From IMG/VR virus record IMGVR_UViG_3300031578_009156: a stretch of 64,000 bases of DNA, one strand, 5' to 3'. Below the pieces are notes generated by a model. That model did no database searches. It was not told the DNA's origin and worked only from the letters and a program-made list of their open reading frames with translations. The translations under genes and the position numbers were made by a program. This document shows positions 1-64,000 of this stretch, one piece after another (position 1 is the stretch's first letter; every line of letters starts with the position of its first letter). The stretch is from an uncultured virus (IMG/VR IMGVR_UViG_3300031578_009156). Its lineage: Duplodnaviria > Heunggongvirae > Uroviricota > Caudoviricetes.

Positions 1-182
1 ACGGGGCCGACCACCCGTTCATCTTCGATGTCGAGTGGCGAGATCGGGCTGCGGGCACGGTGCTGAAACGGCTGCGCTCCTGTGCCCCCTATACCCACGG
101 CATCTCCAGCGGCTCGGGCGAGGAAGCATTCACCGAGGACCTGTCGGGTGAATTCCTGTACCTGGAAACTCGCCCATCGTAG
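1..182 (+). CDS. C-terminus of probable major tail (tube) protein, 5' end outside window
   Basis: Open frame from 3 to TAG at 180-182 (..FIFDVEWRD..FTEDLSGEFLYLETRPS*); sits directly before tail chaperone and tape measure genes. Confidence 0.55.
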   Translation, partial: GADHPFIFDVEWRDRAAGTVLKRLRSCAPYTHGISSGSGEEAFTEDLSGEFLYLETRPS

Positions 183-265
183 AGTGAGTGACGTCCGCCA
201 GGGCAGTGGGTGATCCTACTGCCCTAGCGGCACATTCCTATCATAGACTATAAGGAGTTAGAGCG

Positions 266-634
266 ATGAAAGAGGATACGAAGGACGAAAAGCAGTTCGT
301 GACACTGGAGCAGTTGTGCAGCGAGGACGCCCAGCGCGACCAGGCCGAAAAGTACCTGGAGCGGTATGGCGGGTGGATCCGCTACCGCACCCGTGTCCCT
401 CTGGACATGCTGCTGCGGGCGCAGAGGCGCTTTATGGGCGGCAAGAAGAAGGACAACGAGGGCTTCTTCGTGTTCCTGCTGCGCTACCTGTTGCTCAATC
501 CGCGCATCGAGACAGACGAAGAGGCCCGCGCGTTGCTCAAGGCCGACGGCCGCGTGATGGTGGAAATCATCGGAGATGCGGTCGGTGACGTGAGCGACAT
601 GCAGGAGGAAGCCGCCGATGAAGCGGGGGAATAG
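266..634 (+). CDS. Tail assembly chaperone (gpG-like)
   Basis: 122 aa with AGGAG RBS, between tail tube and tape measure; ends in slippery G GGG GAA. Confidence 0.75.
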   Translation: MKEDTKDEKQFVTLEQLCSEDAQRDQAEKYLERYGGWIRYRTRVPLDMLLRAQRRFMGGKKKDNEGFFVFLLRYLLLNPRIETDEEARALLKADGRVMVEIIGDAVGDVSDMQEEAADEAGE

Positions 635-873
635 TTGACTTGTGGGCCGGCGGGGGTGAGGCTGATCCCCTGCTGGCCCTGGAGGTGCAGGTTGCGTACT
701 TTGCACGGGCAAAACACTGGGGCTACTGGCAAACTGTCAGCTATCTGCGCGACATCGAGAGACAGCATGGCACCAGTGCAGCCCTTTTCGAGTTGTCATT
801 GCAAAGGGCAATGGACCGCACAGAGCAACGAATGCAAGAGGAAGCCGCCCGCGGCAAGAAAGGGCGGCGGTAA
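625..873 (+). CDS. Tail assembly chaperone -1 frameshift extension (gpGT-like)
   Basis: GGGGGAA at 625-631; the -1 frame is open from the slip site to TAA at 873 (IVDLWAGGGEADPLL..). Confidence 0.75.
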   Translation, partial: GGIVDLWAGGGEADPLLALEVQVAYFARAKHWGYWQTVSYLRDIERQHGTSAALFELSLQRAMDRTEQRMQEEAARGKKGRR

Positions 874-958
874 CGAGAGGCAGAGCGGTTCACAGTGAAG
901 TGAGGGGCCATAGAGCGTGGCCTATGGCCCGTCTTCACTGGCTCGTATCATCACGAAC

Positions 959-1465
959 TCAGCGAGAGGGCATGATAGCGAAAAACCCATCACCTCTCGT
1001 GACCAGTTCATTAACATCATTGCAGTCAAAGACTTCATTGGCGACAAGTTGGCAGTCCTGTCTGGTCAGGCTGGCAATAGCGGCGACCTCCCAGGACTTC
1101 TGACAGGGCCATGCTTTGACAAGTTGGGCCGTAGGGGCAGCGGTGCGGTGGGCTTGGAGCCTGGCATTGACATTTGAGGCAAAGCCGAGTTTCATGCGGT
1201 TGGGGGCGAATTCAGGAACGAGGCGGATAACATAGAAGAAACCGTTCCCATTTTCAATCGGGAATTGATGATTGTAACCATCCGATTCTCGCGCCTCCCG
1301 AAGGCTTTCAGCATCAGCGGCGGACAGCGCCAGGGTTGGTTGCCCTCGGCTGTCAGGTGTGCGTACCCTGATAAGGTCAAAACCCTTCTTGAGGGCATAC
1401 TTGCGCAGGTTGCTACGGTCCAAATCGAGTTCTTGTGCCAGTTCTTTTAGGCTTACATAGTCCAT
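959..1465 (-). CDS. HTH + T5orf172/GIY-YIG-like protein (moron)
   Basis: N-terminal SLKELAQELDLDRSNLRKY HTH; FFYVI..MKLGFASNVNARL motif; own promoter and AGGAG RBS favour a start at 1465. Confidence 0.7.
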   Translation of the reverse strand: MDYVSLKELAQELDLDRSNLRKYALKKGFDLIRVRTPDSRGQPTLALSAADAESLREARESDGYNHQFPIENGNGFFYVIRLVPEFAPNRMKLGFASNVNARLQAHRTAAPTAQLVKAWPCQKSWEVAAIASLTRQDCQLVANEVFDCNDVNELVTRGDGFFAIMPSR

Positions 1466-1504
1466 TCTCTTATTCTCCTGTTGGTAGGATTGGTATGTAA
1501 GGTT

Positions 1505-1533
1505 AGTATACCACACCTTGCCATACCTGTCAA
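1505..1533 (-). promoter_or_regulatory. Sigma70-type promoter for the moron
   Basis: TTGACA-17 nt-TATACT on the minus strand. Confidence 0.8.
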
Positions 1534-1580
1534 GAGGAGCCGTAATGCACTAATCCGACAAATCAATACAGAAGATTGTC

Positions 1581-1619
1581 AAAGGCCATAGGGCAAGACC
1601 CTATGGCCTTTTTCTTTTT
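1581..1619 (+). terminator. Intrinsic terminator-like hairpin
   Basis: AAAGGCCATAGGG-caaga-CCCTATGGCCTTT followed by a T-run. Confidence 0.7.
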
Positions 1620-1628
1620 GGAGTACCT

Positions 1629-4106
1629 ATGGGCGCAGTTCAAACAATCACAGCGGTTTTCCAGGCCGTGGACGAAATGAGCGGCACGGTCGGGAAGATC
1701 GAAAACAGCCTGAGAAACGTCGGCCAGGCCATGCAAAAGACGGGCGCGGTTATGAGCGCCGCTGTGACCGCGCCCTTGGCTATCCTCGGCAAGCAGTCTA
1801 TTGACACGGCCCTCTCAGCAGAACGCCTCACCCTAACCCTGAACAACCTCGCTGGCGGGGCTGAAAGCGCGGCAGGCTACATCAAGGCGATTCAGGACGC
1901 CAGTCAAGGCACGGTTTCGGAGATTAACGCCCTGGAGATCGCCAACCGCGCTCTGTCTTTTGGCATCGTCAAGAACAGCGACGAGATGGCGCAGATGACC
2001 GAGATCGCCATCACGCTCGGGCGCGCTCAGGGCCTGGACGCGGCTACCGCCGTCTCGGACCTCACGACCGCCCTGGCCCGACAATCCCCCCTGGTCTTGG
2101 ACAACCTCGGCATCACGATGAAGCTGTCCGAGGCATACGATGCCTACGCCACCATACTGGGTAAGACGGCGGCAGAACTGACCGAGACAGAAAAAGGTGA
2201 GGCGTTCAGAATAGCGGCGCTCCAGAAGGGCATGGAAAAAGTCGCCGAGATGGGTGGCGTGCAGGATGACGCCGCTGCCTCCATGGAACGGATGAACGCT
2301 CAAATCTCGAATGCCAAACTTCTGATCGGGCGCGAACTCCTGCCCATCCTGACCCCTCTGCTGGAGAAAATCACTGGCCTGGTGACCTGGTTCACGAACC
2401 TAGACGAGGGCACGCGGGGCCTGGTCGTCAAGATTGGGCTGCTGGTCGCGGCGGCTGGCCCGCTCCTGGTGATCCTGGGCACCGTCATCTCGGCGGCCGG
2501 CACAGTGGCGGGGGCGATAGCGGGGATTAGCCTCCCCATAATCGCTGTAATTGCACTCGTTGCGGCGCTGGCGGTGGCATACCAAAAGAACTTCTTGGGC
2601 ATTCGTGACCGGGTGAAGGAAGTCGTAGAGTGGGTGACCGAGAACTGGCCGCGCATACGGGCAGTCATCGAGCGGGTATTGGAGGCAATACGGAAGGTCG
2701 TCATGGCTGTCGTGGGGGCAGTGGTGCCTTTCATCATGGATATGTTCGGCAGGGTCGTTGACTGGGTAGTGACGAACTGGCCGCTGATCAAACAGACGAT
2801 TATGACCGTGCTTAACGCGGTGTGGAGCGTTATCCGCACGGTGCTGGGCTGGATTCAGACCTTCTGGACGGCCCACGGCGAGACCATCTTGACCATCCTC
2901 CGCGCCAACTGGGAAACCCTGAAGACTGTCATCCAGACGGCCATAGACGTCGTGCTGGGCATAATCCGCACAGTCATGCAAATCATCAACGGGGATTGGG
3001 CGGGGGCGTGGGAAACGATTCGCAGCATTGGGGAAACCGTCTGGGCAGCCATAACAGGTATCATCACGAACGCCGTCAACATGATCTTGGGGTTCTTCGG
3101 CACTAGCCTGACCGAACTGACCACCTCCTGGCAGACTGGCCTGGATACGGTAAGCACGACCGCGACCACCATCTGGACCTCCATCGTTACCTTCATTCAA
3201 GGTATCCTCCAATCCATTATAGACGTGGTTACAGGTGCGACAACTGCCGTTCACCAGGTAGTCGAAACCATCTGGACGGCCATCAAGAACACGCTAACGG
3301 TCATCGTTGGGCTGATCCTGGCAATCCTGACGGGCCAGTGGGAACTGGTAGGCCAGATGCTACAAGCTATCTGGGATAAGATCAAAGCAGCGGCAGAGGC
3401 GGTCTGGAATGCTCTCAAGAGTGCAGTGGTCACGATTGTGGAGACGCTGAAGACCTGGCTCAGTACTACCTGGGAGAACATACGTTCAGCGGCAGTGACG
3501 GCATGGGAGCGGGTGAAAACTGGCATTTCTGACATCATAAGCAAACTGGCTGGCTGGCTCGAAACTACCTGGGATACCATAAAAGGCACGGCTGAAACGG
3601 TGTGGGAAAACCTAAAAAAGGCAGTCGCGGAGAAGGCCCAAGCAGTCTACGACAGCGTGGCTGAGAAGATCGAAGCCATTAAGTCGTTCATTAAGAACTT
3701 CAGCCTAAAAGAGGTGGGAACGTCTTTGATACAAGGTCTGATAGACGGCGTGCGGTCAATGGCGCAAAACCTCATTGATTCTGTGACGGGGGCGATTGAT
3801 GACGCGATAGCGGCAGCTAAGCGGCTGCTGGGCATCGAGTCACCATCCCTTGTATTCATGAACATCGGTCGCATGATGACGCTAGGGATGGCCGAGGGTA
3901 TTCTTTCGGCACAAGAGCAGGTCGCGGCAGCGGTAGCTGACGTGTTCGGGGGCACGGTTCAGGTGGCGGGTATGCAGGGGGGCAGGTCGCGCGAGCGGGG
4001 CCAGACGGTCTACGACAACAGCCGCACCGTAAACAGCCAGAGCAACGTGACCGTCAACGGGATGGCCTTGGGCGGGCTGTTATCGCTGGCGGCAGAGCAG
4101 ATTTAG
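1629..4106 (+). CDS. Tape measure protein
   Basis: 825 aa, helical, periodic Trp repeats, C-terminal LGIESPS motif, position after chaperones. Confidence 0.92.
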   Translation: MGAVQTITAVFQAVDEMSGTVGKIENSLRNVGQAMQKTGAVMSAAVTAPLAILGKQSIDTALSAERLTLTLNNLAGGAESAAGYIKAIQDASQGTVSEINALEIANRALSFGIVKNSDEMAQMTEIAITLGRAQGLDAATAVSDLTTALARQSPLVLDNLGITMKLSEAYDAYATILGKTAAELTETEKGEAFRIAALQKGMEKVAEMGGVQDDAAASMERMNAQISNAKLLIGRELLPILTPLLEKITGLVTWFTNLDEGTRGLVVKIGLLVAAAGPLLVILGTVISAAGTVAGAIAGISLPIIAVIALVAALAVAYQKNFLGIRDRVKEVVEWVTENWPRIRAVIERVLEAIRKVVMAVVGAVVPFIMDMFGRVVDWVVTNWPLIKQTIMTVLNAVWSVIRTVLGWIQTFWTAHGETILTILRANWETLKTVIQTAIDVVLGIIRTVMQIINGDWAGAWETIRSIGETVWAAITGIITNAVNMILGFFGTSLTELTTSWQTGLDTVSTTATTIWTSIVTFIQGILQSIIDVVTGATTAVHQVVETIWTAIKNTLTVIVGLILAILTGQWELVGQMLQAIWDKIKAAAEAVWNALKSAVVTIVETLKTWLSTTWENIRSAAVTAWERVKTGISDIISKLAGWLETTWDTIKGTAETVWENLKKAVAEKAQAVYDSVAEKIEAIKSFIKNFSLKEVGTSLIQGLIDGVRSMAQNLIDSVTGAIDDAIAAAKRLLGIESPSLVFMNIGRMMTLGMAEGILSAQEQVAAAVADVFGGTVQVAGMQGGRSRERGQTVYDNSRTVNSQSNVTVNGMALGGLLSLAAEQI

Positions 4107-4120
4107 TGTAGGGGGAGGCA

Positions 4121-6082
4121 ATGTCAGGGGATTACATCAAGTTCGGGAGCTTAATACTAAACGGTGAGGGGGCCGTAGGCCAGACAGGGGCAATTTACAC
4201 AGTCACGCGGGCGGGCGGCCTGGGTGGCTTGCCGCGGCCCCGTGTAGTCATCACGCAACTGGTGGGCGTGGGCGGTGCAGTTCTCAGTGAAGCAGACGAT
4301 GACGTGCGCGTGGTTGCACTGGAAGGGGAGGTACACGCTCCGTCTCACGACCTCCTGATGGATGAGTTGGAGCGGTTCAAGTACGAGATCAGCACCCAGC
4401 GTGGGGAGCAGTGGCTTTACTGGACGCCCGAAGGGCAAACGGCGCGCAAGATCGGGGCGGTTCTGCAGAACGACGGGGCGGTAGCCCTGGATACCGAAGA
4501 TGATACTACCGCGATTTTCAGGCTTGAATTTCTATGCGCTGATCCCTACTGGTGGTCCATCAGTTCTACCACGGCTTCCAAGTCGGTGACTGCATCGGGG
4601 CAAACTCTCAGCGTGACCAACGACGGGACGGCGTACTCAGAGCCAGTCATCCGCATCACACCCACCAGCATTAAGGCCAGTGGATATTCCTACAAGCGGT
4701 GGCTGGCAATCTACAACCGATTGTTGACCCGTGCGCTCACAGACTACCCGCTCGAGGTGACGACACAAGCGGGAACGGGCTTTAACCATGCAGCGTTGGT
4801 GGGAGCAGGTCATGCACAGGCGGACGGGGATGACTTGCGCGTGGAAGTGGACGGCGTAGAGGTTGACCGATGGCTCGATGGTCCCAATACCGCAACCTGT
4901 AAAGTCTGGGCTAACTTGACGTACCAGGTCGGCCAAAGCGCGATATTGGCCGAAACATTCGTATCGGGTGCCTCTGTATCGAGCATCAGCGTAGATGACA
5001 CGAGCGGCTTCCCCTCATCTGGCATTCTGTATAACCCCACCAGCGGGGAGGCGTTCACTTACACGGCGCGGGATGATGTGCTCGACCGTTTCACAGGCAT
5101 AACACGGGCAGACAAGGGCACGACGGCGGCCACGAACACCATCGGGCAAGCCCTGTGGTGGGTAGAGCACGACGTCTGGCTACTCTACGGCAACGCCGCT
5201 GCGACTGCTCCAACTGTGGACGATAATTACAAAGCGGCTTTCGAGTTGGACCACTCTACAAACACGAGTTGGGTCTACGAGATTTTTGGAGAAGATGACG
5301 GGCTGAGGGTTGCATCGTGGGTGTACCGGTATAGCGCGGGCGAATTACTCGCACAGTATACCGCAACGCGGTACACCACAGCAAATCCCTGGGAAGTCTT
5401 GGGTATGTACCATGGTGCGGGCGACGCGGGAGAGTACCAGCAAATGTATTTGTACAACCCCTGCGGTATCCTAAGTGCAAATTTTATGAGCGGCGAAACC
5501 TGGATGGATTATCCTGGCCTTCCAAACCCGCATGATGCCAGGATAGAATCGAGCAGGAACGGGGCTATCTGGCCTGCAGAGTACAATATTCCTGACCCAT
5601 CAGGCGCGCACGTCTATACTGCATGGAGCAGGGACGAAACTCTAACCGATGATTCATTTTTCGTTTCGTTGTATCTCGGCTCGGTTGGTAATCCTGTGAC
5701 TGTTGAGGCAGGCGCTTGCACACTAACCCTGAACTCCGCCGGCACTCCTGGGATTGTCTTGGTGGATGAGCAAGGTAGTTACGACCTTGGTATTACGCTG
5801 ACGATGGTAGAAGATGGGGCGGACGGGGCGGCTATACAGATACAATTCACGATAGATCTTAACGAAACCCTCGAGATAGACTGCGGGAATCGTACCGTCA
5901 CCTATCTAAAGGATAACAGCAACCAGTTCCAGGCGCTCACCCTCCAATCCCCGTCCTTGCGCAATTACTGGTTCAGGTTGCCGGGGCACTGGAATGGGGG
6001 CGAGACGGTTACTTTCAGATACGATGAGACGGGCGTGGCGGGGGTGACACTGGCTGTCATATACTACGATCGTTGGCTGTAG
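4121..6082 (+). CDS. Distal tail (Dit-like) protein with inserted domain
   Basis: Follows tape measure; FLCADPYW and VTNDGTAYSEPVIRI motifs; ends YYDRWL. Confidence 0.75.
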   Translation: MSGDYIKFGSLILNGEGAVGQTGAIYTVTRAGGLGGLPRPRVVITQLVGVGGAVLSEADDDVRVVALEGEVHAPSHDLLMDELERFKYEISTQRGEQWLYWTPEGQTARKIGAVLQNDGAVALDTEDDTTAIFRLEFLCADPYWWSISSTTASKSVTASGQTLSVTNDGTAYSEPVIRITPTSIKASGYSYKRWLAIYNRLLTRALTDYPLEVTTQAGTGFNHAALVGAGHAQADGDDLRVEVDGVEVDRWLDGPNTATCKVWANLTYQVGQSAILAETFVSGASVSSISVDDTSGFPSSGILYNPTSGEAFTYTARDDVLDRFTGITRADKGTTAATNTIGQALWWVEHDVWLLYGNAAATAPTVDDNYKAAFELDHSTNTSWVYEIFGEDDGLRVASWVYRYSAGELLAQYTATRYTTANPWEVLGMYHGAGDAGEYQQMYLYNPCGILSANFMSGETWMDYPGLPNPHDARIESSRNGAIWPAEYNIPDPSGAHVYTAWSRDETLTDDSFFVSLYLGSVGNPVTVEAGACTLTLNSAGTPGIVLVDEQGSYDLGITLTMVEDGADGAAIQIQFTIDLNETLEIDCGNRTVTYLKDNSNQFQALTLQSPSLRNYWFRLPGHWNGGETVTFRYDETGVAGVTLAVIYYDRWL

Positions 6083-6089
6083 GAAGACC

Positions 6090-7091
6090 ATGAACTTTCG
6101 AATCATCTTACTGGACAAAAACGCCACTCCGCGTGGGGAACTGGCAAAGGTACGGTCAGCTACCTGGTCGTGGATTCTAAACGGAGAGGGAGCGGCGGAA
6201 ATTGGGATAGACGCGAGCGATGCGCGCGCCACCGTTGACCTGATGACCCGTGCCCCCCTGGTCATCATTTATTCTGAGGCGGGCAACTGGGGTGGTATTC
6301 TGAAGCGGGGAGTGGAGCAACAAGGTACTCTGTTGATGCTCAGGGCGTGGAGCAACGAACGGCTGCTGCGTAATCGCCAGACAGAACAAACGCGCTCCAT
6401 GGACAATCAGACGAACGGGGCCATTGTCCATACTCTCTTGACCGAAGCCAACGCCGTGTGGCCCACGCTGGTCGTCCCCGGCAGTTACATTTATACGGCT
6501 GGGCTGATCCATTATTACGAGATTCACTACGATGATCTGTTGCGGCGCTTCCAGGACATGGCGGCAGTGGACTGGCACGACTTTGAGGTGACGTGGGACA
6601 GGAAACTTAACTGGTATGATAGGAAGGGGAGCGACAAGCCCAATGTGGTGTTGGCCGAAGGGCGCAACGCTGTACGGTATCCTCGGTATACCTACTCTGA
6701 GGATACCATCGTGAACGACCAGCACTGCGTTGGTGCTGGTCCGACGTGGGCGAGCAAGGTCGTGTCTCGGGCGCTGGACACTACCAGTCAAAACACCTAC
6801 GGGATGTGGCAGGCGGTGGCTACATACCCGTCAATTTCGGATCAGGACACTCTCGACCTGAAAGCCGAAACTCTCCTGGCAAACAGCAAAGACCCAGCCC
6901 AGACGCTCGATCTGATGGTGGTTGACAAGCCAACAGGGCTATGGGCCAGTTTCGCAGAGGGAGACCGTGTGAGGGCGATCTTGTCTTCGTATCACTTTGA
7001 CGCGGGATTTGACGCAATGGTGCGCGTACTGGCACGGGAAGTGAACGCGAGCGCGAGCACCATGCGGGTGGTGGTGGAGGTCGAATCATGA
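6090..7091 (+). CDS. Baseplate hub / Tal-like minor tail protein
   Basis: Position after Dit; 333 aa; GDRVR..VRV motif near the C-terminus. Confidence 0.65.
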   Translation: MNFRIILLDKNATPRGELAKVRSATWSWILNGEGAAEIGIDASDARATVDLMTRAPLVIIYSEAGNWGGILKRGVEQQGTLLMLRAWSNERLLRNRQTEQTRSMDNQTNGAIVHTLLTEANAVWPTLVVPGSYIYTAGLIHYYEIHYDDLLRRFQDMAAVDWHDFEVTWDRKLNWYDRKGSDKPNVVLAEGRNAVRYPRYTYSEDTIVNDQHCVGAGPTWASKVVSRALDTTSQNTYGMWQAVATYPSISDQDTLDLKAETLLANSKDPAQTLDLMVVDKPTGLWASFAEGDRVRAILSSYHFDAGFDAMVRVLAREVNASASTMRVVVEVES

Positions 7092-9406
7092 GCTTGGTCG
7101 AGCGCATGGTGGCCCCCGCCAACAATTTTCTAGACCACATGGCCGACCTGGAGGAACGGGTTCAGCGCCTAGAGCGCTACCCAGATGCCGGCAGTGATGG
7201 CTCTGCGGCAGCCCTGGCCGATGAATCATACCTCGTCCTAGGCTTTTCCACGGACTTGTCCAACGAGCGGGTGCTCACGGTCGGGAATGGCCTCGTGGAC
7301 ACGGACCTTGGAGCAGGTTCTACGTACACGGTTGCGCTCGGCACCCCCAGCTCCGTGTCGGTGCTCTCTGCCAACCTGGCTACGGGCGGGACACACTACC
7401 ACGAGGTCGAGACCTCCAGCAACCCTGGCGCAACCCAGGTCATTCTGGCGACGGCCCTCGATGGCGGCCTGCAACTCCTCCGCCTCGGCATAGGGACCGA
7501 CCCAGACACCGACAATGCCGTCAAGGTGGTCAACGGCACGTGGTTCGGGTTGGGCAGTGCGGCGGGGCGGATCGTCATCGTGGACGCGGCAACCGACCAG
7601 GTGCAAATCCAGACCGCGGACCTGTACCTGGCTACAGGATACGGGATCGTTCACCAGACGAACGTAACAGCGGGCTACTACCTACGGGCGGACGGTACTC
7701 GCTACGTGCCAAACACGATCCAGGCTGCTGACCTGCCAGGCAGTTTCAGCGGGTTCGCCAACCCTACAGGCACGATTGGTCTGGCGGCCGTCAACGGTGT
7801 GCTGACCACCGCCATGAGGAGTGATGCTGCTCCGCCTCTCAGCCAGGCTATCATCCCGACCTGGACACAACTGCATACCTACGCTGCCGGGATCGCGTTC
7901 AGCGGCGCGACGACGGCGAACTTCCTGCGCTTCCCCAACAACCTGGCCGACGGTTTGCATATCTCCGATGCGGGAGCCGTGGCAATCGAGTACGTGAAGT
8001 TTGCCAGCACGGATGCTCAGCCGTTCGTGGCTTTCAACGATGCAGCGGTAGACGTGGATTTTCGCTTCGAAGCGGTAGGTGTGACCGATGCACTTTTGAT
8101 CCAGGGAAGCGATGGGCAAATCACCCTGGGGGTCTTGGGGGCAGGCTACGTCAAGAGTACGGCGGGCGGGGTGTTGAGTTCTGGAGCAATTGCATTGGCT
8201 GATGTGCCCGTACATAATCTATTCTCGGCAACCCATGGAGATACGGTAGTCCAGGGGGCAACCAGGGGCAGTCTGGTCTACGGGAACGCCACACCTGCCT
8301 GGGATGAGTTAGTGTTAGGCGGCGCGGCGGGCAGCGTGGTGACTCGCAACGCGACCGATGTAGTCTGGAGCGGATACTACCTGGCAGGCACGGCAGGGCA
8401 AACCTACACTTTCGGCACGACTGGCGGCACAATTCCAACGGCAGCGGGTACTTTGACAACTGCGACACTCAACGCAATCTCAGCAGCAGGTGTTATCACG
8501 CATGCAATAACATCCAGTAGTGCTCCAGGCGCGGCGACTTCTATCCTCAAGTCTGGCGCAACAGGCGAACTGGCCTTGACTGGTATCCTGTCCCTAGCCG
8601 AATACATGGATCATATCGGGGATACGGATACCTACTGGCGCTTCCAGGCTGATAACATCACCATCCGTGCGGGTGGCGTGGATATGGTAGATATTGTAGA
8701 AGCAGCCACGGATTATGTCAATTTCCCCGCTGGCCTCATTTTCGTCAACGATACTAGCAATGTGTTTATGACAGCAGGAATCACCATAAACGTTGGGGCT
8801 GGCGTGAATGAGGCGGCAGCATTCAAGGCTGTGGAGGTGGCTCACGGAATTACCGATTATGCGGAGACAGACACATTTGGTGACATTCTGGCAATCCAAT
8901 ATGGGGCAGCAGGGTCGGGTGGGATAAGCATTCGTGGATTCTCTGAGGCAACGGCGGCCTGTGCCCTAACGGGAGTGGGTACGACGGATAACACTGCGAA
9001 GACGAGTGCAGCACGGGGCTACGTAGAAATATACGCTCACAAGAAAAGCGGAACAGGGATCACTGCCCCAGGGGCCGATTCTAACTTACTCATCATCGCT
9101 TCTGGCGCAAATGTGCGGTTCATCTTCGATCAGGAAGGTAGCGCGCACGCCGAGGTTGAGTGGACCACCTTCGACGATTACGATGATATGGCGCTCCTGG
9201 CCGACCTGGAAACCGCGATGCTTGCCCAGCGCGATCCTGTCAAGGCTCAGTTCGCAGACTTCTTGCGGTACAATCGCGCGGGCCTCGAGCAGGCAGGAAT
9301 CGTGCATTTTGGCGATACGCCAGGTCACGCAATGGTAAACTTCACACGACTTAGTATGCTCCTAGTAGGAGCCATAGGACAACTGGCAACACGACTGCCA
9401 GCCTAA
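7088..9406 (+). CDS. Tail fibre / receptor-binding protein
   Basis: 772 aa, Gly/Ala/Thr-rich, N-terminal DLEERVQRLE coil, position in tail module. Confidence 0.7.
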   Translation: MSLVERMVAPANNFLDHMADLEERVQRLERYPDAGSDGSAAALADESYLVLGFSTDLSNERVLTVGNGLVDTDLGAGSTYTVALGTPSSVSVLSANLATGGTHYHEVETSSNPGATQVILATALDGGLQLLRLGIGTDPDTDNAVKVVNGTWFGLGSAAGRIVIVDAATDQVQIQTADLYLATGYGIVHQTNVTAGYYLRADGTRYVPNTIQAADLPGSFSGFANPTGTIGLAAVNGVLTTAMRSDAAPPLSQAIIPTWTQLHTYAAGIAFSGATTANFLRFPNNLADGLHISDAGAVAIEYVKFASTDAQPFVAFNDAAVDVDFRFEAVGVTDALLIQGSDGQITLGVLGAGYVKSTAGGVLSSGAIALADVPVHNLFSATHGDTVVQGATRGSLVYGNATPAWDELVLGGAAGSVVTRNATDVVWSGYYLAGTAGQTYTFGTTGGTIPTAAGTLTTATLNAISAAGVITHAITSSSAPGAATSILKSGATGELALTGILSLAEYMDHIGDTDTYWRFQADNITIRAGGVDMVDIVEAATDYVNFPAGLIFVNDTSNVFMTAGITINVGAGVNEAAAFKAVEVAHGITDYAETDTFGDILAIQYGAAGSGGISIRGFSEATAACALTGVGTTDNTAKTSAARGYVEIYAHKKSGTGITAPGADSNLLIIASGANVRFIFDQEGSAHAEVEWTTFDDYDDMALLADLETAMLAQRDPVKAQFADFLRYNRAGLEQAGIVHFGDTPGHAMVNFTRLSMLLVGAIGQLATRLPA

Positions 9407-9434
9407 AGCAAAACAGAAATGGAGGCATGAGCAA

Positions 9435-9776
9435 ATGAAGGTTCAAATGAGTACGTGGTTACGTGCATCACTGGTGGCAATCATCGGCCGCGTACAGGGG
9501 AACGTGAGGACGATACAGCAAGGGCTGGTCGCCCTCAAAGTCCTCGACTTCACACCAGAAGAGCGTGAAGTGATCAGTTACCAGGAACAGAACGGCGCGA
9601 TCATGTGGAAGAACGAAAGTGACGGTCGGCAGTGGGAGATCGACCTGCCAGAGCATTGTGTCCCGTTCCTGGTTCAAGCCATTCAGGGCTTCGATCAGTG
9701 GCCCACCGCGAAAGGGCGGCAGGTGCTCGACCTGCTATCGGCACTTGGGTGGGAAGACAAAGAGGAAAAGCCTTGA
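9435..9776 (+). CDS. Hypothetical protein (tail-associated)
   Basis: 113 aa, GGAGG RBS, co-directional. Confidence 0.6.
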   Translation: MKVQMSTWLRASLVAIIGRVQGNVRTIQQGLVALKVLDFTPEEREVISYQEQNGAIMWKNESDGRQWEIDLPEHCVPFLVQAIQGFDQWPTAKGRQVLDLLSALGWEDKEEKP

Positions 9777-9787
9777 AGGGGGTTGCG

Positions 9788-12163
9788 ATGATTCAGAATG
9801 GTGGATTTGAGGCTGATTGGAGCGACAGCAAGAGCCACGTCTGCATGGTATTCCCCACAGGCGCGGCCTCATACCAGGCAGAGATCGGGAACATCTTCAC
9901 CCCACCTGGGTGGGTGACCTGGTTCAGGCACGATCCTGGCACTTGGGATCAACCCGAGGTCAGGGACGCCAGGGCAGCCGTTGACGCCACGCGGGTACGG
10001 AGCGGGCAGAAGGCCATGCTCCTGTTCACGTTCTACCGCAAGCACGATGCAGGCTTCCTGCAGCAGGTCGCGGTCGAACCTGGCACACGGCTGACACTGA
10101 CGGCCTGGGCGCACGCCTGGAGCAACCACCTGAGTAAGGGCCAGGGCGGCCACCCAGACGATGGGCGCTGGTCGGATGGCGCAGGCTACGACGTGGTGGC
10201 CTGGAAGGCGGGCACTCAGCCGTGCACTGGCAACCCGCAACAGGACGCCAGATCGAACTTTACTTTTCAGGTCGGCCTCGATTCCACGGGGGGCATGGAT
10301 CCCTTCGCCAGCACCGTTATCTGGGGAGAGGGCTGGCACATCTATAACGGCTACTGCCACCCGCTGACGGTGGCAGCAACCGCACAGGGGAGCAAGGTGA
10401 CCGTGTTCCTACGCAGTTCGACCGCCTGGCCGTTCAAGCACAATGATGCCTACTGGGATGACGTCTCACTCCAGGTGATTGGAGATGCTCCCACGCCGCC
10501 CGTCTCCGAGCGGGGCAAGCCGCGCGTCCAATACGAGCGAACTTATGTACTGCTCCCCCCAGACGCTACCCTGGAGGAAACCATCAAGACAGTGACCGAG
10601 CACTTCCCCCAGCGGCACACGATTGGCTTCAGCGCAGACGATGCGGGCGTTGGCGACCTGGACGCGCGACAGGTAATCGCGGTTCGCCCAGAGGCGTGGC
10701 CTGGGGACCTCGGCGCATTCTTCGCTCAGCACTACCATGGCGTAGAGTATGTCTCTGTGGAGATGAAGCCCAGCACTTTGATGCTCACCTACCCCACCAC
10801 CCACCTGCCTCCAGTCATCACGGGCAGGTTTGGTGATCAGCGCGTGGGCTACGTCCATCAGGGCCTCGATCTGCGCTCCAGTTGGAAGCAGTGGGGGGAC
10901 GAGATCGCGTGCGCTTTTCTTGGCGAGGTCATCCGCGCGGGCTACGACCCCAAGGAGCCGTCCTTCGGTGTCCAGGTCAAGACGTTGACCGCAATGGCGA
11001 ACGGTGACCTGGTGCTCGTTCGCTACGCGCACCTGCGAGATGAGGCAGGCGCGGTGTACGTCAGCGAGGACGACCAGGTGGTGGCGGGGCAGCGGCTGGG
11101 GCGACCAGGGAGCACGGGCGTGTCTACGGCGGACCACCTGCACCTTGACGTGAGGGTGAACGGAAAGTATGTGGACCCCGAACCCCTGATCGTGTGGCCC
11201 GAGACCACGGACCCCAAGCCCCCCATGCCCAGGACCACCAGGGGGCACATCGGCTTGCACCTCCAAACGATGGTTGGGGGATGGGAGGATTTTGTGCGGG
11301 AGGTTCGTCCGCCTGTGGTCAAGGTCACGGCCTCAATGCACGACGTCATGGGAGTTAGGCGTGCTTGTCCAGACACGGTGGCTATCTGGCGGCACGTCAA
11401 TAATAACTATGGCGGCATCATAGACAACCCTGACCCATACGAAGGCGCAAGGCGGTGGATTGCGCAGTTTAGGGACAGTCTGTACGAGATATGCGGGCGG
11501 ATGGAGCGCGAGCAACCAAACCTCTCCAGGCCATTCTTTTACGTCGAATCGGTCAACGAGCAATACTGCCCTGATGGAGCAATCGTGAAGCGGGCGGCCG
11601 CCCTCGACCATGCGTTCATCATTGAGTTGATGAAACTCGGTTTACCGATTGCACCGGCCGTTTTCACTGCCCCTGTGGGCAACCCAGAACCAGAACACTT
11701 CAGTTTGCTCATTGCCATGGCACGCGCGTGCGAGCAGGCAGGTGGCCTGATGGGCTACCACAATTACTGGTGGGCCGACCCACAGGAGAGCGGTATCGAG
11801 TCCTGGTGGAGGTGGCACGCGGGGCGGTGGGCAGAGGTGGACCGCGCACTAGTCGCCAACGGCGTGCACGCGCGCTGGTACGGTGGCGAGAGCGGCGCAG
11901 TTGCCAGCGAGGACAATGGGCATCACCTGTCAGCCCACCACGGGTGGAAAGCCTCAATATGCTATAATAATGATTGGCAGCGCTACCTGGCCGACATTAC
12001 CTGGGCGGATGAGTGGATCCGTAACTGGAACAGGGCCAACGGTGACCGCTACCTCGGCTTCGTGCTATTCACCAGCGGTGTGGGCACGGGCTGGGATAAC
12101 TTCCAGATTCGGGAGCCTCAAATGCAGGCGCTGAGAGATTCGATCCTGGCGCGGTATGGATAG
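9788..12163 (+). CDS. Modular lysin: carbohydrate-binding domain + M23 peptidase + glycoside-hydrolase-like domain
   Basis: Start MIQNGGFE; M23 motifs HQGLD, YAHL and STADHLHLDVR; C-terminal ESVNE/GYHNY TIM-barrel-like region. Confidence 0.7.
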   Translation: MIQNGGFEADWSDSKSHVCMVFPTGAASYQAEIGNIFTPPGWVTWFRHDPGTWDQPEVRDARAAVDATRVRSGQKAMLLFTFYRKHDAGFLQQVAVEPGTRLTLTAWAHAWSNHLSKGQGGHPDDGRWSDGAGYDVVAWKAGTQPCTGNPQQDARSNFTFQVGLDSTGGMDPFASTVIWGEGWHIYNGYCHPLTVAATAQGSKVTVFLRSSTAWPFKHNDAYWDDVSLQVIGDAPTPPVSERGKPRVQYERTYVLLPPDATLEETIKTVTEHFPQRHTIGFSADDAGVGDLDARQVIAVRPEAWPGDLGAFFAQHYHGVEYVSVEMKPSTLMLTYPTTHLPPVITGRFGDQRVGYVHQGLDLRSSWKQWGDEIACAFLGEVIRAGYDPKEPSFGVQVKTLTAMANGDLVLVRYAHLRDEAGAVYVSEDDQVVAGQRLGRPGSTGVSTADHLHLDVRVNGKYVDPEPLIVWPETTDPKPPMPRTTRGHIGLHLQTMVGGWEDFVREVRPPVVKVTASMHDVMGVRRACPDTVAIWRHVNNNYGGIIDNPDPYEGARRWIAQFRDSLYEICGRMEREQPNLSRPFFYVESVNEQYCPDGAIVKRAAALDHAFIIELMKLGLPIAPAVFTAPVGNPEPEHFSLLIAMARACEQAGGLMGYHNYWWADPQESGIESWWRWHAGRWAEVDRALVANGVHARWYGGESGAVASEDNGHHLSAHHGWKASICYNNDWQRYLADITWADEWIRNWNRANGDRYLGFVLFTSGVGTGWDNFQIREPQMQALRDSILARYG

Positions 12164-12273
12164 AGTTCTCGGTACTTGTACACAAATGCGCGGAGAAATG
12201 CGCGATAAATGCGCAATCGAGGCACTTCACTGAGAAGTGCCCCTTTTTATCCCAAGTTATCCCAAACTGGGGA

Positions 12274-12302
12274 TTGACGGTAGCAGGTGCTTAGTGTAAT
12301 AT
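12274..12302 (+). promoter_or_regulatory. Sigma70-type promoter (near-duplicate of 12886)
   Basis: TTGACG-17-TAATAT. Confidence 0.7.
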
Positions 12303-12352
12303 GTAAATAAGCAACCAGAGAGAAGGAAAAGACCCAGAAGAGGAGGCAAACG

Positions 12353-12766
12353 ATGAAAGTAATGCTAGGATTGGCAGTGGTCGCCCTGTTGGCTGTGCCA
12401 GCGGCCAGCGGGCAGATGCAGCTCGTGGATATGGGCTTACTCGTCTCGAGTTACCCGCTTGCGAGCGGCGGGGCCGCAATCGTGGTGCTCTCAGACAATG
12501 CGGCCCCTCGCCTGTTTCTGGACTACGTTCCTGGAGACGGACAACCTGCATATCGTGATGGAGATGTATCTCTCATGGAGAAACTGCCTGACAAGATCAT
12601 CACGAGTGCAAGCGGCCCATACGTTCACATCACCTTGAACTGGACCAGCGGCGTGAAGGCACCAGTAGTGTGTCACTATCGCTGGACTCTTCCCTACGGG
12701 GACCGCGTGGCCGCTGGCGGGTATGCCGTCAACCAGGTTTTCATGCCGCTCCTAGAGTCTCCCTAA
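12353..12766 (+). CDS. Secreted hypothetical protein (moron)
   Basis: Signal peptide; own promoter and downstream hairpin; C-terminal VFMPLL. Confidence 0.7.
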   Translation: MKVMLGLAVVALLAVPAASGQMQLVDMGLLVSSYPLASGGAAIVVLSDNAAPRLFLDYVPGDGQPAYRDGDVSLMEKLPDKIITSASGPYVHITLNWTSGVKAPVVCHYRWTLPYGDRVAAGGYAVNQVFMPLLESP

Positions 12767-12786
12767 TCTACACGGGCGAACTGAGC

Positions 12787-12817
12787 AAGAGGGCGCTTCA
12801 CTGTGAAGCGCTCTCTT
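12787..12817 (+). terminator. Hairpin terminator containing TTCACTGTGAA
   Basis: AAGAGGGCGCTTCAC-T-GTGAAGCGCTCTCTT. Confidence 0.6.
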
Positions 12818-12885
12818 CGTTTCCCCAACATGCCAAACTTGTCCCGATATTTCCCCGAAAGTTCCCGAAAACCGCAAATTGCCCA

Positions 12886-12914
12886 TTGACAGTAGCAGGT
12901 ACTTAGTGTACTAT
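12886..12914 (+). promoter_or_regulatory. Promoter of the par/FtsK operon
   Basis: TTGACA-17-TACTAT. Confidence 0.8.
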
Positions 12915-12953
12915 GTGCATAAGTAACCAGTTATCTAATGAACAGGAGGACAC

Positions 12954-13172
12954 ATGGGAACACAAGGAAAAGCGGGGGCGGTCAAGGTAGACCCCCAAAC
13001 CCACACCCAGTTCAAAGCGGCCTGCGCGCTTCACGGCAAGCAGATGCAAGAGGCGGCCACGGATGCGCTGGCGGCTATGCTCCTGTGGTGGGAGCGCGGG
13101 AAGTCGGGCAACTTCATGGCGTTCGTGGACCTGAAGACCCAGACAGATGATGAGGCGGAGGCGGGGCAATGA
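12954..13172 (+). CDS. Ribbon-helix-helix-like DNA-binding protein
   Basis: 72 aa; AVKVDPQTHTQFKAACALHGKQMQE pattern. Confidence 0.65.
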   Translation: MGTQGKAGAVKVDPQTHTQFKAACALHGKQMQEAATDALAAMLLWWERGKSGNFMAFVDLKTQTDDEAEAGQ

Positions 13173-14170
13173 CAGAACCACTGGCATTGGATATGGGGCA
13201 CGGCTTCACGAAGGGCAAGACGGCTGACAAGGTGACCGTCATCCCCTCGGTCGTGGGGCCGGCCGAGCAGGTCCGTTTCGACAGTGGCCTCGCCAGGGAC
13301 GGGGGCATTTGCGTTACGGTTGACGGGCGGGCATACTTCGTGGGGGAACTGGCACTGCAACAGAGCGCCAGCGTGTCTCAAACCCTCAGCCCCACCCGCA
13401 CGGGCAGCAATGAGCAGTTGGCCCTGTTCTACGCGGTGGCGTCTGAGTTGATCGGCCCGAGCACCGACCAGATAGCAATCGTGACGGGGCTACCCCTGGG
13501 AGACTACAACCCGGCCAACAAGGCGCTTCTGCGGGATATGCTCAAGGGCAGTCACACGGTGCAACGACGCGGGCGACAGGCGCGGGCCTTCACGGTGGGC
13601 AGCGTGCACGTCGTGCCCCAGGGAATGGGCAGCCTGTACAACCTGGTGCTCGACCGCAACGGACGCATCAGAGACACGGACCTGGCGGGCGGCGCGGTGG
13701 GCATCGTGGACGTGGGGACCTTGACCACGAACTTCGTGCTGGTGAATCAGTTGCGCTTCATCGAGCGCGGCAGCGATAGCATCCCCACGGGCACAGGCGA
13801 ACTGCTCCAGAAGGTAGCGAAGGACCTCAAGTTGCAATACGGCCTGGACTGGACGGGGCAACTGGCGCGGGTGGACCAGGCAGTGAGGGCGGGGACCGTC
13901 GAGTTGTACGGCCAGCCCGTCAGTATCGAGGACCTGGTAAAGCCCCACCTGGCCGAGTTGTCCGATACCATCCTGTCCAAGGCCCGCTCCCTGCCTGGCT
14001 GGGGAAGTGGCGCGGAACTGCGGGCGGTGGTGGTCAGTGGCGGGGGTGGCGTGATGCTGGAGCCGTACATCCGCAAGGCATACAGCCACGCGCGGATGGG
14101 CGACAACCCCCAGCTCGACAACGTGACGGGCTACCTGCTGGCGGGCCTGCGCAAGTTCGGGAGCGCGTAA
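13169..14170 (+). CDS. parM: ParM/StbA actin-like partition ATPase
   Basis: LDMGHGFTK, VTGLP, VVPQG, IVDVGTLTT and VSGGG actin-fold motifs. Confidence 0.9.
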   Translation: MTEPLALDMGHGFTKGKTADKVTVIPSVVGPAEQVRFDSGLARDGGICVTVDGRAYFVGELALQQSASVSQTLSPTRTGSNEQLALFYAVASELIGPSTDQIAIVTGLPLGDYNPANKALLRDMLKGSHTVQRRGRQARAFTVGSVHVVPQGMGSLYNLVLDRNGRIRDTDLAGGAVGIVDVGTLTTNFVLVNQLRFIERGSDSIPTGTGELLQKVAKDLKLQYGLDWTGQLARVDQAVRAGTVELYGQPVSIEDLVKPHLAELSDTILSKARSLPGWGSGAELRAVVVSGGGGVMLEPYIRKAYSHARMGDNPQLDNVTGYLLAGLRKFGSA

Positions 14171-14201
14171 CGTGTTGCAGACCGCAACACGGGGAGGCGG
14201 C

Positions 14202-14540
14202 GTGATCATTCACGTGAGGCTGCGGCCAGAGGTAGACGGCGACATATCCGCCTGGTACGAGGCACAGACGGATAAGAGCGATTGCGTGCGGCAGGTGCTC
14301 CGCTCGTATATTGAGCAAGGTGACGGGAGCGCTGGCACGGTGGCTCTGGCCGACATCGTGGGAGCGGCGGTGCAGACGGCACTGGGAGACCTCCAGGCGA
14401 TGGTGAAGGCAGCGGTACGCGAGGCCCTGTCATCCTACCAGTTGACCATGGCCGCATCACAGGCGCAAGGCTCCGCTGAGGATCCGGAACTTGCGGCACG
14501 ACTGGATGCGGGGTTGGACGAGTTCTTTGGAGAGGATTGA
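14202..14540 (+). CDS. ParR-like adaptor (RHH)
   Basis: Directly after parM; N-terminal RHH (KSDCVRQVLRSYI); acidic C-terminal tail; GGAGG RBS. Confidence 0.7.
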   Translation: MIIHVRLRPEVDGDISAWYEAQTDKSDCVRQVLRSYIEQGDGSAGTVALADIVGAAVQTALGDLQAMVKAAVREALSSYQLTMAASQAQGSAEDPELAARLDAGLDEFFGED

Positions 14541-14770
14541 CAATGGCGGTGACTGAGGTTGAAAAAGTCGTCCTCGAACTCAAGAGGCAGTATTCTGGAT
14601 ATGCATGGGATCAGGGGAACGGACGCTGGCTCTACCGACTGGTTGAGGAAGTTGTGGAGTTGGCTCTCGCGCTTTTGCATTTGCATCGCCATTCCGCATC
14701 CTTGGAGCTGCAGCAAATTGCCAGTATCGCAATGAACTGGCTGGAGATTTTGGAGGTGCACGGTGAATGA
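14537..14770 (+). CDS. MazG-like all-alpha protein
   Basis: LVEEVVEL..ELQQIASIAMNWL pattern. Confidence 0.6.
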   Translation: MTMAVTEVEKVVLELKRQYSGYAWDQGNGRWLYRLVEEVVELALALLHLHRHSASLELQQIASIAMNWLEILEVHGE

Positions 14771-15377
14771 CTTAGAGAAGATGGTTGAAACTGCAAAAGC
14801 AGACCTGGACACAATCCGAGCGCGGTTATGGGCTACAATAGGACAACATACCTATGTTACTGATGAGTGGGGCGGTAGCAAATTGGCAGGGTGGCGGTGG
14901 GGGAGTAATGTTGTGGTAGGTGGCATAGATGAGGCCGCTGACGCGATAGTCGCTGAGAACATTACTGACCTGCTTGACCTGGTGGACTTCTTGCGCCGGC
15001 AGGCTGACGTTCACTGCGCGAAGATCGCGCAGTTGGATGAGGAGAACCAGCGGCTGCAGGCGGAACTGGCCGCCGAGCGCCAGGAAGTAGAGCGACAACG
15101 CACGATCAATAAAACGATTGCACGTAATGTGCTCGTTGGTGCTAAGGCTGGATATGAGGAACGATTGCAGGCCGAGCGCCAGCGGCGTGAGGCGCTGGAG
15201 AAGGCGCTGCCAGACGCGGGGTTGCTGGAGCGGGCGGCAGGATATGCGCGTAATACTACCTGTAAGGGTTGCCCTCTGCGCACTGTTCCATGTGGCCGTG
15301 ACTGCTCATTGGTTGGAGCGCCCCTGCGCGCCGCCGCCGCTCGCATCAGGGAGGTACAGGAGGCGGGTGGTGGATAG
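14763..15377 (+). CDS. Hypothetical coiled-coil protein
   Basis: 204 aa, translationally coupled. Confidence 0.6.
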   Translation: MNDLEKMVETAKADLDTIRARLWATIGQHTYVTDEWGGSKLAGWRWGSNVVVGGIDEAADAIVAENITDLLDLVDFLRRQADVHCAKIAQLDEENQRLQAELAAERQEVERQRTINKTIARNVLVGAKAGYEERLQAERQRREALEKALPDAGLLERAAGYARNTTCKGCPLRTVPCGRDCSLVGAPLRAAAARIREVQEAGGG

Positions 15378-15534
15378 TGGCTGGCGCAAAGGCATCAATA
15401 CCAAGTATCGGCATTATTATCGCGATAGGCGCGCAATCTGCGGATGCAAGACGCGGGAGCTATGGCACAATGATATTAAGGCCCCTCATTGCCCGAGGTG
15501 CGAGCGGGTCCTGAGACGGGAGGCGCAGGTATGA
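15370..15534 (+). CDS. Small Cys/His-containing protein
   Basis: HYY..AICG..CPRC; overlaps both neighbours. Confidence 0.5.
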   Translation: MDSGWRKGINTKYRHYYRDRRAICGCKTRELWHNDIKAPHCPRCERVLRREAQV

Positions 15535-15797
15535 CAGTTTACGCGGGTGTGTTCTGTTCAGTGACTTCCTGCGATTTTAATCTTGGCGAGAGGGGCGTTT
15601 CCTGCGGGTGGCTGACCGGCCCTGGTCATCGGTGTCGCTCCGCTGTTTACCGTGAGGCGTGGGAGGCTGCGCACGAACTGGAGCAGGCACAGGCGGCGGA
15701 CGAACCAGTACAAGTTAGCTTTTTGGCCGACGTGGACAGTGCACTTACCCCGACCACTCACGGGCTGTATGAGTCTGTAATGGAAGTGAACCGATGA
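15531..15797 (+). CDS. Small Cys-rich hypothetical protein
   Basis: ATGA-coupled on both sides. Confidence 0.5.
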   Translation: MTVYAGVFCSVTSCDFNLGERGVSCGWLTGPGHRCRSAVYREAWEAAHELEQAQAADEPVQVSFLADVDSALTPTTHGLYESVMEVNR

Positions 15798-16645
15798 AAC
15801 GAGTAATCCATCTTTTAACTGCTGGTCTGGCCCTGGTCCTGGTGGGCTGTAGTGTGGAAAGCGGCAACGGCCAATTCCATGCGGGTGATCCTGTGCGTGA
15901 GGTACGCGCAGAAGCGACGGCGGTGGCGGTGACAGTCGCCAAAGGCAATGCCGATATGGACCTCCAGGTGAGGCAAGCCGATCTGGAGCATGAGATTGAG
16001 TCGCACGACGTGGCGCTACAGGCAACCGTGACGGCCTACCAGACAGAAATGCAAACACAACTCATTGTGGCGACAGTAGAGGCGGGCGCGCAAGCCGATG
16101 CGATCCGAGCGCGCGGGCAGGCAGAAGCGTCAACCATCCTGGCGCGCGCAGACGCGGACATACAGACTGGGCGGGCGCGGGCTGATGCGAGCGTGAGAAC
16201 CTCGCACACGCTGGCAACGGCGGGCGCTATCGCCATTCCACTGCTGGCCGTGGGGGCGGCGGTGGCGTTCGTGATCCTGGCCTGGGGGCATAGTACAGCG
16301 ACCGTCAAACACGCGCTGTTGTCGGCGGGTTACGTTCGCATTGGCGTAGAGCAGTCCACCTTGCTACCGCCTCCACTGGTGCTGCATGATGGCTTTTTGA
16401 TTGACACCAGGAGTGGGGAGCGGGCGGCACTGAAGGACTCGGCGGGCATTGACCGTATGCGCCTGGCAGCGATGGCCCATGCTACTGAGGTTGCTTTGAC
16501 TGCCCGCAGTCTGGTATCCGTGGCAAAGGCGACCAAAAACGCTAAGGTCGGGGATATGCTGCCCAGCGTGGCGGGCGCTATCCCAATGATTGAGGCGAGT
16601 GGCAATGGGAAGGGAACACAAAATGCCGGATCTGAGAGTAATTAA
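15794..16645 (+). CDS. Lipoprotein / membrane coiled-coil protein
   Basis: Lipobox LVGC, Ala-rich coil, one further transmembrane helix. Confidence 0.7.
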   Translation: MKRVIHLLTAGLALVLVGCSVESGNGQFHAGDPVREVRAEATAVAVTVAKGNADMDLQVRQADLEHEIESHDVALQATVTAYQTEMQTQLIVATVEAGAQADAIRARGQAEASTILARADADIQTGRARADASVRTSHTLATAGAIAIPLLAVGAAVAFVILAWGHSTATVKHALLSAGYVRIGVEQSTLLPPPLVLHDGFLIDTRSGERAALKDSAGIDRMRLAAMAHATEVALTARSLVSVAKATKNAKVGDMLPSVAGAIPMIEASGNGKGTQNAGSESN

Positions 16646-16829
16646 AACCGAAGCCATAGAAGGTGCCTGGCAGGCCGATGAGGCTGCACGGAAGGCACGA
16701 TTTTATAAACTCGATGCTATCTGCCGAGGCACTGAGGCCCAGGTAGAAAGCTGGCGCGAAATGTCTGAGCGATATGAGCGATTGGCTGATGAGTTGTGGT
16801 CAATTGCGGACAGTATTAAGGTAGGATAG
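16623..16829 (+). CDS. Hypothetical protein
   Basis: Short ORF filling the operon (MPDLRVIK..). Confidence 0.5.
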   Translation: MPDLRVIKTEAIEGAWQADEAARKARFYKLDAICRGTEAQVESWREMSERYERLADELWSIADSIKVG

Positions 16830-16830
16830 A

Positions 16831-17094
16831 ATGGACTCATTCACTTTGCTCGCTCTGTCGTTCGCCTTCTCTGCCCTGGCCTGTACGCTCGCAGTCTGGC
16901 AGGGGCTGTATCTGCTGCAGCAACGGGAGCGGGCGCGCGTAACCGTCCCGTGCTACAGGGCAGTTCACCACGTGCCCGACCGCCTGCGTGACAGGCTGAG
17001 GGCGACAGTAGAGGCGCGGGGCTACCGCACTGTACAGACTGGCGGGAGTTCGTTCGCCATGGTTTGGGGAGGGTTGTCGAGATGGTCCAGGTAG
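16831..17094 (+). CDS. Small membrane protein
   Basis: N-terminal transmembrane helix; overlaps the FtsK start. Confidence 0.6.
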   Translation: MDSFTLLALSFAFSALACTLAVWQGLYLLQQRERARVTVPCYRAVHHVPDRLRDRLRATVEARGYRTVQTGGSSFAMVWGGLSRWSR

Positions 17095-18401
17095 CGAGCA
17101 ATAGAGCAGAGGCAATACGGAAAAGCCTCCTCGTGCAGTGGGCACACACGATGGAGAAGGCGGCTCAGCGTGGCGTATTCAGCGGTCAATCCATTGCACT
17201 ACGCAGGGCCATGCTAATCAATGGCCCGCGGGCGGGCGCGTTGGAGCTTGACGCTGGCCTGCAGGCTGGCACCCTACTCAAGGCTCTGCAGGCAAATAGC
17301 GGGGCCTTGGGGCGTCAGTTTGTTCCCTGGCAGTTCGAGGGTGATCCCGATGTGTTCATGTCTGGGCGGGATGTGCACTTTGGAGCACTTTGGCGCAAGG
17401 ACCTGGCAGATAGCAATATCCCGTTGAGCGCGCTCGGGCGGCATCCCCTGGGTAACGGGCGGTGGCTGGTAGGGCGAACCGATACAGGGGATGCTCTGGT
17501 AGCTGGCCTAAACGACAACACACCCCACTACCTCTATGGAGGCACATCAGGATCAGGCAAAAGCACTGGTCTGAAACTCGCCATATTCCAACTTGCACAG
17601 GACCCCAAGAACCGCCTGGTTCTGATAGACGCAAAGCACGGAGTAAGTCTGGCACCAGTAGCAAACGTGCGGGGAAGGGTTGGCCCACTGGCGGGAGACA
17701 TCTTCACGGCGCGGGCAGCATTGACCTGGTGTGTCAAAGAGATGGCGCGAAGATACTCTGAGCATGACGATGAACGCCGACTGATCATCGTCATAGATGA
17801 GGTACAGGACATTGTAACCGACCCCGTAGCGGCCGAGGCCCTGCGGCTGCTGGTCGCACAAGGGCGAGGCGCACATGTGCATGTATTGGTGGCAACCCAA
17901 CACCCCATCATAAAGGCACTGGGCGGTCCCATGATCGGGCGCAACCTGGCAGCGCGGGTAGGTTTCAGGGTTATGGACCGCAAAGCATCTGAGGTCATGA
18001 TGGGTGGTCCCTTTCCCCGTGCCGACCTGCTGGGAGGACGCGGCGATTTGTACTTTTTGGCACCTGGTATGGTGGTGAAGCGAGCGCAGGGCGCATACAT
18101 TGACAGCGAACCTCCAGCAGGTCCACCTGAGATGGTGGAATGGCCTACCGAGGACGTGGAGTTACCAGAACTGTCATCTTGGCCCTCTGGCGCGGAGGTC
18201 GGGGCGGCGCTCCTGTCAGCATCGTTAGGGGAGGGGCGCAAGTTATATCAGGATCGGTGCGCGGGCAGCGGTTTCCAGGTGGGGGACAATAACCGAGCAG
18301 TGCGCTTGGTGAAACTGGCCCGTGGCGCAGTCGGGTGGCTGGAGGACAACGGCGCGTCTGTCTGTCTGGAGGGAGAGATAGACATTGAAACCGAGGAGTG
18401 A
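17082..18401 (+). CDS. FtsK/SpoIIIE-family (TraB-like) ATPase
   Basis: PHYLYGGTSGSGKS Walker A, LIDAK, IVIDE Walker B, GRGAHVHVLVATQHP, ADLLGGRGD. Confidence 0.9.
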   Translation: MVQVASNRAEAIRKSLLVQWAHTMEKAAQRGVFSGQSIALRRAMLINGPRAGALELDAGLQAGTLLKALQANSGALGRQFVPWQFEGDPDVFMSGRDVHFGALWRKDLADSNIPLSALGRHPLGNGRWLVGRTDTGDALVAGLNDNTPHYLYGGTSGSGKSTGLKLAIFQLAQDPKNRLVLIDAKHGVSLAPVANVRGRVGPLAGDIFTARAALTWCVKEMARRYSEHDDERRLIIVIDEVQDIVTDPVAAEALRLLVAQGRGAHVHVLVATQHPIIKALGGPMIGRNLAARVGFRVMDRKASEVMMGGPFPRADLLGGRGDLYFLAPGMVVKRAQGAYIDSEPPAGPPEMVEWPTEDVELPELSSWPSGAEVGAALLSASLGEGRKLYQDRCAGSGFQVGDNNRAVRLVKLARGAVGWLEDNGASVCLEGEIDIETEE

Positions 18402-18868
18402 CGCGCCAGACAAGCAATGGGTATGTGCGCAGATTCCAGACAGACAGACAACGGAGGCGAACGGTGAAGAACCACGAGAAGGCAGGATATTACTTTGGTA
18501 TTGCGGTGGCGCTGGTGCTGGCAGCACTCGCACTCTACTGGCTCACGGGCAAGGTCGGCCAGACAGGGGTGCGCTGGTGGGCAGCTCTGGCGACCCTTGC
18601 ACTTCCCCTGGCCGTGGGCGTGGCCTGGGTGCTGGCTGCCCAGGCGGCACGGGAGCACCTGGCAGGATTCGACAGAGGCATAAACAGCGCAGAGCAAACT
18701 ATCACAGCGGTCGGGCGTGGCCTGCAGACCAATGCGAATGCTGCGGTACGGGCAGCACAGCAGCGAGCGGCACCGCCACAACCCGTGGACAACAGCGACC
18801 TACTCCCGCCAGTGAGCCAGATGATCATCACCGAGGCCCTGCCCACTGGTAACGTGAACCTGGGATGA
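18398..18868 (+). CDS. Membrane protein (2 TM)
   Basis: Two hydrophobic helices; coupled to the FtsK gene. Confidence 0.65.
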   Translation: MTRQTSNGYVRRFQTDRQRRRTVKNHEKAGYYFGIAVALVLAALALYWLTGKVGQTGVRWWAALATLALPLAVGVAWVLAAQAAREHLAGFDRGINSAEQTITAVGRGLQTNANAAVRAAQQRAAPPQPVDNSDLLPPVSQMIITEALPTGNVNLG

Positions 18869-19368
18869 CCGGCACTGCCCACGCCAACGCCACCCTACTC
18901 CTGACCCTCCCGTGCATCTACGCGGCCTACAAGCTGAGCGGCAGCACTGAGGCAGCGATCGGCGCTGGCGCGGGGTGCCTGGTAGCGCTCTGGGTCAACC
19001 CCGACCTCGACCAAGAGGGCTTGAGCCAGATCGAGTGGACCACGGTCAAGCGCACCTTCGGGCTGGGGTTTCTTTGGCTCCTCTTCTGGTGGCCCTACGC
19101 GATCGGGCACTCGCACAGGGGCATGTCCCACGTGCCCGTGCTCGGCACAGCAGTGCGGCTCCTCTATGCGGCCCTGGCTCTCCCCTTGTACGTCGGGCTG
19201 GGTGTCCTATTCGTCAAATTGATTCCCGTCCTCGATGTGCGGGTGACGCTACGATGGCCCACGATCAATTGGACCTCCATCCCCTGGATCGGACTGGGCT
19301 GGGGGGTGGCGGCACTGGCGGCCAGCGATGCGCTGCATTGGTTCTGCGACCTGTTCAGTTCACGGTGA
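18865..19368 (+). CDS. Membrane metal-binding protein (DUF2227/YdjM-like)
   Basis: MTGTAH, PDLD, HRGMSH and terminal H..D motifs. Confidence 0.75.
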   Translation: MTGTAHANATLLLTLPCIYAAYKLSGSTEAAIGAGAGCLVALWVNPDLDQEGLSQIEWTTVKRTFGLGFLWLLFWWPYAIGHSHRGMSHVPVLGTAVRLLYAALALPLYVGLGVLFVKLIPVLDVRVTLRWPTINWTSIPWIGLGWGVAALAASDALHWFCDLFSSR

Positions 19369-19394
19369 CATAGTCACCAGAGAGGAGACATACG

Positions 19395-19697
19395 ATGAAG
19401 GTACATGGGTTTCTATTAATTTGCTTGGGTGGGCTTCTGGCACTTTTCCTTTTGTCAGCGGCCGAAGTCGGCGGCTTTTTCCAGTCCCCCCTCCCCACCC
19501 CAGAATCGCCCCTGCCAACCCCGCCAATTCTGCCAGGAGTGCCAACAGGCTTCACTCCCACCCCCACCTTCTCGCCCACACCCATACCACCCCCACCCAC
19601 GCCGATACAGACAACGCCGAAGAAGGCCCTCCCGCCTCCAGTCCTCGAGCCGACGCCACCGCTGCTGCTTCCTGAGACGGGCGCGGACCTCTGGTAG
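19395..19697 (+). CDS. Secreted Pro/Thr-rich protein with LPETG motif
   Basis: Signal peptide, SPLPTP repeats, LPETG near the C-terminus. Confidence 0.7.
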   Translation: MKVHGFLLICLGGLLALFLLSAAEVGGFFQSPLPTPESPLPTPPILPGVPTGFTPTPTFSPTPIPPPPTPIQTTPKKALPPPVLEPTPPLLLPETGADLW

Positions 19698-19718
19698 ATA
19701 GTTCACAGTGAAGCGGGC

Positions 19719-19746
19719 AAGGCCCCTCGCAAGATGAGGGGCCTTT
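19719..19746 (+). terminator. Intrinsic terminator
   Basis: AAGGCCCCTC-gcaagat-GAGGGGCCTT. Confidence 0.7.
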
Positions 19747-19760
19747 CGGTTCCCGCCAAT

Positions 19761-19803
19761 GTGTTGCACCTTGCAACACGTCTTGTGTTGCAACCTGCAA
19801 CAC
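19761..19803. repeat. Two tandem 19-bp palindromes GTGTTGCA-N3-TGCAACAC
   Basis: 19761-19779 and 19785-19803; third copy at 14172-14190. Confidence 0.85.
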
Positions 19804-19988
19804 AACCCCGACAACTGCCCCACCCTGCTGGCCGCCCCACCCCACAGGATGTGCCATGCGGTATCTGTCTGCAATTTCCCTACCACTCCCCGCGATTCCC
19901 CACAATCCCAAATAGCGAAATTCTTACACGCAAACGGATGAAAAACCTATCCGATACCGTGTAATTTTGACCAAAACGGGCCAAATGC

Positions 19989-20017
19989 TTGACAACTGGT
20001 AAGTTAGATGCTATAAT
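19989..20017 (+). promoter_or_regulatory. Consensus promoter of the early small-gene cluster
   Basis: TTGACA-17-TATAAT with extended TG; AACTGGTAAGTT in the spacer. Confidence 0.9.
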
Positions 20018-20186
20018 ATGTCTGTAAGTGAGAGAGACGGAACCTGAACAACCGAACGAGCGGAAACCAGAACCACCACCGGCACCGAGACACGGAGCCA
20101 AGGTAACCTGCGGGAAGGCGAATCGAGTGGACTGGCAGAAGCGGCGGCGGCAGAGACGGGAGGCGGCGGAAGCAGAAGACCTCCCA

Positions 20187-20240
20187 CGGTCTGGCGATGA
20201 ATAAGCGCGCCACTGATGAGGCCCAGTAGGCCGATAACCG
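20187..20240 (+). ncRNA. Type III hammerhead ribozyme (core-insertion variant)
   Basis: CGGU-C^, stem I UGGCG/CGCCA, CUGAUGA, stem II GGCC/GGCC, GAUAA-CCG. Confidence 0.75.
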
Positions 20241-20252
20241 AAAAGGAGCGAA

Positions 20253-20498
20253 ATGGACACCCTGAGCGATACTTTCAATTTGTTCTTCGGCGGGGACGAT
20301 GAGCCAGAGACCAAGGCTTGCACGGACTGCGACGGCACGGACAACTTGACCGTTCTCTACACCAAGGAGAGCGGCAACGCGGTCTGGATCTGCGCAACGT
20401 GTCAGGCACGGCGCGACCGCGAGGCGAAGGAACGGCACGAGCGCGAGGCCGGGCGGGTCCGCACAATGGCGGCCCGTGACGAGTGGGAAGAGGAATAG
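20253..20498 (+). CDS. Small zinc-ribbon protein
   Basis: CTDC..CATC; AAGGAG RBS. Confidence 0.7.
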   Translation: MDTLSDTFNLFFGGDDEPETKACTDCDGTDNLTVLYTKESGNAVWICATCQARRDREAKERHEREAGRVRTMAARDEWEEE

Positions 20499-20529
20499 AC
20501 ACGCAGGGCACGGTGACAGGAGACAGACA

Positions 20530-20832
20530 ATGGTCGGAGATCGTCGGCAGGTTTCGCATGAGCAAAGCTTTAATGCAATCATCGTCAACCTAGTGTGCCA
20601 TCGGGTTGACGAGGGCGACTTGGAGGATTTGTATGAAGCCGTGCTAAAGCGGGCGCGGCGCTTCCTGGTGGACCACGGCTTTACCTGGACCACGGTTAGC
20701 ATAACTGGCCCATTCTACCACGAACAATCGGGAAGCGAGAATATCATCTTCTATGAGGCGCATCTCCAGAGCCCCAACGGCCAATGCTACGAGGCCAAGG
20801 ATGAGATGCAATTCGTGGACTGGTGGAACTGA
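20530..20832 (+). CDS. Hypothetical early protein
   Basis: AGGAG RBS. Confidence 0.6.
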   Translation: MVGDRRQVSHEQSFNAIIVNLVCHRVDEGDLEDLYEAVLKRARRFLVDHGFTWTTVSITGPFYHEQSGSENIIFYEAHLQSPNGQCYEAKDEMQFVDWWN

Positions 20833-20889
20833 GCACGGGCGACAGCGACACGCGGCGGCGAGTGAGAGTAGCCGCAGGGAGATGAGGAG

Positions 20890-21132
20890 ATGAAAGCAGT
20901 AAGCGAGGTCAAGGTAGGGCAACGGGTCGGGATGGTCACAGGGCCAGGACAATGGGGCCGCGTGGGAATGTGCGAGCAGGAAGGCATGATCACAGGCACA
21001 GAAGTGAACAAGTGGGAAGGGCTTGTGGCCGTCATTAGGTGGGATGGCACGGATTACAATGATGCTACCCGAATCATAAAAGAAGACGGGGTGGATTACG
21101 GCATAGGGGTCTACCTGCTGAAAGCGGCCTAA
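20890..21132 (+). CDS. Hypothetical early protein
   Basis: GAGGAG RBS; 80 aa ending LLKAA. Confidence 0.65.
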   Translation: MKAVSEVKVGQRVGMVTGPGQWGRVGMCEQEGMITGTEVNKWEGLVAVIRWDGTDYNDATRIIKEDGVDYGIGVYLLKAA

Positions 21133-21181
21133 TTGCCGCATCCGTGGGGCGCGGCACGGCGACAACGCGCAGGGAGATAAG

Positions 21182-21376
21182 ATGAAAAAGTCACATATTA
21201 CGTATCAGTACTTAGACCATGAAGGCAATGATCGCATCGAAATTTCGCACGATGGCGGCCACAACACCTTCATCATCATTGAGGATGACACGATCACCAT
21301 CCACTCATCCACTGTCCTGATGGATGTGCGGCCACATGGCGCAGTCAACAAGATCGAAGTCAAGATTGAGAAATAG
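21182..21376 (+). CDS. Hypothetical early protein
   Basis: GGGAG RBS; 64 aa. Confidence 0.6.
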   Translation: MKKSHITYQYLDHEGNDRIEISHDGGHNTFIIIEDDTITIHSSTVLMDVRPHGAVNKIEVKIEK

Positions 21377-21386
21377 CGCGGCCTAA

Positions 21387-21579
21387 CCCGCGCAGGCGGC
21401 GGTGCTTGCACCCCGCTCACCATCAACCAACTGGCCGATGGCGTGACGGCCTAGCCTGAGTGATTCCAGGCGAGTAACCGGCGACTGAGAGCACGGCGAC
21501 AGTCGGGTTGGTTGGCGGTGAGGAGGGCGCAAGATACAGGAAACCTCCAGTGGCCCGCGCGGTTGCGGAAATGCGCGGG
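21387..21579 (+). ncRNA. Putative multibranched structured RNA
   Basis: Nested helices 21387-94/21572-79 and 21405-31/21507-33 enclosing three hairpins. Confidence 0.55.
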
Positions 21580-21632
21580 AGGTGTGGTATAATGATGCGG
21601 GGCGCGGCGGCATACGCGCAAGGAGACAAGAA

Positions 21633-21833
21633 ATGACTCTTCGAGATCAGTATCACAGGACCCTTGATGCACTTACAACGGCGCGCGAGCGTTTCATCGT
21701 CCTGAGTGGCAATCCTGTCTTTACAGACCTCTCTGCTACGGAGGAGGACGTGGATGCAGCCTACACAGAAATGACGACCGCATACAAGGTCTTTGCTGCA
21801 TTGCGGGTGAAGGCTGATCAGGTATTCCAATAG
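21633..21833 (+). CDS. Hypothetical early protein
   Basis: AAGGAG RBS. Confidence 0.6.
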   Translation: MTLRDQYHRTLDALTTARERFIVLSGNPVFTDLSATEEDVDAAYTEMTTAYKVFAALRVKADQVFQ

Positions 21834-21873
21834 TACACGGTAGAATGTTCCAGAGAGGCGGCCTGAGCCGCCA

Positions 21874-21927
21874 CCTTAACCCGCCGATGCTCCGTCCCAA
21901 GTCGGAGAGGTGGAAGCGGGAGGGAGG
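21874..21927 (+). ncRNA. Twister-like ribozyme (type P1)
   Basis: CCU-UAAC..CUCCG-UCCCAAG-UCGGAG..GCGG-GAGGG-AGG. Confidence 0.55.
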
Positions 21928-21970
21928 CAACAGACGGGGCGCGACGGTCAGACGCGCAGGGAGGACGACA

Positions 21971-22171
21971 ATGACTAGGATATATACGGAAAATAGGTAT
22001 GCCGATGTCGCCCATGCCGTTGCCGAGGAAATCGGCAAGGCGGGATGGGCCCTCAACGGGGAGCCCTATAATCTGGTGGACAAAGACGATGTGCTCTGGA
22101 TCTCAGAGCGCGCCCTGAGAGGTCAAGACCTCTCAGACATAGAGTGGCATGATGAGGATAAGGCGGCCTGA
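21971..22171 (+). CDS. Hypothetical early protein
   Basis: GGAGG RBS; ends EDKAA. Confidence 0.65.
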   Translation: MTRIYTENRYADVAHAVAEEIGKAGWALNGEPYNLVDKDDVLWISERALRGQDLSDIEWHDEDKAA

Positions 22172-22174
22172 GCC

Positions 22175-22212
22175 GCCGCCGTAACCCACTGAGACCAGGT
22201 CCCAAGCCCTGG
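22175..22212 (+). ncRNA. 5' half of a second twister-like ribozyme (truncated)
   Basis: UAAC and CCAGG-UCCCAAGC-CCUGG present; 3' GAGGG strand missing. Confidence 0.45.
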
Positions 22213-22217
22213 CGGCG

Positions 22218-22481
22218 GGATTCGTCCCCGTCGCTCAGAACGGCGGTACGGTCACATTCCGCTCGGTGCACCAGGCACAGGCAAATGCCCACTACCGCCA
22301 GGTGACATTCGATGGCATTGGACCAGTTGTGCTCGTAAATGAGGCAGCCTTCCGCGGCTCAAAGCCAGGCCGCGTGGTCGGCGGCGAGTTCAAGGTAAAC
22401 GAAACCCGCGCGAGCCGCGAGGCCGCGCAGGCAAAGCGAGAATTGGCGCAGGCAAAGCGCCTGTATCCTGCCGCGTTTTAG
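22218..22481 (+). pseudogene. Probable 5'-truncated early gene
   Basis: Protein-like frame GFVPVAQNGGTVTFRSVHQ..YPAAF* with no RBS or start. Confidence 0.4.
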
Positions 22482-22699
22482 GTATCCTCCCTGCTCCGTT
22501 CGTGACACCGCCACAATGCGTCTGGCTGGGCGGCGGCCTCATCCTGGGGTAACAAACCGCAGGAACAGCTCGACGGCGGCGCAGGGACATTCTCGGCTGG
22601 CTTGCCTCAGTTGTCGGGGCGAGGGATGGAACCAGCGCCAGACGCCCGTAACTGGCACACAAGATGAGGGCTGCGGCTCGTATAACGCAGAGGAGAACT

Positions 22700-22876
22700 A
22701 TGAGCAAGAAGCGTGGTAAAGAGCGAGTACGGGAAGGCAAATGCATCACCTGTGGTGAATCTATCACGGTGTTCTACCGCAACGGCAGGGCATACCGCAC
22801 CAGATGCGCTTGCCAGAACGAGGGGATGGGAGGGCGGAACCGCCAGAACTATCCTGGCATTGATGCGATTACCTAA
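22700..22876 (+). CDS. Small zinc-finger protein
   Basis: CITC..CAC; GAGGAG RBS. Confidence 0.6.
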   Translation: MSKKRGKERVREGKCITCGESITVFYRNGRAYRTRCACQNEGMGGRNRQNYPGIDAIT

Positions 22877-23025
22877 GATGGTGCGAAAGGAGGCACCTGC
22901 CACCCGCGCCAGGGAAAGCCTGGCGGACAATCAGAAGTCGCCCGACAGGGAACGGGCGCATGGCACACACGCCCGCTCCAGGCCGGCAACCTGGGGCGGG
23001 GATATTCAGCAATGAAAGGAGAAAG

Positions 23026-23229
23026 ATGGGCAAGTCTGTAGGTCCATGCAACAAGTGCGGGACTGTCAATAATTCCAACGAACGTAAGACCTGCCAGAAG
23101 TGCGGGACAATCCTGCCCTTCTGGCGCAACACCATCGCCAACTACACGCAGGCAGAGGAAGACGCACGCCGCCGATGGGGCGGCTATTGCGATCTGCTGG
23201 GGCGTCAGGTTCCATACGGGCGTTCCTAG
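23026..23229 (+). CDS. Small zinc-ribbon protein
   Basis: CNKC..CQKC; AAGGAG RBS. Confidence 0.65.
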   Translation: MGKSVGPCNKCGTVNNSNERKTCQKCGTILPFWRNTIANYTQAEEDARRRWGGYCDLLGRQVPYGRS

Positions 23230-23297
23230 CAAGGCCAGGGCGACACCGTGCCCGCTTCGGCAAAGTGGTGTGGCAGCGCGGAGAGCCGCGCCAACCT

Positions 23298-23371
23298 GGG
23301 GGTGAAAAGGTGAGCCTGCGCGAGGGCCTGGAGCCAGCGCAGAAACGCGGGATCGTTACCCGCCACCTCCA
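23298..23371 (+). ncRNA. 74-nt tmRNA-TLD-like / alanine tRNA-like RNA
   Basis: Acceptor GGGGGUG/CACCUCC-A with G3-U; T-arm GCGGG-AUCGUUA-CCCGC; no D stem. Confidence 0.65.
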
Positions 23372-23397
23372 CAATCGGCAGATCCGCCTCCAACTCT

Positions 23398-23430
23398 AAA
23401 GCCCAGCCTCACTATGAGGCTGGGCTTTTT
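23398..23430. terminator. Bidirectional terminator between early cluster and integrase
   Basis: AAAGCCCAGCCTCA-cta-TGAGGCTGGGCTTT. Confidence 0.85.
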
Positions 23431-23439
23431 GCTTTTCCC

Positions 23440-24327
23440 CTACAGCCGCCAGTTATCTCCTGGACTCGTCCGCTTCGCCCGCTCCTCTACATCCTCATCA
23501 CTGAGCGCAGCGAGATACCCCTGCGTCACGTCTATGCTCTCGTGTCCCAGCAGGTGCTGCACGCTGATCAGGTCCATGCCGTGCCGCAGGTGCTCGATCG
23601 CGGCGGTATGGCGGAACTGGTGGGGGTAGACGTGGAAACCAGCGAGCCGACCGAGGCTACCGCAGACACTGCGCACCGTCCGCCGCGAGAACGGGTAACC
23701 ATCGTTCGACAGGAACAGGTGATCATCCCCGACCTGGGCTGGCTCGGGGCGCTCCTCTTTGACGTACAGCCACAAGGCGGACAAGGCACGCTTCCCCAGG
23801 TAGACGTACCGCTGCTTCTTCCCCTTACCCTCTACTTGTACCCGTCCGCTTTGAAAGTCCACGTCGCACAACCGAACACCCGCAATCTCGGAGGCCCGTG
23901 CCCCCGTATCGAGCAGGAACAGGACCACGGCGCGGTTGCGGCGCTTCAGCCGCGTGTGGTCGGTGGCGGCCACCAGGGCGGTTATCTGATCGTGGGTGAG
24001 GGATTTGATCTTCTGGCTGGGTAGCTTGGGCGCTGGGACTGCGCGGGCGGGGTTGACCTCGGCCAGCGCGACCTCTGGCGATACCAGCCAGGCATACAGG
24101 GAGGAGACAACCGCCAGGTGCCGGCGCACCGTGTGACGGGACAGGCCACGGTCGAGGTGGAAGGCCAGGTAACGGCGCACGTCATCGGCGGTCACCTCCC
24201 TGACGTCACAGGCAGCGCGCCACTGCAGGAACTGGCGCAGCATCACGGTATCGGTCTTGATCGTCTCGGGACTGGCGCGGGTGGCTTTGAACAGGAGATA
24301 CCCCTCGATTGCGTCCGCTAGGTTCAT
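23440..24327 (-). CDS. int: Tyrosine recombinase / integrase
   Basis: LDTGARASE (R), GKGKKQR (K), HQFRH (HxxR), LLGH..TQGY. Confidence 0.93.
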   Translation of the reverse strand: MNLADAIEGYLLFKATRASPETIKTDTVMLRQFLQWRAACDVREVTADDVRRYLAFHLDRGLSRHTVRRHLAVVSSLYAWLVSPEVALAEVNPARAVPAPKLPSQKIKSLTHDQITALVAATDHTRLKRRNRAVVLFLLDTGARASEIAGVRLCDVDFQSGRVQVEGKGKKQRYVYLGKRALSALWLYVKEERPEPAQVGDDHLFLSNDGYPFSRRTVRSVCGSLGRLAGFHVYPHQFRHTAAIEHLRHGMDLISVQHLLGHESIDVTQGYLAALSDEDVEERAKRTSPGDNWRL

Positions 24328-24374
24328 CTTGTCTACCCCCTCCCTCTAGCTGGGATCCTCAGAATGTAGCGCAC

Positions 24375-24396
24375 AAAAAACCGCCCGTAGGCGGTT
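24375..24396 (-). terminator. Terminator between the attP half-tRNA and int
   Basis: Minus strand AAACCGCC-tac-GGGCGGTTTTTT. Confidence 0.7.
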
Positions 24397-24463
24397 TCGG
24401 TGCTCTACACTACCCGTAGAGCCTGATTGTAGTGCTCAAATGGAGGGAATGCCCTCGACCGGT

Positions 24464-24505
24464 CAACCCCATTGTAGCGCGCTAGCCAAGCTGCGCCACG
24501 CCCCG
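24464..24505 (-). tRNA. 5' half of tRNA-Pro(GGG) = probable attP core
   Basis: CGGGGCGTGGCGCAGCTTGGCTAGCGCGCTACAATGGGGTTG; stops just after the anticodon loop; adjacent to integrase. Confidence 0.85.
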
Positions 24506-24539
24506 ATTGCCGCACTACACTGTGCCTACGTTGGAGTGT

Positions 24540-24567
24540 AGTATAGCAGAAGGCCAGAAATTGTCAA
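24540..24567 (-). promoter_or_regulatory. Promoter feeding the tRNA fragment
   Basis: TTGACA-16-TATACT on the minus strand. Confidence 0.75.
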
Positions 24568-24679
24568 GTGGCAAGAACGGAGTGTAGCGCGCTAAAGGCA
24601 CGGGCGGCATTGCGGCAGCACGGATCGGGACAGGGAGTGCCCGTCATGCGCCTGGAGCACCGCCGCCCACGTTGCCTGC

Positions 24680-24771
24680 TAACACGTGTTACCACGAATC
24701 GTGATACCTTATACGCCTATCCCCCAGTCGTTGCTCACGTTGCCGCTAACACGTGTTACTAACGCGTGTTA
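24680..24771. repeat. Three palindromes TAACRCGTGTTA
   Basis: 24680-24691, 24747-24758, 24760-24771. Confidence 0.8.
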
Positions 24772-24909
24772 GCACATGACTGGGGAATCTTGCGATGCTG
24801 GGCAAACTCAGGATCACGGACCGCCACCAGGTGCCAGACGGGTATAGGCAATCGCCCCCACTTTAAGAATTTCTTTACCACTAATTATTAAAAGCGTGGT
24901 ATAATTGCA

Positions 24910-26315
24910 ATGCTTCCCCCCCCCAATGCCAGACGGGAGGGGCATCCCGCTCCCTCTCTCTTCGTCCTGGCTCGGACCAGGATATAGAGGGCTGCGGGCA
25001 GACACTTGACAAAAGCAAACATCCGTGCTATATTATACTTATGCACAGCACAGAGTCGGTTGTCATCAAGATACTTAACCCTACACAGTGGAAGCGCCAA
25101 TGGCTTGACGATACTGCCCGCGCCTTCAGTCAGGCCGTCCAGTTTGGCCTTGATGCCGCACGCGAGGACCACACCGACAACCGCACCAGATTGCACAAAT
25201 TGGTCTACCGAGCGGTGCGAGATCAATTTGGCCTTTCTGCCGATTATACCCGCATGTCTGTCAATGCCGTTGTGTCGCTTGCCCGTTCCTACTATGGGCA
25301 ACGGCGCTCCAGGCACATCAAGCGAGTCTCGTTTCCCAAGGTCAATGGCTCACAAGGTATTGGCCTGGGTATCCACTCTTATCGCATCGTCCAAGACAAC
25401 AACCGTCTTGTCCTACGCGTTTCGACTGGACAGCGCGGGCACTATGTATGGCTCGTGTTATGCGTTCCTACCAAGTATCGCGACCGCCTCTTACTCGCCA
25501 AGGGAGATGCTAAACTATTCAAGCGCGGCAATGACTGGTATGTTATGTTGCCCATCCGCGTAACCCCCACGCCTGCCGTCTGTGACGGTGAATCTACGTT
25601 CATCGGCGTTGACCTGGGTATCGTGAGACTGGCAACCGTTTCTACGCCAGACGGCATCACCTTTTTCAGCGGCAAAGAGGCGCGACATAGACGGGAGCAC
25701 TCTGCTGACTTGCGCGGGCGTTACCAGCGCCACAATCGGCTCGATCGCGTCAAGGCGCAAAAGGGCAAGGATACCAGGTATATGCGGGATCTGAACCACA
25801 AGATCAGTGCCACCCTCGTTGACATTGCCCTGCGCTATGACAGGCCAGTGATCGTCTTGGAGCGGTTGGACGGCATCAATAACCGACTCAAGGGCAGCAA
25901 GCGGTTCAAGCGCATGGTATCCTCGTGGACCTTTCGGCAACTGGTGACCTTCATCGAGTACAAAGCCGCTCGCTACAGCATTCCAGTTGTGTTCGCTGAT
26001 CCTCGCGGTACGTCGCGCACCTGCCCGAAATGCGGGCACAGCACACGCGCCAACCGTCCGAATCAATCTCGGTTTCGATGTGTGGCGTGCAACTACCAAG
26101 GCAATGCCGATGCAGTTGCCGCCATAAACATCGCTGCCCTTGGGCCTGGTGTCCTTGGGCAAGAGCCGACTGACACGGCTCGGGCTTCGGCCCAGACTGA
26201 ACCCGTTGGGGTTCGGCCCGATGTGGTCAAGGTTGATACGATTCTTTCGTGTCAGCAAACCACAACCTCCAGTTCCTTGCAGGAACCTCCCCGCTTTGGC
26301 GGGGAGAGGATGTCA
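24910..26315 (+). mobile_element. IS200/IS605-family tnpB-only element (left end approximate)
   Basis: tnpB; right-end hairpin CTCCCCGC-tttg-GCGGGGAG then GGATGTCA; hairpin-rich left region; no tnpA. Confidence 0.7.
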
Positions 26316-26354
26316 GGGTTAACCCCGTACTCTCCAGGGTATAAGGGATTGTGA
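25041..26354 (+). CDS. tnpB: TnpB RNA-guided nuclease
   Basis: GVDLG, IVLERL, CPKC..CVAC, NADAVAAINI; leaderless after TTGACA-17-TATATT. Confidence 0.92.
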   Translation: MHSTESVVIKILNPTQWKRQWLDDTARAFSQAVQFGLDAAREDHTDNRTRLHKLVYRAVRDQFGLSADYTRMSVNAVVSLARSYYGQRRSRHIKRVSFPKVNGSQGIGLGIHSYRIVQDNNRLVLRVSTGQRGHYVWLVLCVPTKYRDRLLLAKGDAKLFKRGNDWYVMLPIRVTPTPAVCDGESTFIGVDLGIVRLATVSTPDGITFFSGKEARHRREHSADLRGRYQRHNRLDRVKAQKGKDTRYMRDLNHKISATLVDIALRYDRPVIVLERLDGINNRLKGSKRFKRMVSSWTFRQLVTFIEYKAARYSIPVVFADPRGTSRTCPKCGHSTRANRPNQSRFRCVACNYQGNADAVAAINIAALGPGVLGQEPTDTARASAQTEPVGVRPDVVKVDTILSCQQTTTSSSLQEPPRFGGERMSGLTPYSPGYKGL

Positions 26355-26365
26355 GCGAGACTTTG

Positions 26366-26460
26366 ACAACCGTCAATCCACTAAGGGGTAATCCAGTAAC
26401 GGTTCATCCATCAACGGTTAATCACTTACTCATGAAGCAGAACCATGTAAACCAGAACCA
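26366..26460. repeat. 15-bp-period iteron-like repeats (candidate origin)
   Basis: ACAACCGTCAATCCA/CTAAGGGGTAATCCA/GTAACGGTTCATCCA/TCAACGGTTAATCAC then 2x AANCAGAACCA. Confidence 0.6.
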
Positions 26461-26788
26461 GTACATGTATTCGCTCCAGTTTTCAGGTTTCAGCGACACC
26501 TTTCCGAGTGCTCATTGGTGTTCACATCACTGCGTCCTTTGGGCAGAGGGCGATAGACAACAAAGGGGGCTTTGTCGTCATGGGCAGTCAACGGAATCTC
26601 CTCACGGCCAGACAGTCATCGTTGTGCGTTCTCACGGGTTTACAACCCCTCATCGGTTCCATTGTCCGCCACCTCATCCCCAGGCGCGTGATCGCCCGCA
26701 GCGCACTCCTGTGCGCGCTGGCGGCTCACCGCAAAGGGGACTCGAACCGCAAGGTCACGCGGGTGATGGAAAGGTACACGCGGAGGCG

Positions 26789-27136
26789 TTAGCGCTTCCC
26801 GCGTGACAGCAAAAACTCCACGTACTCCAAAACCCGCTCGCGTTCCGCCGGCGCGAGGCGGTCGAATAACTCCATCATTTTGACGGCCTCCCTCTTTTCC
26901 CCATTGGTAGGGAGGGGCGGCAATATCCCCGCTTGCCTCAATATTTCCTCTTTAGGTACGTGCAACGCGCGGGCAATGCGCGTCAGTATCTTGGTGCCAG
27001 GGGTGTCGCCCGATAGAATCTGACTGATGCGGGCGTGAGATACATCTGCTTTCCTGGCAAGGTCGCTCTGGCTCCAGTCCCGTACCTCCATTTCCCCTAA
27101 CAGCCACTTTACAAAACCCTCATTTCTCGTTGTCAC
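26789..27136 (-). CDS. XRE-family HTH repressor (CI-like)
   Basis: WSQSDLARKADVSHARISQILSG; divergent from the main early operon. Confidence 0.88.
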   Translation of the reverse strand: MTTRNEGFVKWLLGEMEVRDWSQSDLARKADVSHARISQILSGDTPGTKILTRIARALHVPKEEILRQAGILPPLPTNGEKREAVKMMELFDRLAPAERERVLEYVEFLLSRGKR

Positions 27137-27206
27137 TCTAATAACCTCCGTAGATAGTTATTTTACCACGAAACTCGTCAGAAACCTTAACATTTTCGCT
27201 TACCCC

Positions 27207-27235
27207 TTGACAAATGGCGAAACATCTGCTATAAT
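27207..27235 (+). promoter_or_regulatory. Rightward lytic promoter
   Basis: TTGACA-17-TATAAT with extended TG. Confidence 0.9.
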
Positions 27236-27299
27236 ATTGACGTATTTCAGTAATCAGATTGAGAACACACTCAGGACAGAAAGTTGACAGGAGCAGCGA

Positions 27300-27719
27300 A
27301 TGAACTTACAACCTCTTTCGACTCACTTCACAGAGAACCAACTCCGTCCGCAGATCGTGCAACTGGCGGGCAGGCGGCTGGACCAGGCGGCACGGGATGC
27401 TGGGATCCACCTGGACGGCCAGCGGGACGGCCTGGTGCAGATCGCCACGGCTGTCCTGATGGACGGGGACGAGATCGAGCCCGAGACCGAGGTCGGGCGG
27501 CTCGTGGTCGGTGTGGTTGACCAGGTACTCACCGAGGCCCGCACGGGCAGTGGTGACCTGGCGCTGGCCCTGCTCCTGTGGCACCGCTACCAATACGGGG
27601 AGGAGACGACCCTCCCCCAGCACGCAATTGACTCTCTGACCTGGTTCACGAAGCAGTTCACAGTGAAGCACGGGCGGGGCGGCGGGCGGCACGGCCTGAG
27701 ACGGGGGAGGTTGGCATGA
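27300..27719 (+). CDS. Hypothetical protein
   Basis: AGGAG RBS; first gene after the promoter. Confidence 0.65.
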   Translation: MNLQPLSTHFTENQLRPQIVQLAGRRLDQAARDAGIHLDGQRDGLVQIATAVLMDGDEIEPETEVGRLVVGVVDQVLTEARTGSGDLALALLLWHRYQYGEETTLPQHAIDSLTWFTKQFTVKHGRGGGRHGLRRGRLA

Positions 27720-28123
27720 ACACCATCACCAGCCCCAACGAGGTGCAGGGAGTAGGGGGCAATGCTCTCGCCCCCCTACCCCGCCGCAAGAACCCCGACC
27801 GCATTGACCTCGTGGCCCACACCCAGGGCGTGACGGTCACTAGATTTTGGAAGCAGAACGGGCGGGACGTGCCCAGCCCTGACGGCGCCGAACTGAAACC
27901 CGTTGACTTCCCCCTGGCCGATGCAATCGCCTGGCTCAAAGCCAACGGCTACACTGTCCGCCAGTGGCCGAACGGGGCGCGGGCATTCAGGGGCCAGCCG
28001 TGGCCCATCCGCAACACGGCGGCGATACTGAGACGGCGCGCAGAGGTCGAGGCGCTGGCACAGGCGGGGCGGCTTCCGAGCGGCTTCACCTGGAGCGCCC
28101 TCGATTTTGCTTTCGACCTATGA
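27716..28123 (+). CDS. Hypothetical protein
   Basis: ATGA-coupled; GGAGG RBS. Confidence 0.65.
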   Translation: MNTITSPNEVQGVGGNALAPLPRRKNPDRIDLVAHTQGVTVTRFWKQNGRDVPSPDGAELKPVDFPLADAIAWLKANGYTVRQWPNGARAFRGQPWPIRNTAAILRRRAEVEALAQAGRLPSGFTWSALDFAFDL

Positions 28124-28137
28124 AGGGAGGACAAGAT

Positions 28138-28512
28138 ATGACACAAGACAATGGTGGCAATGGAAACGGGAGCGGCTTCCCTCAGATCGTCCGCGCAATC
28201 CGTGACTCTCATGGCTTGCGCAATGGGAAGTTTGCTGACCTGATAGGCGTGACCGCTGGATCAGTCACCAGGTGGTTGAACGGGACTCGCACCCCCACCA
28301 CCCCCGAACTGGGCAAGCTGCTGCGGGTCGCGGCTCCAGAGCAAAAGGTGGACCTGCTGGGCGCTTTGGGCGTCCAAGACGTGCATCAGTTTGCAACGGA
28401 CATCCTGGCCGTGTGCGGCGTGACGACCGTCATTACGAATGACAAGACGGTTGTGTTGGAAGCACTCGGTATCGAGGACGTGATGGTTGTTAAGGAACTG
28501 GCTCAAGTGTAG
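28138..28512 (+). CDS. XRE/Cro-like HTH protein
   Basis: GKFADLIGVTAGSVTRWLNGTRTP. Confidence 0.8.
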   Translation: MTQDNGGNGNGSGFPQIVRAIRDSHGLRNGKFADLIGVTAGSVTRWLNGTRTPTTPELGKLLRVAAPEQKVDLLGALGVQDVHQFATDILAVCGVTTVITNDKTVVLEALGIEDVMVVKELAQV

Positions 28513-28566
28513 CACGGCGGGCCGCTAAGGGAAAACAGCGGGCACGAACGGGGGAGCAATAGGGCA

Positions 28567-29043
28567 ATGGAGATGGTGATAGCAGTAACGTTAGCGGTAG
28601 TCTGGGCAACCTTCCTGGCGGGATTGCTGGCGGTGCGGTTCGACGCCTGGATCACGCGGGCACACGACCGCACAGAGGACCAGGCAGAATCTCGCCGTGT
28701 GGTTCCGACCTCCCTGTTGGTCACTGCTGGTGTGGCGGCCACAGAGACGCTGAGGGTGATGCGGTGGGGCCTCGTCCTCTGGGCTATTTTGCGGGAGCGG
28801 GTTGAGGGTTCAGTCATCGTACTGGCATTATTGACCCTCTTGGCACTGTGGCTGCTAGACGCACTCACATCCTATGGTGTGACGGGGCTACCGATGATTC
28901 GTGGCGACCTGGCGCGCGAGGCGCGTGTCCAGGCCGAACGGGTAGCCATACGGCTGGCAGCAATGCAAGAGGGAGGGGGGCATGACCACGCCACTACGGG
29001 TGGGGGGTTACCGATGGAATCGGACGAAGGCGACAGCGCTTAG
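28567..29043 (+). CDS. Membrane protein
   Basis: Several hydrophobic helices. Confidence 0.55.
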   Translation: MEMVIAVTLAVVWATFLAGLLAVRFDAWITRAHDRTEDQAESRRVVPTSLLVTAGVAATETLRVMRWGLVLWAILRERVEGSVIVLALLTLLALWLLDALTSYGVTGLPMIRGDLAREARVQAERVAIRLAAMQEGGGHDHATTGGGLPMESDEGDSA

Positions 29044-29359
29044 GCACCTACGGGAAATTCAGGAGCAAGTCGTGATAGGTTGCCAGTCTCCTCGTACAGC
29101 ATCAGAGCGATTGCCCGCCATTGCGATGCGGGCGGCCACAGTGCAGGAAGCGGTGGCTGAGTTGGCGAGCATAGCGGGCGCGGACTTGGGCAGGGTTCTG
29201 GGACAGTTGCGAGAGATTACGGCTGAGGCAGTTCGGGGAGTGCGCAGGCCCGCACTGGCAAGCGCACACCTGGCAGTGATCGGGACCTTGGCCGCGGCGG
29301 TGAGGACGGCGGTCGTAGAGATGGCCGCCAGGGCAGAGATAGAAAGAGGAGATGACTAA
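28982..29359 (+). CDS. Hypothetical protein
   Basis: GGAGG RBS; coupled to the next gene. Confidence 0.55.
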   Translation: MTTPLRVGGYRWNRTKATALRHLREIQEQVVIGCQSPRTASERLPAIAMRAATVQEAVAELASIAGADLGRVLGQLREITAEAVRGVRRPALASAHLAVIGTLAAAVRTAVVEMAARAEIERGDD

Positions 29360-29733
29360 TGTCAAACGTAGAGGAGCGGGCAATCAGGGAATACGTGGAG
29401 CAATGTAGGCAGCAGGCAGAAGAGCGGGCCGCGCGTTCTGTGCGAGCGGTCCGAAACAAACTAAACATTGAGGCCCAGCCGACCCCAGAAGGATTCGCGC
29501 GTATAGATAACCTGCTGTTCAGGGTGAGTTCCGATTGTACCATGCGTGTGCGCCGCGATGACTGGCCCGCGGGTGCCTGGCGGGTTATTGAGGATTGGGC
29601 CAGTTTGGGAGCAGCATTGAGTGACATTCCGAAACCAGCAGAGAAGGACCCCGTTCTGTTGGCGTTGGAAGAGATCGCGCGCACGCTGGTGGCGATTGCG
29701 AACCATACTCTTAGGATGAATGAGGAGTGGTAA
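29359..29733 (+). CDS. Hypothetical protein
   Basis: TAATG coupling. Confidence 0.6.
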   Translation: MSNVEERAIREYVEQCRQQAEERAARSVRAVRNKLNIEAQPTPEGFARIDNLLFRVSSDCTMRVRRDDWPAGAWRVIEDWASLGAALSDIPKPAEKDPVLLALEEIARTLVAIANHTLRMNEEW

Positions 29734-31016
29734 CGCTTGAACGGATCACGGCGATTGACCCGAAGGCGGCGGACGTAATTGCCACTCTGCGGGCCAGCAT
29801 AGACGGGATGCACGCGGCGCACAACTCCCCGCCGGCGCAACCTGGCCTTCGGGGGCTGCTGGTCGGGCGGCTCAATACGGCCCTGGGGTTGACCGCCAAG
29901 GACGACTCTCAACCCCGCCACGTCTTTTTAGAGGCGGCTCTGGGCATTGAGGGGGGGTCGAGCAAGACCCTCAGCATGGCCCAGTGCAACGCCACGATCT
30001 GGTGGCTGGACCAGGGCGGGGCGCAGTGGACGCAACACATCGTACAGGCGGCGCTTATGGCGGCGGGTCAGACGGTATTGCCTGATCCGCTGGTGGAAGA
30101 GGCATTGAGGATGGGCGCGGAGATTCGCCCCACGCAAGATAACCGGAAAAGGAGCAAGGTCATGTGGATTGATGAAGCAGGAGCGGAACGGAAGTTTTGG
30201 GGGTACGTTACCGACACGTTGGGGCTGACCCCCAATGATGTATTCGAGGCGCTGGGCGTGGATAGTTTACGCGCCAGCACGCAGACCAAGGAGCAGATCG
30301 TTGAGGCCCTGAAAGCGCGGGTCGAGACGAAGCAGGAGGAACTGCGGGCGGGACTGGAACCGAAAGAGGCACTTCACGGTGAAGCGAAGGCCATCTCCTG
30401 GATGGACACCTTCGCCCCTGGCGGGGAGATGGTCAACCTCACTGCCAGGCAGGGGGCAACGCCTGATGACATCGTGGCGAACGCCCTGGCCCTGGAGGCC
30501 GCCTGGGCGAAACTCCAGAAGTTGGGATGGACGGCCGTGCCGCGCGTGCCTCGGCGGGTGGTGAACGGGAAGCAGGAGCACAAGGGCAACGGCAAGGCAC
30601 CCGTGCAGAGCACTACCCCACCTCCCCCGACTACGCCCGCCCCAGGCCCGCCCCAGGCACCACAGGCGGGTAACGCTCCCCAGGCACCGCAGGCCAAAGC
30701 ACCCGCGCCCGCACCTGCTGCTGGCGGCAACGGGAACGGCGGCGTGGAGCAGATTACCGAGGTGCGGGTGACTGCCCCAGCGGGCAAGCCACAGGTCGAG
30801 TTCTGGCGCGCAAGCCGCAAGTATCCCGAACTCAAGTGGGCCTTGGGCGGGGAGGCCCTTCTGAAACTGGCCCCCGCACTGGCGGCAGCGGGCTGGACCC
30901 CTGAGCACTTCGACACGATCGGCGGAAACTTCGCAGTGAAGTGGGCAGTCGGCTGGACCCCATCGCCCAAAAACCCCAAGTGGAAGGACATCACTGAGGT
31001 TAAGGTGATGGGGTAG
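29727..31016 (+). CDS. Multidomain protein with Pro/Ala linker (possibly recombination/ssDNA-related)
   Basis: 429 aa; early-region position; function not recognised. Confidence 0.6.
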   Translation: MVTLERITAIDPKAADVIATLRASIDGMHAAHNSPPAQPGLRGLLVGRLNTALGLTAKDDSQPRHVFLEAALGIEGGSSKTLSMAQCNATIWWLDQGGAQWTQHIVQAALMAAGQTVLPDPLVEEALRMGAEIRPTQDNRKRSKVMWIDEAGAERKFWGYVTDTLGLTPNDVFEALGVDSLRASTQTKEQIVEALKARVETKQEELRAGLEPKEALHGEAKAISWMDTFAPGGEMVNLTARQGATPDDIVANALALEAAWAKLQKLGWTAVPRVPRRVVNGKQEHKGNGKAPVQSTTPPPPTTPAPGPPQAPQAGNAPQAPQAKAPAPAPAAGGNGNGGVEQITEVRVTAPAGKPQVEFWRASRKYPELKWALGGEALLKLAPALAAAGWTPEHFDTIGGNFAVKWAVGWTPSPKNPKWKDITEVKVMG

Positions 31017-31085
31017 GAACCAGGTCCCCGCGCTGGCGTGGGCTGGTGCGGGGACCACGGCCATACTGGGGAACGGACAGCAAAA

Positions 31086-31415
31086 ATGGTAGATAATCGA
31101 GAACCCTGGCAAATCGAGTACAGCATCATGGTACAGTTAGCAGCGGGTTATCTGACAGAGTTAGACATAGCACGAACCGACCCGCAACGGGCAGCAGTGT
31201 ACTGCGCGGCCTATAAGATCGTGGATGGGGGTTTGGAGAAATGGGCAAAAGAACAAATCGAGCGGGTAATCGGCAAGGCAAACGCAATCCTGGCCGAACA
31301 CGACAAGGGCGCGCTTATCGCTGTCCCAACTGTGGACGAGCACTCGTTAGAACGTCTGGTCGAGATGGGGTTGTGTGGTCTTGCCCCAAGTGTGGGTACT
31401 ACGAGGATTGAGTAA
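31086..31415 (+). CDS. Hypothetical protein
   Basis: 109 aa ORF in the repeat-flanked cassette. Confidence 0.55.
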   Translation: MVDNREPWQIEYSIMVQLAAGYLTELDIARTDPQRAAVYCAAYKIVDGGLEKWAKEQIERVIGKANAILAEHDKGALIAVPTVDEHSLERLVEMGLCGLAPSVGTTRIE

Positions 31416-31443
31416 CTAGACTAACTAGAAAGGATAAGAGCAA

Positions 31444-32703
31444 ATGATTGAGGTACGAAAAGTCAACGACATCATTTGGCGTGAGGATTTGTATCCCCGT
31501 TTTGCGCCAGACCCTGCACGAATCCAGCAGTATGCAGAGGCAATAGAACTACTCCCACCAATTGAAATCAATCAACGCGGCGAACTGGTAGACGGCTATC
31601 ATCGGTGGACTGCGCACAAGAAGGCATGTCGCGATACCATAGAGGTTATCATTACACAGACTGCCAGCGATGTGGAACTTGACCGCCTCATGGCAAAGCG
31701 CAATGCCGACTTTGGTATACAACTGAGCCAAGATGAGAAAATGAAAAAGGCCCGCCAGTGGTATACCGATTTGTCGGTGGATAAGAAACAGATCGCGGCA
31801 GACCTAGCGGTACCACAGCGCACGATTGATGGGTGGCTGGCGCGGAAAGCCAAGGACCTGAAAGCCGAGCGCGAAGAAATGATGGCCGCTATGTGGCTGG
31901 CTTGCTACACGGAGGAGGAGATAGCAGCAGAGGCAGGGCTGACACAACAAGCGGTCAGCGTGCAAGAATTACAAAAAAGCGCAAGGTGGCAGAAATTTGT
32001 TATTTTCTCAGAGTACCAGGAGCCAGAGTGGGAACCGCCACTTTTCGACGTATGGAAAGTACAGAATAAAAGTAACGCCACCTCTCACCCTGGCAATTCT
32101 GAAATGCGATGGGTTGACAACTTGCTCTATATGTACACGCAACCTTTTGACATTGTAGTTGATCCCTTTGCTGGCGGTGGCAGCACGATTGAGATATGCA
32201 AGAAACGCCTACGCCGTTACTGGGTGAGCGACCGCTTGCCAGTCGTGGAACGCCGCGACATACGCCAATGGGATATTCTGGACGGGCCTCCCCCGCTACA
32301 TAAGCGATGGGGCGATGTGAAATTGCTCTATCTTGATCCTCCCTATTGGAAGCAGGCAGAAGGGCAGTACAGTGATGATCCGCAGGACCTTGCCAACATG
32401 GACCTTGAGACATTCTATATCAACCTGACGGGTTTCATTGCGGCCTGCGCCGAGAAGATGCATTCAGGGGCCCATATTGCACTCATCATTCAGCCGACGC
32501 AATGGAAAGCACCTGGCCGCCAAGTGGTTGACCACATCATTGATACCATTCTGCGCTTGCGGGATGCTCCCCTGCGGTACACAAGGCGGATTCAATGTCC
32601 ATATGAGTCTCAGCAATGTACCGCACAGCAAGTTGACTGGGCCAAGGCCAATCGGGAAATTCTGGTCATTAGCCGCGAGATAGTCATCTGGGAGAAACCA
32701 TGA
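31444..32703 (+). CDS. ParB/Srx N-terminal domain fused to an N6/N4 DNA methyltransferase
   Basis: LVDGYHRW (ParB); VVDPFAGGGST (SAM binding); LDPPYW (catalytic). Confidence 0.85.
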   Translation: MIEVRKVNDIIWREDLYPRFAPDPARIQQYAEAIELLPPIEINQRGELVDGYHRWTAHKKACRDTIEVIITQTASDVELDRLMAKRNADFGIQLSQDEKMKKARQWYTDLSVDKKQIAADLAVPQRTIDGWLARKAKDLKAEREEMMAAMWLACYTEEEIAAEAGLTQQAVSVQELQKSARWQKFVIFSEYQEPEWEPPLFDVWKVQNKSNATSHPGNSEMRWVDNLLYMYTQPFDIVVDPFAGGGSTIEICKKRLRRYWVSDRLPVVERRDIRQWDILDGPPPLHKRWGDVKLLYLDPPYWKQAEGQYSDDPQDLANMDLETFYINLTGFIAACAEKMHSGAHIALIIQPTQWKAPGRQVVDHIIDTILRLRDAPLRYTRRIQCPYESQQCTAQQVDWAKANREILVISREIVIWEKP

Positions 32704-33230
32704 CGCGACAATCAGAACAAGACATTATATGCCATGTGTGCCATGCCAAGATGTTATGCCCAACCTGTGGTAAAACACAGAAGATGGGCACGCCATTTAG
32801 TTGGTGGCTGAGAGAATTGAAGTACCCCCTGGATAGCCAGGTCTTTGACAACGAGAACCTTGATTATATCTGGTTCAACTACCGTGAGGGCTGGCTTATC
32901 ACGATAGAGGAAAAACAGAATGGCGGGAGATCGAGCCAAGCACAACAAGACACCCACGGTGTTATTCGGCAGATGCTGGAATTGTCTAGCGGCACGGAGA
33001 TCCAAACTCTGCGCAAGAGGCGCAAGATCGAGTATCGCGGGCATTATGTGATAGCATTTGAGAACATGTCACCAACAGACAGCAGGTGGATAAGAATCAA
33101 TGATGTAATGACCGATGAGGTTGCCTTGAGAAATCTACTTGAGACTGGCACTTTTGTGCAAGATACCGCGACCGTGCCCGCTACTCCTCAAAGGAGAATC
33201 GCATGGCCGACACCCGCGCTCCCTGGCTGA
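32700..33230 (+). CDS. Zn-finger + possible PD-(D/E)XK nuclease
   Basis: CHVC..CPTC; NLDYIW..ITIEEK..SQAQ. Confidence 0.5.
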   Translation: MTRQSEQDIICHVCHAKMLCPTCGKTQKMGTPFSWWLRELKYPLDSQVFDNENLDYIWFNYREGWLITIEEKQNGGRSSQAQQDTHGVIRQMLELSSGTEIQTLRKRRKIEYRGHYVIAFENMSPTDSRWIRINDVMTDEVALRNLLETGTFVQDTATVPATPQRRIAWPTPALPG

Positions 33231-33328
33231 TTACGGTCAGCTGAGGTGATGGGATAGGACCACGGTCCCCGCGTCGGCCACAACGCGGCGCGGGGATCAC
33301 CAGACGAAAGGAAAGGACAAGGCAAGAG

Positions 33329-34246
33329 ATGGAGTACGTAGCGTTCGACTTGGAAATCGCAAAGGAACTCCCAGAGGGGTGCGAGGATTGGAAGGCGCAC
33401 CGCCCCCTGGGCATCTCCTGTGCGGTCACCCTGGCCGTCTCTCCTGAAGCAGAAGGGGAGCGGACGGAGCGGCGCTGGCACGGGGCAGAGCAGGCGGATG
33501 GGCGGCTGGCAGATCGGATGACGCCCCAAGAGTGCCAAGCATTGGCTGACTATCTGCTGATGAAAAAGTCTCAGGGGTACCAGATCGTTACCTGGAACGG
33601 CCTGGGCTTCGACTTCGACGTCCTGGCCGAGGAGGTTAATGACCTGGATGTGTGGCAGGCATTGCGCGACCTGGCGCTGGTCCACGTGGACCCCGCCTTC
33701 CAGATGCTCTGCGAGAAGGGGTTTATGTGCGGCCTCGAGGCCGCGGCCCAGGGGTTGGGCGTTGGGAAGAAGTTCGAGGACGTGCACGGCGCGGATGCCC
33801 CTGTGCTCTGGAAGCAGGAACGGGACGACCAAGACCGCGTTCTGGACTACTGCGCGCAGGACGTGGCGCTGACGGCGGCGGTGCACGATGAGATCGTGAA
33901 GCGGCGATACCTGACGTGGATCAGGAAGGACGGGCGGGTATCATCTCCCTGGCGGCCTACCTTTTACACCCCCACCGAGATGGCCGCAGATCGGCGGCTC
34001 CTCACGGTCACCGAGGCCCTTGCCCTTCCTCTTCCCGACACCTCGTGGATGGATAAGCCCTGGTCGCGGTCGAAGTTCCTCGGCTGGACTGAGCGCCCAC
34101 CTGGTCAGGAAACCTCCAACCTCTCCATTGAGGGTGTGACGGTCACGAAGGCTCCGATGGTCAAGATCAGCAGAGACCTCACGCAGTGGGCGTCTCCCGC
34201 AGATCAGTTGACCTTACCCATCGAGGAGGAGGTGTCTAATGGATAA
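33329..34246 (+). CDS. RNase H-fold (DnaQ/YprB-like) exonuclease
   Basis: AFDLEI, TWNGLGFDF and YCAQDV = ExoI-III motifs. Confidence 0.85.
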   Translation: MEYVAFDLEIAKELPEGCEDWKAHRPLGISCAVTLAVSPEAEGERTERRWHGAEQADGRLADRMTPQECQALADYLLMKKSQGYQIVTWNGLGFDFDVLAEEVNDLDVWQALRDLALVHVDPAFQMLCEKGFMCGLEAAAQGLGVGKKFEDVHGADAPVLWKQERDDQDRVLDYCAQDVALTAAVHDEIVKRRYLTWIRKDGRVSSPWRPTFYTPTEMAADRRLLTVTEALALPLPDTSWMDKPWSRSKFLGWTERPPGQETSNLSIEGVTVTKAPMVKISRDLTQWASPADQLTLPIEEEVSNG

Positions 34247-34592
34247 GCGCCTGTTGCTAGCGGTCATACTACTCTGCTGCGCTGCAATTGCATGCGGTGA
34301 TGACGTTGGTGGCACGGCAGTGCCTGCAGTGCTGTGCACTGTCTCCGACAAGGTATACACGCCAGAGACCACGGAATTCATACCTGTGCCACAAAACACC
34401 AGTCCTGGTGTGCCCCTGCCATCGGCAGGCGGATACAGGTTGTTGCCCCATACAACCCCTGAGTCATACGTGCTTATTCTGCAATGTGGCGACCGTGAAA
34501 ATAAGCTCAAGGTGAGTCAGGAAATGTACGGCTGTTACAGCATCGGCGATTCATTTCCAGGTGACGGCTGTAAGGAGGTGCCTAGCGAATAA
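34239..34592 (+). CDS. Lipoprotein
   Basis: Signal peptide with AIAC lipobox. Confidence 0.6.
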   Translation: MDKRLLLAVILLCCAAIACGDDVGGTAVPAVLCTVSDKVYTPETTEFIPVPQNTSPGVPLPSAGGYRLLPHTTPESYVLILQCGDRENKLKVSQEMYGCYSIGDSFPGDGCKEVPSE

Positions 34593-34702
34593 ACTCCCAA
34601 GGGGGCGCACCGCCCCCGCCCCCTGCCCCTCTCCTAGTCGTTGTCAATGAGGGGGGCAGCGGGCGGTGACTGTACCAGAATTCAACAGAGGAGGCAATAG
34701 AG

Positions 34703-35425
34703 GTGAGGCGGATTATAGCGGCTACAGTGGTGTGCGATTTCAAGTCTTATAGCATCGAGCGCGTGGTTCGGCGGCTGGTGGAACTGGAAGCGCCGGCGGG
34801 CATCGAGAAACTGGTCTACGTGAACATTCAGACCGCACCAGACAACCTCGAAGCCATGAAGGGGTACGAGTTCGTTCGTGACCTCGGCCTGTGCTACGAT
34901 GTTTGGGCGCAGGCTTCTTCCTGGTTTGGGACGCGGACGAGCGACCAGGACCAGACGCACAGACTATCCCCGATCGTCATGGCCAGGAACATGGCGCGGG
35001 AGTTCGCCATACTCGCTGACGCTGCGGCAATTATGTACGTGGACTCTGACGTGCTCGTACCCGTCAACGCGCTGGACGCTCTCTGGTGCGTGGACAAAAA
35101 CATCGTTAGCGGGTTGGTTCCTGGACGTGGGGTGCACTCTCACGTCAATTACATGGGCAGCGGGCAGCACCTGCAGGCTGTCAGCCCGAACTTGTTCAGA
35201 ACCGATTACGCAACCGCTGGCTTCGTGATGATTCGACGGCAGGTTTTCCGAGTCATCTCCTGGCGGTGGGGCGCAACGGCAGAAGACCTTGAGCATAATC
35301 ACTCGGAGGATCCTCTGTTCGGCTACGATGCGCGGAGATCGGGACTCGATTGGTGGTACGTGCGAACCGACATCAAAGCGGAGCACCTGGACAACCCCGA
35401 CCGGCCATTAAAGTCTAACCTCTGA
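34703..35425 (+). CDS. GT-A fold glycosyltransferase
   Basis: ARN, YVDSDV (DxD), GFVMIRRQVF, SEDPLF. Confidence 0.8.
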   Translation: MRRIIAATVVCDFKSYSIERVVRRLVELEAPAGIEKLVYVNIQTAPDNLEAMKGYEFVRDLGLCYDVWAQASSWFGTRTSDQDQTHRLSPIVMARNMAREFAILADAAAIMYVDSDVLVPVNALDALWCVDKNIVSGLVPGRGVHSHVNYMGSGQHLQAVSPNLFRTDYATAGFVMIRRQVFRVISWRWGATAEDLEHNHSEDPLFGYDARRSGLDWWYVRTDIKAEHLDNPDRPLKSNL

Positions 35426-35435
35426 GGAGATCGAA

Positions 35436-36032
35436 TTGACACAACCCATCACCGCTCTCAAAAACGCTCACCTGGGAGAAACGATTTGGATCGTAGGCAC
35501 GGGGCCAAGTTTGCGGTTTCTGCAGGCCAGACATTTTGGCCCTGGGCCAGTCGTGGCGGTCAACCGCTCGATAAACCACGTGCGCAACCTGGGGCTACCC
35601 AACGTCCTCTACTCTATGCAGAAGGACGGGGGGGACAAGTCGCGCTGCCCCAACTGCGGAGAGAACTGCAATAACCACATCAACTTACCCCCACCAGGCG
35701 TGCCGCTCCTGTTACACAATAGAGAATCAGAGCACTGTTTTCCAGATTGGCGACCGCGCTACATGATGGACGTGGAGAAGGACTTTGGGTACCACTGGTT
35801 TCTGTTCTCAGCCGCCGTCTGTGCCTGTCTGGCTAAGATGATGGGCTGTGCCAAGATGGTCTACTTGTGCTGCGACTCGATGCGGGGCGACATGCGCACT
35901 TACATACCGTACTACGGTGGCACAGCTATCCTGGTCGAGCGTGATCAGAATTACGTTCAGATGCCAGGCCAATTGACCAGCCTACTAGAGAAGCTGAGCA
36001 TGCCGGCCGAGTTCGTTTACCCAGAGGATTGA
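35436..36032 (+). CDS. Maf/DUF115 (sialyltransferase-fold)-like protein, copy 1
   Basis: KNAHLGETIWIVGTGPSL..VAVN; MMGCAKMVYLCCD. Confidence 0.7.
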   Translation: MTQPITALKNAHLGETIWIVGTGPSLRFLQARHFGPGPVVAVNRSINHVRNLGLPNVLYSMQKDGGDKSRCPNCGENCNNHINLPPPGVPLLLHNRESEHCFPDWRPRYMMDVEKDFGYHWFLFSAAVCACLAKMMGCAKMVYLCCDSMRGDMRTYIPYYGGTAILVERDQNYVQMPGQLTSLLEKLSMPAEFVYPED

Positions 36033-36632
36033 ATGGCAACACAACCTATCATTGCGCTCAAAAACGCTCATCCAGGGGAAACGCTTTGGGTGGTCGGGAC
36101 TGGCCCGAGCCTGGAATTCCTGAAGCGCGCCCACTTCGGTGACGGCCCAGTCGTGGCGGTCAACCGCGCGATCAACAAAGTAGGTAGGTTGGGACTGCCC
36201 AACGCCCTCTACTCTATGCAGAAGGACGGCGGGGATAAAAAGAGGTGTCCAAACTGCGGGGAGGTCTGCGGTGCCATTAACCTTCCCCCGCCAGGTATAC
36301 CTCTCCTGGTGCAGCTCCAGGCGTCTGAGAAATGTTTCCCCACCTGGGAGCCGCGCTACATCATGGATCTACAGAAGGATTTCGGTATCCCTTGGTGGCT
36401 GTTCTCAATTGCTACCTGCGCGCACCTGGCGCGGATGATGGGATGCGCGAAGGTGGTCTACCTGTGCTGCGACTCCATGCGCGGAGATATGCAATCGTTC
36501 GTGGTGGACCACAACGGCATTGGCACGCTTGACAAGCGGAACTGCGGTTATGGTCGCTACCCTGGCCTCTTGACCGCCGAACTGAAAAAGTTGGGAATGC
36601 CAGCCACGTTTGTCTACCCAGAGGAGAAGTAA
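36033..36632 (+). CDS. Maf/DUF115-like protein, copy 2
   Basis: Tandem paralog with the same motifs. Confidence 0.7.
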   Translation: MATQPIIALKNAHPGETLWVVGTGPSLEFLKRAHFGDGPVVAVNRAINKVGRLGLPNALYSMQKDGGDKKRCPNCGEVCGAINLPPPGIPLLVQLQASEKCFPTWEPRYIMDLQKDFGIPWWLFSIATCAHLARMMGCAKVVYLCCDSMRGDMQSFVVDHNGIGTLDKRNCGYGRYPGLLTAELKKLGMPATFVYPEEK

Positions 36633-36633
36633 A

Positions 36634-37209
36634 ATGCAATTCACTGGTGAGCGTGTAGTTCCTTGGGCCGAAGATATGCAGGGGTGGTCGTGGGTGATGC
36701 GGGACCACCTCGCCCGTTACCTATGGGCCATGAACTGGGTGGCTGGGAAAGACGTTGTAGACCTCGGCTGCGGGACGGGGTACGGGACGTTCATGCTATC
36801 CTGGCTGGCCCGCCAGGTCACAGGCATTGACGTTGACCAGGAGACCATTGACTTTGCCACCAATCACTTCCCTGCGCCAAACCTCACGTTCTGCGTGGGG
36901 GATCTGAATGACACCGAGGGTGACATGGCCTTTCGCATCCCAGCCGCGCAGGTATATGTGGCGTTCGAGATTCTGGAGCACCTTCCCTGCCCAGAGATGA
37001 CAATCATTGACAAGGTCCTGCTGAAGGGGACTTTTCTCTGGTCTGTCCCCATCAACGACCCTGGCCGGTTCCACAAGCGCGTATACGATGCGAGGTCTGC
37101 TGCGCTGCTGGTGCCTGGCTCTGTCATCTGGCACCAGTACGCGGATGGGCACATCGGGCCGCCTTCGGTCACCCAACCCAAGTACATCTTGGGAGCAGCC
37201 AATGCTTAA
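36634..37209 (+). CDS. SAM-dependent methyltransferase
   Basis: FTGER, HLARY, DLGCGTGYG, FEILEH. Confidence 0.88.
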   Translation: MQFTGERVVPWAEDMQGWSWVMRDHLARYLWAMNWVAGKDVVDLGCGTGYGTFMLSWLARQVTGIDVDQETIDFATNHFPAPNLTFCVGDLNDTEGDMAFRIPAAQVYVAFEILEHLPCPEMTIIDKVLLKGTFLWSVPINDPGRFHKRVYDARSAALLVPGSVIWHQYADGHIGPPSVTQPKYILGAANA

Positions 37210-38158
37210 CGGGAAATCGGTTCTCATCACGGGTGGCACGGGCACGTTCGGTCACGCGATGACCAAGGCGATCCTGGAGCAGGCAGAACCGAGGCGGCTG
37301 ATCATCTTCAGCCGAGACGGTCTAAAACAGGAGACCATGCGGCGGACCAGGTTCCCACAGTCGTGCATGCGGTGGATGGTTGGCGATGTGCGGGACCTGC
37401 GCCGACTGCATCAGGCATTTGAGGACGTGGACGTAATCTTTCACGCTGCTGCGCTGAAACAGATACTCGCTTGCGAATACAACCCGTTCGAGGCGATAAA
37501 GACGAACATTCTGGGATCCATGAATGTCATCGAGGTCGCCATAGCGCAGAACGTGGGAATGGTGGTCGCCATAAGCTCAGACAAGGCTTGTCAGCCTCTC
37601 AATTTGTATGGTGCAACGAAGATGTGCATGGAGAGGCTGTTTATCAACTCTACTGCCTACGTTGGCAAGCGCGCCACGGTCTTGGGCCTGGTGCGATACG
37701 GGAACGTAGCAGGCTCACGGGGCAGCGTGGCGCACGTGTTCGATTCACAGAAGGGGACAGGGGAGGTTGCTATCACCGACCCTCGGATGACGCGCTTCTG
37801 GTTCACAATCGAGGAAGCGGTCGCATTCACCCTCGCCCGCCTGGAGGACATGACGGGCGGGGAGATATTCGTACCCAAGATTCCCAGCGCGCGGATCGTA
37901 GACGTGGCGGAGGCCATTGCTCCTGGCTGCAAGGTACGCACTGTCGGGGTTCGACCAGGGGAGAAGATGCACGAAACTCTGATTGCACACGGGGAATGTG
38001 CCATTGACTGCGGCTCTTACTACATTATTGCCCCCTCTGGCTCGCTTACCAGCCTCGGCATGGGCACTACCGAGTACCGCAGTGATACCAACTCGGAATG
38101 GGTTACGGTGGAAGAAATCAGGAGGTGGTGGAGTGAGTACAAGGATTCCCTACAGTAG
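37202..38158 (+). CDS. pseB: UDP-GlcNAc 4,6-dehydratase (inverting)
   Basis: ITGGTGTFG, HAAALKQ, SSDKA..NLYGATK, RYGNVAGSRGSV, MTRFW, RPGEKMHE. Confidence 0.9.
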   Translation: MLNGKSVLITGGTGTFGHAMTKAILEQAEPRRLIIFSRDGLKQETMRRTRFPQSCMRWMVGDVRDLRRLHQAFEDVDVIFHAAALKQILACEYNPFEAIKTNILGSMNVIEVAIAQNVGMVVAISSDKACQPLNLYGATKMCMERLFINSTAYVGKRATVLGLVRYGNVAGSRGSVAHVFDSQKGTGEVAITDPRMTRFWFTIEEAVAFTLARLEDMTGGEIFVPKIPSARIVDVAEAIAPGCKVRTVGVRPGEKMHETLIAHGECAIDCGSYYIIAPSGSLTSLGMGTTEYRSDTNSEWVTVEEIRRWWSEYKDSLQ

Positions 38159-39218
38159 GCAGCAAATCACCGAGGATGACGTGCAGGCCGTTGCGTGTGC
38201 TCTCCAGGAAAGCCTGATCACGACCGGCCCTCACGTCAAGGAGTTTGAGCGTGCCTTCGCTGAGAAGGTCCAGGCGGGGTGCGCAGTGGCAGTGAGCAGC
38301 GGCACAGCGGCCCTCCACACGGCGATGGCCGCCATAGGGGTCGGGCCAGGGGATGAGGTCATCGTTCCCGCCATGACGTTCGTAGGAACGGCCAACGCCG
38401 TCCGCTACGTGGGGGCTACGCCCGTCATCGTGGATGTGAACCCCGACACCCTGCTGATTGATCCCGCTTGCGTAGAGCGGGCAATCACCCGCAGGACAAG
38501 GGCTATCGTGGCCGTGGACTACGCGGGGCAGCCGTGTAACTACGCTGGACTGTGGGCACTCGCCCGTTCGCACGACCTCTACCTCGTAGCAGATGCGGCC
38601 CACTCTCTGGGCGCGGTCTATGGTGATGCGCCAGTCGGCTCCCTGGCTGATGTTACGTGCTTCAGTTTCCACCCCGTCAAGCACATCACGACGGGGGAGG
38701 GGGGCATGGTTACTACCGATAAGGCCATACTGGCTAATCTCGCCAGGTCCTTCCGCAGCCACGGTCTGGACGAGAACAGGGAGATGGTCTGGGAGGGCTA
38801 TAACTACCGCATCACCGATTTTCAGTGTTCCCTTGGCAGCAGCCAACTGGCGCGGCTCGATGAGATCATGGAGGCGCGGCGCGGCATTGCACGGGCATAC
38901 GACAAGGCATTTGCTGGTACTGCGGTGCGGCCGCTCGGCCTGGCTCCCAGAGCGCGACACTCCTATCACCTGTACGTGGTGCGCGTGCCAAACCGTGACA
39001 AGGTTATGGCACGATTACGTAGCAAGGGCATTGGCGCGCAGATTCACTACCGCCCCGTCCACATGCATCAGTTCTACAGGTTCCTGATGGGAACGGGCAC
39101 GGGCCTCTGCCCTGTAGCCGAGCAGGCTTACGAGGAGATTCTGTCCATCCCCGTGTACCCTGGTCTGTTCCTGGATGATCAGCTTTTCGTGGTAGATGAA
39201 CTCCTGGAGGCAGTCTGA
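38133..39218 (+). CDS. pseC: DegT-family sugar aminotransferase
   Basis: [36 protein letters not shown]. Confidence 0.88.
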
Positions 39219-39961
39219 TGAACGTGGTGGCAATCGTTGCGGTTCGGCTGAACAGTTCGCGGCTCCCTGGCAAGGCCTTGATGGACATTGCGGGCGAGCC
39301 GATGCTGGCGCGGGTGGTCCACAGGCTGGAGCGGGCGCGGACCCTGGACAGGGTGGTGGTAGCTACGGTGGGCTGTGACGAAAACCTGCCCATCGTGGAC
39401 CTGTGCCGTGAAGAGGGGTGGGACACCTATGTCGGTACGCCCGACACATACGAGGACGTTCTGCTGAGGTGCTACCGCGCGGCCGTGGCGCGCAAAGCGG
39501 GCGCATTCGTGCGGGTCACCGTTGACTGCCCCCTGATCGAGCCGACGGTGGTGGACCTGGTGGTGTCTGCTTTCTTAGCGGAGCGGCCAGACCTTGCCAG
39601 CAATACCATACACCGCACCTGGCCGCGCGGGCTGGACGTATCTGTCATTGCGATTGAGGCTCTGGCGGTAGCAAACCGTCTGGGCAAAGGACCGCATCAC
39701 AGGCACCACGTTACCGCCTATCTCTACGAGTACCCTGACAAGTTCAATCTTCTGGCGGTGACGCGGACGGGCATGGACGCAAGTGGGCACCGCTGGACGG
39801 TGGATGAGCAGGCCGACCTGGTGTTTGTGCGGGAGGTTTACAAGAGGCTGGGCGGGCGCAACGACTTCAGTTGGCTCGATGTGTTGGGCCTGATAGAGGA
39901 TAACCCCGAGTTGCAGCGGGTTAACGCGCACGTGATTCAAAAAGGAGCGAAGGACCTATGA
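39218..39961 (+). CDS. Cytidylyltransferase (SpsF/PseF-like)
   Basis: [29 protein letters not shown]. Confidence 0.85.
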
Positions 39962-40944
39962 GACCAGTTGTGATTCGCGCAGACGGGGCGAACGGAATTG
40001 GGTTGGGGCACACCCGCCGTTGTGTGGAGATCGGGCGAACGCTCAAGGAGCGCGGCGCGGACGTGCTGTTTGTGTCGGCGGCCAACCCCGTGGTAAATCC
40101 GATACTGGCAGAATTCGGGCGCCCGATGTCAGAGGTGAGGAGCGAAGGGGCCGCACTGGAATATCTTGCTGGCTCGTTCCCTGACTCCATAGTCCTACTG
40201 GACACTCCTTACCCATACTCAGTAGCAGAGATCGAGCGGCTGAAGGGTGCTGGTTGCTCGGTCTTCATGATGCAAAACGAGTGTCCTGGAATGCTTGCCA
40301 GCGATTACGCAATCTTCCCAGATGACCACCACACCGCACCGAGCACCGGATGGGGTGATACGTTCCCGTTGATGGGGCTCGACTACGTGATCATCCCACG
40401 GATCGCTGTGTGGACGGCATGGACGGCACTTCACAGTGAAGCACAGGACCGCGTCGCCGTAGTGGCCGGCGCTAGCGACCCCTGGCACATCTTGCCACAG
40501 ATGGCAAGGTTGTTCTACAAATTGGATGACTATGAGGTTGTGTTTCTGGAGGGACAGGACACCGACTATCACGAAGAGATGGTGGGCCTGTGCAAACCTG
40601 AGCGCATGGCCTCGGTGCCGTTCAATTATGTTGACCTGTTCTCTGCCAGAATGGTGGTCACCGTGTTCGGGTGCACGGCATACGAACTGATTTATGCGGT
40701 GCGGCCTTTCCTAGCACTGGGGCCAAACGAGAGGTACGCGCGTTATGCCAGGACCCTCTCCCAGCGAACCCACGCCCTGAATGTTCTCGGCTGGCCATGC
40801 ACCACGGATGACCTGGAAACAGCACTGTTAAGCCTCACGGCTTTTTACTGGGATATGACGGCAGCCCAACGAGGGCTGATTGACGGCGCAGGCGCTGAGC
40901 GCATTGCGGACCACATTCTACAGGAGGCTAGACGTGATAGTTGA
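39958..40944 (+). CDS. pseG: PseG/SpsG-like UDP-sugar hydrolase
   Basis: [30 protein letters not shown]. Confidence 0.75.
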
Positions 40945-41413
40945 CGGGTACGAGCAGTACGGCAGGTACTACGAGGACTTTAACATTGGTGATGTATTCT
41001 GTCATTGGCCCGGGCACACGGTCACCGAGGGGGAGCACTCCCTTTTCTGTGCTTTGACAAGAAACGACCACCCCGTGCACAGCGATCAGGTGTACGCCGC
41101 CAGCGCCCGCCACGGGCGCATTCTGGTAGTGGGCACTTTCGTGTTCTCCCTGGTCGTGGGCATGACCGTGGGGGACATCAGCGGGAAGGCGATTGCTAAC
41201 CTGGGGTACGAGAAAGTTACCCACGAAGCTCCTGTTTTCGTGGGTGATACTCTCTACGCTGAGACGGTCGTGGTGGACAAGCGACAGACCAGCAAGGCTG
41301 GCATTGTGACCGTGGAGACACGGGCAACGAAAACGAAGCGGATAGGTGAGCACCCCAGTGTTCTGGTTCTGACGCTGCGCCGCAAAATCTTAGTTCCGAG
41401 GAGGGAGCAATGA
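40934..41413 (+). CDS. MaoC-family dehydratase
   Basis: GRYYEDF, NDHPVHSD, PVFVGDTLYAE. Confidence 0.88.
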   Translation: MIVDGYEQYGRYYEDFNIGDVFCHWPGHTVTEGEHSLFCALTRNDHPVHSDQVYAASARHGRILVVGTFVFSLVVGMTVGDISGKAIANLGYEKVTHEAPVFVGDTLYAETVVVDKRQTSKAGIVTVETRATKTKRIGEHPSVLVLTLRRKILVPRREQ

Positions 41414-42294
41414 CACGGAGAGTTCCATACCCGATGAGAAGTCTACTGTTCGTGCCAGGCCACAACGAGCGGTATTTGCGCTCTGCAGCGGACTCTGGCG
41501 CGGACGTCCTCTTGCCCGACCTGGAGGACTCAGTTCCCCTGGCATGCAAGGCGCAGGCACGTGACACGGTGGCCCAGTGGATGCAGTCTTGCTGTGCTGG
41601 TCTGCATGTGTTCCCACGGGTGAATGGCGGTCCCGACGTGCTCCCAGATGTGCTGGCCCTGGCAAAATGTGGTGTGGACGGGTTCATGCTCCCTAAAGCC
41701 TACAGGGGCGAGAACGTCTTGCTGTTCGACAAGTTGCTCAAGATCGCGGAGGTGGAAAACGGGCTGGCTCCTGGCTCCCTCCAGATTATTCCCTTGATCG
41801 AGACCTGCTCGGCAGTCTTGCACGTGCAAGAGATTTGCGAGGCGTCTCCCCGCGTAATCGCCGTGGCTTTCGGGTGCGAGGACTTCGTGGCCGACCTCCA
41901 CGGGACGCACGACCTGGAGGGCAAGGTCTTGGAGGTCCCCCGTGCGCTCATTGCACTGGGTGCCCGGGCGGCCGGCGTGATCCCGATAGACACGGTGCAC
42001 GTCGAGGTCAACGACCTGGCCGACCTGGAGCGCAACGCCCGCTACGCCCGTGGCCTGGGCTTCGAGGGCATGTTGGCCCTGCACCCCAAAGAACTCCCTA
42101 CCATTCACGAGTGTTTCACGCCAGACGCCTGGGAGGTCGAGCGGGCGCGGGGAATGCTGGCCCTCGCTGCCGAAGCTGAGCGGGCGGGCAAGGGAGTGGC
42201 GATAATGGAGGGGCGGTTCATCGGGCCGCCGATGGTGCGGGCGGCAAGGCACACGCTCGAACTGGCAGAAGTCATAGAGAGGAGAGGCAAGTGA
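41410..42294 (+). CDS. CitE/HpcH acyl-CoA lyase family
   Basis: RSLLFVPG, DLEDSV, PLIET, FGCEDF. Confidence 0.88.
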   Translation: MTRRVPYPMRSLLFVPGHNERYLRSAADSGADVLLPDLEDSVPLACKAQARDTVAQWMQSCCAGLHVFPRVNGGPDVLPDVLALAKCGVDGFMLPKAYRGENVLLFDKLLKIAEVENGLAPGSLQIIPLIETCSAVLHVQEICEASPRVIAVAFGCEDFVADLHGTHDLEGKVLEVPRALIALGARAAGVIPIDTVHVEVNDLADLERNARYARGLGFEGMLALHPKELPTIHECFTPDAWEVERARGMLALAAEAERAGKGVAIMEGRFIGPPMVRAARHTLELAEVIERRGK

Positions 42295-42959
42295 AGAAAC
42301 TGGTGATCGTGGGAGGCATCGGCAACGGTGCTGTGGCGCTGTCCACGGTGGTGGACATCAATAATTCGGAGGACGGGTACAATACCTGGGAGGTGCTCGG
42401 CTTCCTGAATGATAGTGCGGACAGGGCCGAAGTGCATGGCTTCCCTTGGCTGGGACCGATAGAGAGCAGTTCTGTGCAAAGGCTGCGTGATCGCAAGGAC
42501 GTGTATTTCTTGTGGACCCTGTTTTCCACGCGGTTGCGCCAGGATATGGTGGTCAGGCTCCAGGGCCTGGGCATTGAGCGGGAGAAGTGGGCGACTCTCA
42601 TTCACCCTGCTGCCGTCGTGTCGCGCTTCGCGGAGATTGGGCGGGGCGTAATCATGCATGCGCAGTCGTCCGTTGGGCCGGCAGTCTCACTGGGCGACCA
42701 CGTGCAGATGTACAACCAGACCTACGTGGGCCACAACACCCGCGTGGGTAACTACTCTTTTTTGGCGAATGGTGCCCACATCAGCAGTTTCGTGACCTTG
42801 GAGGAGGGGGCATACCTGGGCATGTCGTGCGCCGTCCGTGAGTTCGTCAGGGTCGGCCAGTGGGCCACTGTTGGCATGGGGGCGGTCGTGCTGGAGAACG
42901 TCGAGCCACACACTACCGTGGTGGGGGTTCCAGCCAGGGCAATAGAGAGGAGAAGTTAG
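42291..42959 (+). CDS. NeuD/PglD-family acyltransferase
   Basis: GFLND, TLIHP, hexapeptide repeats, VVGVPAR. Confidence 0.85.
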   Translation: MKKLVIVGGIGNGAVALSTVVDINNSEDGYNTWEVLGFLNDSADRAEVHGFPWLGPIESSSVQRLRDRKDVYFLWTLFSTRLRQDMVVRLQGLGIEREKWATLIHPAAVVSRFAEIGRGVIMHAQSSVGPAVSLGDHVQMYNQTYVGHNTRVGNYSFLANGAHISSFVTLEEGAYLGMSCAVREFVRVGQWATVGMGAVVLENVEPHTTVVGVPARAIERRS

Positions 42960-43787
42960 ATGGCCGTTACGATCATCGCTGAAGTTGGATCGAACTGGGG
43001 CGGGAGCCTGGATCGTGCGCTCGATTACGTGGAGGCCGCGGCCATGGTTGGCGCGGACGCGGTTAAGTTCCAGACCATCCGCATAAACCTGTTGTATGCC
43101 CGAGGCTACGAGCCGCACTTTCAGATCCCAGAATTGCCCGATGACTGGCACTTCGAGTTGAAAGCCAGGGCGGACAAGCTCGGGATCGAGTTCGTGTCTA
43201 CCCCGTTCTACTTGGACGCTGTGGACCTCTTAGAGCGCGTGGGGGTTAAGCGGTACAAGATCGCTTCGGGCGACATCACCTTTCGCCCACTTCTGCAGAA
43301 GGTGGCAGAGACTGGAAAGCCACTCCTGTTGTCAACGGGTGCCTGTGACATGAACGACATACGAAAGGTAGTCAGCTTCCTCAAGGATTGCTATAGTTGG
43401 AACAAGGTGACCTTGCTCCATTGCGTGACCCGCTACCCCGCATCTGTGGACGAAATGGCCCTGTGGAGCATGCAGTATCTGCGCGACTGTTTTGGGTGCC
43501 CGGTCGGCCTCTCGGACCACTCCCTGAGCGCGGCGGTATCTATTGCAGCGGTTGGCATGGGGGCCTCGGTGATCGAGAAGCACATCACATTCGACCGTCG
43601 TACACCTGGCCCCGACCACCCGTTTGCTACGACCGTGGACGAGTTCGCGGACCTGGTTCGTGACATTCGTTCAGTGGAGGCGGCGTTGGGGGTTTATGAC
43701 AAAGCCCCCTCCCCCTCCGAGCAGGGAACTGCAGGAAGAATCAGGCGCAACCCTAACGACTGGCTACGTCCGGAGGTGCGAGAATGA
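42960..43787 (+). CDS. NeuB/PseI nonulosonic acid synthase (no C-terminal SAF domain)
   Basis: IIAEVGSN, ADAVKFQ, KIASGD, LSTG, LHCV..YP, GLSDHS, IEKH. Confidence 0.92.
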   Translation: MAVTIIAEVGSNWGGSLDRALDYVEAAAMVGADAVKFQTIRINLLYARGYEPHFQIPELPDDWHFELKARADKLGIEFVSTPFYLDAVDLLERVGVKRYKIASGDITFRPLLQKVAETGKPLLLSTGACDMNDIRKVVSFLKDCYSWNKVTLLHCVTRYPASVDEMALWSMQYLRDCFGCPVGLSDHSLSAAVSIAAVGMGASVIEKHITFDRRTPGPDHPFATTVDEFADLVRDIRSVEAALGVYDKAPSPSEQGTAGRIRRNPNDWLRPEVRE

Positions 43788-44419
43788 CACGACCACTAGA
43801 GCAATGGAAAGGCACGTTTGGCGATGAGTACACGGCGCGAAACTCCGCCGAGGTGTGGTTGACGGGGGAGAAACGAGCCTCCGCTGTAGCAGTGTGGGAG
43901 CGGATGCTCAGAGAGGTATGGCCTGGACTCAGCAGCATCATGGAGATTGGGGCAAACATCGGCCTAAATCTTGGGATATTGCGCGAACTGCTCCCCTATA
44001 CTCCCCTCTATGCGATTGAGCCAAATTACGTGGCCTGGATGACCCTGGTTGACCGCTATGCGGGATTGACTGCTTGGAATGAGGCAGTCGAAGAGTGGGA
44101 GCCGAAAGAAGGCACCTTTGACCTGGTGTTCACGTCTGGCGTGCTGATCCACATTCCGCCAGAAAACCTCCTGGCGGCCACAGACAAGATCGTCCGCGCG
44201 GCTGGCAGGTACGTGCTGTGCAAAGAGTACTTCGATGTGAAGCCGACCATGATCCCGTACCACGGCCAGGACAACCTGTTGTTCAAGCGCGATTTCGGTT
44301 CCTGGTACCTGGATCACTATCCCGAATTGCACTGCATAGATTACGGCTTCTGGTGGTCGCGCCTGGAGCCGTACTGTGACAATTCCACCTGGTGGTTGTT
44401 CGAGAAAGGAGCAAGATGA
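43784..44419 (+). CDS. Pseudaminic-acid-associated methyltransferase
   Basis: WKGTFGDEYTARN, EIGANIGLNL, GVLIHI, LFKRDF. Confidence 0.85.
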   Translation: MTRPLEQWKGTFGDEYTARNSAEVWLTGEKRASAVAVWERMLREVWPGLSSIMEIGANIGLNLGILRELLPYTPLYAIEPNYVAWMTLVDRYAGLTAWNEAVEEWEPKEGTFDLVFTSGVLIHIPPENLLAATDKIVRAAGRYVLCKEYFDVKPTMIPYHGQDNLLFKRDFGSWYLDHYPELHCIDYGFWWSRLEPYCDNSTWWLFEKGAR

Positions 44420-45531
44420 GGTACTGCAAGAAGTGTGTTCAACCCGATACACGTCCTGGCATTGTGTTCGATGACGAGGGCGTATGCATGGCGTGCCGCG
44501 TGGGCCACCAGGAAGTGGACTGGGATGCGCGCGAGGCGGAATTGCGGGACATTGCGAGCTGGGCCAGGGAACAGGGCGCGACGTGGGATTGCGCCATTGG
44601 CGTGTCGGGCGGTAAAGACAGCACCTTCCAGGCTCTGTACGCGCGCAACCGCTTGGGCCTGCGGGCATTGCTCGTCAATTGCACGCCAGACCCCATCACC
44701 GACGTCGGTGTGGCTAACAGGGAGAATCTCTACCACCTGGGGTTCGACATGATCCAGATCAGACCAAACCCCCTCGTCACGCGGGCCTTGGTCACCCGCG
44801 CATTTGAGGATTACGGCAACCTTGTCAAACCTACTGAGTACCCTCTTTATGCGGTGACATGGCAAGAGGCTCTTATGCGGCATGTTCCTTTGGTGATACA
44901 GGGGGAGAACCCCGCCGAGACCCTGGGTATTGGAGGCGGCCTGTCAACGGGTGGTGATGCTTCAGACATCCGCCACCACAGCACGATTGCGGGAGGTGCC
45001 AAAGCATGGGTGGGTGATGGCGTGACGATGAAGGACATGGCATTCTACGAGATCCCACCCGTGGAGGAGATTGAGCGCGCGGGAATCAGGTCCGTGTGGC
45101 TGGGCCACTACGCCAGAGAGTGGAGCAGAACGCACAACACCGAGTTCGCCGTCTCCCACGGCCTGCGCGGTCGCCCCATGCACAACCCTGCCCACGCGGG
45201 ACGGCTCAGCGAGCACGGCAGCGTTGACAGCGACTTTCAGATCGTAAACCAGATGCTCAAATACTACAAGTTTGGGTTCGGGTTTGTCACCGATGAGGTG
45301 TGTTACTCAATCCGCGAAGGGGCAATGACCCGTGAAGAGGCCATTGAGCTGGTACAGAAGTACGACGGGCGCTGTGACGCGGTGTACATCGAGCAGTTCT
45401 GTGATTACATCGGCTACACCGCCAGCCGATTTTGGAAAGTGGTAGACAGGTGGGTTAGTGAGAGCCTGTTCGAAAAGCAGGGCTACCGCTGGGTGCCCAA
45501 GTTTACCGTAGGGGAGGACTTTAATGAATGA
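44416..45531 (+). CDS. N-acetyl sugar amidotransferase (WbuX/PseA-like)
   Basis: CKKCVQPDTRP, GVSGGKDS, YYKFGFG, MTREEA. Confidence 0.88.
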   Translation: MRYCKKCVQPDTRPGIVFDDEGVCMACRVGHQEVDWDAREAELRDIASWAREQGATWDCAIGVSGGKDSTFQALYARNRLGLRALLVNCTPDPITDVGVANRENLYHLGFDMIQIRPNPLVTRALVTRAFEDYGNLVKPTEYPLYAVTWQEALMRHVPLVIQGENPAETLGIGGGLSTGGDASDIRHHSTIAGGAKAWVGDGVTMKDMAFYEIPPVEEIERAGIRSVWLGHYAREWSRTHNTEFAVSHGLRGRPMHNPAHAGRLSEHGSVDSDFQIVNQMLKYYKFGFGFVTDEVCYSIREGAMTREEAIELVQKYDGRCDAVYIEQFCDYIGYTASRFWKVVDRWVSESLFEKQGYRWVPKFTVGEDFNE

Positions 45532-46516
45532 GGATAGCATTCGACCTGATAGCCTGCGGCCCGACCTGGCTGCAGCAGCCCAGCGAGATAGGGAGTGGCT
45601 GTTGGCCCGTGAGGCTGAGTTCGTCTACGTGGACTGCCCCGTGTGCGATACGTCTAGCAACACGAACCCCTGGCTCATCACTGATGAATTCCAATATCGC
45701 AGGTGCTCGGACTGCGGAACGCTCTTTATCAGCCCTCGGCCAACCCAAGAACTTCTGAATGCCTACTATGCGCGGTCGGAGATTGCTCAATGCTGGTGCG
45801 AGGAAATCTACCCCGCAGCGGAAGATACCAGGGCCGCCGAGATACACCGACCGCGCGTTTATCGCATAATCAGTCTGGCGCGCTCCCTGGGGGTGCCATG
45901 TGACATCCTCGTGGACATCGGCGCGGGGTACGGAACGTTCTGCGCCGAGGCTGCAAGGCAAGGATTCCGCTGTATCGCCGTGGAACCTTCACCATCTCTG
46001 GCTGGTGCGTGTGCCAGTAGAGGGGTGGACACACGGGCCTGCTCCTTGGACAAAGCAGACCTCCCGCAGGATTCCGCCTCAGTGGTCACAGCATTTGAGG
46101 TGATCGAGCACGTGGCTGACCCCAGGTGGTTTCTAAGGACCTGTTACAGGACGCTTGCCCCTGGCGGCCTGCTCGCCCTCACTTGCCCCAACGTTGACGG
46201 GTTCGACGTGCAGGTGCTGGGTGCGGCCTCCAGTACCATAGGCCACGAACACTTGACCTACTTTACCCCTGAGTCACTACCCACCCTGCTTGAGGCTGTT
46301 GGGTTTGAGATCGTAGAGGTGGCGACACCTGGCAAACTCGACCTGGAACTCGTCCACAAGGCGGTGGTGGCTGGCGCGATAGTGACTCCATGGATCAGGT
46401 ACCTGGTCGTGGACAGGTGGGACAAGATTGACCGAGAGGCGGTTCAACAATGCCTGGCGGACAACCTTCTATCATCCCATCTGTGGGTGGTGGCGAGGAA
46501 GCCGAAGGGGGACTGA
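45524..46516 (+). CDS. Zn-ribbon + SAM methyltransferase
   Basis: CPVC..CSDC..SPRP; DIGAGYG; FEVIEH. Confidence 0.85.
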   Translation: MNEDSIRPDSLRPDLAAAAQRDREWLLAREAEFVYVDCPVCDTSSNTNPWLITDEFQYRRCSDCGTLFISPRPTQELLNAYYARSEIAQCWCEEIYPAAEDTRAAEIHRPRVYRIISLARSLGVPCDILVDIGAGYGTFCAEAARQGFRCIAVEPSPSLAGACASRGVDTRACSLDKADLPQDSASVVTAFEVIEHVADPRWFLRTCYRTLAPGGLLALTCPNVDGFDVQVLGAASSTIGHEHLTYFTPESLPTLLEAVGFEIVEVATPGKLDLELVHKAVVAGAIVTPWIRYLVVDRWDKIDREAVQQCLADNLLSSHLWVVARKPKGD

Positions 46517-47328
46517 TGGACTCTAACTACTGGACTAACTGCTGGAGCGATGTTACTTTCGTTGAAGAGTACGCACGCAAGCAGGATGGTGGCTACCACA
46601 GACACCGACTCTCCGTAATTAGCCATCTCATCCCAAGGGATCTTTTGATGCGTGGCAAGAGAGTTTTTGACTTCGGGTGTGGAGATGCGGTCATGTTTCC
46701 CACATTCCTGGAGGCTGGTGCTTACATTGAGGGCACCGACTTCTCTCCCGAAATGATCGAGCAGGCTCGCGTTCGTCTGGCGGGAAAGTGCGATGACTCG
46801 GCCTCTATTGCACGAGTGGGGACCGTGTACGATCTGCGGCAGATTACAGACAAGTCGTTCGATGCTGTGCTGTGTCTGAATGTGCTGGCCTACCTCACAG
46901 ATGATGAGGAGGCCACTTTTTACAGAGAGGCGCGGCGCGTACTGAAACGTGGCGGCTATCTCATCGTGACACACTCAAACGAGTTGTTCGACATGTTTAC
47001 TCTCAACTGGCACACCGTAAAGTTCATTGAGAAGTATCTGAGCAACATTGCCGTAGGAGAGATGCTGGCACATGCTGGCTCTCCAACGGCACCACTCTAT
47101 AACATCCGCGAGAATCCCCTGTCGTATCCCTGGAAGTTGAGCCGGTGGGGATTCGACACCCTCCAGACGGAGTACATCAATTGGCACTGTGCACCGCCGT
47201 ACCTCTTGGGAGAGGACAAGGAGTTTTCCGATACCCTGGCTGTTCCCACAGACGAAAGGTGGAAGCTGATGTTTACGTGTAGCCAGTTCGGCGTGCTGGC
47301 GAGGAAGTCGCCAGAGGAGAAACGATGA
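46516..47328 (+). CDS. SAM-dependent methyltransferase
   Basis: FDFGCGD, DFSPEMI, RVLKRGG. Confidence 0.85.
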   Translation: MDSNYWTNCWSDVTFVEEYARKQDGGYHRHRLSVISHLIPRDLLMRGKRVFDFGCGDAVMFPTFLEAGAYIEGTDFSPEMIEQARVRLAGKCDDSASIARVGTVYDLRQITDKSFDAVLCLNVLAYLTDDEEATFYREARRVLKRGGYLIVTHSNELFDMFTLNWHTVKFIEKYLSNIAVGEMLAHAGSPTAPLYNIRENPLSYPWKLSRWGFDTLQTEYINWHCAPPYLLGEDKEFSDTLAVPTDERWKLMFTCSQFGVLARKSPEEKR

Positions 47329-47504
47329 ACCTGGGGGAAGTTCTGCAAAGCATTGGCGTGGTGGCCGGTTTCCTTGGCCTGATTTGTGTTTGCTCAGATC
47401 CAAAAGGACCAGTCCCCATCTGGGCGCTGGTGGGGCTGTTGCTGGTGGCGCTGGCGTTCATCCTGCGTAGTGATCAGCCTTCCCCCTGGAGGTGGCGGCG
47501 ATGA
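47325..47504 (+). CDS. 59-aa two-TM membrane protein (not in ORF track)
   Basis: MNLGEVLQSIGVVAGFLGLI..WALVGLLLVALAFILR; ATGA-coupled on both sides. Confidence 0.6.
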   Translation: MNLGEVLQSIGVVAGFLGLICVCSDPKGPVPIWALVGLLLVALAFILRSDQPSPWRWRR

Positions 47505-48199
47505 CAGCTAAAGCGTGCGTGGCGTTTCTCAATTACAAGCGGCACGACCTGGCACGGGCGGCAGCGCGCCAGGTCTGCGGGCAGGTCTACGAGGACCCCT
47601 TCCCCGTCTACGTTTTCGATAACGGCGGGGGGCTGGCCCTGCCCGAGTACCCGCGCGCGAACGTGGTGGCGCGGGAGGATAACCTGCTCTTTACCCGTGG
47701 CTGGAACTGGGCCATGGAGCACCTGACCCACTTCGAGTACGTCTGGATGTGCAATGATGATATATGGGGAGTTGGGCAAGAAATGCTCGGCGTACTGGTG
47801 GCGGCCCTGGCAACCTTCCCAGAGGCGGCAGTGGTTACGCCCGCGTTCAACTCCCCTCACGCGACCTTTCACCGCCAGTACGAGAAACACGGGTTACGAG
47901 AGGTCGGGTGGATGGACTGGACGTGTCCCGTGATGCGCATGGCGGTCTGGCAGAGCATCGGCCCGTTCGACCCTCGATTCATGGGCTACGGGGCGGACCT
48001 GGACTGGTGCAAGCGGGCGAGGGACGCGGGCTGGAAGTTCTATGTTCACGACGGCCTCCAGGTCCACCACCTCGGCAGCCAGACGGCATTGTCCCAGGGG
48101 CTGCAGGGGAAGCAAGGGAACGTGGCGGAGATGAACCGCTTGCTGTGCGGGAAGTGGGGAGTTGGGAATTGGACAGAGTTGGCAGGGGGTGTGCGATGA
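47501..48199 (+). CDS. GT2-family glycosyltransferase
   Basis: VFDNG, NLLFTRGWN, MCNDD, GPFDPRF..GADLDWC, HHLGS. Confidence 0.85.
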   Translation: MTAKACVAFLNYKRHDLARAAARQVCGQVYEDPFPVYVFDNGGGLALPEYPRANVVAREDNLLFTRGWNWAMEHLTHFEYVWMCNDDIWGVGQEMLGVLVAALATFPEAAVVTPAFNSPHATFHRQYEKHGLREVGWMDWTCPVMRMAVWQSIGPFDPRFMGYGADLDWCKRARDAGWKFYVHDGLQVHHLGSQTALSQGLQGKQGNVAEMNRLLCGKWGVGNWTELAGGVR

Positions 48200-48789
48200 G
48201 CCTAACCTTGACCTCTATCCTTTCCCAAAATCTTCCGCCCCTGTCCACTCAGGTGATCGAGGCGGCGTTGCGGCAGTGCCAGTACCAGCGCCCCACGGTC
48301 TTGGACAGGGAAGCGGAAGGTGGCGGGTTCCCGCCATTCGTCCAGCCGTTCTACCTCTGGCTGGTCGAGTACGGGCGGATACCATCCCCAGCGGAACACA
48401 TCGGCCTGTATTTTGCGCTCTATCCTGGAGCCGACAACGGGCACCGAGCAGGGTTGGAGGCACGGATCAGGCGGGCGTGGCCGTCACTGGTGCGCGACCA
48501 GCACCTCGTGGCGCTTCTCAGGGAAGCGGGCATGCGGGTGACCTACAGCCTGGACTGGGACCGCGCGGGCATTGACGTGACCGTATGGCCCCCACCCGAG
48601 AGCGGGCGGGCACCGTTGTTCGTGCATGCCTTCGTCCAGACTGCGCGGTCGGCGGCCTACAGGAAGCAGAAGATCACCGGCGCGAGGCACTTCGATCTTC
48701 CGTTGGATCCCAGCGAAGCGCAGGTCGCGGGTAACGTGTGGCTCTACCAACGCCCCACCCACACCGAACGGGTACGTGTGGCCCTGTGA
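48196..48789 (+). CDS. TaqI-like PD-(D/E)XK nuclease (tentative)
   Basis: GLEARIRRAWPSLVRD..DRAGIDV resembles TaqI-family motifs. Confidence 0.45.
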   Translation: MSLTLTSILSQNLPPLSTQVIEAALRQCQYQRPTVLDREAEGGGFPPFVQPFYLWLVEYGRIPSPAEHIGLYFALYPGADNGHRAGLEARIRRAWPSLVRDQHLVALLREAGMRVTYSLDWDRAGIDVTVWPPPESGRAPLFVHAFVQTARSAAYRKQKITGARHFDLPLDPSEAQVAGNVWLYQRPTHTERVRVAL

Positions 48790-48822
48790 ACCTTAAAGAT
48801 TTTGACAAAACCGACCAACTGC

Positions 48823-48851
48823 TTGACAACTGACCAGTTGCGTGGTACAAT
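48823..48851 (+). promoter_or_regulatory. Promoter of the replication operon
   Basis: TTGACA-17-TACAAT; palindrome CAACTGACCAGTTG in the spacer. Confidence 0.85.
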
Positions 48852-48893
48852 ATAAGTAGTTAGTTGTTCAGCACGTTGACAGGGGGTGAGGGA

Positions 48894-49034
48894 ATGAACT
48901 GGATCGGGTGGGTACTCGTGGCTCTGGGTGCGATCGTGTGCATAATCGTGATCCTCACCATTTACGCGATGTGCGTCCAGTCGGGTCGTATATCGCGCTG
49001 GGAAGAGGAGCGCGACCGCAGGGCGGGGCATTGA
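48894..49034 (+). CDS. 46-aa single-TM protein
   Basis: MNWIGWVLVALGAIVCIIVILTIYAMC.. Confidence 0.55.
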   Translation: MNWIGWVLVALGAIVCIIVILTIYAMCVQSGRISRWEEERDRRAGH

Positions 49035-49443
49035 CTGTGGTTGACCTGGTGCAGATGGGCAAGGAGGTCGAGCGCCTTTACCGCGAGGCCCACGAGGCCC
49101 TGGTGAGGGCGAACCAGGTAGACGAACGGTACCGTAAGCTCGTGCTCGAGCGGTGCGGGATCGTAGCACAGCCAGAGAGTTGCTGAACGATGGAGCGGCA
49201 GTCTGGCGGTGCGTCAGAGGAAACATCATGACAAGGTTACAGGTACTACAGGGAAGGCCAACGTACAGCAAGGCAAGGGCCAACTACGAGGAACTGGCCC
49301 GGCGGCAGTCGGTGGCCCTGGAGCAACAGCAGCGTGAGGCGGCTGCCCGCCAGGGCTGGTACGCTATATTGCGAGTGACGTTCGCGGGCGCTACCCGCGA
49401 GGCGTTGGAGCGGCTAGAACAGAGACAGAAAAACAGGAGGTAA
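49031..49443 (+). CDS. Two small hypothetical ORFs (49031-49186, 49228-49443)
   Basis: Co-directional short ORFs filling the gap before dnaN. Confidence 0.45.
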
Positions 49444-49447
49444 GACA

Positions 49448-50545
49448 GTGAAGGTTTCGGTTTTGCAGGAGAATTTGACGAAAGGGTTAGAGATAGCCGC
49501 GCGGGCGGCCAGCAAGCGCGCCACCCTCCCAGTGCTGGAGCACATCCTGCTCCAGACGGACGAGGGGCGACTGCGCCTCTCGGCCTCCAACCTGGAGTTG
49601 GGGATACACGTCTGGGTTGGGGCGAAGATCGAGGAGGAAGGGGCGGTCACCGTCCCCGCCAAGACCATCTGTGATCTGATGAAGGAGTTGCCCCACGAAC
49701 GGGTTGACATCACGGCGGACCTCGAACGGTCTACCCTCGCCCTGGTGTGCGATCATCACAAGGCGCACGTCAAGGGGCTTCCTGCTAGTGAGTTCGTGGA
49801 CATCCCCCTCCCGACCAAGGCGGTCCCCCTGGACGCGGCTGGGCTGAAGGACGCAATCAAGCGCACGGCTATCTCGGCAGCCTCGGACGAAAGCCGCCCC
49901 ACGCTGACGGGGTGCCTGCTCCAGGTAGAGGGAGACACCTTGACCCTGGCGGCCGCGGATGGGTTCCGGCTCTCGGTTTGCACGACCTCCCTGCAGGGTG
50001 ACGTTGAGCCAATGTCGGTCATCGTCCCAGCGCGGGCACTGCGGGAACTGGCGCGGCTGGACCTGGCGGGGGGTGTGCGGGTGCAACTGGAGGACAACCG
50101 CATCTCCTTCGACCTGGGTGGTGATGTGGTCCTGGTCTCCCAGTTGATTGACGGCAAGTATCCCGACTTTAACCAGATCGTGCCCGAGTCGCGCCAGACG
50201 CGCGTGACCGTTGGCGCGGGTGACCTCTTGCGGGCACTGCGGGGCGTCAATGTATTCGCACGGGAGGCAGCCCAGATCGTTCGGCTCTGCGTTACCGACA
50301 ACACACTCGTCGTGTCGGCGGTGTCTGCCGAGATGGGCGACGGGGCGGCCACCATGACAGTGGAGGTCGAGGGCGAACCGATTGAGATCGGGCTCAACGT
50401 CCAGTACCTCATGCAGGGCCTGGAGATAGCAGGTGGCGGGAATGTGACGCTGGACTTCACCACGCCCTCGTCCCCACTGCTGATGACCCCCACTGACGAT
50501 GCAGGGTTCCGATACATCATCATGCCGATGCACATCGGGAGATAG
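49448..50545 (+). CDS. dnaN: DNA polymerase III beta sliding clamp
   Basis: TLPVL, ASNLE, DESRPTLTG, AADGFRL, LIDGKYPD, IIMPM. Confidence 0.95.
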   Translation: MKVSVLQENLTKGLEIAARAASKRATLPVLEHILLQTDEGRLRLSASNLELGIHVWVGAKIEEEGAVTVPAKTICDLMKELPHERVDITADLERSTLALVCDHHKAHVKGLPASEFVDIPLPTKAVPLDAAGLKDAIKRTAISAASDESRPTLTGCLLQVEGDTLTLAAADGFRLSVCTTSLQGDVEPMSVIVPARALRELARLDLAGGVRVQLEDNRISFDLGGDVVLVSQLIDGKYPDFNQIVPESRQTRVTVGAGDLLRALRGVNVFAREAAQIVRLCVTDNTLVVSAVSAEMGDGAATMTVEVEGEPIEIGLNVQYLMQGLEIAGGGNVTLDFTTPSSPLLMTPTDDAGFRYIIMPMHIGR

Positions 50546-50550
50546 GCGAT

Positions 50551-52350
50551 ATGGGAGAAACCACCACAGGGCAGGGCGTGTTGAGCGCCCTGCCCGATTC
50601 CACTAAACAGAGAGTAATTGAGTGCGACTGGCACGGTCTGTATCGCGCCAAGTGGGGCCGCAACCGTCTACAGCCCGAGTCCTTCGCTCACCCTGCGAAA
50701 GCGGCCTATGGCCTGGCTGTGCGCATCGCAAAATACCTGCTAGAGCAAAATTACATCCGTCCTGGCGACCTAGTGCTAGACCCGTTTGGTGGCATTGGCG
50801 GATTTGCCTTGCCGCTGATCGAGCGCGGCGTCAACGTGGTCCTGGTGGAATTGGAGCAGCGTTTCAATGACATGGCCCAGGGTTGCGAATGCACAGGCAT
50901 CAGCAAAGAGGACTGGATTCGCTTCCAAGGCCGCTACGACAAGGCGCGCTACCTGGATGGGCGGTACTGGTGCCCGCGTTGCGTGATGCAGGCGCAAACT
51001 GTCCCGCCTCGTAAGTTCAACCCGTTCAAGTTCACGAGCGATGAGTGGGCCAGGTGGAACGATCGCGGGTTTCATCAGCCCACGCTTTTCGGGAGTGTTG
51101 GGAGCGCCACCTACGAGCGCAATAGCGGGCGCATCCCTTTCACCGGGCCGCACCACTACACGGGCAACCTGGAAGCCTGGAATGAAGCGGGCTACGAAGG
51201 GCGGGCGGTGATGCTCCAGGGCGACAGCCGCCGCCTGTGCGATGTGCTGGCGGGGGCGGGGGTAGCGGGGGCAGTGTCTAGTCCGCCGTATGCGGGCATC
51301 GCCACATCATCAGGACAGCGGCTTGTTGGGCACGGCAAAGCGCAGCTACAACGCCGTTGGTCAGAGTGGCACGAGGACACCGACCGCTATGGTGAAACCC
51401 CCGGCCAACTCGCCTCGCTTCCCGAAGGCGACGTGCCGCAGGTGCAGGCAGGGGCAGTGGTGTCGAGTATGCCGTATGCGAATAGCCTCAAGCAGGAAGG
51501 TCAGTTTCAGAAAGTCGGTTCACCTGGCTATACTGGCCTGAAAGCAATGAATGATGGATACAGCCGCGATCCTGCCAATCTCGGTAACCTGCCCGCCGGC
51601 GAGCCGCCCGCCGCCATTGTGTCCTCAATGCCTTTTACTAACTCTCTCGCCTCAGACGATCCCGACAAAAGAGGCGGCCTGTTCCGCGACCCGAAGCGGC
51701 GCGGCGACAGGAACATGACGGGTGAGTACGGCGCAAGTGAGGGGCAGATAGGCGCGATGAGGGAGGGGGTGTCGGTGGCGGATGGGATGGTGAGCAGTCC
51801 GCCGTTTGAGGCAGTAGAAGTGTGCCAAGATAAGGCTTTTAGGCTGAATGATGGACGCAAGACACCACCGCAAGGCCAGCAAGGCTACGGCCAATCAGAC
51901 GGCCAACTCGGCACCGAATCTGGCACCACATTTTGGGAAGCATCCGCCGAGATCATGCACCAGGTCTACCAGGTCCTTGCGCCTGGCGCGGTTGCAGTGT
52001 GGGTTTGTAAAGCGTTCGTGAGGTCGGGCCAGGTGGTCCCGTTCCCAGAGCAATGGGCCGCCTTGGGTGAGGCTTGTGGCTTCGAGACGATAGGGTGGAT
52101 CCGCTGCTGGCTAGTGGAGGATAGAGGCGCACAATATACCCTCGATGGTGACCTGTCTTTGCTCCAGGCGGCCTACAAGTCCTTCTTCCGCCGCCTCTCG
52201 GAAAAACGCGGTTCACCAGAAATCAACTTCGAGGTCGTGGTGATCCAGCGCAAGCCTGGTACTCTGCCAGGTGCACAGGAGACAGAACCAGGGGCAGAGG
52301 CAGACACCCTGGAGGTTCTGCCATTGTTCGCGGAGGTCACTTCACAGTGA
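50551..52350 (+). CDS. N4/N6 DNA methyltransferase with four repeated SPPY-like modules
   Basis: HPAK, LDPFGGIG, GDSR, SSPPY/SSMPY/SSMPF/SSPPF. Confidence 0.8.
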   Translation: MGETTTGQGVLSALPDSTKQRVIECDWHGLYRAKWGRNRLQPESFAHPAKAAYGLAVRIAKYLLEQNYIRPGDLVLDPFGGIGGFALPLIERGVNVVLVELEQRFNDMAQGCECTGISKEDWIRFQGRYDKARYLDGRYWCPRCVMQAQTVPPRKFNPFKFTSDEWARWNDRGFHQPTLFGSVGSATYERNSGRIPFTGPHHYTGNLEAWNEAGYEGRAVMLQGDSRRLCDVLAGAGVAGAVSSPPYAGIATSSGQRLVGHGKAQLQRRWSEWHEDTDRYGETPGQLASLPEGDVPQVQAGAVVSSMPYANSLKQEGQFQKVGSPGYTGLKAMNDGYSRDPANLGNLPAGEPPAAIVSSMPFTNSLASDDPDKRGGLFRDPKRRGDRNMTGEYGASEGQIGAMREGVSVADGMVSSPPFEAVEVCQDKAFRLNDGRKTPPQGQQGYGQSDGQLGTESGTTFWEASAEIMHQVYQVLAPGAVAVWVCKAFVRSGQVVPFPEQWAALGEACGFETIGWIRCWLVEDRGAQYTLDGDLSLLQAAYKSFFRRLSEKRGSPEINFEVVVIQRKPGTLPGAQETEPGAEADTLEVLPLFAEVTSQ

Positions 52351-53522
52351 AGCAGATCACGATTGCAACCCTGCTGAGCGGGGGAGAGGGTGTCGGTGTG
52401 GGGGCACGGGCGGTGGGCCTGCAGCACCTGTGGGGGATCGAGATAGATGACGGTGTTGCACAGGTCGCGCGCGCCAACGGGTTCAACGTGCTCACTGCTG
52501 ACATCTTTGACGTTGACCCCAATACCCTAGAACGCCCAGACATCCTCCACGCTTCTCCTGAATGCCAGCGGGCCAGCCAGGCGGCCAATAACAGAGGGGA
52601 GACGGCACAGGATCGGGCGATAGCGCGGCGCATCGTTCAGTTCATAGAAATGCTGCAACCCCGCGTTTTCACCCTGGAGAACGTCTGGCCCTACAGGCAT
52701 TTCGAATCGTTTGGGTACATTCTCGATTCACTAACAGGAATGGGCTACTTCGTCCACTACGCCAATCTTAACGCCGCCGACTTTGGGGTTCCGCAGACGC
52801 GGAGGCGGCTGATCCTGCGTGCAGTTCGCGGCGGGCTGGTGCCCTGTCTTCCCGTACCACGACCTTGGACGGGATGGTATGAGGCAATCGCTGATTTGAT
52901 TGTCTCTCTGCCGGAGTCTGAGTTTGCACCCTGGCAACTGAAACGGCTCCCAGACGCTCTGGTTGGAACAGTGCTCGTCTCGCAAGGAATCTCCAGAGAC
53001 CACAAAGGCGGCGAGTATCCTATGGTGACCAGGAATGGGGGCAATCCTGCATTCACGGTGACGGCAAACACCAACATGGTTAATATGCGCGCCTACCTGG
53101 TCGGGGGACAATACGGGCAGCCCCTCGATGGGAACGACCGCCCCCCACAGGTGAGGGATGGGGATGCGCCGAGTTTCACCGTGACGGCCAAAAATAAGGG
53201 GGACTGGCGGGTGTTCATCGTGGACGGGGGAAACGCGGGGCGGACCTCTACCGTCAGGATGGGCGATGAGCCAATGTTTACGGTCGATGCGATGCGGCTG
53301 ACCAAGCACCCACATCGGGTATGGGTGGAGGGGCGGGTGGTACAAATGACGCCACGGGCACTGGCGCGGTTTCAGTCTTTCCCAGACACCTACATCCTGC
53401 CTGACAACAAGGGACTGGCGTGCAAGGTGATCGGGAACGCAGTCCCCCCACTGATGTACCAGAGGATCATCGAGGGATTGAGGGAGACATTGATGAACAC
53501 TGACCGAGGAGGTCTATCGTGA
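52347..53522 (+). CDS. C5 cytosine DNA methyltransferase
   Basis: LLSGGEG, HASPECQ, LENV, GVPQTRRR, ARFQSFP, IGNAVPP. Confidence 0.92.
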   Translation: MKQITIATLLSGGEGVGVGARAVGLQHLWGIEIDDGVAQVARANGFNVLTADIFDVDPNTLERPDILHASPECQRASQAANNRGETAQDRAIARRIVQFIEMLQPRVFTLENVWPYRHFESFGYILDSLTGMGYFVHYANLNAADFGVPQTRRRLILRAVRGGLVPCLPVPRPWTGWYEAIADLIVSLPESEFAPWQLKRLPDALVGTVLVSQGISRDHKGGEYPMVTRNGGNPAFTVTANTNMVNMRAYLVGGQYGQPLDGNDRPPQVRDGDAPSFTVTAKNKGDWRVFIVDGGNAGRTSTVRMGDEPMFTVDAMRLTKHPHRVWVEGRVVQMTPRALARFQSFPDTYILPDNKGLACKVIGNAVPPLMYQRIIEGLRETLMNTDRGGLS

Positions 53523-54502
53523 TCGGGATATTCCAGGGTAGAGGTATAGCAGATCGGGCACGGGCACACGCGCAGATCGATGTGGATTTTAGATCTCACG
53601 TACACCTGTTTAATAACGGCAGAAATCTCAACCCGCTGGGCGTGTTCCTGTGCGTGGCGCTTCACGCCAACGAGTACGGCTGGGCCTGGCCGTCACGGGA
53701 TACCCTGATGCGCGAAACAGGAATTTCTACCCAAGAGGCCATGACGTCTGCCCTGGCCCACCTGCGCCAACTGAGGATAGAGGACCAGCGGGTGTTCGCT
53801 CACTACCGCGAGATGGGCGAGGACGGACGGTACGGGCGGAGCGCCTACCTCATCTTCCCCGACCTCCCATCGGCCTGCATTCCGGATCAGTTCACGAACC
53901 TGCGCGAGTACGACCCCAGGGGCAGCCTGGCGGCGCTGGCGCAAGAGATCGAGGAGCACGCGGTGGCGGTGGTGCAGGAAAACGTCGCGTCCGTTGCGCT
54001 CTTTACGGACCTGTTCGGGGAGGGACCGCAGCCAACCGCACCACCCGCACGGACAACCGAGAGTGCTATGGCTGAGATTGCACAGGCCGAGACGCGGGCG
54101 TTCGCGCGGATCGCTGGCTCCCCGTGGCTGGCCTGGGGCAGCGGGAGCAGCATCATGGACCGCTACGGGCGCGAGGACATCCCCAAGGAGGCGGTGCAGC
54201 GGATCGGGCACGCCTTGGGGGAGTGTGGGCTGAAACCCGTCTGGGAGAACCCGAAAGAGGCCAAGTCGTGGGTGGCGGGTATCCAGCAACTCTACAGGGT
54301 TGCGGACGGGAACGTGGAGAGAGTTCTGCAGGCTATCGAGCGGGCGATAGCGGAGAACGCGCAACGGGCACCTACCGACCGCCTGACCCTGGTCAAGCCC
54401 CACAGTTTCGAGTTCGCGGTGCGTGACGCGATGGTGAGACAGGCAGAGGCGCAGATACCGGCAGTGGGTTCCCAGTTCTACCTGATCCAGGCGGAGGCAT
54501 GA
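53519..54502 (+). CDS. Replication initiator (HTH)
   Basis: HANEYGWAWPSRDTLMRETG; precedes dnaB. Confidence 0.75.
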   Translation: MIGIFQGRGIADRARAHAQIDVDFRSHVHLFNNGRNLNPLGVFLCVALHANEYGWAWPSRDTLMRETGISTQEAMTSALAHLRQLRIEDQRVFAHYREMGEDGRYGRSAYLIFPDLPSACIPDQFTNLREYDPRGSLAALAQEIEEHAVAVVQENVASVALFTDLFGEGPQPTAPPARTTESAMAEIAQAETRAFARIAGSPWLAWGSGSSIMDRYGREDIPKEAVQRIGHALGECGLKPVWENPKEAKSWVAGIQQLYRVADGNVERVLQAIERAIAENAQRAPTDRLTLVKPHSFEFAVRDAMVRQAEAQIPAVGSQFYLIQAEA

Positions 54503-55902
54503 TGGGCAAACGAGCACAGAGCGGCACCGACAAAATGGTACCCCACAACGAAGAGGCAGAGCAGGCGGTGGTCGGCTCACTGCTGATCGACCCCGAGGCG
54601 TTCTACCACGTCCCCTGGCTGAGGGGGGGGGACTTTCACGACCAGAGGCTCGCCTGGGTGTACGAGGCGGTCCAGGCCCTCCAGGAGCAGCGCAGCCCCG
54701 TGGACCTGGTGACCGTGTGCGATGAATTAGAGCGGCGCGACAGATTGGAGCAGATCGGCGGGGTGGCCTATCTCACCCACCTGGTCAACGTCGTCCCGAG
54801 CGCCATTCACGTCGAGACCTACGGGCGCATCGTGGAGAGGATGGCGGGCCGGCGGCGCTTGCTCAACGTGGCGAGCAGTCTGGCGCAGTTGGCGTACCAG
54901 GATAGTGAGGACTTAGAGGACACACTGGCCCAGGCCGACCGTGTGTTCACGACCGCGCTGGCACGGAACGGGCACGGGCGGACCTTCACCGCCGGTGACC
55001 TGATCGGTCAAGTCTACGATGACGCTCAGATGTACTGCCAGAACCCGATAAAGGACGGGGAAACCCGATACCTTGACACTGGGTGGCCCGACCTTAACAA
55101 GGCGTTGGGTGGGTGGAAGACCGGCCTCTATATCATCATTGCGGTCCCCCACCTGGGCAAGTCGTGGTTCGTCTTGGACGCGGCAGCCAACGTGGCGAGC
55201 AGGGGGGGGCGGGTTCTGTTCTTCCCCCTGGAGATGACAGGCAAGCAGTTGATCGAGCGGCTCGTTCTGTCCACCGTCCACATCACCGACTACGACTATC
55301 AGCGCGGCGCGATACTGGAGGCTCAGTGGCCCGTGTTGGCGGCTCGGCTGGGCCAGGTCGGGGGGTGGGACCTCACTATAGACGAAGAGGCGGCCACCTT
55401 GCAACAGATACGCGCCTCAGTTCAGCGACATCACCGTGAGAAACCCCTCGACATGGTGGTGATTGATCCTCTGGGCATGATCGAGTTGGGCGGGGCAGGG
55501 GCAGAGAATAAGAACCTTGAGTTGGGTGGCGTGAGTCGGGCGCTGAAACTGCTCGCAAACAGCATAGGTGCTCCGATTCTGGTCCCCCACCACATCAGCG
55601 CCAAGAAGGTGGCAGAGCGGTCGAACAAGCGCCCTGAATTGAGTGACCCATACCAAACAGGATATGCAGACATTATAGCGGACGTGGTTCTGGGGCTGTA
55701 CCGTGACGAATTGTACAAACCTGAAACCGCTGCCTGCCACATCATGGAAATCCTGGTATTGAAGGATCGGCTGGGAGGAAAAACAAAGGCCCAGGTTGAC
55801 TTGTTCTTTTCGCTGTACGGGGAACTTCTGTCGGCAGAACGGCGCGCGGTTCCCGTGTATCTGGAGGGGGTGAGTAATGGAAATGGCAGTAACGGGTATT
55901 GA
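54499..55902 (+). CDS. dnaB: Replicative helicase DnaB
   Basis: PHNEEAEQAVVG, IAVPHLGKS, FFPLEM, VVID, SRALKLLA, KRPELSD, ADVVLGLYR. Confidence 0.92.
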   Translation: MMGKRAQSGTDKMVPHNEEAEQAVVGSLLIDPEAFYHVPWLRGGDFHDQRLAWVYEAVQALQEQRSPVDLVTVCDELERRDRLEQIGGVAYLTHLVNVVPSAIHVETYGRIVERMAGRRRLLNVASSLAQLAYQDSEDLEDTLAQADRVFTTALARNGHGRTFTAGDLIGQVYDDAQMYCQNPIKDGETRYLDTGWPDLNKALGGWKTGLYIIIAVPHLGKSWFVLDAAANVASRGGRVLFFPLEMTGKQLIERLVLSTVHITDYDYQRGAILEAQWPVLAARLGQVGGWDLTIDEEAATLQQIRASVQRHHREKPLDMVVIDPLGMIELGGAGAENKNLELGGVSRALKLLANSIGAPILVPHHISAKKVAERSNKRPELSDPYQTGYADIIADVVLGLYRDELYKPETAACHIMEILVLKDRLGGKTKAQVDLFFSLYGELLSAERRAVPVYLEGVSNGNGSNGY

Positions 55903-56320
55903 CCTGCGCTTGCGCGTAGGTATCCCCAACGTAGACGCTGCAATGCGGCGGCTGGCGGCAGCGCGGGTGCTCGAGGAGGTCCAGGGGTGTCTGGGCAAGC
56001 CAATGGGCATGCCTTACCTGGCAGCCTGGTTCCAGGCTGATGGAAGGGAGTGGTTGGACCTGGCGGGGATGGGACATCTGCTGGAGGTCCCGGCCGCAGA
56101 ATTGGCCCAGCGTGTGTTCCAGTTCGCGCCCAGCCTGATCACAGCGCAGCGGTGCATCTACTGCGCTCACCTGGTGGGTAACGGGCGTGTGCGGTGTGAA
56201 TCTGGCGTCTGGGAAGACGACTGGGATATGCGGGCGGAATACGCTACCGCCACGGTGCGACATAGCAGCACCAGGTTCCCTGGCTGTCATTTGTTTGAAA
56301 AAGGAGAGGTGGAAGATTGA
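55877..56320 (+). CDS. Hypothetical Cys-containing protein
   Basis: GGAGG RBS; CIYC..C..C. Confidence 0.6.
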   Translation: MEMAVTGIDLRLRVGIPNVDAAMRRLAAARVLEEVQGCLGKPMGMPYLAAWFQADGREWLDLAGMGHLLEVPAAELAQRVFQFAPSLITAQRCIYCAHLVGNGRVRCESGVWEDDWDMRAEYATATVRHSSTRFPGCHLFEKGEVED

Positions 56321-56976
56321 GCACAATTGACGAAAACCAGAAGGTAGCAGACCTCATTGCCGCGGTCATCGAGGGAGCGATAGACGTCCCGTCGAGCGAC
56401 CTGGAGGCCATGCGGCTCCGTTACATCCCCCAGGTGGGGGAGGTCGTGACCGAGGAGGAGTTCATTCAGCGCGGCGTGGACCTGGTGGCGACTGCGCGCA
56501 ATTCCTTCACTCTCATAGGGGAACTGATCGGCTATAAGTTTGCCGTGGAAGGGGCAGATACCGAGCAGGGCAGGAACGCGATCGTGGGGCGGTATGCGCC
56601 CCAGTGGGGGGTCAGCCCGTCCACGATCTGGAAGGCGTGGGTGGTCTCCTCAGCAGGAATTGACCTACTGCCCGAGGACGCGCCCCCGACTCTCACCTAC
56701 GAGATTGTGAGCGGGTGCGCCAATGCGCCAGAGGCGGAGCAGGTGTTGGACCTGGCCCTCGAGCGAGGCTACACGGTCAACGACGTGCGGGAGGTCAAGG
56801 CATTGCGGGCCCAGGGCCTCATCGAGGATTGGAACAAGTTGCGCCTGGTCCACAACGGAAACGGCACGATTTACGTTGACGATGGGCAGACGCGGGAGCC
56901 TATCGCCACCCTGCTGGCAGATACCGACCTGGCACGGGCGGGCGTGGCCTTGCTCAGGATGAGGGCGCGGGTATGA
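56317..56976 (+). CDS. Hypothetical protein (possible HTH)
   Basis: 219 aa; APQWGVSPSTIWK. Confidence 0.6.
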   Translation: MSTIDENQKVADLIAAVIEGAIDVPSSDLEAMRLRYIPQVGEVVTEEEFIQRGVDLVATARNSFTLIGELIGYKFAVEGADTEQGRNAIVGRYAPQWGVSPSTIWKAWVVSSAGIDLLPEDAPPTLTYEIVSGCANAPEAEQVLDLALERGYTVNDVREVKALRAQGLIEDWNKLRLVHNGNGTIYVDDGQTREPIATLLADTDLARAGVALLRMRARV

Positions 56977-57045
56977 CACTATATCCTGTGTCACGAAAGT
57001 ACCCTCCAGGCGTCACTTTCGTGACAGAGAATATCACAAAATGGG

Positions 57046-57848
57046 GTGGAGACAATGATCCCACCTGAGTTAGCAGACTTCGAGACCTACGTGGTTGCAT
57101 TCAGCGGTGGCAAGGACAGCACGGGCGCGCTCCTTTGGGCACTGGACAACCTGCCCCCTGAGCGAATACGGGTAGTCTATCACCCCGTAGAGGAAGCGGA
57201 CTTGCCCGAGGTTGATCCCTACATTGCCTATATCGAGGAGCGGCTGGGCGTGTGCGTGGAGAGGGTACGGGCGGGTGATCGGCCCCTCCCGCCCCAGAAG
57301 GGAGACCGGCCGCGCCAGGAATGGGAGTTTGAGGCTACACTTTTTGCCATGATTGAGAAGCGCGGGATGTGGCCGTCTGCGAAAGTTCGCTGGTGCTGTT
57401 CCTACCTGAAAAAATGGCCTGTGGCTCTCTATGCGTGGGAACTCTCTCGGCCTGTCCTCATAAGCGGCCAACGGGCAGAGGAGAGCGAGGCACGGGCTAA
57501 GCTGCCGGTGTTCAGCCTTGGTAAATCTGACCACCTTACACGGGCGATGCTTTCGACCTATCGCCCACTCTTGTACTGGTCGAAGCAAGAGGTTTGGGGG
57601 TTCCTGCAGCACCACGGCGTAGCACGCAACCCAGCCTACCAGTACCAGGCACGGGTGGGCTGCTGGTGTTGCATCATGAGCAGTCCTAAAGAGGTCTTTC
57701 GCTTTTGCAGGAAGCACCCAGAGATAGCACAGGTGGCCGCTGACTTGGAGCAACGAATCGGGCACACTTGGCAGTATAGGCTAGCATTACAAGCCTGCTC
57801 CATCAGGCGCGGGCACAACTCACCTACTGGGAGGAACCGCATGATTGA
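57046..57848 (+). CDS. PAPS-reductase-family protein (probable 1-nt frameshift near 57782)
   Basis: AFSGGKDS, RWCCSYLK, GQRAEESEAR, RVGCWCC. Confidence 0.8.
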
Positions 57849-57969
57849 ACTCTGCGCAGACATGTGGACGGTCGCGGCTGATGCGCGCTGCATCACGACC
57901 AACGGTTACGTCAACAAGGCACACCTGTGCGTGATGGGACGGGGGACGGCGAGACAGGCGGCAATCTGA
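57841..57969 (+). pseudogene. Truncated macro-domain gene
   Basis: MIELCADMW..ADARCITTNG..VMGRGTA, then a stop after 42 aa. Confidence 0.6.
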
Positions 57970-58020
57970 GAACCATACTTCACAGTGAAGTGAAACCAAT
58001 TTCCTTAACTGGAGGATGAC

Positions 58021-58311
58021 GTGACTGAAGATACCAACGAGGCGCGGCGGCTGTTGCGTGATGCAGATCTCCGACAAGCTCTCTACACGTTGATGTGGGA
58101 ACGCTATCAAAAAGGGAAGGCGCGCACAGAGCCGTGCGGCATATTGAGTGACGAGATGCTGTTGGGCGAATTGCGTCGCATCTTGGGTGGCGGCAGCCCG
58201 TCCATAACGGAACGGCTGACGAACCTGACCATGTACGTGCTCGCTGGCTCAGTGGCAGCGCTGATCCTGGCGGGCGTGGTGCGGCTGGTGGGGCTGATCC
58301 TGGGGCTGTAA
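58021..58311 (+). CDS. Small C-terminal-TM protein
   Basis: GGAGG RBS; hydrophobic tail. Confidence 0.6.
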   Translation: MTEDTNEARRLLRDADLRQALYTLMWERYQKGKARTEPCGILSDEMLLGELRRILGGGSPSITERLTNLTMYVLAGSVAALILAGVVRLVGLILGL

Positions 58312-58748
58312 TGAAGGGCGTCGGATTGGACGGCAAGTCCCATCTGGAGGCTGCCTTTTCTACTCTCTGGCACCAGATCGCTCCCGACTCCCCAGAGCCA
58401 GAGCACGACGTGACGTTCTATCCTGGCCGTGACTGGCGGGCAGACTTCATCTGGAAGCCCCAACTCGTGCTGGTCGAATTGGAGGGGCAGGTCTGGGGGG
58501 CGCAGGTGCATTGTCAGGCATGCGGGGCGCTGGTGAAAAAGAGGAGCAAGGGCGGCAAGTGGTACGCGGTGCGCGAGGCGGGCGGGCGGCACGTCAGGGG
58601 CGACGGGTTTCAGAACGACGTGGACAAGTATAACGCGGCAGCCGACCTCGGCTACAGGCTTTTCAGGGTGACGGCCAAGATGCTCGAGGAGGACCCCTAC
58701 AGCATCATAATGACGGTGAAGGAGGCGGTGGAGGATGGGCAGAAGTGA
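58311..58748 (+). CDS. PD-(D/E)XK endonuclease (DUF559/Vsr-like)
   Basis: WRADF..VLVELEG..H..D..KYNAA..GYRLFRVT. Confidence 0.8.
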   Translation: MKGVGLDGKSHLEAAFSTLWHQIAPDSPEPEHDVTFYPGRDWRADFIWKPQLVLVELEGQVWGAQVHCQACGALVKKRSKGGKWYAVREAGGRHVRGDGFQNDVDKYNAAADLGYRLFRVTAKMLEEDPYSIIMTVKEAVEDGQK

Positions 58749-59933
58749 CTGCTCTCCCCTCTAAAGAGGGGAGCTTCTAGGGCTTACACCCAAGCTCGCC
58801 AGTCCGCGAGCCAAAATGTTCAGAGACGCATTTAAGTCTCTGTCCATTTCCAAACTGCAAAAAGGACAAGAGTGGACACGAACGGACAATGCTTTTTCGA
58901 CAATCTGACCACAGCGAGAACACATCTTGGTGGTGTTGCGCGGATCGACCAGCACACACGAACGACCGGCCCATGCTGCCTTGTACGTCGTGTACTGTAC
59001 CAGTTGGCCCCACGCCGCATCCGAGATGCTCTTGTTCATGCTGCGCCAGTTGCCATCTTGCATGTCCTGGATATTCAAGTCCTCGAAGACCACGATCTGA
59101 AATTCATCTACCAGGCGTCTGCTGAGTTTGTGCGCAAAGTCGGCACGCCGGTTCGCAATGCGCTGGTGGATGTGTTGAATTACCCGCTTGCATCGGGTAT
59201 GCTCAGGTGTTCCCTTTTCGCACTTGGAGAGCTTGCGCTGTGCCTTGGCAAGCGCCTTTTCGTCCTTGCGGAAAAAACGCGGGTTGGCGATCATCTCGCC
59301 GGTGGACAGGGTCGCGAATTTTTCAAGTCCCAGGTCGATGCCAATGACATTGGGAACTGGGGGCAAAGGAATGGACTCAACCTCACAGGAAAAGCAGGCA
59401 TACCAATTACCCAAGGCGTCGCGCCTGACAGTGAGCGTCTTGATTTTACCCTCAATAGGGCGATGCAATCTGATCTTGACGTTGCCGATCTTGGAAAGAT
59501 AGAGTCGTTCATCACTGGTGAGCTTGAATCCGCTCTGTGGATAGGTGAAAGAATCATAGCGGTCCGCTCCGCGAAACCGAGGATAGCCGGGGTTCTCTCC
59601 GCTTTCTCTCATGCGCCTGAAAAAGTGCTGGAGTGCCAGATCGACACGGGTTTGCGCATTTTGCAGACACTGCGAGAAAGCGTTCGAGAGTTCAGGCTTT
59701 TCCTGTTTCCATCTGGTGAGAAGTTTGTTTGTGTCGAACAGAGACAACGACATCTGTTGTTCTTGCCATGCACCACGCCGCACCTCAAGAGTCTTATTGT
59801 AGACCCACCGACAAGCGTCGAGAGATACCTGCATGGCTTTGCGTTGGGCTCGGGTTGGATAGAGTCTGAACCGGAACGTCTTCATGGCTCTATTGTATCA
59901 CGTATTAAGGCAGGTGTCAAGTGCTTAATATCA
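58745..59933 (-). mobile_element. IS605-group tnpB-only element with resolvable ends
   Basis: Right-end hairpin CTCCCCTCT-tt-AGAGGGGAG..TCAC; left-end hairpin TATTAAG..CTTAATA after TTAC; removal restores the flanking gene overlap. Confidence 0.85.
58761..59885 (-). CDS. tnpB: TnpB RNA-guided nuclease
   Basis: FRFRLYPT, GIDLG, VFEDL, CSRC..CPFC, DRDLNASLNI. Confidence 0.95.
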   Translation of the reverse strand: MKTFRFRLYPTRAQRKAMQVSLDACRWVYNKTLEVRRGAWQEQQMSLSLFDTNKLLTRWKQEKPELSNAFSQCLQNAQTRVDLALQHFFRRMRESGENPGYPRFRGADRYDSFTYPQSGFKLTSDERLYLSKIGNVKIRLHRPIEGKIKTLTVRRDALGNWYACFSCEVESIPLPPVPNVIGIDLGLEKFATLSTGEMIANPRFFRKDEKALAKAQRKLSKCEKGTPEHTRCKRVIQHIHQRIANRRADFAHKLSRRLVDEFQIVVFEDLNIQDMQDGNWRSMNKSISDAAWGQLVQYTTYKAAWAGRSCVLVDPRNTTKMCSRCGQIVEKALSVRVHSCPFCSLEMDRDLNASLNILARGLASLGVSPRSSPL

Positions 59934-60478
59934 GTAAACCGACGACATTAGTGGCGTGTTCCCAGTGCGGGCGGGACTGGCCCCCCCAGCACCTGGTCGC
60001 GGGCCTGTGCGAGGACTGTGCGGCGAGGCGGATCGGGGCGCAAGCCCTCGTGGCCGCCTCCATCGAGGCGAGGGGGTATAGGGAGGGATGGGATCCCCAG
60101 GAGTTTGCAGCGCGTCAGTGTTGCAAACTGATGGAGGAGTTGGCGGAACTCCTGAAAGCCGTCTGCGACAAAAGCCCGACCAGTTACCACGTGTGGGCGT
60201 TTTTTCTGTCAGAGGGGGGCAGGCTGGCGCGGGGGGCATTCGATGGCCCGCGTGAATTGTGGTGGAAGGACGACCAGGTCCAGGTTGATGCACCACAGGC
60301 GATGAAGGAACTGGCAGACCTGCAGGTGGTCGTGTTCTGTCTGGCGCAGGTCTTGGTGGAACTAGCGGGGCAGCCGTTCGACATCGTGCGGGCGGCAATC
60401 GAGAAGGCCGAGGCTGGCGTGGGGCGGGGGGTGCGGGGGCAAATCGAGGGGGAAACAGACCAAACGCTTGACAAGTAG
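59921..60478 (+). CDS. Zn-finger + MazG-like protein (native start separated by the IS)
   Basis: CSQC..CEDC; KLMEELAEL; KELADLQVV. Confidence 0.65.
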   Translation: MLNISKPTTLVACSQCGRDWPPQHLVAGLCEDCAARRIGAQALVAASIEARGYREGWDPQEFAARQCCKLMEELAELLKAVCDKSPTSYHVWAFFLSEGGRLARGAFDGPRELWWKDDQVQVDAPQAMKELADLQVVVFCLAQVLVELAGQPFDIVRAAIEKAEAGVGRGVRGQIEGETDQTLDK

Positions 60479-60496
60479 GGACCTATGATGTATAAT
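60468..60496 (+). promoter_or_regulatory. Consensus promoter
   Basis: TTGACA-17-TATAAT. Confidence 0.85.
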
Positions 60497-60528
60497 AGAG
60501 ACAAATTGATGAGAGGAGGGGAAGGCAA

Positions 60529-61158
60529 GTGGTAGCAAGAGGAAAGCAGCAAGCGCGGGGCTTGCCATTGTGGCCCGAGGAGTGGGCGAACCTGGAGCAG
60601 TTGGCAGCGGAGTTCGACACGTGTCCCCCATCAGGCCCAAACGCCGGTCACCCATCGTGGCGTTCTCTGGTCAAGGAGATCGCGCGGGGTAACATCAGCC
60701 TGGTGCGGGAGAGCGAGGGGCAGGCAGTCCATAAACTGTACGACTCCAAGGTTTGCCCGTTCTGCGGCGAGACGACCACGGTGGTGGCGGGCGGGATTCC
60801 TCACCTGCGGGCGCACGTCCGCAAGGGGGAGGCTGAGGAGGTCTTGGTCGCGGGTGAGCGGCAGTTCCGCAAGCCTGGGGAGGTCTACCCCAACGAGGAC
60901 GAGGTAGAAGTCGTGATGCGGGCGGGCGAGTACATCCCAGCCCCCACGACCGTCTGCCCGTTCTGTGACCGCGAGGTAACGGCCTCTGGTGGCAGCGTAT
61001 TGCACATGCGGGCACACGTCCGCAAGGGCGAGGCCGAGGAGATCGAGGTTGATGGCGGGCGCACGTTCCGCCGACCAGGGGAAACTTATGCCCCGAACAG
61101 GGAGCGGTTCGTGATCGTCATCAGGCGGGCTGGGGAGAGCGAGGGGCCAGCAGAATAG
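60529..61158 (+). CDS. Protein with two tandem C2H2-like zinc fingers
   Basis: 2x VCPFC-X12-HxRAHVRKGEAEE..FR.PGE.Y. Confidence 0.7.
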   Translation: MVARGKQQARGLPLWPEEWANLEQLAAEFDTCPPSGPNAGHPSWRSLVKEIARGNISLVRESEGQAVHKLYDSKVCPFCGETTTVVAGGIPHLRAHVRKGEAEEVLVAGERQFRKPGEVYPNEDEVEVVMRAGEYIPAPTTVCPFCDREVTASGGSVLHMRAHVRKGEAEEIEVDGGRTFRRPGETYAPNRERFVIVIRRAGESEGPAE

Positions 61159-61166
61159 GACGTACT

Positions 61167-61284
61167 GGGGGTGCTTGGCTTCGACGGGGGGCGGTGTGGT
61201 TGGTAGGTGAAAAGGCCCATTGAACGACACCGAAGGCCACGGATTGACAAACTCCGGACATGGGTTCAATTCCCATCACCTCCA
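61167..61284 (+). ncRNA. 118-nt mini-tmRNA (tRNA-like domain only)
   Basis: 5' GGGGGUGCUUGGCUUCGACGGGG; 3' CUCCGGAC-AUGGG-UUCAAUU-CCCAU-CACCUCCA; G3-U pair; about 60 nt between the ends. Confidence 0.8.
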
Positions 61285-61287
61285 CTA

Positions 61288-61496
61288 GCATGGCGCGTCA
61301 GGTGGACGTAGTCTGGGGTTCTGCATCAGGCAGCCATGCGAACGCACGGGGCAGCGAGGGCGGTCCGACGGATGGGCGTGGGCCGGGGCTACTGTTGGCC
61401 GAGGTGGTACTGGATACGCGGGCGCTGCCCGTAGTGGAGGGTACAATCGGCGTCGGCATCGGCTAGGCCGAATGCGCAACCTCGTTGTCCCGTGTG
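61288..61496 (+). ncRNA. Putative structured RNA(s) downstream of the mini-tmRNA
   Basis: Helices 61288-94/61333-39 and 61345-59/61480-94 enclosing several hairpins. Confidence 0.55.
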
Positions 61497-61498
61497 AC

Positions 61499-61678
61499 TT
61501 GACAAATCGCCAGACTATGGTATACTATACATTGTCACACGCATAGAGGCGGGCGTTTTGCTTTAGTAGCCGTCTCACAACTTCAAAGGTAAGTTGGGCA
61601 AAGCGCCCTCATTATGGTGGACTCGCGTCCCGCTGTGCGTGTGACAACGACGGCATACCATGATGGGGGCGCTTTGCT
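61499..61678 (+). promoter_or_regulatory. tnpB promoter and switch-like leader
   Basis: TTGACA-16-TATACT; alternative long helices covering the RBS region. Confidence 0.7.
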
Positions 61679-62878
61679 ATGAAGGTTCTCAGAGCCTACA
61701 AGACAGAGCTTGATCCAACGAACAAGCAGTGCACATGGTTCATGCGATGTGCGGGCGCTGCCAGGTTCGTGTATAACTGGGCGCTGGCCGACCGCAAGGA
61801 GCGATGGGAACAGGGCCAGCAAAACACGAACTTGTATGAGCAAAAACGGCGATTCAATGCCCTGAAACGCGAGCAGTGGCCGTGGCTTTATGATGTGCCT
61901 TACACCCTGCAAGATGCTGCCTTTGTCAACTTAGATACTGCTTACCAGAACTTCTTTCGACGTGTGAAGCAAGGCCAGGAAAAAGTCGGCTTCCCCAAGT
62001 TCAAATCCCGTAAGCGCGGTATTGGCTCTTTCATTCTGCGCGGAAGCATCCACGTAGAGGAAGGTCGAATCAAGTTACCACGTATCGGATGGGTGAGGCT
62101 GAAGGAACATGAGTATCTACCCTCCGAGCAACAGGTTAAACTCTTGTCCGTGACTATCTCGGAGCGAGCAGGCAGGTGGTACGCTTCTGTACAGGTGGAA
62201 GAAGATGGGCCAGAACCAGAAACAGGCACGGATATTATCGGTGTGGACCTGGGCATATCCCACCTGGCAGTATGCTCAGATGGTACAGTATTTGAGAATC
62301 CAAAAGCACTTATACAGGCAGAACGTAAACTCGCACGGCTACAGCGTGAACTAGACCGCAGAACGCAAGGCGGCCAGAACTGGCATAAGACGAAAGCCAA
62401 GATCGCGCAGTGTCACGCCAGGATTGCCAATGTCAGGCAGCATGCGCTTCACCAGGTCAGTCATTACATCACGGCGAAAGTCAAGCCTGAGACAGTAGTG
62501 ATTGAGGATTTGAACGTGAATGGTATGCTCCAGAATCATCACCTGGCAAGGGCAATTTCGGATGTGAGTTTTGGCGAACTGAGGAGACAGATCGAGTACA
62601 AGGCCAAGTGGCACGGCGTCAAGGTTGTGATAGCCGATAGATTCTGGCCGTCAAGCAAGGCTTGCTCGCGGTGTGGATGTGTCAAAAGCAACTTGACCTT
62701 GGCCGACAGAACCTATACCTGTGATGACTGCGGGTTGGTTATAGATCGTGACTTGAACGCGGCGTTAAATCTTGCCGCGCTAGGGAAGGCGAAAACATCG
62801 CCGGATTGCCTGGGGAGTTGCGGTGCAGGAAGGCCGCACTGTGAACCAGGAACCGAGCAGCCGCTTATCGCGGCATAG
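61679..62878 (+). CDS. tnpB: TnpB (IS607/IS1341-type) RNA-guided nuclease
   Basis: RAYKTELDPT, GVDLG, VIEDL, CSRC..CDDC, DRDLNAALNL. Confidence 0.95.
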   Translation: MKVLRAYKTELDPTNKQCTWFMRCAGAARFVYNWALADRKERWEQGQQNTNLYEQKRRFNALKREQWPWLYDVPYTLQDAAFVNLDTAYQNFFRRVKQGQEKVGFPKFKSRKRGIGSFILRGSIHVEEGRIKLPRIGWVRLKEHEYLPSEQQVKLLSVTISERAGRWYASVQVEEDGPEPETGTDIIGVDLGISHLAVCSDGTVFENPKALIQAERKLARLQRELDRRTQGGQNWHKTKAKIAQCHARIANVRQHALHQVSHYITAKVKPETVVIEDLNVNGMLQNHHLARAISDVSFGELRRQIEYKAKWHGVKVVIADRFWPSSKACSRCGCVKSNLTLADRTYTCDDCGLVIDRDLNAALNLAALGKAKTSPDCLGSCGAGRPHCEPGTEQPLIAA

Positions 62879-62906
62879 GTCTCGGATGGCACATTATAAT
62901 TCTAGT

Positions 62907-63109
62907 GTGCACCCCACGGGCGTGTGGGGGGTTGGTTAGAGGTACGGTCACACAATTGCGGTACGATGGTGCACCCCACGGGCGTGTGGGGGGTTGGGTT
63001 GACCTGATCCCGACCGACGCGGACAAGTGCGTGCACCCCACGGGCGTGTGGGGGGTTGGTCGCCCGCGCAGGCTTCCCCAGTGCACCCCACAGGCGCGTG
63101 GGTGTTTGG
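62907..63109 (+). CRISPR. CRISPR mini-array, 4 repeats / 3 spacers
   Basis: 29-bp GTGCACCCCACGGGCGTGTGGGGGGTTGG at 62907, 62969 and 63031; degenerate copy at 63081; spacers 33, 33 and 21 bp. Confidence 0.9.
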
Positions 63110-63140
63110 ACCTGGCCCCCGTGCTTACTTCACTGAGAAG

Positions 63141-63173
63141 CAGGCTCCGCTATTGCGGGGCCTGTTTTGTTTT
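63141..63173 (+). terminator. Terminator after the array
   Basis: CAGGCTCCGC-tatt-GCGGGGCCTG followed by a T-run. Confidence 0.8.
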
Positions 63174-63233
63174 CCCCTATTCCCCTACCCCCTACCCCCA
63201 ACCTTAACATTTTTGAAAATCCCTGTCAACCTC

Positions 63234-63262
63234 TTGACAACTGGTAAGTTATGTGCTATAAT
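63234..63262 (+). promoter_or_regulatory. Consensus promoter, near-copy of 19989
   Basis: TTGACAACTGGTAAGTTA..TGCTATAAT. Confidence 0.9.
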
Positions 63263-63293
63263 GATGCCATACTCAGGACAGGGAGACAGGACA

Positions 63294-63632
63294 ATGAACC
63301 GCAACGCGAAGGCACTCCAAACGAAGTCGAAGAAGAACCAGGTACAGCCCATCGGGCGGGGGGAGTTTATGGTCACCTCCGCAGCCTCTGGCAGCCGATA
63401 CCTGGTCACTGACCTGGCGGGTGGCGGGCTTCAGTGTACTTGCGAGTGGAGCAAGTACCACAGGACAGACCTCAAGCCCTGCTCCCACTGTCTGGCGGTA
63501 GAAGAATGGTTGGAGCAGGCGGGGAGCCGCAGCCTGAGTTTCTGGGCTTCTGAGGATAACGCCAAGCGGCAGCATCGGCCGGCGCGGTTGGTGGGGCTGG
63601 GACTGTGGGCGACCAGCAGGGTGGCGGCATAA
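63294..63632 (+). CDS. SWIM zinc-finger protein
   Basis: SGSRYLV..CTCEW..PCSHCLAV. Confidence 0.75.
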   Translation: MNRNAKALQTKSKKNQVQPIGRGEFMVTSAASGSRYLVTDLAGGGLQCTCEWSKYHRTDLKPCSHCLAVEEWLEQAGSRSLSFWASEDNAKRQHRPARLVGLGLWATSRVAA

Positions 63633-64000
63633 TGAGAAACGGCTTTCTGTCCCTCGAAGCAGAAAAGGCCCAGCAGGAAGGGGCAGCGCGGGCCAGCGAC
63701 TGGCGGCCCACGGTCGCCCGCACTTCTGACAAGGCAATCGTCATCCGCTCACGCAAGAGCGGCGGCAGGAGCGGGTTCGTGGCCTGGATGGCCGCCAACC
63801 TCCCTACCTTCACCCACAACCCCCGCCAGGATCGGTGGGAGGGGCCGCTCGATGACCTGGGGACGGCGGTCGAGGCGCTGAGGTACTGCAACCTCTCGGA
63901 CGGTGCGCGGGAGTGGTTGGCCGGGCACAAGGACCTCTTGACCCTGGCGCTGGAGCAGGCGGCGCGGTGGCAGATCGGGCAGCCGCAGGTTTGGCTGGTT
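63632..64000 (+). CDS. Hypothetical protein, runs off the window
   Basis: TAATG coupling; frame open to the window end (MRNGFLSLEAEK..). Confidence 0.55.
   Translation, partial: MRNGFLSLEAEKAQQEGAARASDWRPTVARTSDKAIVIRSRKSGGRSGFVAWMAANLPTFTHNPRQDRWEGPLDDLGTAVEALRYCNLSDGAREWLAGHKDLLTLALEQAARWQIGQPQVWLV

Follow-up and report, generated by a model that had tools for sequence, protein, structure and literature searches.

The 74-nt RNA encoded at 23298-23371 (+) of the window, which is the whole 64,000-nt stretch of DNA from an uncultured soil caudoviricete analysed here (IMG/VR IMGVR_UViG_3300031578_009156), is a genuine but divergent relative of the TLD-only RNAs, tag-less mini-tmRNAs named for the tRNA-like domain (TLD) of tmRNA. 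We refer to it as copy 2, since the same phage window carries a canonical TLD-only RNA, copy 1, at 61167-61287 (+). By Rfam's measure copy 2 is neither an ordinary tRNA-Ala nor a tmRNA, and comparison with its sequence relatives indicates that it is under structural constraint and not decaying. It is a rare variant of a known, abundant, little-studied phage RNA family. On balance we consider it probable that copy 2 is a genuine RNA gene under structural constraint, that it diverged from the phage TLD-only RNAs as a rare offshoot, and that it is functional.

Structure and family membership of copy 2

The features of the two RNAs and of the surroundings of copy 2 are:

22700-22876 (+), znA, a 58-aa basic CxxC...CxC zinc-ribbon ORF, 78% identical to the ORF (2649-2828) beside the copy-2 ortholog on the phage contig L028
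23026-23229 (+), znB, a 67-aa CxxC...CxxC zinc-ribbon ORF with the RBS AAAGGAG, the last protein gene before copy 2
23237-23292 (+), hairpin-rich leader between the last ORF and copy 2, 80% identical to a segment of L028
23298-23304 (+), 5' strand of the acceptor stem, GGGGGUG, with G3 of the G3:U70 pair at 23300
23305-23315 (+), unpaired D-loop analogue AAAAGGUGAGC, keeping GG at 23309-23310 and lacking the tmRNA UUCGAC
23316-23342 (+), central hairpin with outer stem CUGCGC (23316-23321) / GCGCAG (23337-23342), MFE fold
23325-23327 / 23333-23335 (+), inner stem GGC/GCC within the 15-nt hairpin interior, MFE fold
23343-23346 (+), linker AAAC, where tmRNA has GGAC
23347-23363 (+), T-arm GCGGG-AUCGUUA-CCCGC, with loop bases 1 and 5 swapped (A...U for U...A)
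23364-23371 (+), 3' strand of the acceptor stem, CACCUCC (23364-23370), and discriminator A (23371)
23398-23428 (+), intrinsic terminator with a 14-bp stem and T-rich tail, closing the + strand gene block
23440-24327 (-), XerC/XerD-like tyrosine recombinase, its stop codon 69 nt beyond the 3' end of copy 2
61167-61287 (+), copy 1, a canonical TLD-only mini-tmRNA of 121 nt with a 62-nt insert (Rfam tmRNA, 314 model positions skipped)
61203-61215 (+), degenerate 5'-half-like stretch GUAGGUGAAAAGG in the copy 1 insert

Copy 2 thus reads GGGGGUG-AAAAGGUGAGC-CUGCGC-(15 nt)-GCGCAG-AAAC-GCGGG-AUCGUUA-CCCGC-CACCUCC-A, and in its MFE fold a 7-bp acceptor stem containing the G3:U70 pair stacks with a T-arm of 5 bp and a 7-nt loop; the central stem has 6 bp, and none of the 18 stem pairs is broken. 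The central hairpin occupies the place of tmRNA helix P2 or the tRNA anticodon arm, and CCA is not encoded, the bases after the discriminator A being CAA. A preliminary description of this DNA had listed the same elements at these positions and drawn an identical structure, with no D stem and a 15-nt loop closed by CUGCGC/GCGCAG; sequence and fold agree with it throughout, as does its observation that the acceptor stem GGGGGUG/CACCUCC-A is common to both copies, which we checked against the RNA that Rfam detects at 61167-61287. The plan of tmRNA is followed in part, by the acceptor with G3:U70, A73, the 5-bp T-stem and the 7-nt loop, and there is no mRNA-like domain, the RNA being 74 nt in total with a central hairpin of 27 nt. 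The plan of the mini-tmRNAs (60-92 nt; acceptor, unpaired GG, one hairpin, 4-nt linker and T-arm) is present in copy 2.

ARAGORN called no tRNA or tmRNA gene in the window, and the Rfam tmRNA (RF00023, gathering score 47 bits) and tRNA models gave no match to copy 2 even at E <= 10 in a 351-nt search (23150-23500), so that copy 2 is neither an ordinary tRNA-Ala nor, by Rfam, a tmRNA. The preliminary description had named an ordinary tRNA-Ala fold with an anticodon arm as the case that would speak against its TLD-like assignment, and neither ARAGORN nor the Rfam tRNA model found one. At gathering thresholds, Rfam recognises one RNA in the window, copy 1 (tmRNA, 65.9 bits). Of two covariance models, R1 was built from 8 canonical members retrieved via the ends or T-loop of copy 2 itself, and its score for copy 2 (54.6 bits, E 5e-9) is inflated because these 8 training sequences were retrieved in that way. 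R2 was built from 96 phage TLD-only RNAs, retrieved with a pattern independent of copy 2 and aligned with R1; it matches copy 2 over model positions 1-76 of 76 with 36.3 bits (E ~1.4e-5) in a 114-kb search in which the top ordinary tRNA reached 25.8 bits. The earlier assignment of copy 2 as a TLD-like RNA and not an ordinary tRNA-Ala is upheld by these null calls together with both model scores.

Under R2, copy 2 scores 14-18 bits below canonical members (50-55 bits), that is, below the RNAs with canonical motifs (copy 1, 52.8; L026, 54.5; L035, 50.7 bits), and its ortholog L028 and remote homolog L011, described below, score 38.0 and 27.6 bits. The R2 alignment confines the loss to two places, where copy 2 has a shorter UGAGC for UUCGAC (3-nt gap, AGC for GAC) and AAAC for GGAC. 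Thus the UCGAC and GGAC motifs are absent from copy 2; their invariance among the 96 RNAs was imposed by the search pattern, and both are also upper-case in the Rfam consensus. UUCGAC and GGAC form a G.A/A.G/C:G junction in the Rfam tmRNA structure.

Several observations concern copy 1. Its insert stretch GUAGGUGAAAAGG is a near-copy of the 5' end of copy 2 with 10 identical bases, R1 aligns 61203-61284 as a second, nested TLD (37.6 bits), and copy 1 may have originated by fusion or duplication of two TLD genes. A weak permuted-tmRNA look-alike lies at 61254-61371 (23.5 bits, E 0.006).

Relatives, conservation and the swapped T-loop

Copy 2 has an ortholog on another phage contig (L028) and a remote homolog on a 243-kb metagenome contig (L011), and so the outcome against which the preliminary description had guarded, a lack of homologs, did not arise. 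The ortholog is 92% identical to copy 2 over 86 nt, compared with 80% in the homologous flanks; 5 of 75 columns differ between the two RNAs, and so few differences (5 or fewer) would be expected with a probability of 0.0012 at the 20% divergence of the flanks. Two of the differences make up a compensatory change in the acceptor stem (U6:A67 to C6:G67), two lie in the apical loop, where one adds an inner pair, and the fifth is a base inserted into the unpaired stretch near the 5' end, while the outer central stem CUGCGC/GCGCAG is unchanged. The DNA common to the window and L028 comprises only the RNA, the znA gene (80%) and the 56-nt hairpin leader (80%), which are arranged in a different order in the two; none of the other L028 ORFs matched the window. 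The homolog on L011 is 68 nt long and has the same architecture and the same AUCGUUA loop, its T-stem GGCGG/CCGCC showing two compensatory double changes relative to copy 2. Because it lies downstream of a strong + strand terminator and encodes CCA, it is a gene of its own.

In nine members of the family every acceptor and T-stem cell (108 of 108) is paired, and double changes occur at 6 of the 12 pairs. Because the search patterns required G3:U70, A73 and the leading Gs (GGGG), these features are conserved by construction in L028 and L011, and their conservation is no argument for an alanine identity. We found the copy-2 subtype in only three lineages, namely the window, L028 and L011; a further metagenome contig (L019) matches the window at 100% identity along 2.1 kb and, being the same phage, adds no comparative information. 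The preliminary description had argued from the presence of two copies in one genome that the RNAs form a selected class. Selection is supported, although by L028 and L011; the argument from two copies in one genome is weak by itself.

These comparisons bear directly on whether copy 2 could be a drifting, non-functional relic of a TLD-only gene without the SmpB-binding core. The two most conserved tmRNA motifs are gone, the subtype is rare and an intact canonical copy 1 exists in the same phage, all of which would be expected of a relic, but a drifting sequence would hardly keep all of its stem pairs, be more conserved than the neighbouring coding DNA with a compensatory change, and show the same architecture in three separate lineages. 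We therefore regard decay as quite improbable. A chance fold in an intergenic region was also considered, given that GC-rich DNA readily folds and that the folding energy of copy 2 (-34.3 kcal/mol) corresponds to a z-score of only -2.07, with 5 of 200 shuffles equally stable; a loose scan for acceptor plus T-arm shapes was likewise non-discriminating (27 matches in the window against 2-18 in 20 shuffles). Full-length matches to R1 and R2, the ortholog and the remote homolog all oppose this explanation, which we rejected on the L028 ortholog, its flank comparison and the full-length R2 match, and which is scarcely credible.

The unusual T-loop of copy 2 is found in other phage RNAs as well. AUCGUUA occurs in ARAGORN-called full-length phage tmRNAs on fragments of large phages (L073, L083 and L088, standard; L074/L085, permuted) and also in phage tRNA-Ala genes, and since such genes carry it, the odd loop is a working variant of phage tmRNAs and tRNAs and not decay. 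More generally, swapped T-loops with A1 and U5 (AUCGUUA, AUCGUAA, AUCGUCC, AUCAUUA) are found in phage tmRNAs and, among phage tRNAs, in a minority; carriers include tRNA-Ala genes (L024, L029, L031, L072, L075, L077), a tRNA-Phe gene (L090), the tmRNAs L073, L083, L088 and L074/L085, and the TLD-only RNAs L026 and L035, and the RNAs neighbouring these carriers keep UUCRANN. Among distinct loops that start with A, 6 of 7 have U at position 5, an association that looks like covariation of the 54:58 pair. Our literature search found no paper on an A54/U58 T-loop. The swap may affect TrmA/TruB modification, or may reflect evasion of a host factor.

Searches for further relatives used several patterns. 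The first, made of the first 13 and last 8 bases of copy 2, matched 3 loci in viral contigs, including L002 and L003, clean 79-nt TLD-only RNAs (Rfam tmRNA 56.4 and 51.3 bits), and 16 loci in metagenome contigs, consisting of 7 canonical TLD-only RNAs, 7 loci without a T-arm, L019 and L011. The second, built on the AUCGUUA T-loop, gave 19 loci in viral contigs: L028, L026, L035, 9 without stems and 7 tRNA-like RNAs, the last sitting in phage tRNA arrays and called by ARAGORN as tRNA-Ala(UGC) in 3 of the 7 cases (L024, L029, L031). L026 and L035 are bridging forms that combine the AUCGUUA T-loop with canonical UCGAC/GGAC (Rfam tmRNA 46.0 and 41.2 bits), and L035 ends in the same 25 nt as L028. 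Pattern 3, confined to the T-arm and 3' end, matched 20 loci in viral contigs, none of them a new copy-2-type RNA. In another viral scan stems were present in 3 of 27 loci, all from known records, and in an unbiased viral scan one of 24 distinct matches was of copy-2 type, L028 again. The exact 25-nt 3' part of copy 2 had 0 matches in viral contigs, and blastn against cultured phages returned no match for 22000-25000 and only partial matches (E >= 0.2) for 23290-23380.

The parent class, in contrast to this rare variant, is abundant. A pattern independent of copy 2 (GGGG, TCGAC, GGAC, TTCNA and CTCCA, with a 12-42 nt middle) identified canonical TLD-only mini-tmRNAs at at least 120 loci in viral contigs (L091-L210). 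Among the matches listed, 119 of 120 have a perfect 7-bp acceptor and 5-bp T-stem, and there are at least 97 distinct sequences of 62-92 nt. In the loci examined with ARAGORN, every mini TLD-only RNA was missed by that program.

The contigs of the relatives hold other features. On L011 the setting is defence-island-like, with a DUF3800 gene (669-1493) and a CAP12/Pycsar-type TIR effector gene (4286-5047, -) flanking the RNA, and lower-GC, defence-type genes downstream of it. Upstream of the copy-2 ortholog, at a distance of ~420 nt, L028 encodes a 258-aa protein (1306-2082, +) that matches the NCBIfam 'TIGR-Tas system RNA-guided endonuclease' at 155 bits (cut-off 100) and, weakly, IS110. In each of two tandem ~195-nt RNAs on the same contig (2933-3127 and from ~3282), a tRNA-like acceptor stem, GCACGGG/CCCGUGC, and the canonical T-arm GUAGG-UUCGAUU-CCUAC enclose a large branched insert (fold z = -2.15). 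The 5' regions of the two are 84% identical and recur at an interval of 350 nt, and neither Rfam nor ARAGORN recognised these RNAs.

Genomic setting and alternative explanations

Copy 2 stands between the last ORF of a + strand gene block and its terminator, which begins 27 nt downstream, in keeping with the preliminary description that had placed it just before the operon terminator; weak sRNA-terminator look-alikes appeared near the terminator in the Rfam search. Contigs from three metatranscriptome runs (X7-X9) cover ~22467-23191, ending at 23147, 23157 (adapter) and 23191, and none spans 23204-23538, a gap that is uninformative on expression because standard-library contigs rarely hold 74-nt structured RNAs. 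Of the genes upstream, znA is the only protein gene common to the window and L028 loci; it matched no Pfam or PHROG family, and its relatives among 5.8 billion proteins were itself plus one 75%-identical protein.

The position of copy 2 at the end of the block would also suit a tRNA punctuation signal, comparable to the plant-mitochondrial t-element, that recruits RNase P/RNase Z to set the 3' terminus of the mRNA upstream, in which case the 74-mer so released would be functionless. No sigma-70-like promoter of its own was found for copy 2, and the hairpin-rich leader is conserved in L028, where its counterpart stands before a different tRNA-like RNA. The L028 ortholog and a 195-nt tRNA-like RNA moreover have a common 33-nt 3' trailer (94% identity), as if both were processed in the same context. 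A bare cutting signal, however, need not keep the GG, the exact T-loop and the hairpin architecture across lineages; the L011 homolog follows a strong terminator and encodes CCA, as a gene of its own; and the parent family is, in the available parts of the published accounts, a tmRNA derivative with a proposed trans-acting role. We judge punctuation as the sole role of copy 2 to be improbable.

A feature that the preliminary description had missed is that copy 2 lies directly 3' of the recombinase gene, and because the two adjoin, a role in recombination has to be weighed. Copy 2 might be, or double as, the attP or dimer-resolution site of the adjacent tyrosine recombinase, with the T-arm inverted repeat GCGGG-7 nt-CCCGC as its core and a host or resident RNA gene with the same T-loop as its target. 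The 3' end of copy 2 faces the recombinase gene, 69 nt from the stop codon, and attP adjoins int in lambda-like genomes. According to the available text of PMC10865867, tRNA and tmRNA genes are common attB sites, attP usually carrying their 3' half, and L011 is a gene with an identical 7-nt loop on its 243-kb contig, with lower-GC defence-type genes downstream. On L028, however, the closest tyrosine recombinase is 4.2 kb away from the ortholog and only 32% identical to that of the window, and the 43 ORFs that surround ten family loci within 2.5-3 kb include no integrase. Nor does an attP site constrain more than the 3' part, yet the 5' strand of copy 2 co-varies with its 3' strand. Among the jumbo-phage records with AUCGUUA tmRNAs an integrase is present in 1 of 5, ~45 kb away, and a DNA-run contig crosses 22409-23530 of the window unbroken at a depth of 280. 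The combination of a XerC/D-like enzyme with a ParM-type partition gene also indicates that the phage may be a non-integrating plasmid prophage. A recombination site is thus, in our assessment, very improbable.

Relatives of the recombinase were not found in viral contigs, and in genome contigs there were 2 loci (31% identity, Bacteroidota). The window as a whole is a temperate-phage-like genome with tail genes, a ParM-type actin, an FtsK-like ATPase and cI/Cro-like HTH genes, and also encodes DnaN, DnaB, methylases and three TnpB genes. The latter (OrfB_IS605/Cas12f-like) lie at 25041-26354, 58761-59885 (-) and 61679-62878, one of them starting ~390 nt after copy 1. A sugar-nucleotide block at 37983-46516, with genes for a DegT aminotransferase, a cytidylyltransferase, NeuB, an HpcH aldolase, a hexapeptide acetyltransferase and methyltransferases, suggests a phage-borne nonulosonic-acid pathway.

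Proposed role and relation to known systems

Returning to the favoured reading of copy 2 as a functional RNA gene, we start from its observed sequence, fold, family homology and conserved structure, and from these infer how it would be expressed, processed and charged and what it would target. Copy 2 would be transcribed as the last element of the + strand gene block, ahead of the terminator (23398-23428), excised by RNase P and 3' trimming, and supplied with CCA by the host CCA-adding enzyme; its G1-G2-G3:U70 and A73 make charging by alanyl-tRNA synthetase likely. It retains the acceptor/T-arm half together with the GG in the D-loop analogue, the UUCGAC/GGAC core having been remodelled to AGC/AAAC. 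Because that half is kept and the SmpB-binding core is remodelled, copy 2 would act through the acceptor/T-arm half on the translation or ribosome-rescue machinery of the host, competing for AlaRS, EF-Tu or processing enzymes.

The G.A-A.G-C:G junction formed by UUCGAC and GGAC is, according to the SmpB-TLD crystal structures, the SmpB-binding site. As this core is absent, titration of SmpB by copy 2 appears doubtful, and the caution of the preliminary description, which had called SmpB binding less certain for this copy, fits both the missing motifs and the failure of the Rfam tmRNA model to match at E <= 10. Copy 2 would thus probably not act as has been proposed for canonical TLD-only RNAs such as copy 1. 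That proposal comes from mycobacteriophage DS6A, which, in the available text of PMC4131195 and PMC11915505, carries a 'TLD only' tmRNA; a molecule similar to it is described there as strongly inhibiting tmRNA, perhaps via SmpB titration.

A more far-reaching reading, which we offer as speculative and on the whole unlikely, is that the copy-2-type RNAs of the window, L028 and L011 form an SmpB-independent class of their own, phage alanine acceptors descended from tag-less mini-tmRNAs; they would have preserved the elbow and the chargeable acceptor/T-arm half and rebuilt the SmpB-binding junction. Such RNAs may have a phage partner of their own, for which the small basic zinc-ribbon protein znA is a candidate because no other protein gene is co-inherited with the RNA in the two phages. 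If this were true, a phage with copy 1 and copy 2 would attack the charging and rescue machinery of its host at two points.

DS6A was the only phage that our literature search found named with a 'TLD only' tmRNA, and a paper on huge phages mentions tmRNAs and not TLD-only forms. Tag-less mini-tmRNAs, in print from one cultured phage, are abundant here, and copy 2 represents a branch of the family without the motif thought to explain its action by SmpB titration that is nevertheless, by comparison of its relatives, structurally constrained. The coexistence of copy 1 and copy 2 in one genome allows a clean comparison of what such RNAs do for a phage.

Among the RNAs compared here, copy 1, L002, L006 and L010 have the same overall plan as copy 2 and an identical acceptor, GGGGGUG/CACCUCC-A, the AAAAGG start being common to copy 2 and L002, L003, L006 and L010; however, copy 1, L002, L006 and L010 score 51-66 bits with Rfam tmRNA and keep UUCGAC/GGAC and UUCRAUU, which copy 2 lacks. 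The T-arm and acceptor 3' strand of the L074/L085 tmRNAs are identical over 25 nt to those of L028 and differ from copy 2 at 1 of the 25, although these and the other full-length AUCGUUA tmRNAs (L073, L083, L088) are unlike copy 2 in having tag peptides called by ARAGORN and a length of 345-374 nt. The tRNA-like attP cores and phage tRNA genes at attP, in the available part of PMC10865867, likewise place a tRNA-shaped sequence beside a tyrosine recombinase gene, whereas in copy 2 conservation extends over the entire fold, 5' strand included, and the position beside a recombinase is not kept in the ortholog. Jakobid mitochondria and Mallomonadaceae plastids have CDS-less tmRNA derivatives of ~65 nt (PMC11915505, available text) which, compared by description only, resemble copy 2 in having no tag frame; they differ from it in being organellar and working with imported SmpB. 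With respect to the DS6A type, compared through the available published descriptions and metagenomic members and not through the DS6A sequence, copy 2 differs in having no UUCGAC and GGAC, in its AUCGUUA loop and in being missed by the Rfam tmRNA model, but it has the family likeness of a phage-borne RNA of 60-90 nt with a G3:U70 acceptor, one hairpin in place of the mRNA-like domain, a T-arm and no tag frame.

What the first reader, a model, noticed from the sequence alone, without database searches (positions are those of the whole stretch)
61167..61284. Mini-tmRNA: complete tRNA-like domain with no mRNA-like domain
Seen: both tmRNA termini are present. The acceptor stem is GGGGGUG/CACCUCC with the G3-U alanine identity pair and discriminator A. 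There is a D-loop without a D stem ending UUCGAC, helix CGGGG/CUCCG, a GAC linker, and T-arm AUGGG-UUCAAUU-CCCAU. Only ~60 nt lie between the ends (one helix CGGUGUGGUU/AACGACACCG), with no recognisable resume site or tag frame; CCA is not encoded (CUA). Known: bacterial tmRNAs are about three times longer and need the tag frame; TLD-only forms are known from some mitochondria. Inference: a phage RNA that is alanylated and binds SmpB/EF-Tu. It could be a decoy that blocks trans-translation or tmRNA/tRNA-cleaving defences, or it could rescue ribosomes without tagging.
Basis: partly seen in the sequence, partly recalled or inferred. Interest (0 to 1): 0.88.

Follow-up and report, generated by a model that had tools for sequence, protein, structure and literature searches.

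The report
Phage tag-less mini-tmRNA, conserved arm
An uncultured soil phage carries a real 118-base gene for a cut-down ribosome-rescue RNA (tmRNA) that keeps the alanine-accepting tRNA-like end but has no tag-coding part; one such phage RNA (mycobacteriophage DS6A) is already published, so the kind is known, but this version has an extra conserved arm whose role is unknown.

Summary
Window 61167-61287(+) matches Rfam tmRNA (RF00023) at 65.9 bits (cut-off 47). Both ends align, and 62 nt replace 314 model positions. ARAGORN finds no tmRNA or tag.

It is a selected gene, not a fresh deletion. A related phage (L043, flanks 88-92% identical) keeps a 122-nt form at the same locus. Seven base pairs differ between the two and none is broken.

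The kind is already published: mycobacteriophage DS6A carries a 'TLD only' tmRNA, and a similar molecule inhibits tmRNA, perhaps by titrating SmpB (PMC4131195, PMC11915505, passages read). Earlier notes of this scan report the same kind on other DNA.

New here:
- One TLD pattern found 64 distinct mini-tmRNAs in viral, metagenome and genome collections.
- The window belongs to a five-member subgroup with a covarying inner arm.
- The arm's apical loop carries AAAGGCCCA. This motif recurs in 18 of 64 minis, against 0.7 expected.

Most likely mechanism (untested): the RNA is charged with alanine, binds SmpB and competes with host tmRNA. Tag-less rescue and a relic resume site remain open.

The parts
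61167..61284 (+). Mini-tmRNA gene (TLD-only, 118 nt up to discriminator A). The trailer CUA at 61285-61287 is not CCA.
   Evidence: RF00023 at 65.9 bits against cut-off 47, model 1-374 with 62 nt in place of 314 positions. Sequence read.
61167..61173 (+). Acceptor stem 5' strand GGGGGUG. It pairs with 61277-61283 (CACCUCC) and includes G3.U. A61284 is the discriminator.
   Evidence: In the 5-sequence alignment, 3 of 7 pairs change on both sides and 100% of cells are paired.
61174..61185 (+). D-loop analogue CUUGGCUUCGAC with no D stem. Its GAC starts P2 opposite GGA at 61256-61258.
   Evidence: cmscan alignment. Across 64 minis the first three P2 positions read G.A in 63, A.G in 53 and C-G in 61.
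61185..61189 (+). P2 5' strand CGGGG, pairing with CUCCG at 61252-61256.
   Evidence: helix 2 is 96% paired and 3 of 5 pairs change on both sides.
61195..61200 (+). Helix A 5' strand UGUGGU, pairing with GCCACG at 61236-61241 (plus U61201.G61235).
   Evidence: helix 3 is 96.7% paired and 4 of 6 pairs change on both sides among 5 sequences.
61202..61205 (+). Internal loop: 5' side GGUA (AGUA in L063 and L138) opposite GAA at 61232-61234. Nearly invariant. It resembles a loop-E / bulged-G motif; that motif is recalled, not tested.
   Evidence: Invariant columns G37 T38 A39 ... G66 A67 A68 of alignment A2. The motif assignment is inference.
61206..61231 (+). Hairpin Y: GGUG (61206-61209) pairs with CACC (61228-61231) and closes an 18-nt apical loop, 61210-61227.
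   Evidence: helix 4 is 95% paired and never varies, so covariation says nothing for or against it.
61211..61219 (+). Apical-loop motif AAAGGCCCA (an A-rich run followed by GCC).
   Evidence: Found with at most 1 mismatch in 18 of 64 distinct minis, against 0.69 expected from shuffles, in at least 9 unrelated interior clusters. MAFFT aligns it as the only conserved interior block.
61260..61276 (+). T arm AUGGG-UUCAAUU-CCCAU.
   Evidence: helix 5 is 100% paired and 3 of 5 pairs change on both sides.
60468..60496 (+). Sigma-70-type promoter (TTGACA, 17 nt, TATAAT; 12 of 12). It probably drives the 209-aa gene and the mini-tmRNA as one transcript.
   Evidence: Both hexamers are kept in relative L043 while the spacer differs. 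Transcription itself is not shown.
60529..61158 (+). Upstream gene, 209 aa, with repeated Cys-pair (zinc-ribbon/zinc-finger-like) units. Its stop codon lies 8 nt before the RNA gene.
   Evidence: weak DUF7501; no PHROG; Atlas leads below 0.9 only. No link to the RNA is shown.
61288..61339 (+). 52-nt stem element (GCAUGGC...GCCAUGC) at the place where relative L043 has an odd tRNA. Possibly a decayed tRNA.
   Evidence: fold -23.7 kcal/mol, z -1.65; L043 tRNA at 2107-2182; weak alignment. Inference.
61495..63112 (+). Inserted TnpB element absent from relative L043: own promoter at 61499-61526, tnpB at 61679-62878, and four 29-nt repeats at 62907-63114. This is context, not part of the RNA.

Best explanation
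Window 61167-61284(+) is a working gene for a 'TLD-only' (tag-less) tmRNA carried by a temperate siphovirus-like phage.

Shown:
- It has a complete tmRNA tRNA-like domain.
- It lacks a tag frame and the pseudoknots.
- Its structure is kept by compensatory changes in relatives.
- It belongs to a large family of such RNAs.

Inferred from what is established for tmRNA:
- It is probably transcribed with the upstream 209-aa gene from the promoter at 60468-60496. RNase P and 3' trimming then cut it out, and the host enzyme adds CCA.
- G3.U70 and A73 make it a substrate of alanyl-tRNA synthetase.
- The D-/T-loop elbow and the G.A/A.G/C-G start of P2 form the SmpB site.

Because it cannot template a tag, its most likely effect is competition. 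It ties up SmpB (and EF-Tu and stalled ribosomes), and so lowers tagging and degradation by the host's own tmRNA while the phage is active. A similar TLD molecule is reported to do this in E. coli.

The extra arm comprises helix A, a near-invariant internal loop, hairpin Y and an 18-nt loop with AAAGGCCCA. It is under selection of its own and points to a second contact. That contact could be with the ribosome or with SmpB, or the arm could be a relic of the resume-codon region. Which of these holds is unknown.
For: Identity:
- RF00023 at 65.9 bits against cut-off 47, both ends matched.
- No tag or tmRNA call by ARAGORN.

Selection:
- Relative L043 has flanks 88-92% identical and a 122-nt homologue at the same locus.
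- The two differ at 21 of 124 aligned columns. Seven pairs are affected: 4 change on both sides, 3 on one side, 0 are broken.
- In the five-member subgroup (window, L043, L026, L063, L138) 97.8% of cells are paired and 13 of 27 pairs change on both sides. Slid controls give 42-51%.

Family:
- One TLD pattern gave 12 + 3 viral loci, 54 metagenome loci and 9 genome loci.
- That is 77 instances and 64 distinct sequences, 85-137 nt long.
- At positions the pattern left free, 543 of 576 cells pair. Shuffles give a mean of 280 and a maximum of 308.
- All 12 loci score over the Rfam cut-off.

Context:
- Subgroup relatives lie at the head of phage tRNA arrays: 13 tRNAs in L057 and 12 in L138.
- The window has phage tail, integrase and replication genes.

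Precedent:
- DS6A is listed as 'TLD only', and a similar molecule 'strongly inhibits tmRNA, perhaps by titrating SmpB' (PMC4131195, passages read, citing Mao 2009, which I did not see).
- PMC11915505 (passage read) says it was shown to inhibit endogenous tmRNA in E. coli.
- I located the DS6A RNA at 28478-28560, 43.2 bits.

The host keeps its own tmRNA where this could be checked: 5 of 5 MAGs with a mini also have a full-length tmRNA.
Against: - Nothing here shows transcription, processing, charging or SmpB binding.
- The metatranscriptome run X7 has contigs on both sides (60733-61059 and 61307-61445) but none over the RNA. That proves nothing either way.
- Titrating SmpB should need only the TLD. 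DS6A manages with 83 nt and other minis with 85 nt. The conserved 60-nt arm and loop motif are therefore unexplained by this mechanism and hint at another or an added function.
- The host and its SmpB are unknown.
- The benefit to a phage of blocking trans-translation is assumed.
- One low-depth DNA contig in run X3 joins 61154 to 61344, skipping the gene. Its depth is 6.2 against about 117, and only 20 letters lie on the shorter side, so this is weak and may come from another strain.
- The inhibition experiment was done with a different molecule in E. coli, and I read of it only second hand.
Confidence: 0.5

Rival explanations
1. Tag-less ribosome rescue. The alanyl-mini-tmRNA enters stalled ribosomes with SmpB and EF-Tu and takes over the nascent chain. 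With no frame to resume on, it hands the complex to a stop-codon-independent release route (an ArfB-type factor, or drop-off plus peptidyl-tRNA hydrolase). This frees ribosomes for phage translation without marking the products for degradation.
For: - The anatomy is the same as in the best explanation, and all determinants for charging are kept in 64 of 64 minis. G3.U was, however, required by the search pattern.
- CDS-less tmRNAs of organelles are read this way, because a targeted SmpB co-occurs with them (PMC11915505, passage read).
- The gene sits with phage tRNA arrays, that is, with genes that boost translation.
- The conserved arm could help docking on the ribosome.
Against: - No release factor, ArfB, Pth, SmpB, AlaRS or CCA-adding enzyme was found among the 79 window ORFs scanned with Pfam. 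The window is not the whole phage.
- According to PMC4131195, the published TLD molecule inhibited tmRNA 'whether or not chargeable', which fits sequestration better.
- There is no experimental support.
Confidence: 0.25
2. A complete but miniature tmRNA. The apical loop is a working mRNA-like domain, with an A-rich leader, resume codon GCC at 61215-61217, then CAU and UGA. The ribosome would add Ala-Ala-His and terminate normally, giving rescue with a non-degron tag.
For: - The conserved motif is an A-run followed by GCC. This resembles the Rfam consensus before the resume codon, AAAAAAUAAuUGCaAAC, and the host-type tmRNAs, CCAAAGUGCCAAUAAC.
- In the window, in L043 and in the unrelated L071, GCC is followed by one codon and then UGA.
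- Natural 2-aa tags are reported (PMC11915505, passage read).
Against: - There is no conserved frame. Of 20 motif-bearing minis, the GCC frame has a stop before the T arm in 11, against 9 and 5 in the other two frames. The 'tags' are unrelated (AH, AR, ARRENPR, ALVRHRKLP ...). Subgroup member L063 has no stop at all.
- The UGA that follows the motif is conserved as sequence but at varying phase.
- ARAGORN finds no tag.
- The codon sits in an 18-nt hairpin loop only about 27 nt from P2.
Confidence: 0.08
3. A tRNA-like decoy or handle for something other than trans-translation. Examples: bait for a host nuclease that cuts tRNA or tmRNA, a processing signal (RNase P site) for the neighbouring mRNA, or a platform bound by a phage protein through the conserved arm.
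For: - The arm and loop motif are conserved beyond what SmpB binding needs.
- Other minis sit among self-cleaving ribozymes: L010 lies among four Hammerhead_II and L012 next to a Pistol.
- A sister subgroup lies in small chromosomal cassettes with an RHH-like protein and an HNH nuclease in Chloroflexota MAGs.
Against: - No protein neighbour is shared across the family. The largest neighbour cluster covers 8 loci of one subgroup only.
- No defence gene was tied to it.
- The full set of tmRNA-specific TLD features (G.A/A.G start of P2, UUCGAC, G3.U) is kept. A mere processing signal would not need them.
Confidence: 0.12
4. A decaying remnant of a full-length phage tmRNA, or an ssrA fragment picked up at an attachment site, with no present function.
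For: - Deletion derivatives do exist. L082 in a Pseudescherichia MAG is a 102-nt form. Its ends looked to me like an enterobacterial tmRNA with the middle deleted; that comparison is from recall and was not run.
- The window phage has an integrase at 23440-24327.
- The neighbouring tRNA seen in L043 seems to have decayed in the window.
Against: - Between the window and L043 all 7 changed pairs stay paired, 4 of them by double changes.
- The same architecture holds in five diverged sequences.
- Both ends are present, whereas an attP core holds only the 3' part.
- The integrase lies 37 kb away.
- The promoter is conserved.
Confidence: 0.05

Closest known systems
'TLD only' (CDS-less) tmRNA of Mycobacterium phage DS6A (tmRNA Website tmID 11587; Hudson, Lau & Williams 2014, PMC4131195; PMC11915505)
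   Same: - Phage-borne, with the complete tRNA-like domain and both ends contiguous.
- No tag frame and no pseudoknots.
- G3.U and discriminator A are present.
- CCA is not encoded; both end ...CUCCACUA.
- The Rfam tmRNA model matches end to end with the middle skipped.
   Different: - DS6A is 83 nt with a short interior and scores 43.2 bits, below Rfam's cut-off. The window RNA is 118 nt and scores 65.9 bits.
- The window RNA has a covarying arm (helix A, internal loop, hairpin Y) and the AAAGGCCCA loop motif.
- There is no detectable sequence kinship outside the TLD.
- The phage and, probably, the host phylum differ.
Canonical one-piece bacterial tmRNA (Rfam RF00023), e.g. the 421-427-nt tmRNAs of the Chloroflexota MAGs fetched here
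   Same: - The acceptor stem, D-loop analogue, P2 start and T arm align position for position.
- The 5' 20 nt of relative L043 equal those of one Anaerolineae-type tmRNA, L085.
   Different: - 314 model positions are missing: PK1-PK4, the tag frame and helix 5.
- There is no conserved reading frame.
CDS-less tmRNAs of organelles: jakobid mitochondria, and the ~65-bp forms of Mallomonadaceae plastids (PMC11915505, passage read)
   Same: They have a TLD without a tag frame, and they are thought still to act with SmpB.
   Different: - They are the only tmRNA of their compartment. Here the RNA is an extra, mobile copy next to a host that (where checked in MAGs) keeps a full tmRNA.
- The organelle forms are shorter and lack the arm.
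Engineered TLD-only tmRNA fragments that inhibit tmRNA in E. coli (Mao et al. 2009, RNA Biol 6:355; known to me only through PMC4131195 and PMC11915505)
   Same: This is the working model for the mechanism: a TLD that titrates SmpB.
   Different: They are laboratory constructs in E. coli. The natural RNA has an added conserved arm, and nothing is known of its partners.
Full-length phage tmRNAs (mycobacteriophage Bxz1 group, Bacillus phage G: PMC4131195; two-piece tmRNA of phage Melnitz: PMC9004378)
   Same: They are phage-encoded ssrA genes, often found with phage tRNAs.
   Different: Those keep a tag frame and are found by ARAGORN. This one is not, which is why such genes go unannotated.

Membership tests
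tmRNA (Rfam RF00023) | Score at or above the family's gathering cut-off, with both termini matched | tested here: met
   65.9 bits against 47; model positions 1-374; E 1.9e-23.
tmRNA (Rfam RF00023) | tRNA-like domain: 7-bp acceptor stem with G3.U70, discriminator A, D-loop analogue ...GGNUUCGAC, T arm | tested here: met
   Pairs are kept with compensatory changes.
tmRNA (Rfam RF00023) | mRNA-like domain: a resume codon and a tag reading frame ending in a stop codon | tested here: not met
   ARAGORN reports no tmRNA or tag. No conserved frame follows the conserved GCC: a stop in 11 of 20 sequences, against 9 and 5 in the other frames.
tmRNA (Rfam RF00023) | Pseudoknots PK1-PK4 and the long helix 2 | tested here: not met
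   Only 62 nt lie between the TLD halves. They form one nested arm.
TLD-only / CDS-less tmRNA (DS6A type) | Complete TLD with contiguous ends, little more than a capped P2, and no tag CDS | tested here: met
   DS6A was located and compared.
TLD-only / CDS-less tmRNA (DS6A type) | Carried by a phage or mobile element in addition to the host's own tmRNA | tested here: inconclusive
   The window has phage tail, integrase and replication genes. The host genome is not held. In 5 of 5 MAGs that carry a mini, a full-length tmRNA is also present.
TLD-only / CDS-less tmRNA (DS6A type) | Binds SmpB and/or inhibits trans-translation | not testable with these tools
   Known only from the literature, for a similar molecule (PMC4131195, PMC11915505).
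tRNA-Ala | Cloverleaf with D stem and anticodon arm | tested here: not met
   ARAGORN finds no tRNA in the window. The best Rfam family is tmRNA, not tRNA.
ssrA-derived attachment site (attP core) | Only the 3' part of ssrA, next to the integrase gene | tested here: not met
   Both the 5' and 3' halves are present. The integrase at 23440-24327 lies 37 kb away.

The most novel reading that the evidence does not exclude
The conserved arm is a second working module rather than a spacer. This would make these RNAs a distinct class of trans-translation effector, not simple SmpB sponges.

The apical loop (an A-run followed by GCC, AAAGGCCCA) would be a miniaturised resume site, or a ribosome- or SmpB-tail-docking element, derived from the resume region of tmRNA. 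It is shared by phage minis and by small chromosomal cassettes in Chloroflexota. In this phage it could even be read as GCC-CAU-UGA, giving rescue with a 2-residue non-degron tag.
Probability: 0.2. Interest if true: 0.75.

Novelty: new variant of a known kind. Interest (0 to 1): 0.45.

Why it matters
Trans-translation is the main bacterial system for freeing stalled ribosomes, and it is a drug target. Natural RNAs that plug into it without tagging would be ready-made inhibitors or by-passes.

Only one phage example is in print. ARAGORN-based surveys miss these genes, so phage genomes are under-annotated for them. Showing that they form a large, selected family suggests that phages and other mobile elements tamper with ribosome rescue routinely. 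It also matters that some carry a conserved extra arm and loop motif, and that a sister group sits in bacterial chromosomes beside a normal tmRNA.

The arm offers a concrete handle. Mutating the loop asks whether the RNA does more than soak up SmpB.

Tried and rejected
Searches that led nowhere
- DNA search of the 1.4-kb locus against 50,697 phage records: no match. The 151-nt query found only T-arm-sized pieces.
- The window's DnaB is at most 34% identical to isolate phages, so there is no cultured relative.
- The upstream 209-aa protein has no relatives in viral contigs. PHROGs gave nothing. Atlas leads are all below 0.9. I drew no functional link to the RNA.
- A motif-centred viral scan only re-found L005 and L014.
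- A subgroup-specific pattern was unspecific. It gave 117 loci, of which 2 passed my flank filter and 1 (L138) was a true member.
- Earlier-findings look-ups by sequence and by place returned nothing.

Expression
- RNA run X7 holds contigs of the phage beside the gene but none over it. All runs are contigs, so there is no evidence either way.

Tests of ideas that failed
- A shared protein partner for the family (SmpB, Pth/ArfB, RtcB): none was found in a neighbour clustering of 76 loci and 680 ORFs. None was found among the 79 window ORFs scanned with Pfam.
- The chromosomal minis as a core gene of their class: among 151 genomes searched, only the seed genome had one over the cut-off, under stricter filters.
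- The single-sequence MFE fold is uninformative (z -0.48).
- I looked by eye for pseudoknot alternatives for the arm and for pairing of the loop motif with the 5' junction. Neither was consistent across the five relatives, so I dropped them.
- Resemblance of parts of the arm to the sarcin-ricin loop is recalled only and was not pursued.

Literature
- Searches for 'mini-tmRNA', 'TLD-only', 'tmRNA-like', 'truncated tmRNA', 'minimal tmRNA' and for six 'phage tmRNA' phrasings found no description of a phage TLD-only family beyond DS6A.
- Mao et al. 2009 is not in the library, so I did not read it.

Full report
**What is there.**
- Window 61167-61284(+) reads, in order: acceptor 5' strand GGGGGUG, a D-loop analogue ending UUCGAC, P2 (CGGGG/CUCCG), a 62-nt interior, GGAC, the T arm AUGGG-UUCAAUU-CCCAU, the acceptor 3' strand CACCUCC and discriminator A. 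CUA follows instead of CCA.
- Rfam's tmRNA model (RF00023) matches it end to end at 65.9 bits (cut-off 47, E 1.9e-23). Sixty-two nt stand in for 314 model positions. It is the only family above threshold in the 64 kb.
- ARAGORN finds no tRNA or tmRNA in the window.

**Setting.**
- The window is phage DNA with nearly all genes on one strand.
- It carries tail genes (a tape-measure-like protein, Dit, a Gp37-like protein, an M23 peptidase), a ParM-like actin, FtsK, DnaN, DnaB, several DNA methylases, a tyrosine integrase and an HTH regulator.
- No cultured phage is close, and no whole genome is held for it.
- The RNA gene starts 8 nt after the stop of a 209-aa Cys-rich protein gene. That gene has a perfect sigma-70-type promoter at 60468-60496. 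Both hexamers are kept in a relative.
- No terminator-like site follows on the + strand.
- Downstream lies a TnpB element with its own promoter.

**Is it a fresh deletion or a kept gene?**
- Locus L061 is the same DNA as the window (100% over 4057 nt).
- L043 is a related phage whose flanks are 88-92% identical.
- L043 has a 122-nt homologue at the same place. It lacks both TnpB insertions that flank the locus in the window (58747-59932 and about 61495-63112).
- The two RNAs differ at 21 of 124 aligned columns. Eleven differences fall in paired columns and touch 7 pairs. Four pairs changed on both sides, 3 on one side, and none is broken.
It argues for selection on the fold.

**The family.**
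- I searched with one exact TLD pattern in which acceptor pairs 5-6, T-stem pairs 1-2, all of P2 and the interior were left free.
- It found 12 and 3 loci in viral contigs, 54 in metagenome contigs and 9 in genome contigs.
- With the window this makes 77 instances and 64 distinct sequences, 85-137 nt long with a median of 107.5.
- All 12 loci, and 2 of the 3, score over Rfam's cut-off. L014 scores 43.0.
- At the free positions 543 of 576 cells form standard pairs. Shuffles give a mean of 280 and a maximum of 308. Each position shows 4-9 pair types.
- CCA is encoded in only 14 of 64.
- Several minis lie in phage tRNA arrays: L004, L005 and L014, and L057 and L138.

**The window's subgroup and its arm.**
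- Five distinct sequences share the interior: window, L043, L026 (identical to L057), L063 and L138. L138 came from a further viral scan.
- All five exceed the Rfam cut-off, at 58.1-72.7 bits.
- The nested model is P2, then helix A (61195-61200 with 61236-61241), then an almost invariant internal loop (GGUA or AGUA opposite GAA), then hairpin Y (GGUG/CACC), then an 18-nt loop.
- On this model 97.8% of cells are paired and 13 of 27 pairs change on both sides. Helix A has 4 of 6 such pairs. Slid controls give 42-51%.
- With five sequences this is indicative, not a statistical proof.
- The internal loop resembles a loop-E / bulged-G motif. That is my recollection of the motif, not a test.

**A recurrent loop motif.**
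- The apical loop begins AAAAGGCCCA.
- AAAGGCCCA occurs with at most 1 mismatch in 18 of 64 distinct minis (0.69 expected from shuffles), and with at most 2 mismatches in 30 of 64 (6.5 expected).
- The 18 fall in at least 9 interior clusters that share little else. MAFFT aligns the motif as the only conserved interior block.
- It has the form 'A-run then GCC'. This recalls the Rfam consensus just before the resume codon, AAAAAAUAAuUGCaAAC, and the CCAAAGUGCCAAUAAC of four Chloroflexota tmRNAs fetched here.
- No reading frame is conserved. Among 20 motif-bearing minis the GCC frame has a stop before the T arm in 11, against 9 and 5 in the other two frames. The peptides are unrelated. Subgroup member L063 has no stop.
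- In the window itself the frame would read GCC-CAU-UGA.
- I read the motif as RNA-level conservation, possibly a relic of the resume region. A working mini-frame is unlikely but not excluded.

**Not only phages.**
- Four of the nine genome hits are Chloroflexota/Anaerolineae MAGs that carry a sister subgroup (…GAGAGGGAAAAGGCCC…).
- Their context is chromosomal: UvrA, a histidine kinase and a DNA glycosylase lie nearby.
- They sit inside a small cassette: a 121-165-aa protein with a weak RHH hit, a small ORF, the RNA, and then an HNH nuclease or a 266-aa unknown.
- All five MAGs tested also have a normal 392-427-nt tmRNA.
- In 151 genomes of that class only the seed genome had a mini over the cut-off, under stricter filters. 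The cassette is therefore sporadic, as expected of a mobile element.
- This, the 59% G+C and the L043 TLD 5' end being identical over 20 nt to one of these tmRNAs hint weakly at a Chloroflexota host.

**What is known.**
- Hudson, Lau and Williams (PMC4131195; Table 2 and text passages read) list 'Mycobacterium phage DS6A (TLD only)'. They state that a similar molecule, chargeable or not, strongly inhibits tmRNA, perhaps by titrating SmpB, citing Mao et al. 2009. That paper is not in the library and I did not see it.
- The 2025 database paper (PMC11915505, passage read) repeats this. It adds ~65-bp CDS-less plastid forms and natural 2-aa tags.
- I located the DS6A RNA at 28478-28560, 83 nt and 43.2 bits, below Rfam's cut-off.
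- A survey of phage tmRNAs that used ARAGORN found them in 2.3% of phage genomes (PMC9004378, passages read). ARAGORN misses the present type.
- Searches for other names of such RNAs found nothing further.
- Earlier notes of this scan report mini-tmRNAs of 78-143 nt on other DNA with the same nearest relative. I reached DS6A and the family independently before reading them. They are not independent evidence.

**Mechanism.**
- Shown: the anatomy, the conservation and the family.
- Inferred from established tmRNA biology:
  - processing by RNase P and CCA addition;
  - charging by AlaRS through G3.U70 and A73;
  - SmpB binding at the elbow and the start of P2;
  - delivery by EF-Tu.
- Without a tag frame the simplest outcome is competition with host tmRNA for SmpB and stalled ribosomes (about 0.5).
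- Tag-less rescue is the main rival (about 0.25).
- The conserved arm fits neither model fully and is the most interesting open point.
- No SmpB, AlaRS, CCA-adding enzyme, Pth or ArfB was seen among the 79 window ORFs scanned.

**Expression.**
- Six coded soil-metagenome DNA runs hold the locus.
- One metatranscriptome run has low-depth contigs at 60733-61059 and 61307-61445 but none over the RNA. Contigs cannot show absence.
- One weak low-depth DNA joint, 61154 to 61344, skips the gene and remains unexplained.

**Verdict.** This is a real, selected, phage-borne TLD-only tmRNA. It is a known kind with one published phage example, here in a longer variant with a conserved arm and loop motif. 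Function is untested.

Noticed in passing
window 62907-63114: Four direct copies of a ~29-nt palindromic repeat with start spacing 62, 62 and 50 nt, that is spacer-like gaps of about 33, 33 and 21 nt. They lie directly after the 3' end of tnpB (61679-62878) and a sub-threshold Rfam 'Transposase-2 RNA' hit at 62843-62911 (30.1 bits, cut-off 42.7). It looks like a CRISPR-like mini-array attached to a TnpB. The whole block is absent from relative L043, and DNA runs show joints and loose ends inside it.
   Followed up: partly
window 25041-26354(+), 58761-59885(-), 61679-62878(+): There are three TnpB (IS605 OrfB / Cas12f-like TNB) genes in one phage window. The two that flank the mini-tmRNA locus are missing from the related phage L043, so they are recent insertions.
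   Followed up: partly
L043 2107-2182: Directly after the mini-tmRNA, the relative has a tRNA that ARAGORN calls tRNA-??? with a four-base anticodon (tgat) in an 8-nt loop. Rfam's tRNA model does not report it at E <= 0.001. The window has a 52-nt stem element (61288-61339) at that place, perhaps its decayed remnant.
   Followed up: partly
window about 37000-47400: The phage carries a sugar-pathway block that looks like nonulosonic-acid synthesis. It includes a Polysacc_synt_2 dehydratase, a DegT aminotransferase, a cytidylyltransferase, NeuB, a hexapeptide acyltransferase, MaoC and HpcH enzymes, and several methyltransferases.
   Followed up: no
L075, L078, L081, L083 (Chloroflexota MAG contigs), mini at about 4001-4125 or 2561-2682: A sister subgroup of mini-tmRNAs sits in chromosomal context inside a small cassette: a weak RHH-like protein, a small ORF, the RNA, then an HNH nuclease or a 266-aa unknown. 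The same genomes hold a normal tmRNA. Only 1 of 151 genomes of the class (the seed) had such an RNA.
   Followed up: partly
L082 4001-4102 (Pseudescherichia MAG): A 102-nt tmRNA-like sequence. Its ends looked to me like an enterobacterial tmRNA with the middle deleted. That comparison is from recall and was not run.
   Followed up: no
L010 517-2359 and L012 2735-2796: Other mini-tmRNAs lie among self-cleaving ribozymes: four Hammerhead_II around the one in L010, and a Pistol ribozyme 200 nt before the one in L012.
   Followed up: no
window 61154-61344: One low-depth contig of DNA run X3 joins 61154 to 61344, skipping the mini-tmRNA. Its depth is 6.2 against about 117, and only 20 letters lie on the shorter side. 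It could be a variant without the gene or a foreign contig.
   Followed up: no

Follow-up and report, generated by a model that had tools for sequence, protein, structure and literature searches.

We analyzed a stretch of 64,000 nucleotides (hereafter the window) from an uncultured virus assigned to the Caudoviricetes (IMG/VR record IMGVR_UViG_3300031578_009156) and confirmed that it contains a tnpB-array module: a tnpB gene (61679-62878), a gap of 28 nt, three identical repeats of 29 nt, and a divergent fourth repeat, all on the + strand. The coordinates and features reported in a preliminary description of this DNA, namely a promoter, a structured leader, tnpB, the 28-nt gap, and 29-nt repeats, proved accurate. 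The promoter is sigma-70-like (TTGACA-16-TATACT, 61499-61526, + strand; 11 of 12 matches in a promoter scan), and the structured 5' leader (61527-61678, + strand) contains two inverted repeats, with arms at 61532-61549/61630-61647 and at 61598-61618/61657-61677, the last of these arms abutting the start codon of tnpB. Related loci have other promoter-like sequences in the promoter region and the DNA upstream is not conserved. The leader had no conservation in relatives and no further copy in the window or in the relatives' loci; the possibility that it is a second copy of the omegaRNA was ruled out, because the window contains the scaffold anchor only once.

The module is not accompanied by recognizable cas genes or by tnpA. 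Neither a Cas protein nor TnpA was found in the window with PHROGs (52 ORFs scanned) or Pfam (50 ORFs scanned), in agreement with the preliminary description, and no Cas protein was found among 50 neighboring ORFs at 12 loci. The PHROGs scan identified an integrase encoded in the window, which suggests lysogeny, and the phage carrying the module is temperate-looking. No GenBank phage matched the locus in a megablast search.

The tnpB gene encodes an ISDra2-like protein of 399 aa with intact catalytic and zinc-binding residues. Three Pfam domains were recognized (HTH_OrfB_IS605, the OrfB_IS605 RuvC domain, and the zinc-ribbon domain Cas12f1-like_TNB), with E values of 1e-18 to 1e-26, all above cut-offs. 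We aligned the protein with ISDra2 TnpB and found that D190, E276, and D358 fall in the catalytic columns, which were placed by the catalytic residue numbers of ISDra2 TnpB. The RuvC D-E-D triad and the zinc ribbon (C329/C332/C348/C351) are both intact, as had been read from the sequence. The nearest solved structure by sequence is ISDra2 TnpB itself (PDB 8h1j and 8bf8; E 6e-65, residues 5-367), and the match to LaTranC (PDB 9jfo; E 5e-23) is confined to the RuvC part.

The 29-nt repeat GTGCACCCCACGGGCGTGTGGGGGGTTGG occurs exactly at 62907, 62969, and 63031, with zero matches expected from 100 shuffles. Repeat 1 (62907-62935), repeat 2 (62969-62997), and repeat 3 (63031-63059) are thus identical, and they separate spacer 1 (62936-62968) and spacer 2 (62998-63030), all on the + strand. 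Both of these spacers have the 33 nt that had been given as the spacer length; spacer 3 (63060-63080, +), read between repeats 3 and 4, does not, and is truncated to 21 nt. Repeat 4 (GTGCACCCCACAGGCGCGTGGGTGTTTGG, 63081-63109, +) is unlike repeats 1-3 and differs by one mismatch from the repeat of two relatives, L086 and L087; it is therefore the older form. Three identical repeats followed by an older one are expected if repeat 1 is copied into new units. The sequence after the array (63110-63174, +), read directly, contains what may be a further guide, together with a GC hairpin that has a T-run (approximately 63141-63174). Of the terminator described previously, this hairpin stands, and weak Rfam matches to sRNA 3' or terminator hairpins align with it, but a terminator scan made no call there. 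The hairpin probably ends the transcript.

The first repeat appears to belong to the guide RNA of TnpB. A predicted omegaRNA scaffold (62788-62906, +) covers the final ~30 codons of tnpB together with the 28-nt gap, and consists of three covarying stems followed by a hairpin at 62888-62911, the 3' arm of which enters repeat 1. Compensatory changes were found in 20 of the 26 predicted pairs (18 sequences), and the z score of the minimum free energy of the scaffold was -2.62. The Rfam Transposase-2 RNA family matched at 62843-62911 with 30.1 bits, under the gathering score of 42.7. Repeat 1, which we placed as the last omegaRNA hairpin from conservation, scaffold distance, and folding, is predicted to have 5 nt, a 7-bp stem (CCCCACG/TGTGGGG) with a 4-nt loop, and a tail, GGTTGG. 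Among relatives, conservation and covariation spanned the region between the 3' end of tnpB and the final base of repeat 1 (62935) and stopped at that base, rather than ending near 62890-62905; of 20 loci, 15 had repeat 1 at a distance of 100-108 nt from the scaffold anchor. There is thus a sharp boundary between scaffold and guide and a structured omegaRNA that overlaps the 3' end of the gene, as in TnpB systems. A TATAAT at 62895-62900 had been taken to favor a separate array; the promoter scan made no call at this site, which instead forms a hairpin loop. Two further searches were negative. RNAduplex comparison of repeat and scaffold at 18 loci found no consistent anti-repeat site, a result that we count against the interpretation favored below, although the scaffold might still act in trans or be held in place by protein, and no Rfam CRISPR-DR family was found in the locus even with E up to 10. 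Because of the fixed scaffold distance, the sharp end of conservation, the compensatory pairs, and the Transposase-2 motif that runs into it, we conclude from these sequence comparisons that repeat 1 is part of the RNA, as the predicted terminal hairpin of the TnpB guide RNA, and not a chance neighbor.

The association between TnpB and the array extends to relatives. The preliminary description had suggested asking whether close TnpB homologs are also array-linked, and they are. We defined a clade of 25 loci, the window counted, with TnpB identity of at least 52%; the loci originate in metagenomes of soil, sediment, and bioreactors. Of the 25, 14 carry arrays, with unit counts that range from 2 to 8 or more; five had one unit and then unique DNA, two had at least one unit before the contig end, and in three the contig ends too early. 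The remaining locus, L097, has no unit and lacks the hairpin, and we count this against the favored interpretation. Most arrays have 2-4 units, and one locus (L101) has 8 or more regular units. No such array was found in TnpB relatives with less than 50% identity, nor beside tnpB at the other loci in scans of 159 loci. In the tree, the clade (support 97/99) includes all 11 array rows and all four single-unit rows; nine of the ten repeat-less rows fall outside it, and L097 falls inside.

The repeat sequence varies with TnpB lineage, and its length, position, and TTGG-like tail are kept in phages that range from 59% GC to AT-rich. The module lies in different gene neighborhoods across the clade. 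L086 and L087 encode identical TnpB proteins yet have 1 and 4 repeats, respectively; they share 1519 identical bases, and identity ends exactly at the end of repeat 1. As to mobility, this identical 1519-bp module occurs in two contexts, but its left edge is located within an apparent shared coding tail. No left transposon end was recognizable, and upstream DNA is unconserved across the relatives. Based on these comparisons, we conclude that the linkage tracks the TnpB lineage, and that this TnpB is, as judged from the loci compared, stably linked to a downstream array across its relatives.

The array has the geometry of a type I-E array: a 29-nt repeat, a period of 61-62 nt, and a hairpin that starts at repeat position 6. 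For comparison, the type I-E array of E. coli K-12 has a 29-nt repeat and a period of 61-62. The repeat tail GGTTGG is unlike the E. coli I-E handle ATAAACCG, which counts against the favored interpretation. We found a protospacer for spacer 1. One contig in each of four soil metagenome runs matches 62935-62967 only, and the flanks of these contigs are unlike the window on both sides (30 letters compared on each side). The window may itself derive from these runs, and the protospacer could be located in a part of the phage outside the window. In type I-E acquisition, the G of the PAM becomes the last base of the repeat. The sequence 5'-AAG precedes this single protospacer, with its G falling on the last repeat base, and so fits a type I-E PAM; AAG is also the Thermus type I-E PAM according to the available part of a preprint (bioRxiv 10.64898/2026.04.20.719267). 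The hint of a class 1 system in the preliminary description was therefore sound as to type I-E features. However, we think that repeat length, period, and PAM point to host type I-E adaptation proteins that supply the spacers, not to a host effector that uses them.

Other spacer searches were largely negative. Spacer 2 had zero targets in the searches made. No spacer target was found among the fetched loci or in GenBank phages, and searches of plasmids gave just two weak Streptomyces matches (E 0.7). The 20-mers of spacers 1 and 2 had zero matches in the viral contig collection, and those of the spacers of two relatives (L011 and L006) matched their own contigs only. No array-length variants of the window array were found among the contigs compared from the soil metagenome runs.

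We looked for a cellular array with the same repeat and found none. The exact repeat had 0 matches in the viral contig collection. When a relaxed repeat core was searched in representatives of 185,579 species, with one genome per species, we found five single chance matches and no array; these were rejected as host arrays (two Anaerolineales ABC-permease-like coding regions, an Actinomycetospora tandem repeat, and others). In 401 Chloroflexota genomes, a sample that includes six flagged as unpublished (G175, G274, G346, G040, G147, and G229), matches to the core with two mismatches allowed were at control level and formed no array. No array with this repeat was found beside type I-E cas genes in these cellular genomes. 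The searches identified neither a host of the phage nor a host type I-E system, so that this negative result is not decisive, and we count the lack of a matching host against the favored interpretation. Among the best candidates scored in the same 401 genomes, up to four per genome, none was a close homolog of the window TnpB (E at most 1e-120), and a tmRNA-like piece of the window had weak T-arm matches only.

Three observations had been named as ones that would speak against a role for TnpB in the array: homologs that lack arrays, a guide RNA ending near 62890-62905, and a repeat equal to a host type I repeat. Each came out the other way, since homologs are array-linked, conservation continues to 62935, and no matching cellular array was found. 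The preliminary description had leaned toward tnpB as a chance neighbor of an array that a class 1 effector of the host would load; what we found instead favors the TnpB-to-Cas12 intermediate that it gave as the other choice. Based on the observed anatomy, clade-wide linkage, RNA covariation, and one AAG-flanked protospacer, we believe that the module is probably an intermediate between TnpB and type V effectors, either TranC-like or Cas12r-like, and that it probably gains spacers through a host type I-E Cas1-Cas2.

In this model, the promoter, tnpB, the omegaRNA scaffold, and tandem units that each consist of a 29-nt terminal hairpin and a guide would form one transcription unit, and TnpB would be an RNA-guided RuvC nuclease. 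With repeat 1 as the terminal hairpin of the guide RNA, spacer 1 is at the ordinary single-guide position of TnpB and would be used in cis. Further units would be additional guides, made either as short hairpin-plus-guide RNAs, in the manner of Cas12r, or with the scaffold acting in trans, in the manner of TranC; the later spacers (units 2-4) may thus also serve as TnpB guides. The single PAM-flanked protospacer lends indirect support to DNA cleavage guided by the array. The hairpin would imitate a type I-E repeat in its 29 nt, 61-62-nt period, and AAG PAM, and new units would be inserted beside the scaffold by the host type I-E Cas1-Cas2. A likely use would be the cutting of competing mobile DNA or of other phages in the same host.

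More tentatively, and with rather less confidence than we have in the intermediate itself, we suggest that the arrays could have been born by an undescribed route. A hairpin that mimics a type I-E repeat would lead Cas1-Cas2 to insert spacers behind an intact scaffold, so that each acquisition would re-aim the nuclease in cis without splitting of the RNA, and older units would be pushed downstream and decay. The same trick would have arisen independently in Cas12r. If true, the adaptation machinery of class 1 would be redirecting a class 2 effector that is carried by a phage.

The closest known counterpart in architecture is the Cas12r-CRISPR of Thermus Lalka phages. As described in the available portions of the sources, it has 29-bp repeats and 31-33-nt spacers, and one repeat suffices (bioRxiv 10.64898/2026.04.20.719267; Viruses 2024 PMC11437467); host type I-E adaptation was proposed for spacer gain beside the nuclease gene, and Cas12r was reported active with a 44-nt crRNA and no further RNA, with the PAM ARG (bioRxiv 10.64898/2026.04.20.719267). 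Going by those portions, both systems have a phage-borne TnpB-like nuclease with an adjoining short array of 29-bp repeats, no cas gene, and an integrase in the phage; single-repeat members occur in the present clade, and the PAM ARG overlaps the AAG found here. The Lalka27a repeat GTTTCTCCCGTGCGCGCATGGAGGCACCG shares the pattern GTT..CCC..CGCGC..GG..G with the present clade. The best BLASTP match of the window TnpB (399 aa) to Lalka27a gp54, LalCas12r (564 aa), had an E of 0.083; homology is thus undetectable by BLASTP and the lineage is therefore independent. The present clade also differs in that it keeps a covarying omegaRNA scaffold before repeat 1, whereas Cas12r is described in the same portions as using crRNA alone, and in that Cas12r comes from hot springs.

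Other systems share parts of this organization. The accessible text on TranC (Jin et al., Cell 2025) describes TnpB-sized nucleases that adjoin short arrays and reportedly employ right-end RNAs as well as CRISPR RNAs, and a phage-borne member, CauTranC9, of about 414 aa with a fold near ISDra2 TnpB (bioRxiv 10.64898/2026.03.27.714800; PMC13565253). A TnpB-sized nuclease adjoining a short CRISPR array is common to both. However, in TranC, as that text reports, the guide is functionally split into tracrRNA and crRNA and repeats are 32-38 bp, whereas here repeats are 29 nt, repeat 1 still appears fused to the scaffold, and there is no conserved anti-repeat. The type V-U* branches V-U6 to V-U45, in the part of the report available, are likewise branches of TnpB that have an array downstream and lack other cas genes; an origin of the arrays by serial duplication of omegaRNA segments was proposed, and arrays linked to non-type-V systems were excluded (Altae-Tran et al., PNAS 2023, PMC10691335). 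The supplement to that article has no mention of '29 bp', '29 nt', or 'I-E'. ISDra2 TnpB has the same domains, catalytic residues, and omegaRNA overlapping the 3' end of the gene, but has one guide, set by the transposon right end, and a TnpA partner; here, tnpA is missing, the left end is not conserved, and the guides can number 8 or more.

We considered whether the arrays might be unselected by-products. The hairpin would resemble a type I-E repeat by chance, Cas1-Cas2 would integrate off target in lysogens, TnpB would use whatever sequence adjoins the scaffold, and older units would decay. Type I-E Cas1-Cas2 is reported, by Nivala et al. in 2018, to carry out such off-target 'neo-CRISPR' integration. 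The shortness of most arrays and their partial decay (the truncated spacer 3 and divergent repeat 4) would fit neutral by-products too, and count against the reading that we prefer; the occurrence of identical TnpB with 1 or 4 repeats, the missing anti-repeat, and the integrase that suggests lysogeny are likewise consistent with by-products. However, the arrays recur in more than half of the clade loci (14/25), in hosts of very different GC content, one of them has 8 or more regular units, and the hairpin itself is kept across the clade. For these reasons we consider the by-product explanation unlikely. Even if it were right, integration would not be without effect, as each event alters the TnpB guide.

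Alternatively, the module could be a mini-array loaded by the host: Cas6e of the host would process the repeats, and its type I-E Cascade-Cas3 would direct the crRNAs against rival elements. TnpB would then be no more than a linked neighbor that supplies the promoter. Phage mini-arrays that depend on host Cas proteins are known, and the type I-E geometry, the AAG PAM, and the lack of cas genes among the scanned window ORFs all agree with this explanation. We think it improbable, however: the repeat lies within the predicted TnpB guide RNA, its tail follows the TnpB tree and not the host, single-repeat members occur, and the searches of cellular genomes described above found no array with this repeat. 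An RNA anti-CRISPR (Racr), a known class in which copies that resemble host repeats titrate the Cas proteins of the host, would account for an I-E-like repeat on a phage behind a strong promoter; such a decoy would have no need for regular 32-33-nt spacers or for a genuine PAM-flanked protospacer, our searches found no host array that matches the repeat, and we regard this explanation as very unlikely. That an ordinary IS-borne tnpB landed by an unrelated array would fit the absence of tnpA and of a recognizable left end, but it is refuted by the clade-wide linkage, with the layout recurring at 20 other clade loci in different contexts, by the fixed scaffold-to-repeat distance, and by the tree.

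The probable intermediate bears on how transposon nucleases became CRISPR effectors and on the origin of their arrays. Within the clade, proteins that are identical or nearly so occur with one guide in some members and several in others, the repeat can still be recognized as the terminal omegaRNA hairpin, and the geometry of the spacers together with the single PAM recovered suggests that type I-E adaptation is borrowed. Two steps could thus be tested in a small system (a protein of 399 aa and an RNA of about 150 nt): whether units are added serially or the RNA is split, and whether a class 2 precursor hijacks a class 1 integrase. A small nuclease with a possible AAG-type PAM could also interest genome-editing work. 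The architecture of the thermophilic Cas12r phages recurs here in an unrelated TnpB lineage, in soil and sediment phages, and on our best reading the module represents a halfway stage, of a kind described only recently, between the nucleases of jumping genes and CRISPR immunity.

The phage in the window carries three tnpB genes, one of which is followed by an array. The genome is that of a tailed phage (tape measure, Dit, integrase, DnaB, sliding clamp and methyltransferases are encoded). The tnpB gene studied here (61679-62878) encodes a 399-aa protein with a complete TnpB domain set that aligns end to end with ISDra2 TnpB (8h1j/8bf8; E 6e-65). D190, E276, D358 and the CxxC...CxxC zinc ribbon are retained in this alignment, in agreement with the intact RuvC acidic residues and zinc finger of the preliminary description, and a near-consensus promoter lies ahead of the gene at 61499-61526, as had also been proposed. 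The other two tnpB genes (25041-26354, + strand; 58761-59885, - strand) encode proteins 26% and 33% identical to the studied one, respectively, are placed far outside its clade, and are without a repeat or array.

Several other features of the window were observed. A cluster at 37983-46513 resembles nonulosonic (sialic-like) acid synthesis and contains genes for an aminotransferase, a cytidylyltransferase, an HpcH/HpaI aldolase, a hexapeptide transferase, NeuB and methyltransferases. A mini tmRNA-like gene of 121 nt (61167-61287, + strand) has an intact acceptor stem and T arm and the 3' end CCACTA, with 62 nt replacing the 314-nt mRNA-like and pseudoknot part. It matched the Rfam tmRNA at 65.9 bits, a match not returned from a 251-base input at the gathering threshold, and ARAGORN made no calls on it; it may be a phage mimic of the tRNA-like domain or an unusual attachment site. 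A promoter-like element recurs at 63199-63262 (with TTGACA-17-TATAAT, 12/12 consensus matches, at 63234-63262), 19988-20017 and 48789-48851, is found in soil runs at ~3x the local depth with different flanks, and is probably a promoter cassette shared among phages. Part of the tnpB leader (61592-61661) was matched in three of four soil runs by low-depth contigs (~5-8x versus ~100x) with three substitutions and three indels; a variant of the leader is present elsewhere in the same soils.

The array begins 28 nt 3' of the tnpB stop codon and, as first described, is built of 29-nt repeats. Exact copies of GTGCACCCCACGGGCGTGTGGGGGGTTGG are at 62907, 62969 and 63031 (zero expected by chance), a divergent fourth copy is at 63081, and the copies are separated by spacers of 33, 33 and 21 nt. 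In the predicted fold of the repeat, 5 nt precede a 7-bp stem with a 4-nt loop, and a 6-nt tail follows.

The first repeat appears to belong to the TnpB guide RNA (omegaRNA). We compared relatives of the studied TnpB from 79 loci on viral contigs and the best 80 of 488 on metagenome contigs. With the exception of L097, every relative of at least 52% identity with enough downstream DNA had the same 3' layout: a conserved block over the 3' end of tnpB (GGATTGCCTGGGGAGTT ... CTGTGAACCAGGAA), a CCGAG...CTCGG hairpin, one more hairpin, and a 29-nt element with the pattern GTxxACCCCAC......GTGGGxGxTTGG. In 15 of 20 loci, the conserved block and the first 29-nt element were 100-108 nt apart. When 18 loci were aligned, conservation ran to the final base of that element and no further, and 20 of the 26 pairs predicted by RNAalifold had compensatory changes. 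The Rfam Transposase-2 RNA, a motif occurring beside IS605 orfB genes, matched 62843-62911 (30.1 bits, below the gathering score of 42.7) and stopped 5 nt inside repeat 1. Based on the fixed distance, the conservation edge, the covariation and the Transposase-2 match, sequence comparison indicates that repeat 1 forms the last hairpin at the 3' end of the omegaRNA, with the scaffold/guide boundary at the sharp edge behind it.

Additional scaffold copies were seen in some relatives. L089 (400-563) and L090 (1-92) have a second, divergent scaffold and repeat-like hairpin in the 5' UTR that ends 5 nt ahead of the tnpB start codon, so that the "guide" is the beginning of tnpB itself. In L098 (2505-2697), repeat 2 is followed by a second partial scaffold copy, which over 33 nt is 97% identical to that of L099, and by one more repeat; here a larger piece of the omegaRNA has been duplicated, with the junction at TTGG.

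The arrays track the TnpB lineage. Among the window and the 24 loci of at least 52% identity (from the 79 viral and best 80 of 488 metagenome loci), 14 of 25 have arrays with a period of 61-62 and from 2 to 8 or more units (window, L085, L087, L090, L092, L095, L098, L100, L101, L103, L006, L011, L127, L130), and five have a single unit and then unique DNA (L086, L091, L096, L099, L125). Two have at least one unit before the contig end (L088, L089), three contigs end short of the position (L093, L094, L102), and L097 keeps the scaffold with the hairpin absent. Repeat scans of the 159 loci found no tnpB-adjacent array in relatives below 50% identity; the only other matches, in L059 and L162, were repeats of an unrelated kind located upstream of tnpB. 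A maximum-likelihood tree was built from 31 rows, with one short row left out; in it, a clade with 97/99 support held 11 array rows, four single-unit rows, two unknown and one without a repeat. Of the 10 rows lacking a repeat, nine fell outside this clade. In L130 (3015-5986), tnpB is in two pieces (3015-3812 and 5477-5986) separated by ~1.7 kb of inserted DNA, and the scaffold and a two-repeat array are still behind it.

L086 and L087 encode identical proteins and have 1519 identical bases in common, with the identity breaking off precisely where repeat 1 ends. One locus has a single repeat and the other four, and their flanks are unlike on both sides. Gene neighborhoods vary among the clade loci, and the regions upstream of tnpB are not conserved. 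The preliminary description had leaned toward tnpB being a chance neighbor of an array loaded by a host class 1 effector. A chance association is excluded because the arrays follow the TnpB lineage through these differing contexts.

Features of the array point to type I-E adaptation. In both repeat length and period, the array is the same as the type I-E array of E. coli K-12 (repeat GAGTTCCCCGCGCCAGCGGGGATAAACCG, 29 nt, period 61-62). The start of the repeated unit falls within the 3' arm of the omegaRNA hairpin before it, away from any structural edge, which suggests that a ruler-type integrase, not RNA structure, sets the unit. Repeats 1-3 are identical and repeat 4 differs from the L086/L087 repeat by one mismatch, as would be seen if each new unit were a copy of the repeat nearest the scaffold. 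Neither a Cas protein nor TnpA was found among the window ORFs scanned, consistent with the first description, or among 50 neighbor ORFs of 12 clade loci, which are replication-type phage genes (in L085 and L087, a Prim-Pol is immediately 3' of the array). The repeat core, with two mismatches allowed, detected no array in 401 Chloroflexota genomes, including six flagged unpublished.

Spacer 1 has a protospacer in soil metagenomes. Window DNA is present in six soil-metagenome runs, five possibly its source (none RNA), and we aligned contigs of four runs to the locus. In each of the four, one contig matched only 62935-62967, an interval that takes in the final G of repeat 1 and 32 of the 33 spacer 1 bases, with both flanks unlike the locus and not repeat-like. 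In E. coli type I-E acquisition, the PAM G overlaps the last repeat base. The bases ahead of the match end in ...CCAGGAA and are followed by the matched G, which places AAG directly before the protospacer. This is one case, from samples that are not independent, and a given trinucleotide has a 1 in 64 chance. AAG is given as the PAM of Thermus type I-E in the Cas12r preprint (bioRxiv 10.64898/2026.04.20.719267). The same runs also contain contigs with L087 spacers; two clade members therefore live in the same soils.

Cas12r has the same architecture, a nuclease gene and then an array. Lalka27a (PQ109076) has a 564-aa TnpB-family CDS with a CRISPR feature 15 bp on (repeat GTTTCTCCCGTGCGCGCATGGAGGCACCG), and BLASTP found no significant similarity between that protein and the studied TnpB. 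The two are independent lineages convergent on 29-nt I-E-like repeats. The general kind is already known from TranC (bioRxiv 10.64898/2026.03.27.714800, PMC13565253) and V-U* branches (PMC10691335). In contrast to these, the studied clade has an intact, covarying scaffold fused to repeat 1, mixes single-guide and multi-guide states among identical proteins, and has PAM evidence pointing to type I-E adaptation.

No conserved anti-repeat (scaffold pairing with the repeats) was found in 18 loci, and a TranC-style RNA split is therefore not supported here. Later units might instead be made into Cas12r-style short crRNAs, or possibly the first unit alone is used. With the anatomy, array linkage, covariation and one PAM-flanked protospacer as observations, we favor a model in which a transcript from 61499 would yield TnpB and an omegaRNA with spacer 1 at the guide position, further repeat-spacer units would provide additional guides, host type I-E Cas1-Cas2 would insert new units at repeat 1, and the TnpB-array system would attack competing DNA.
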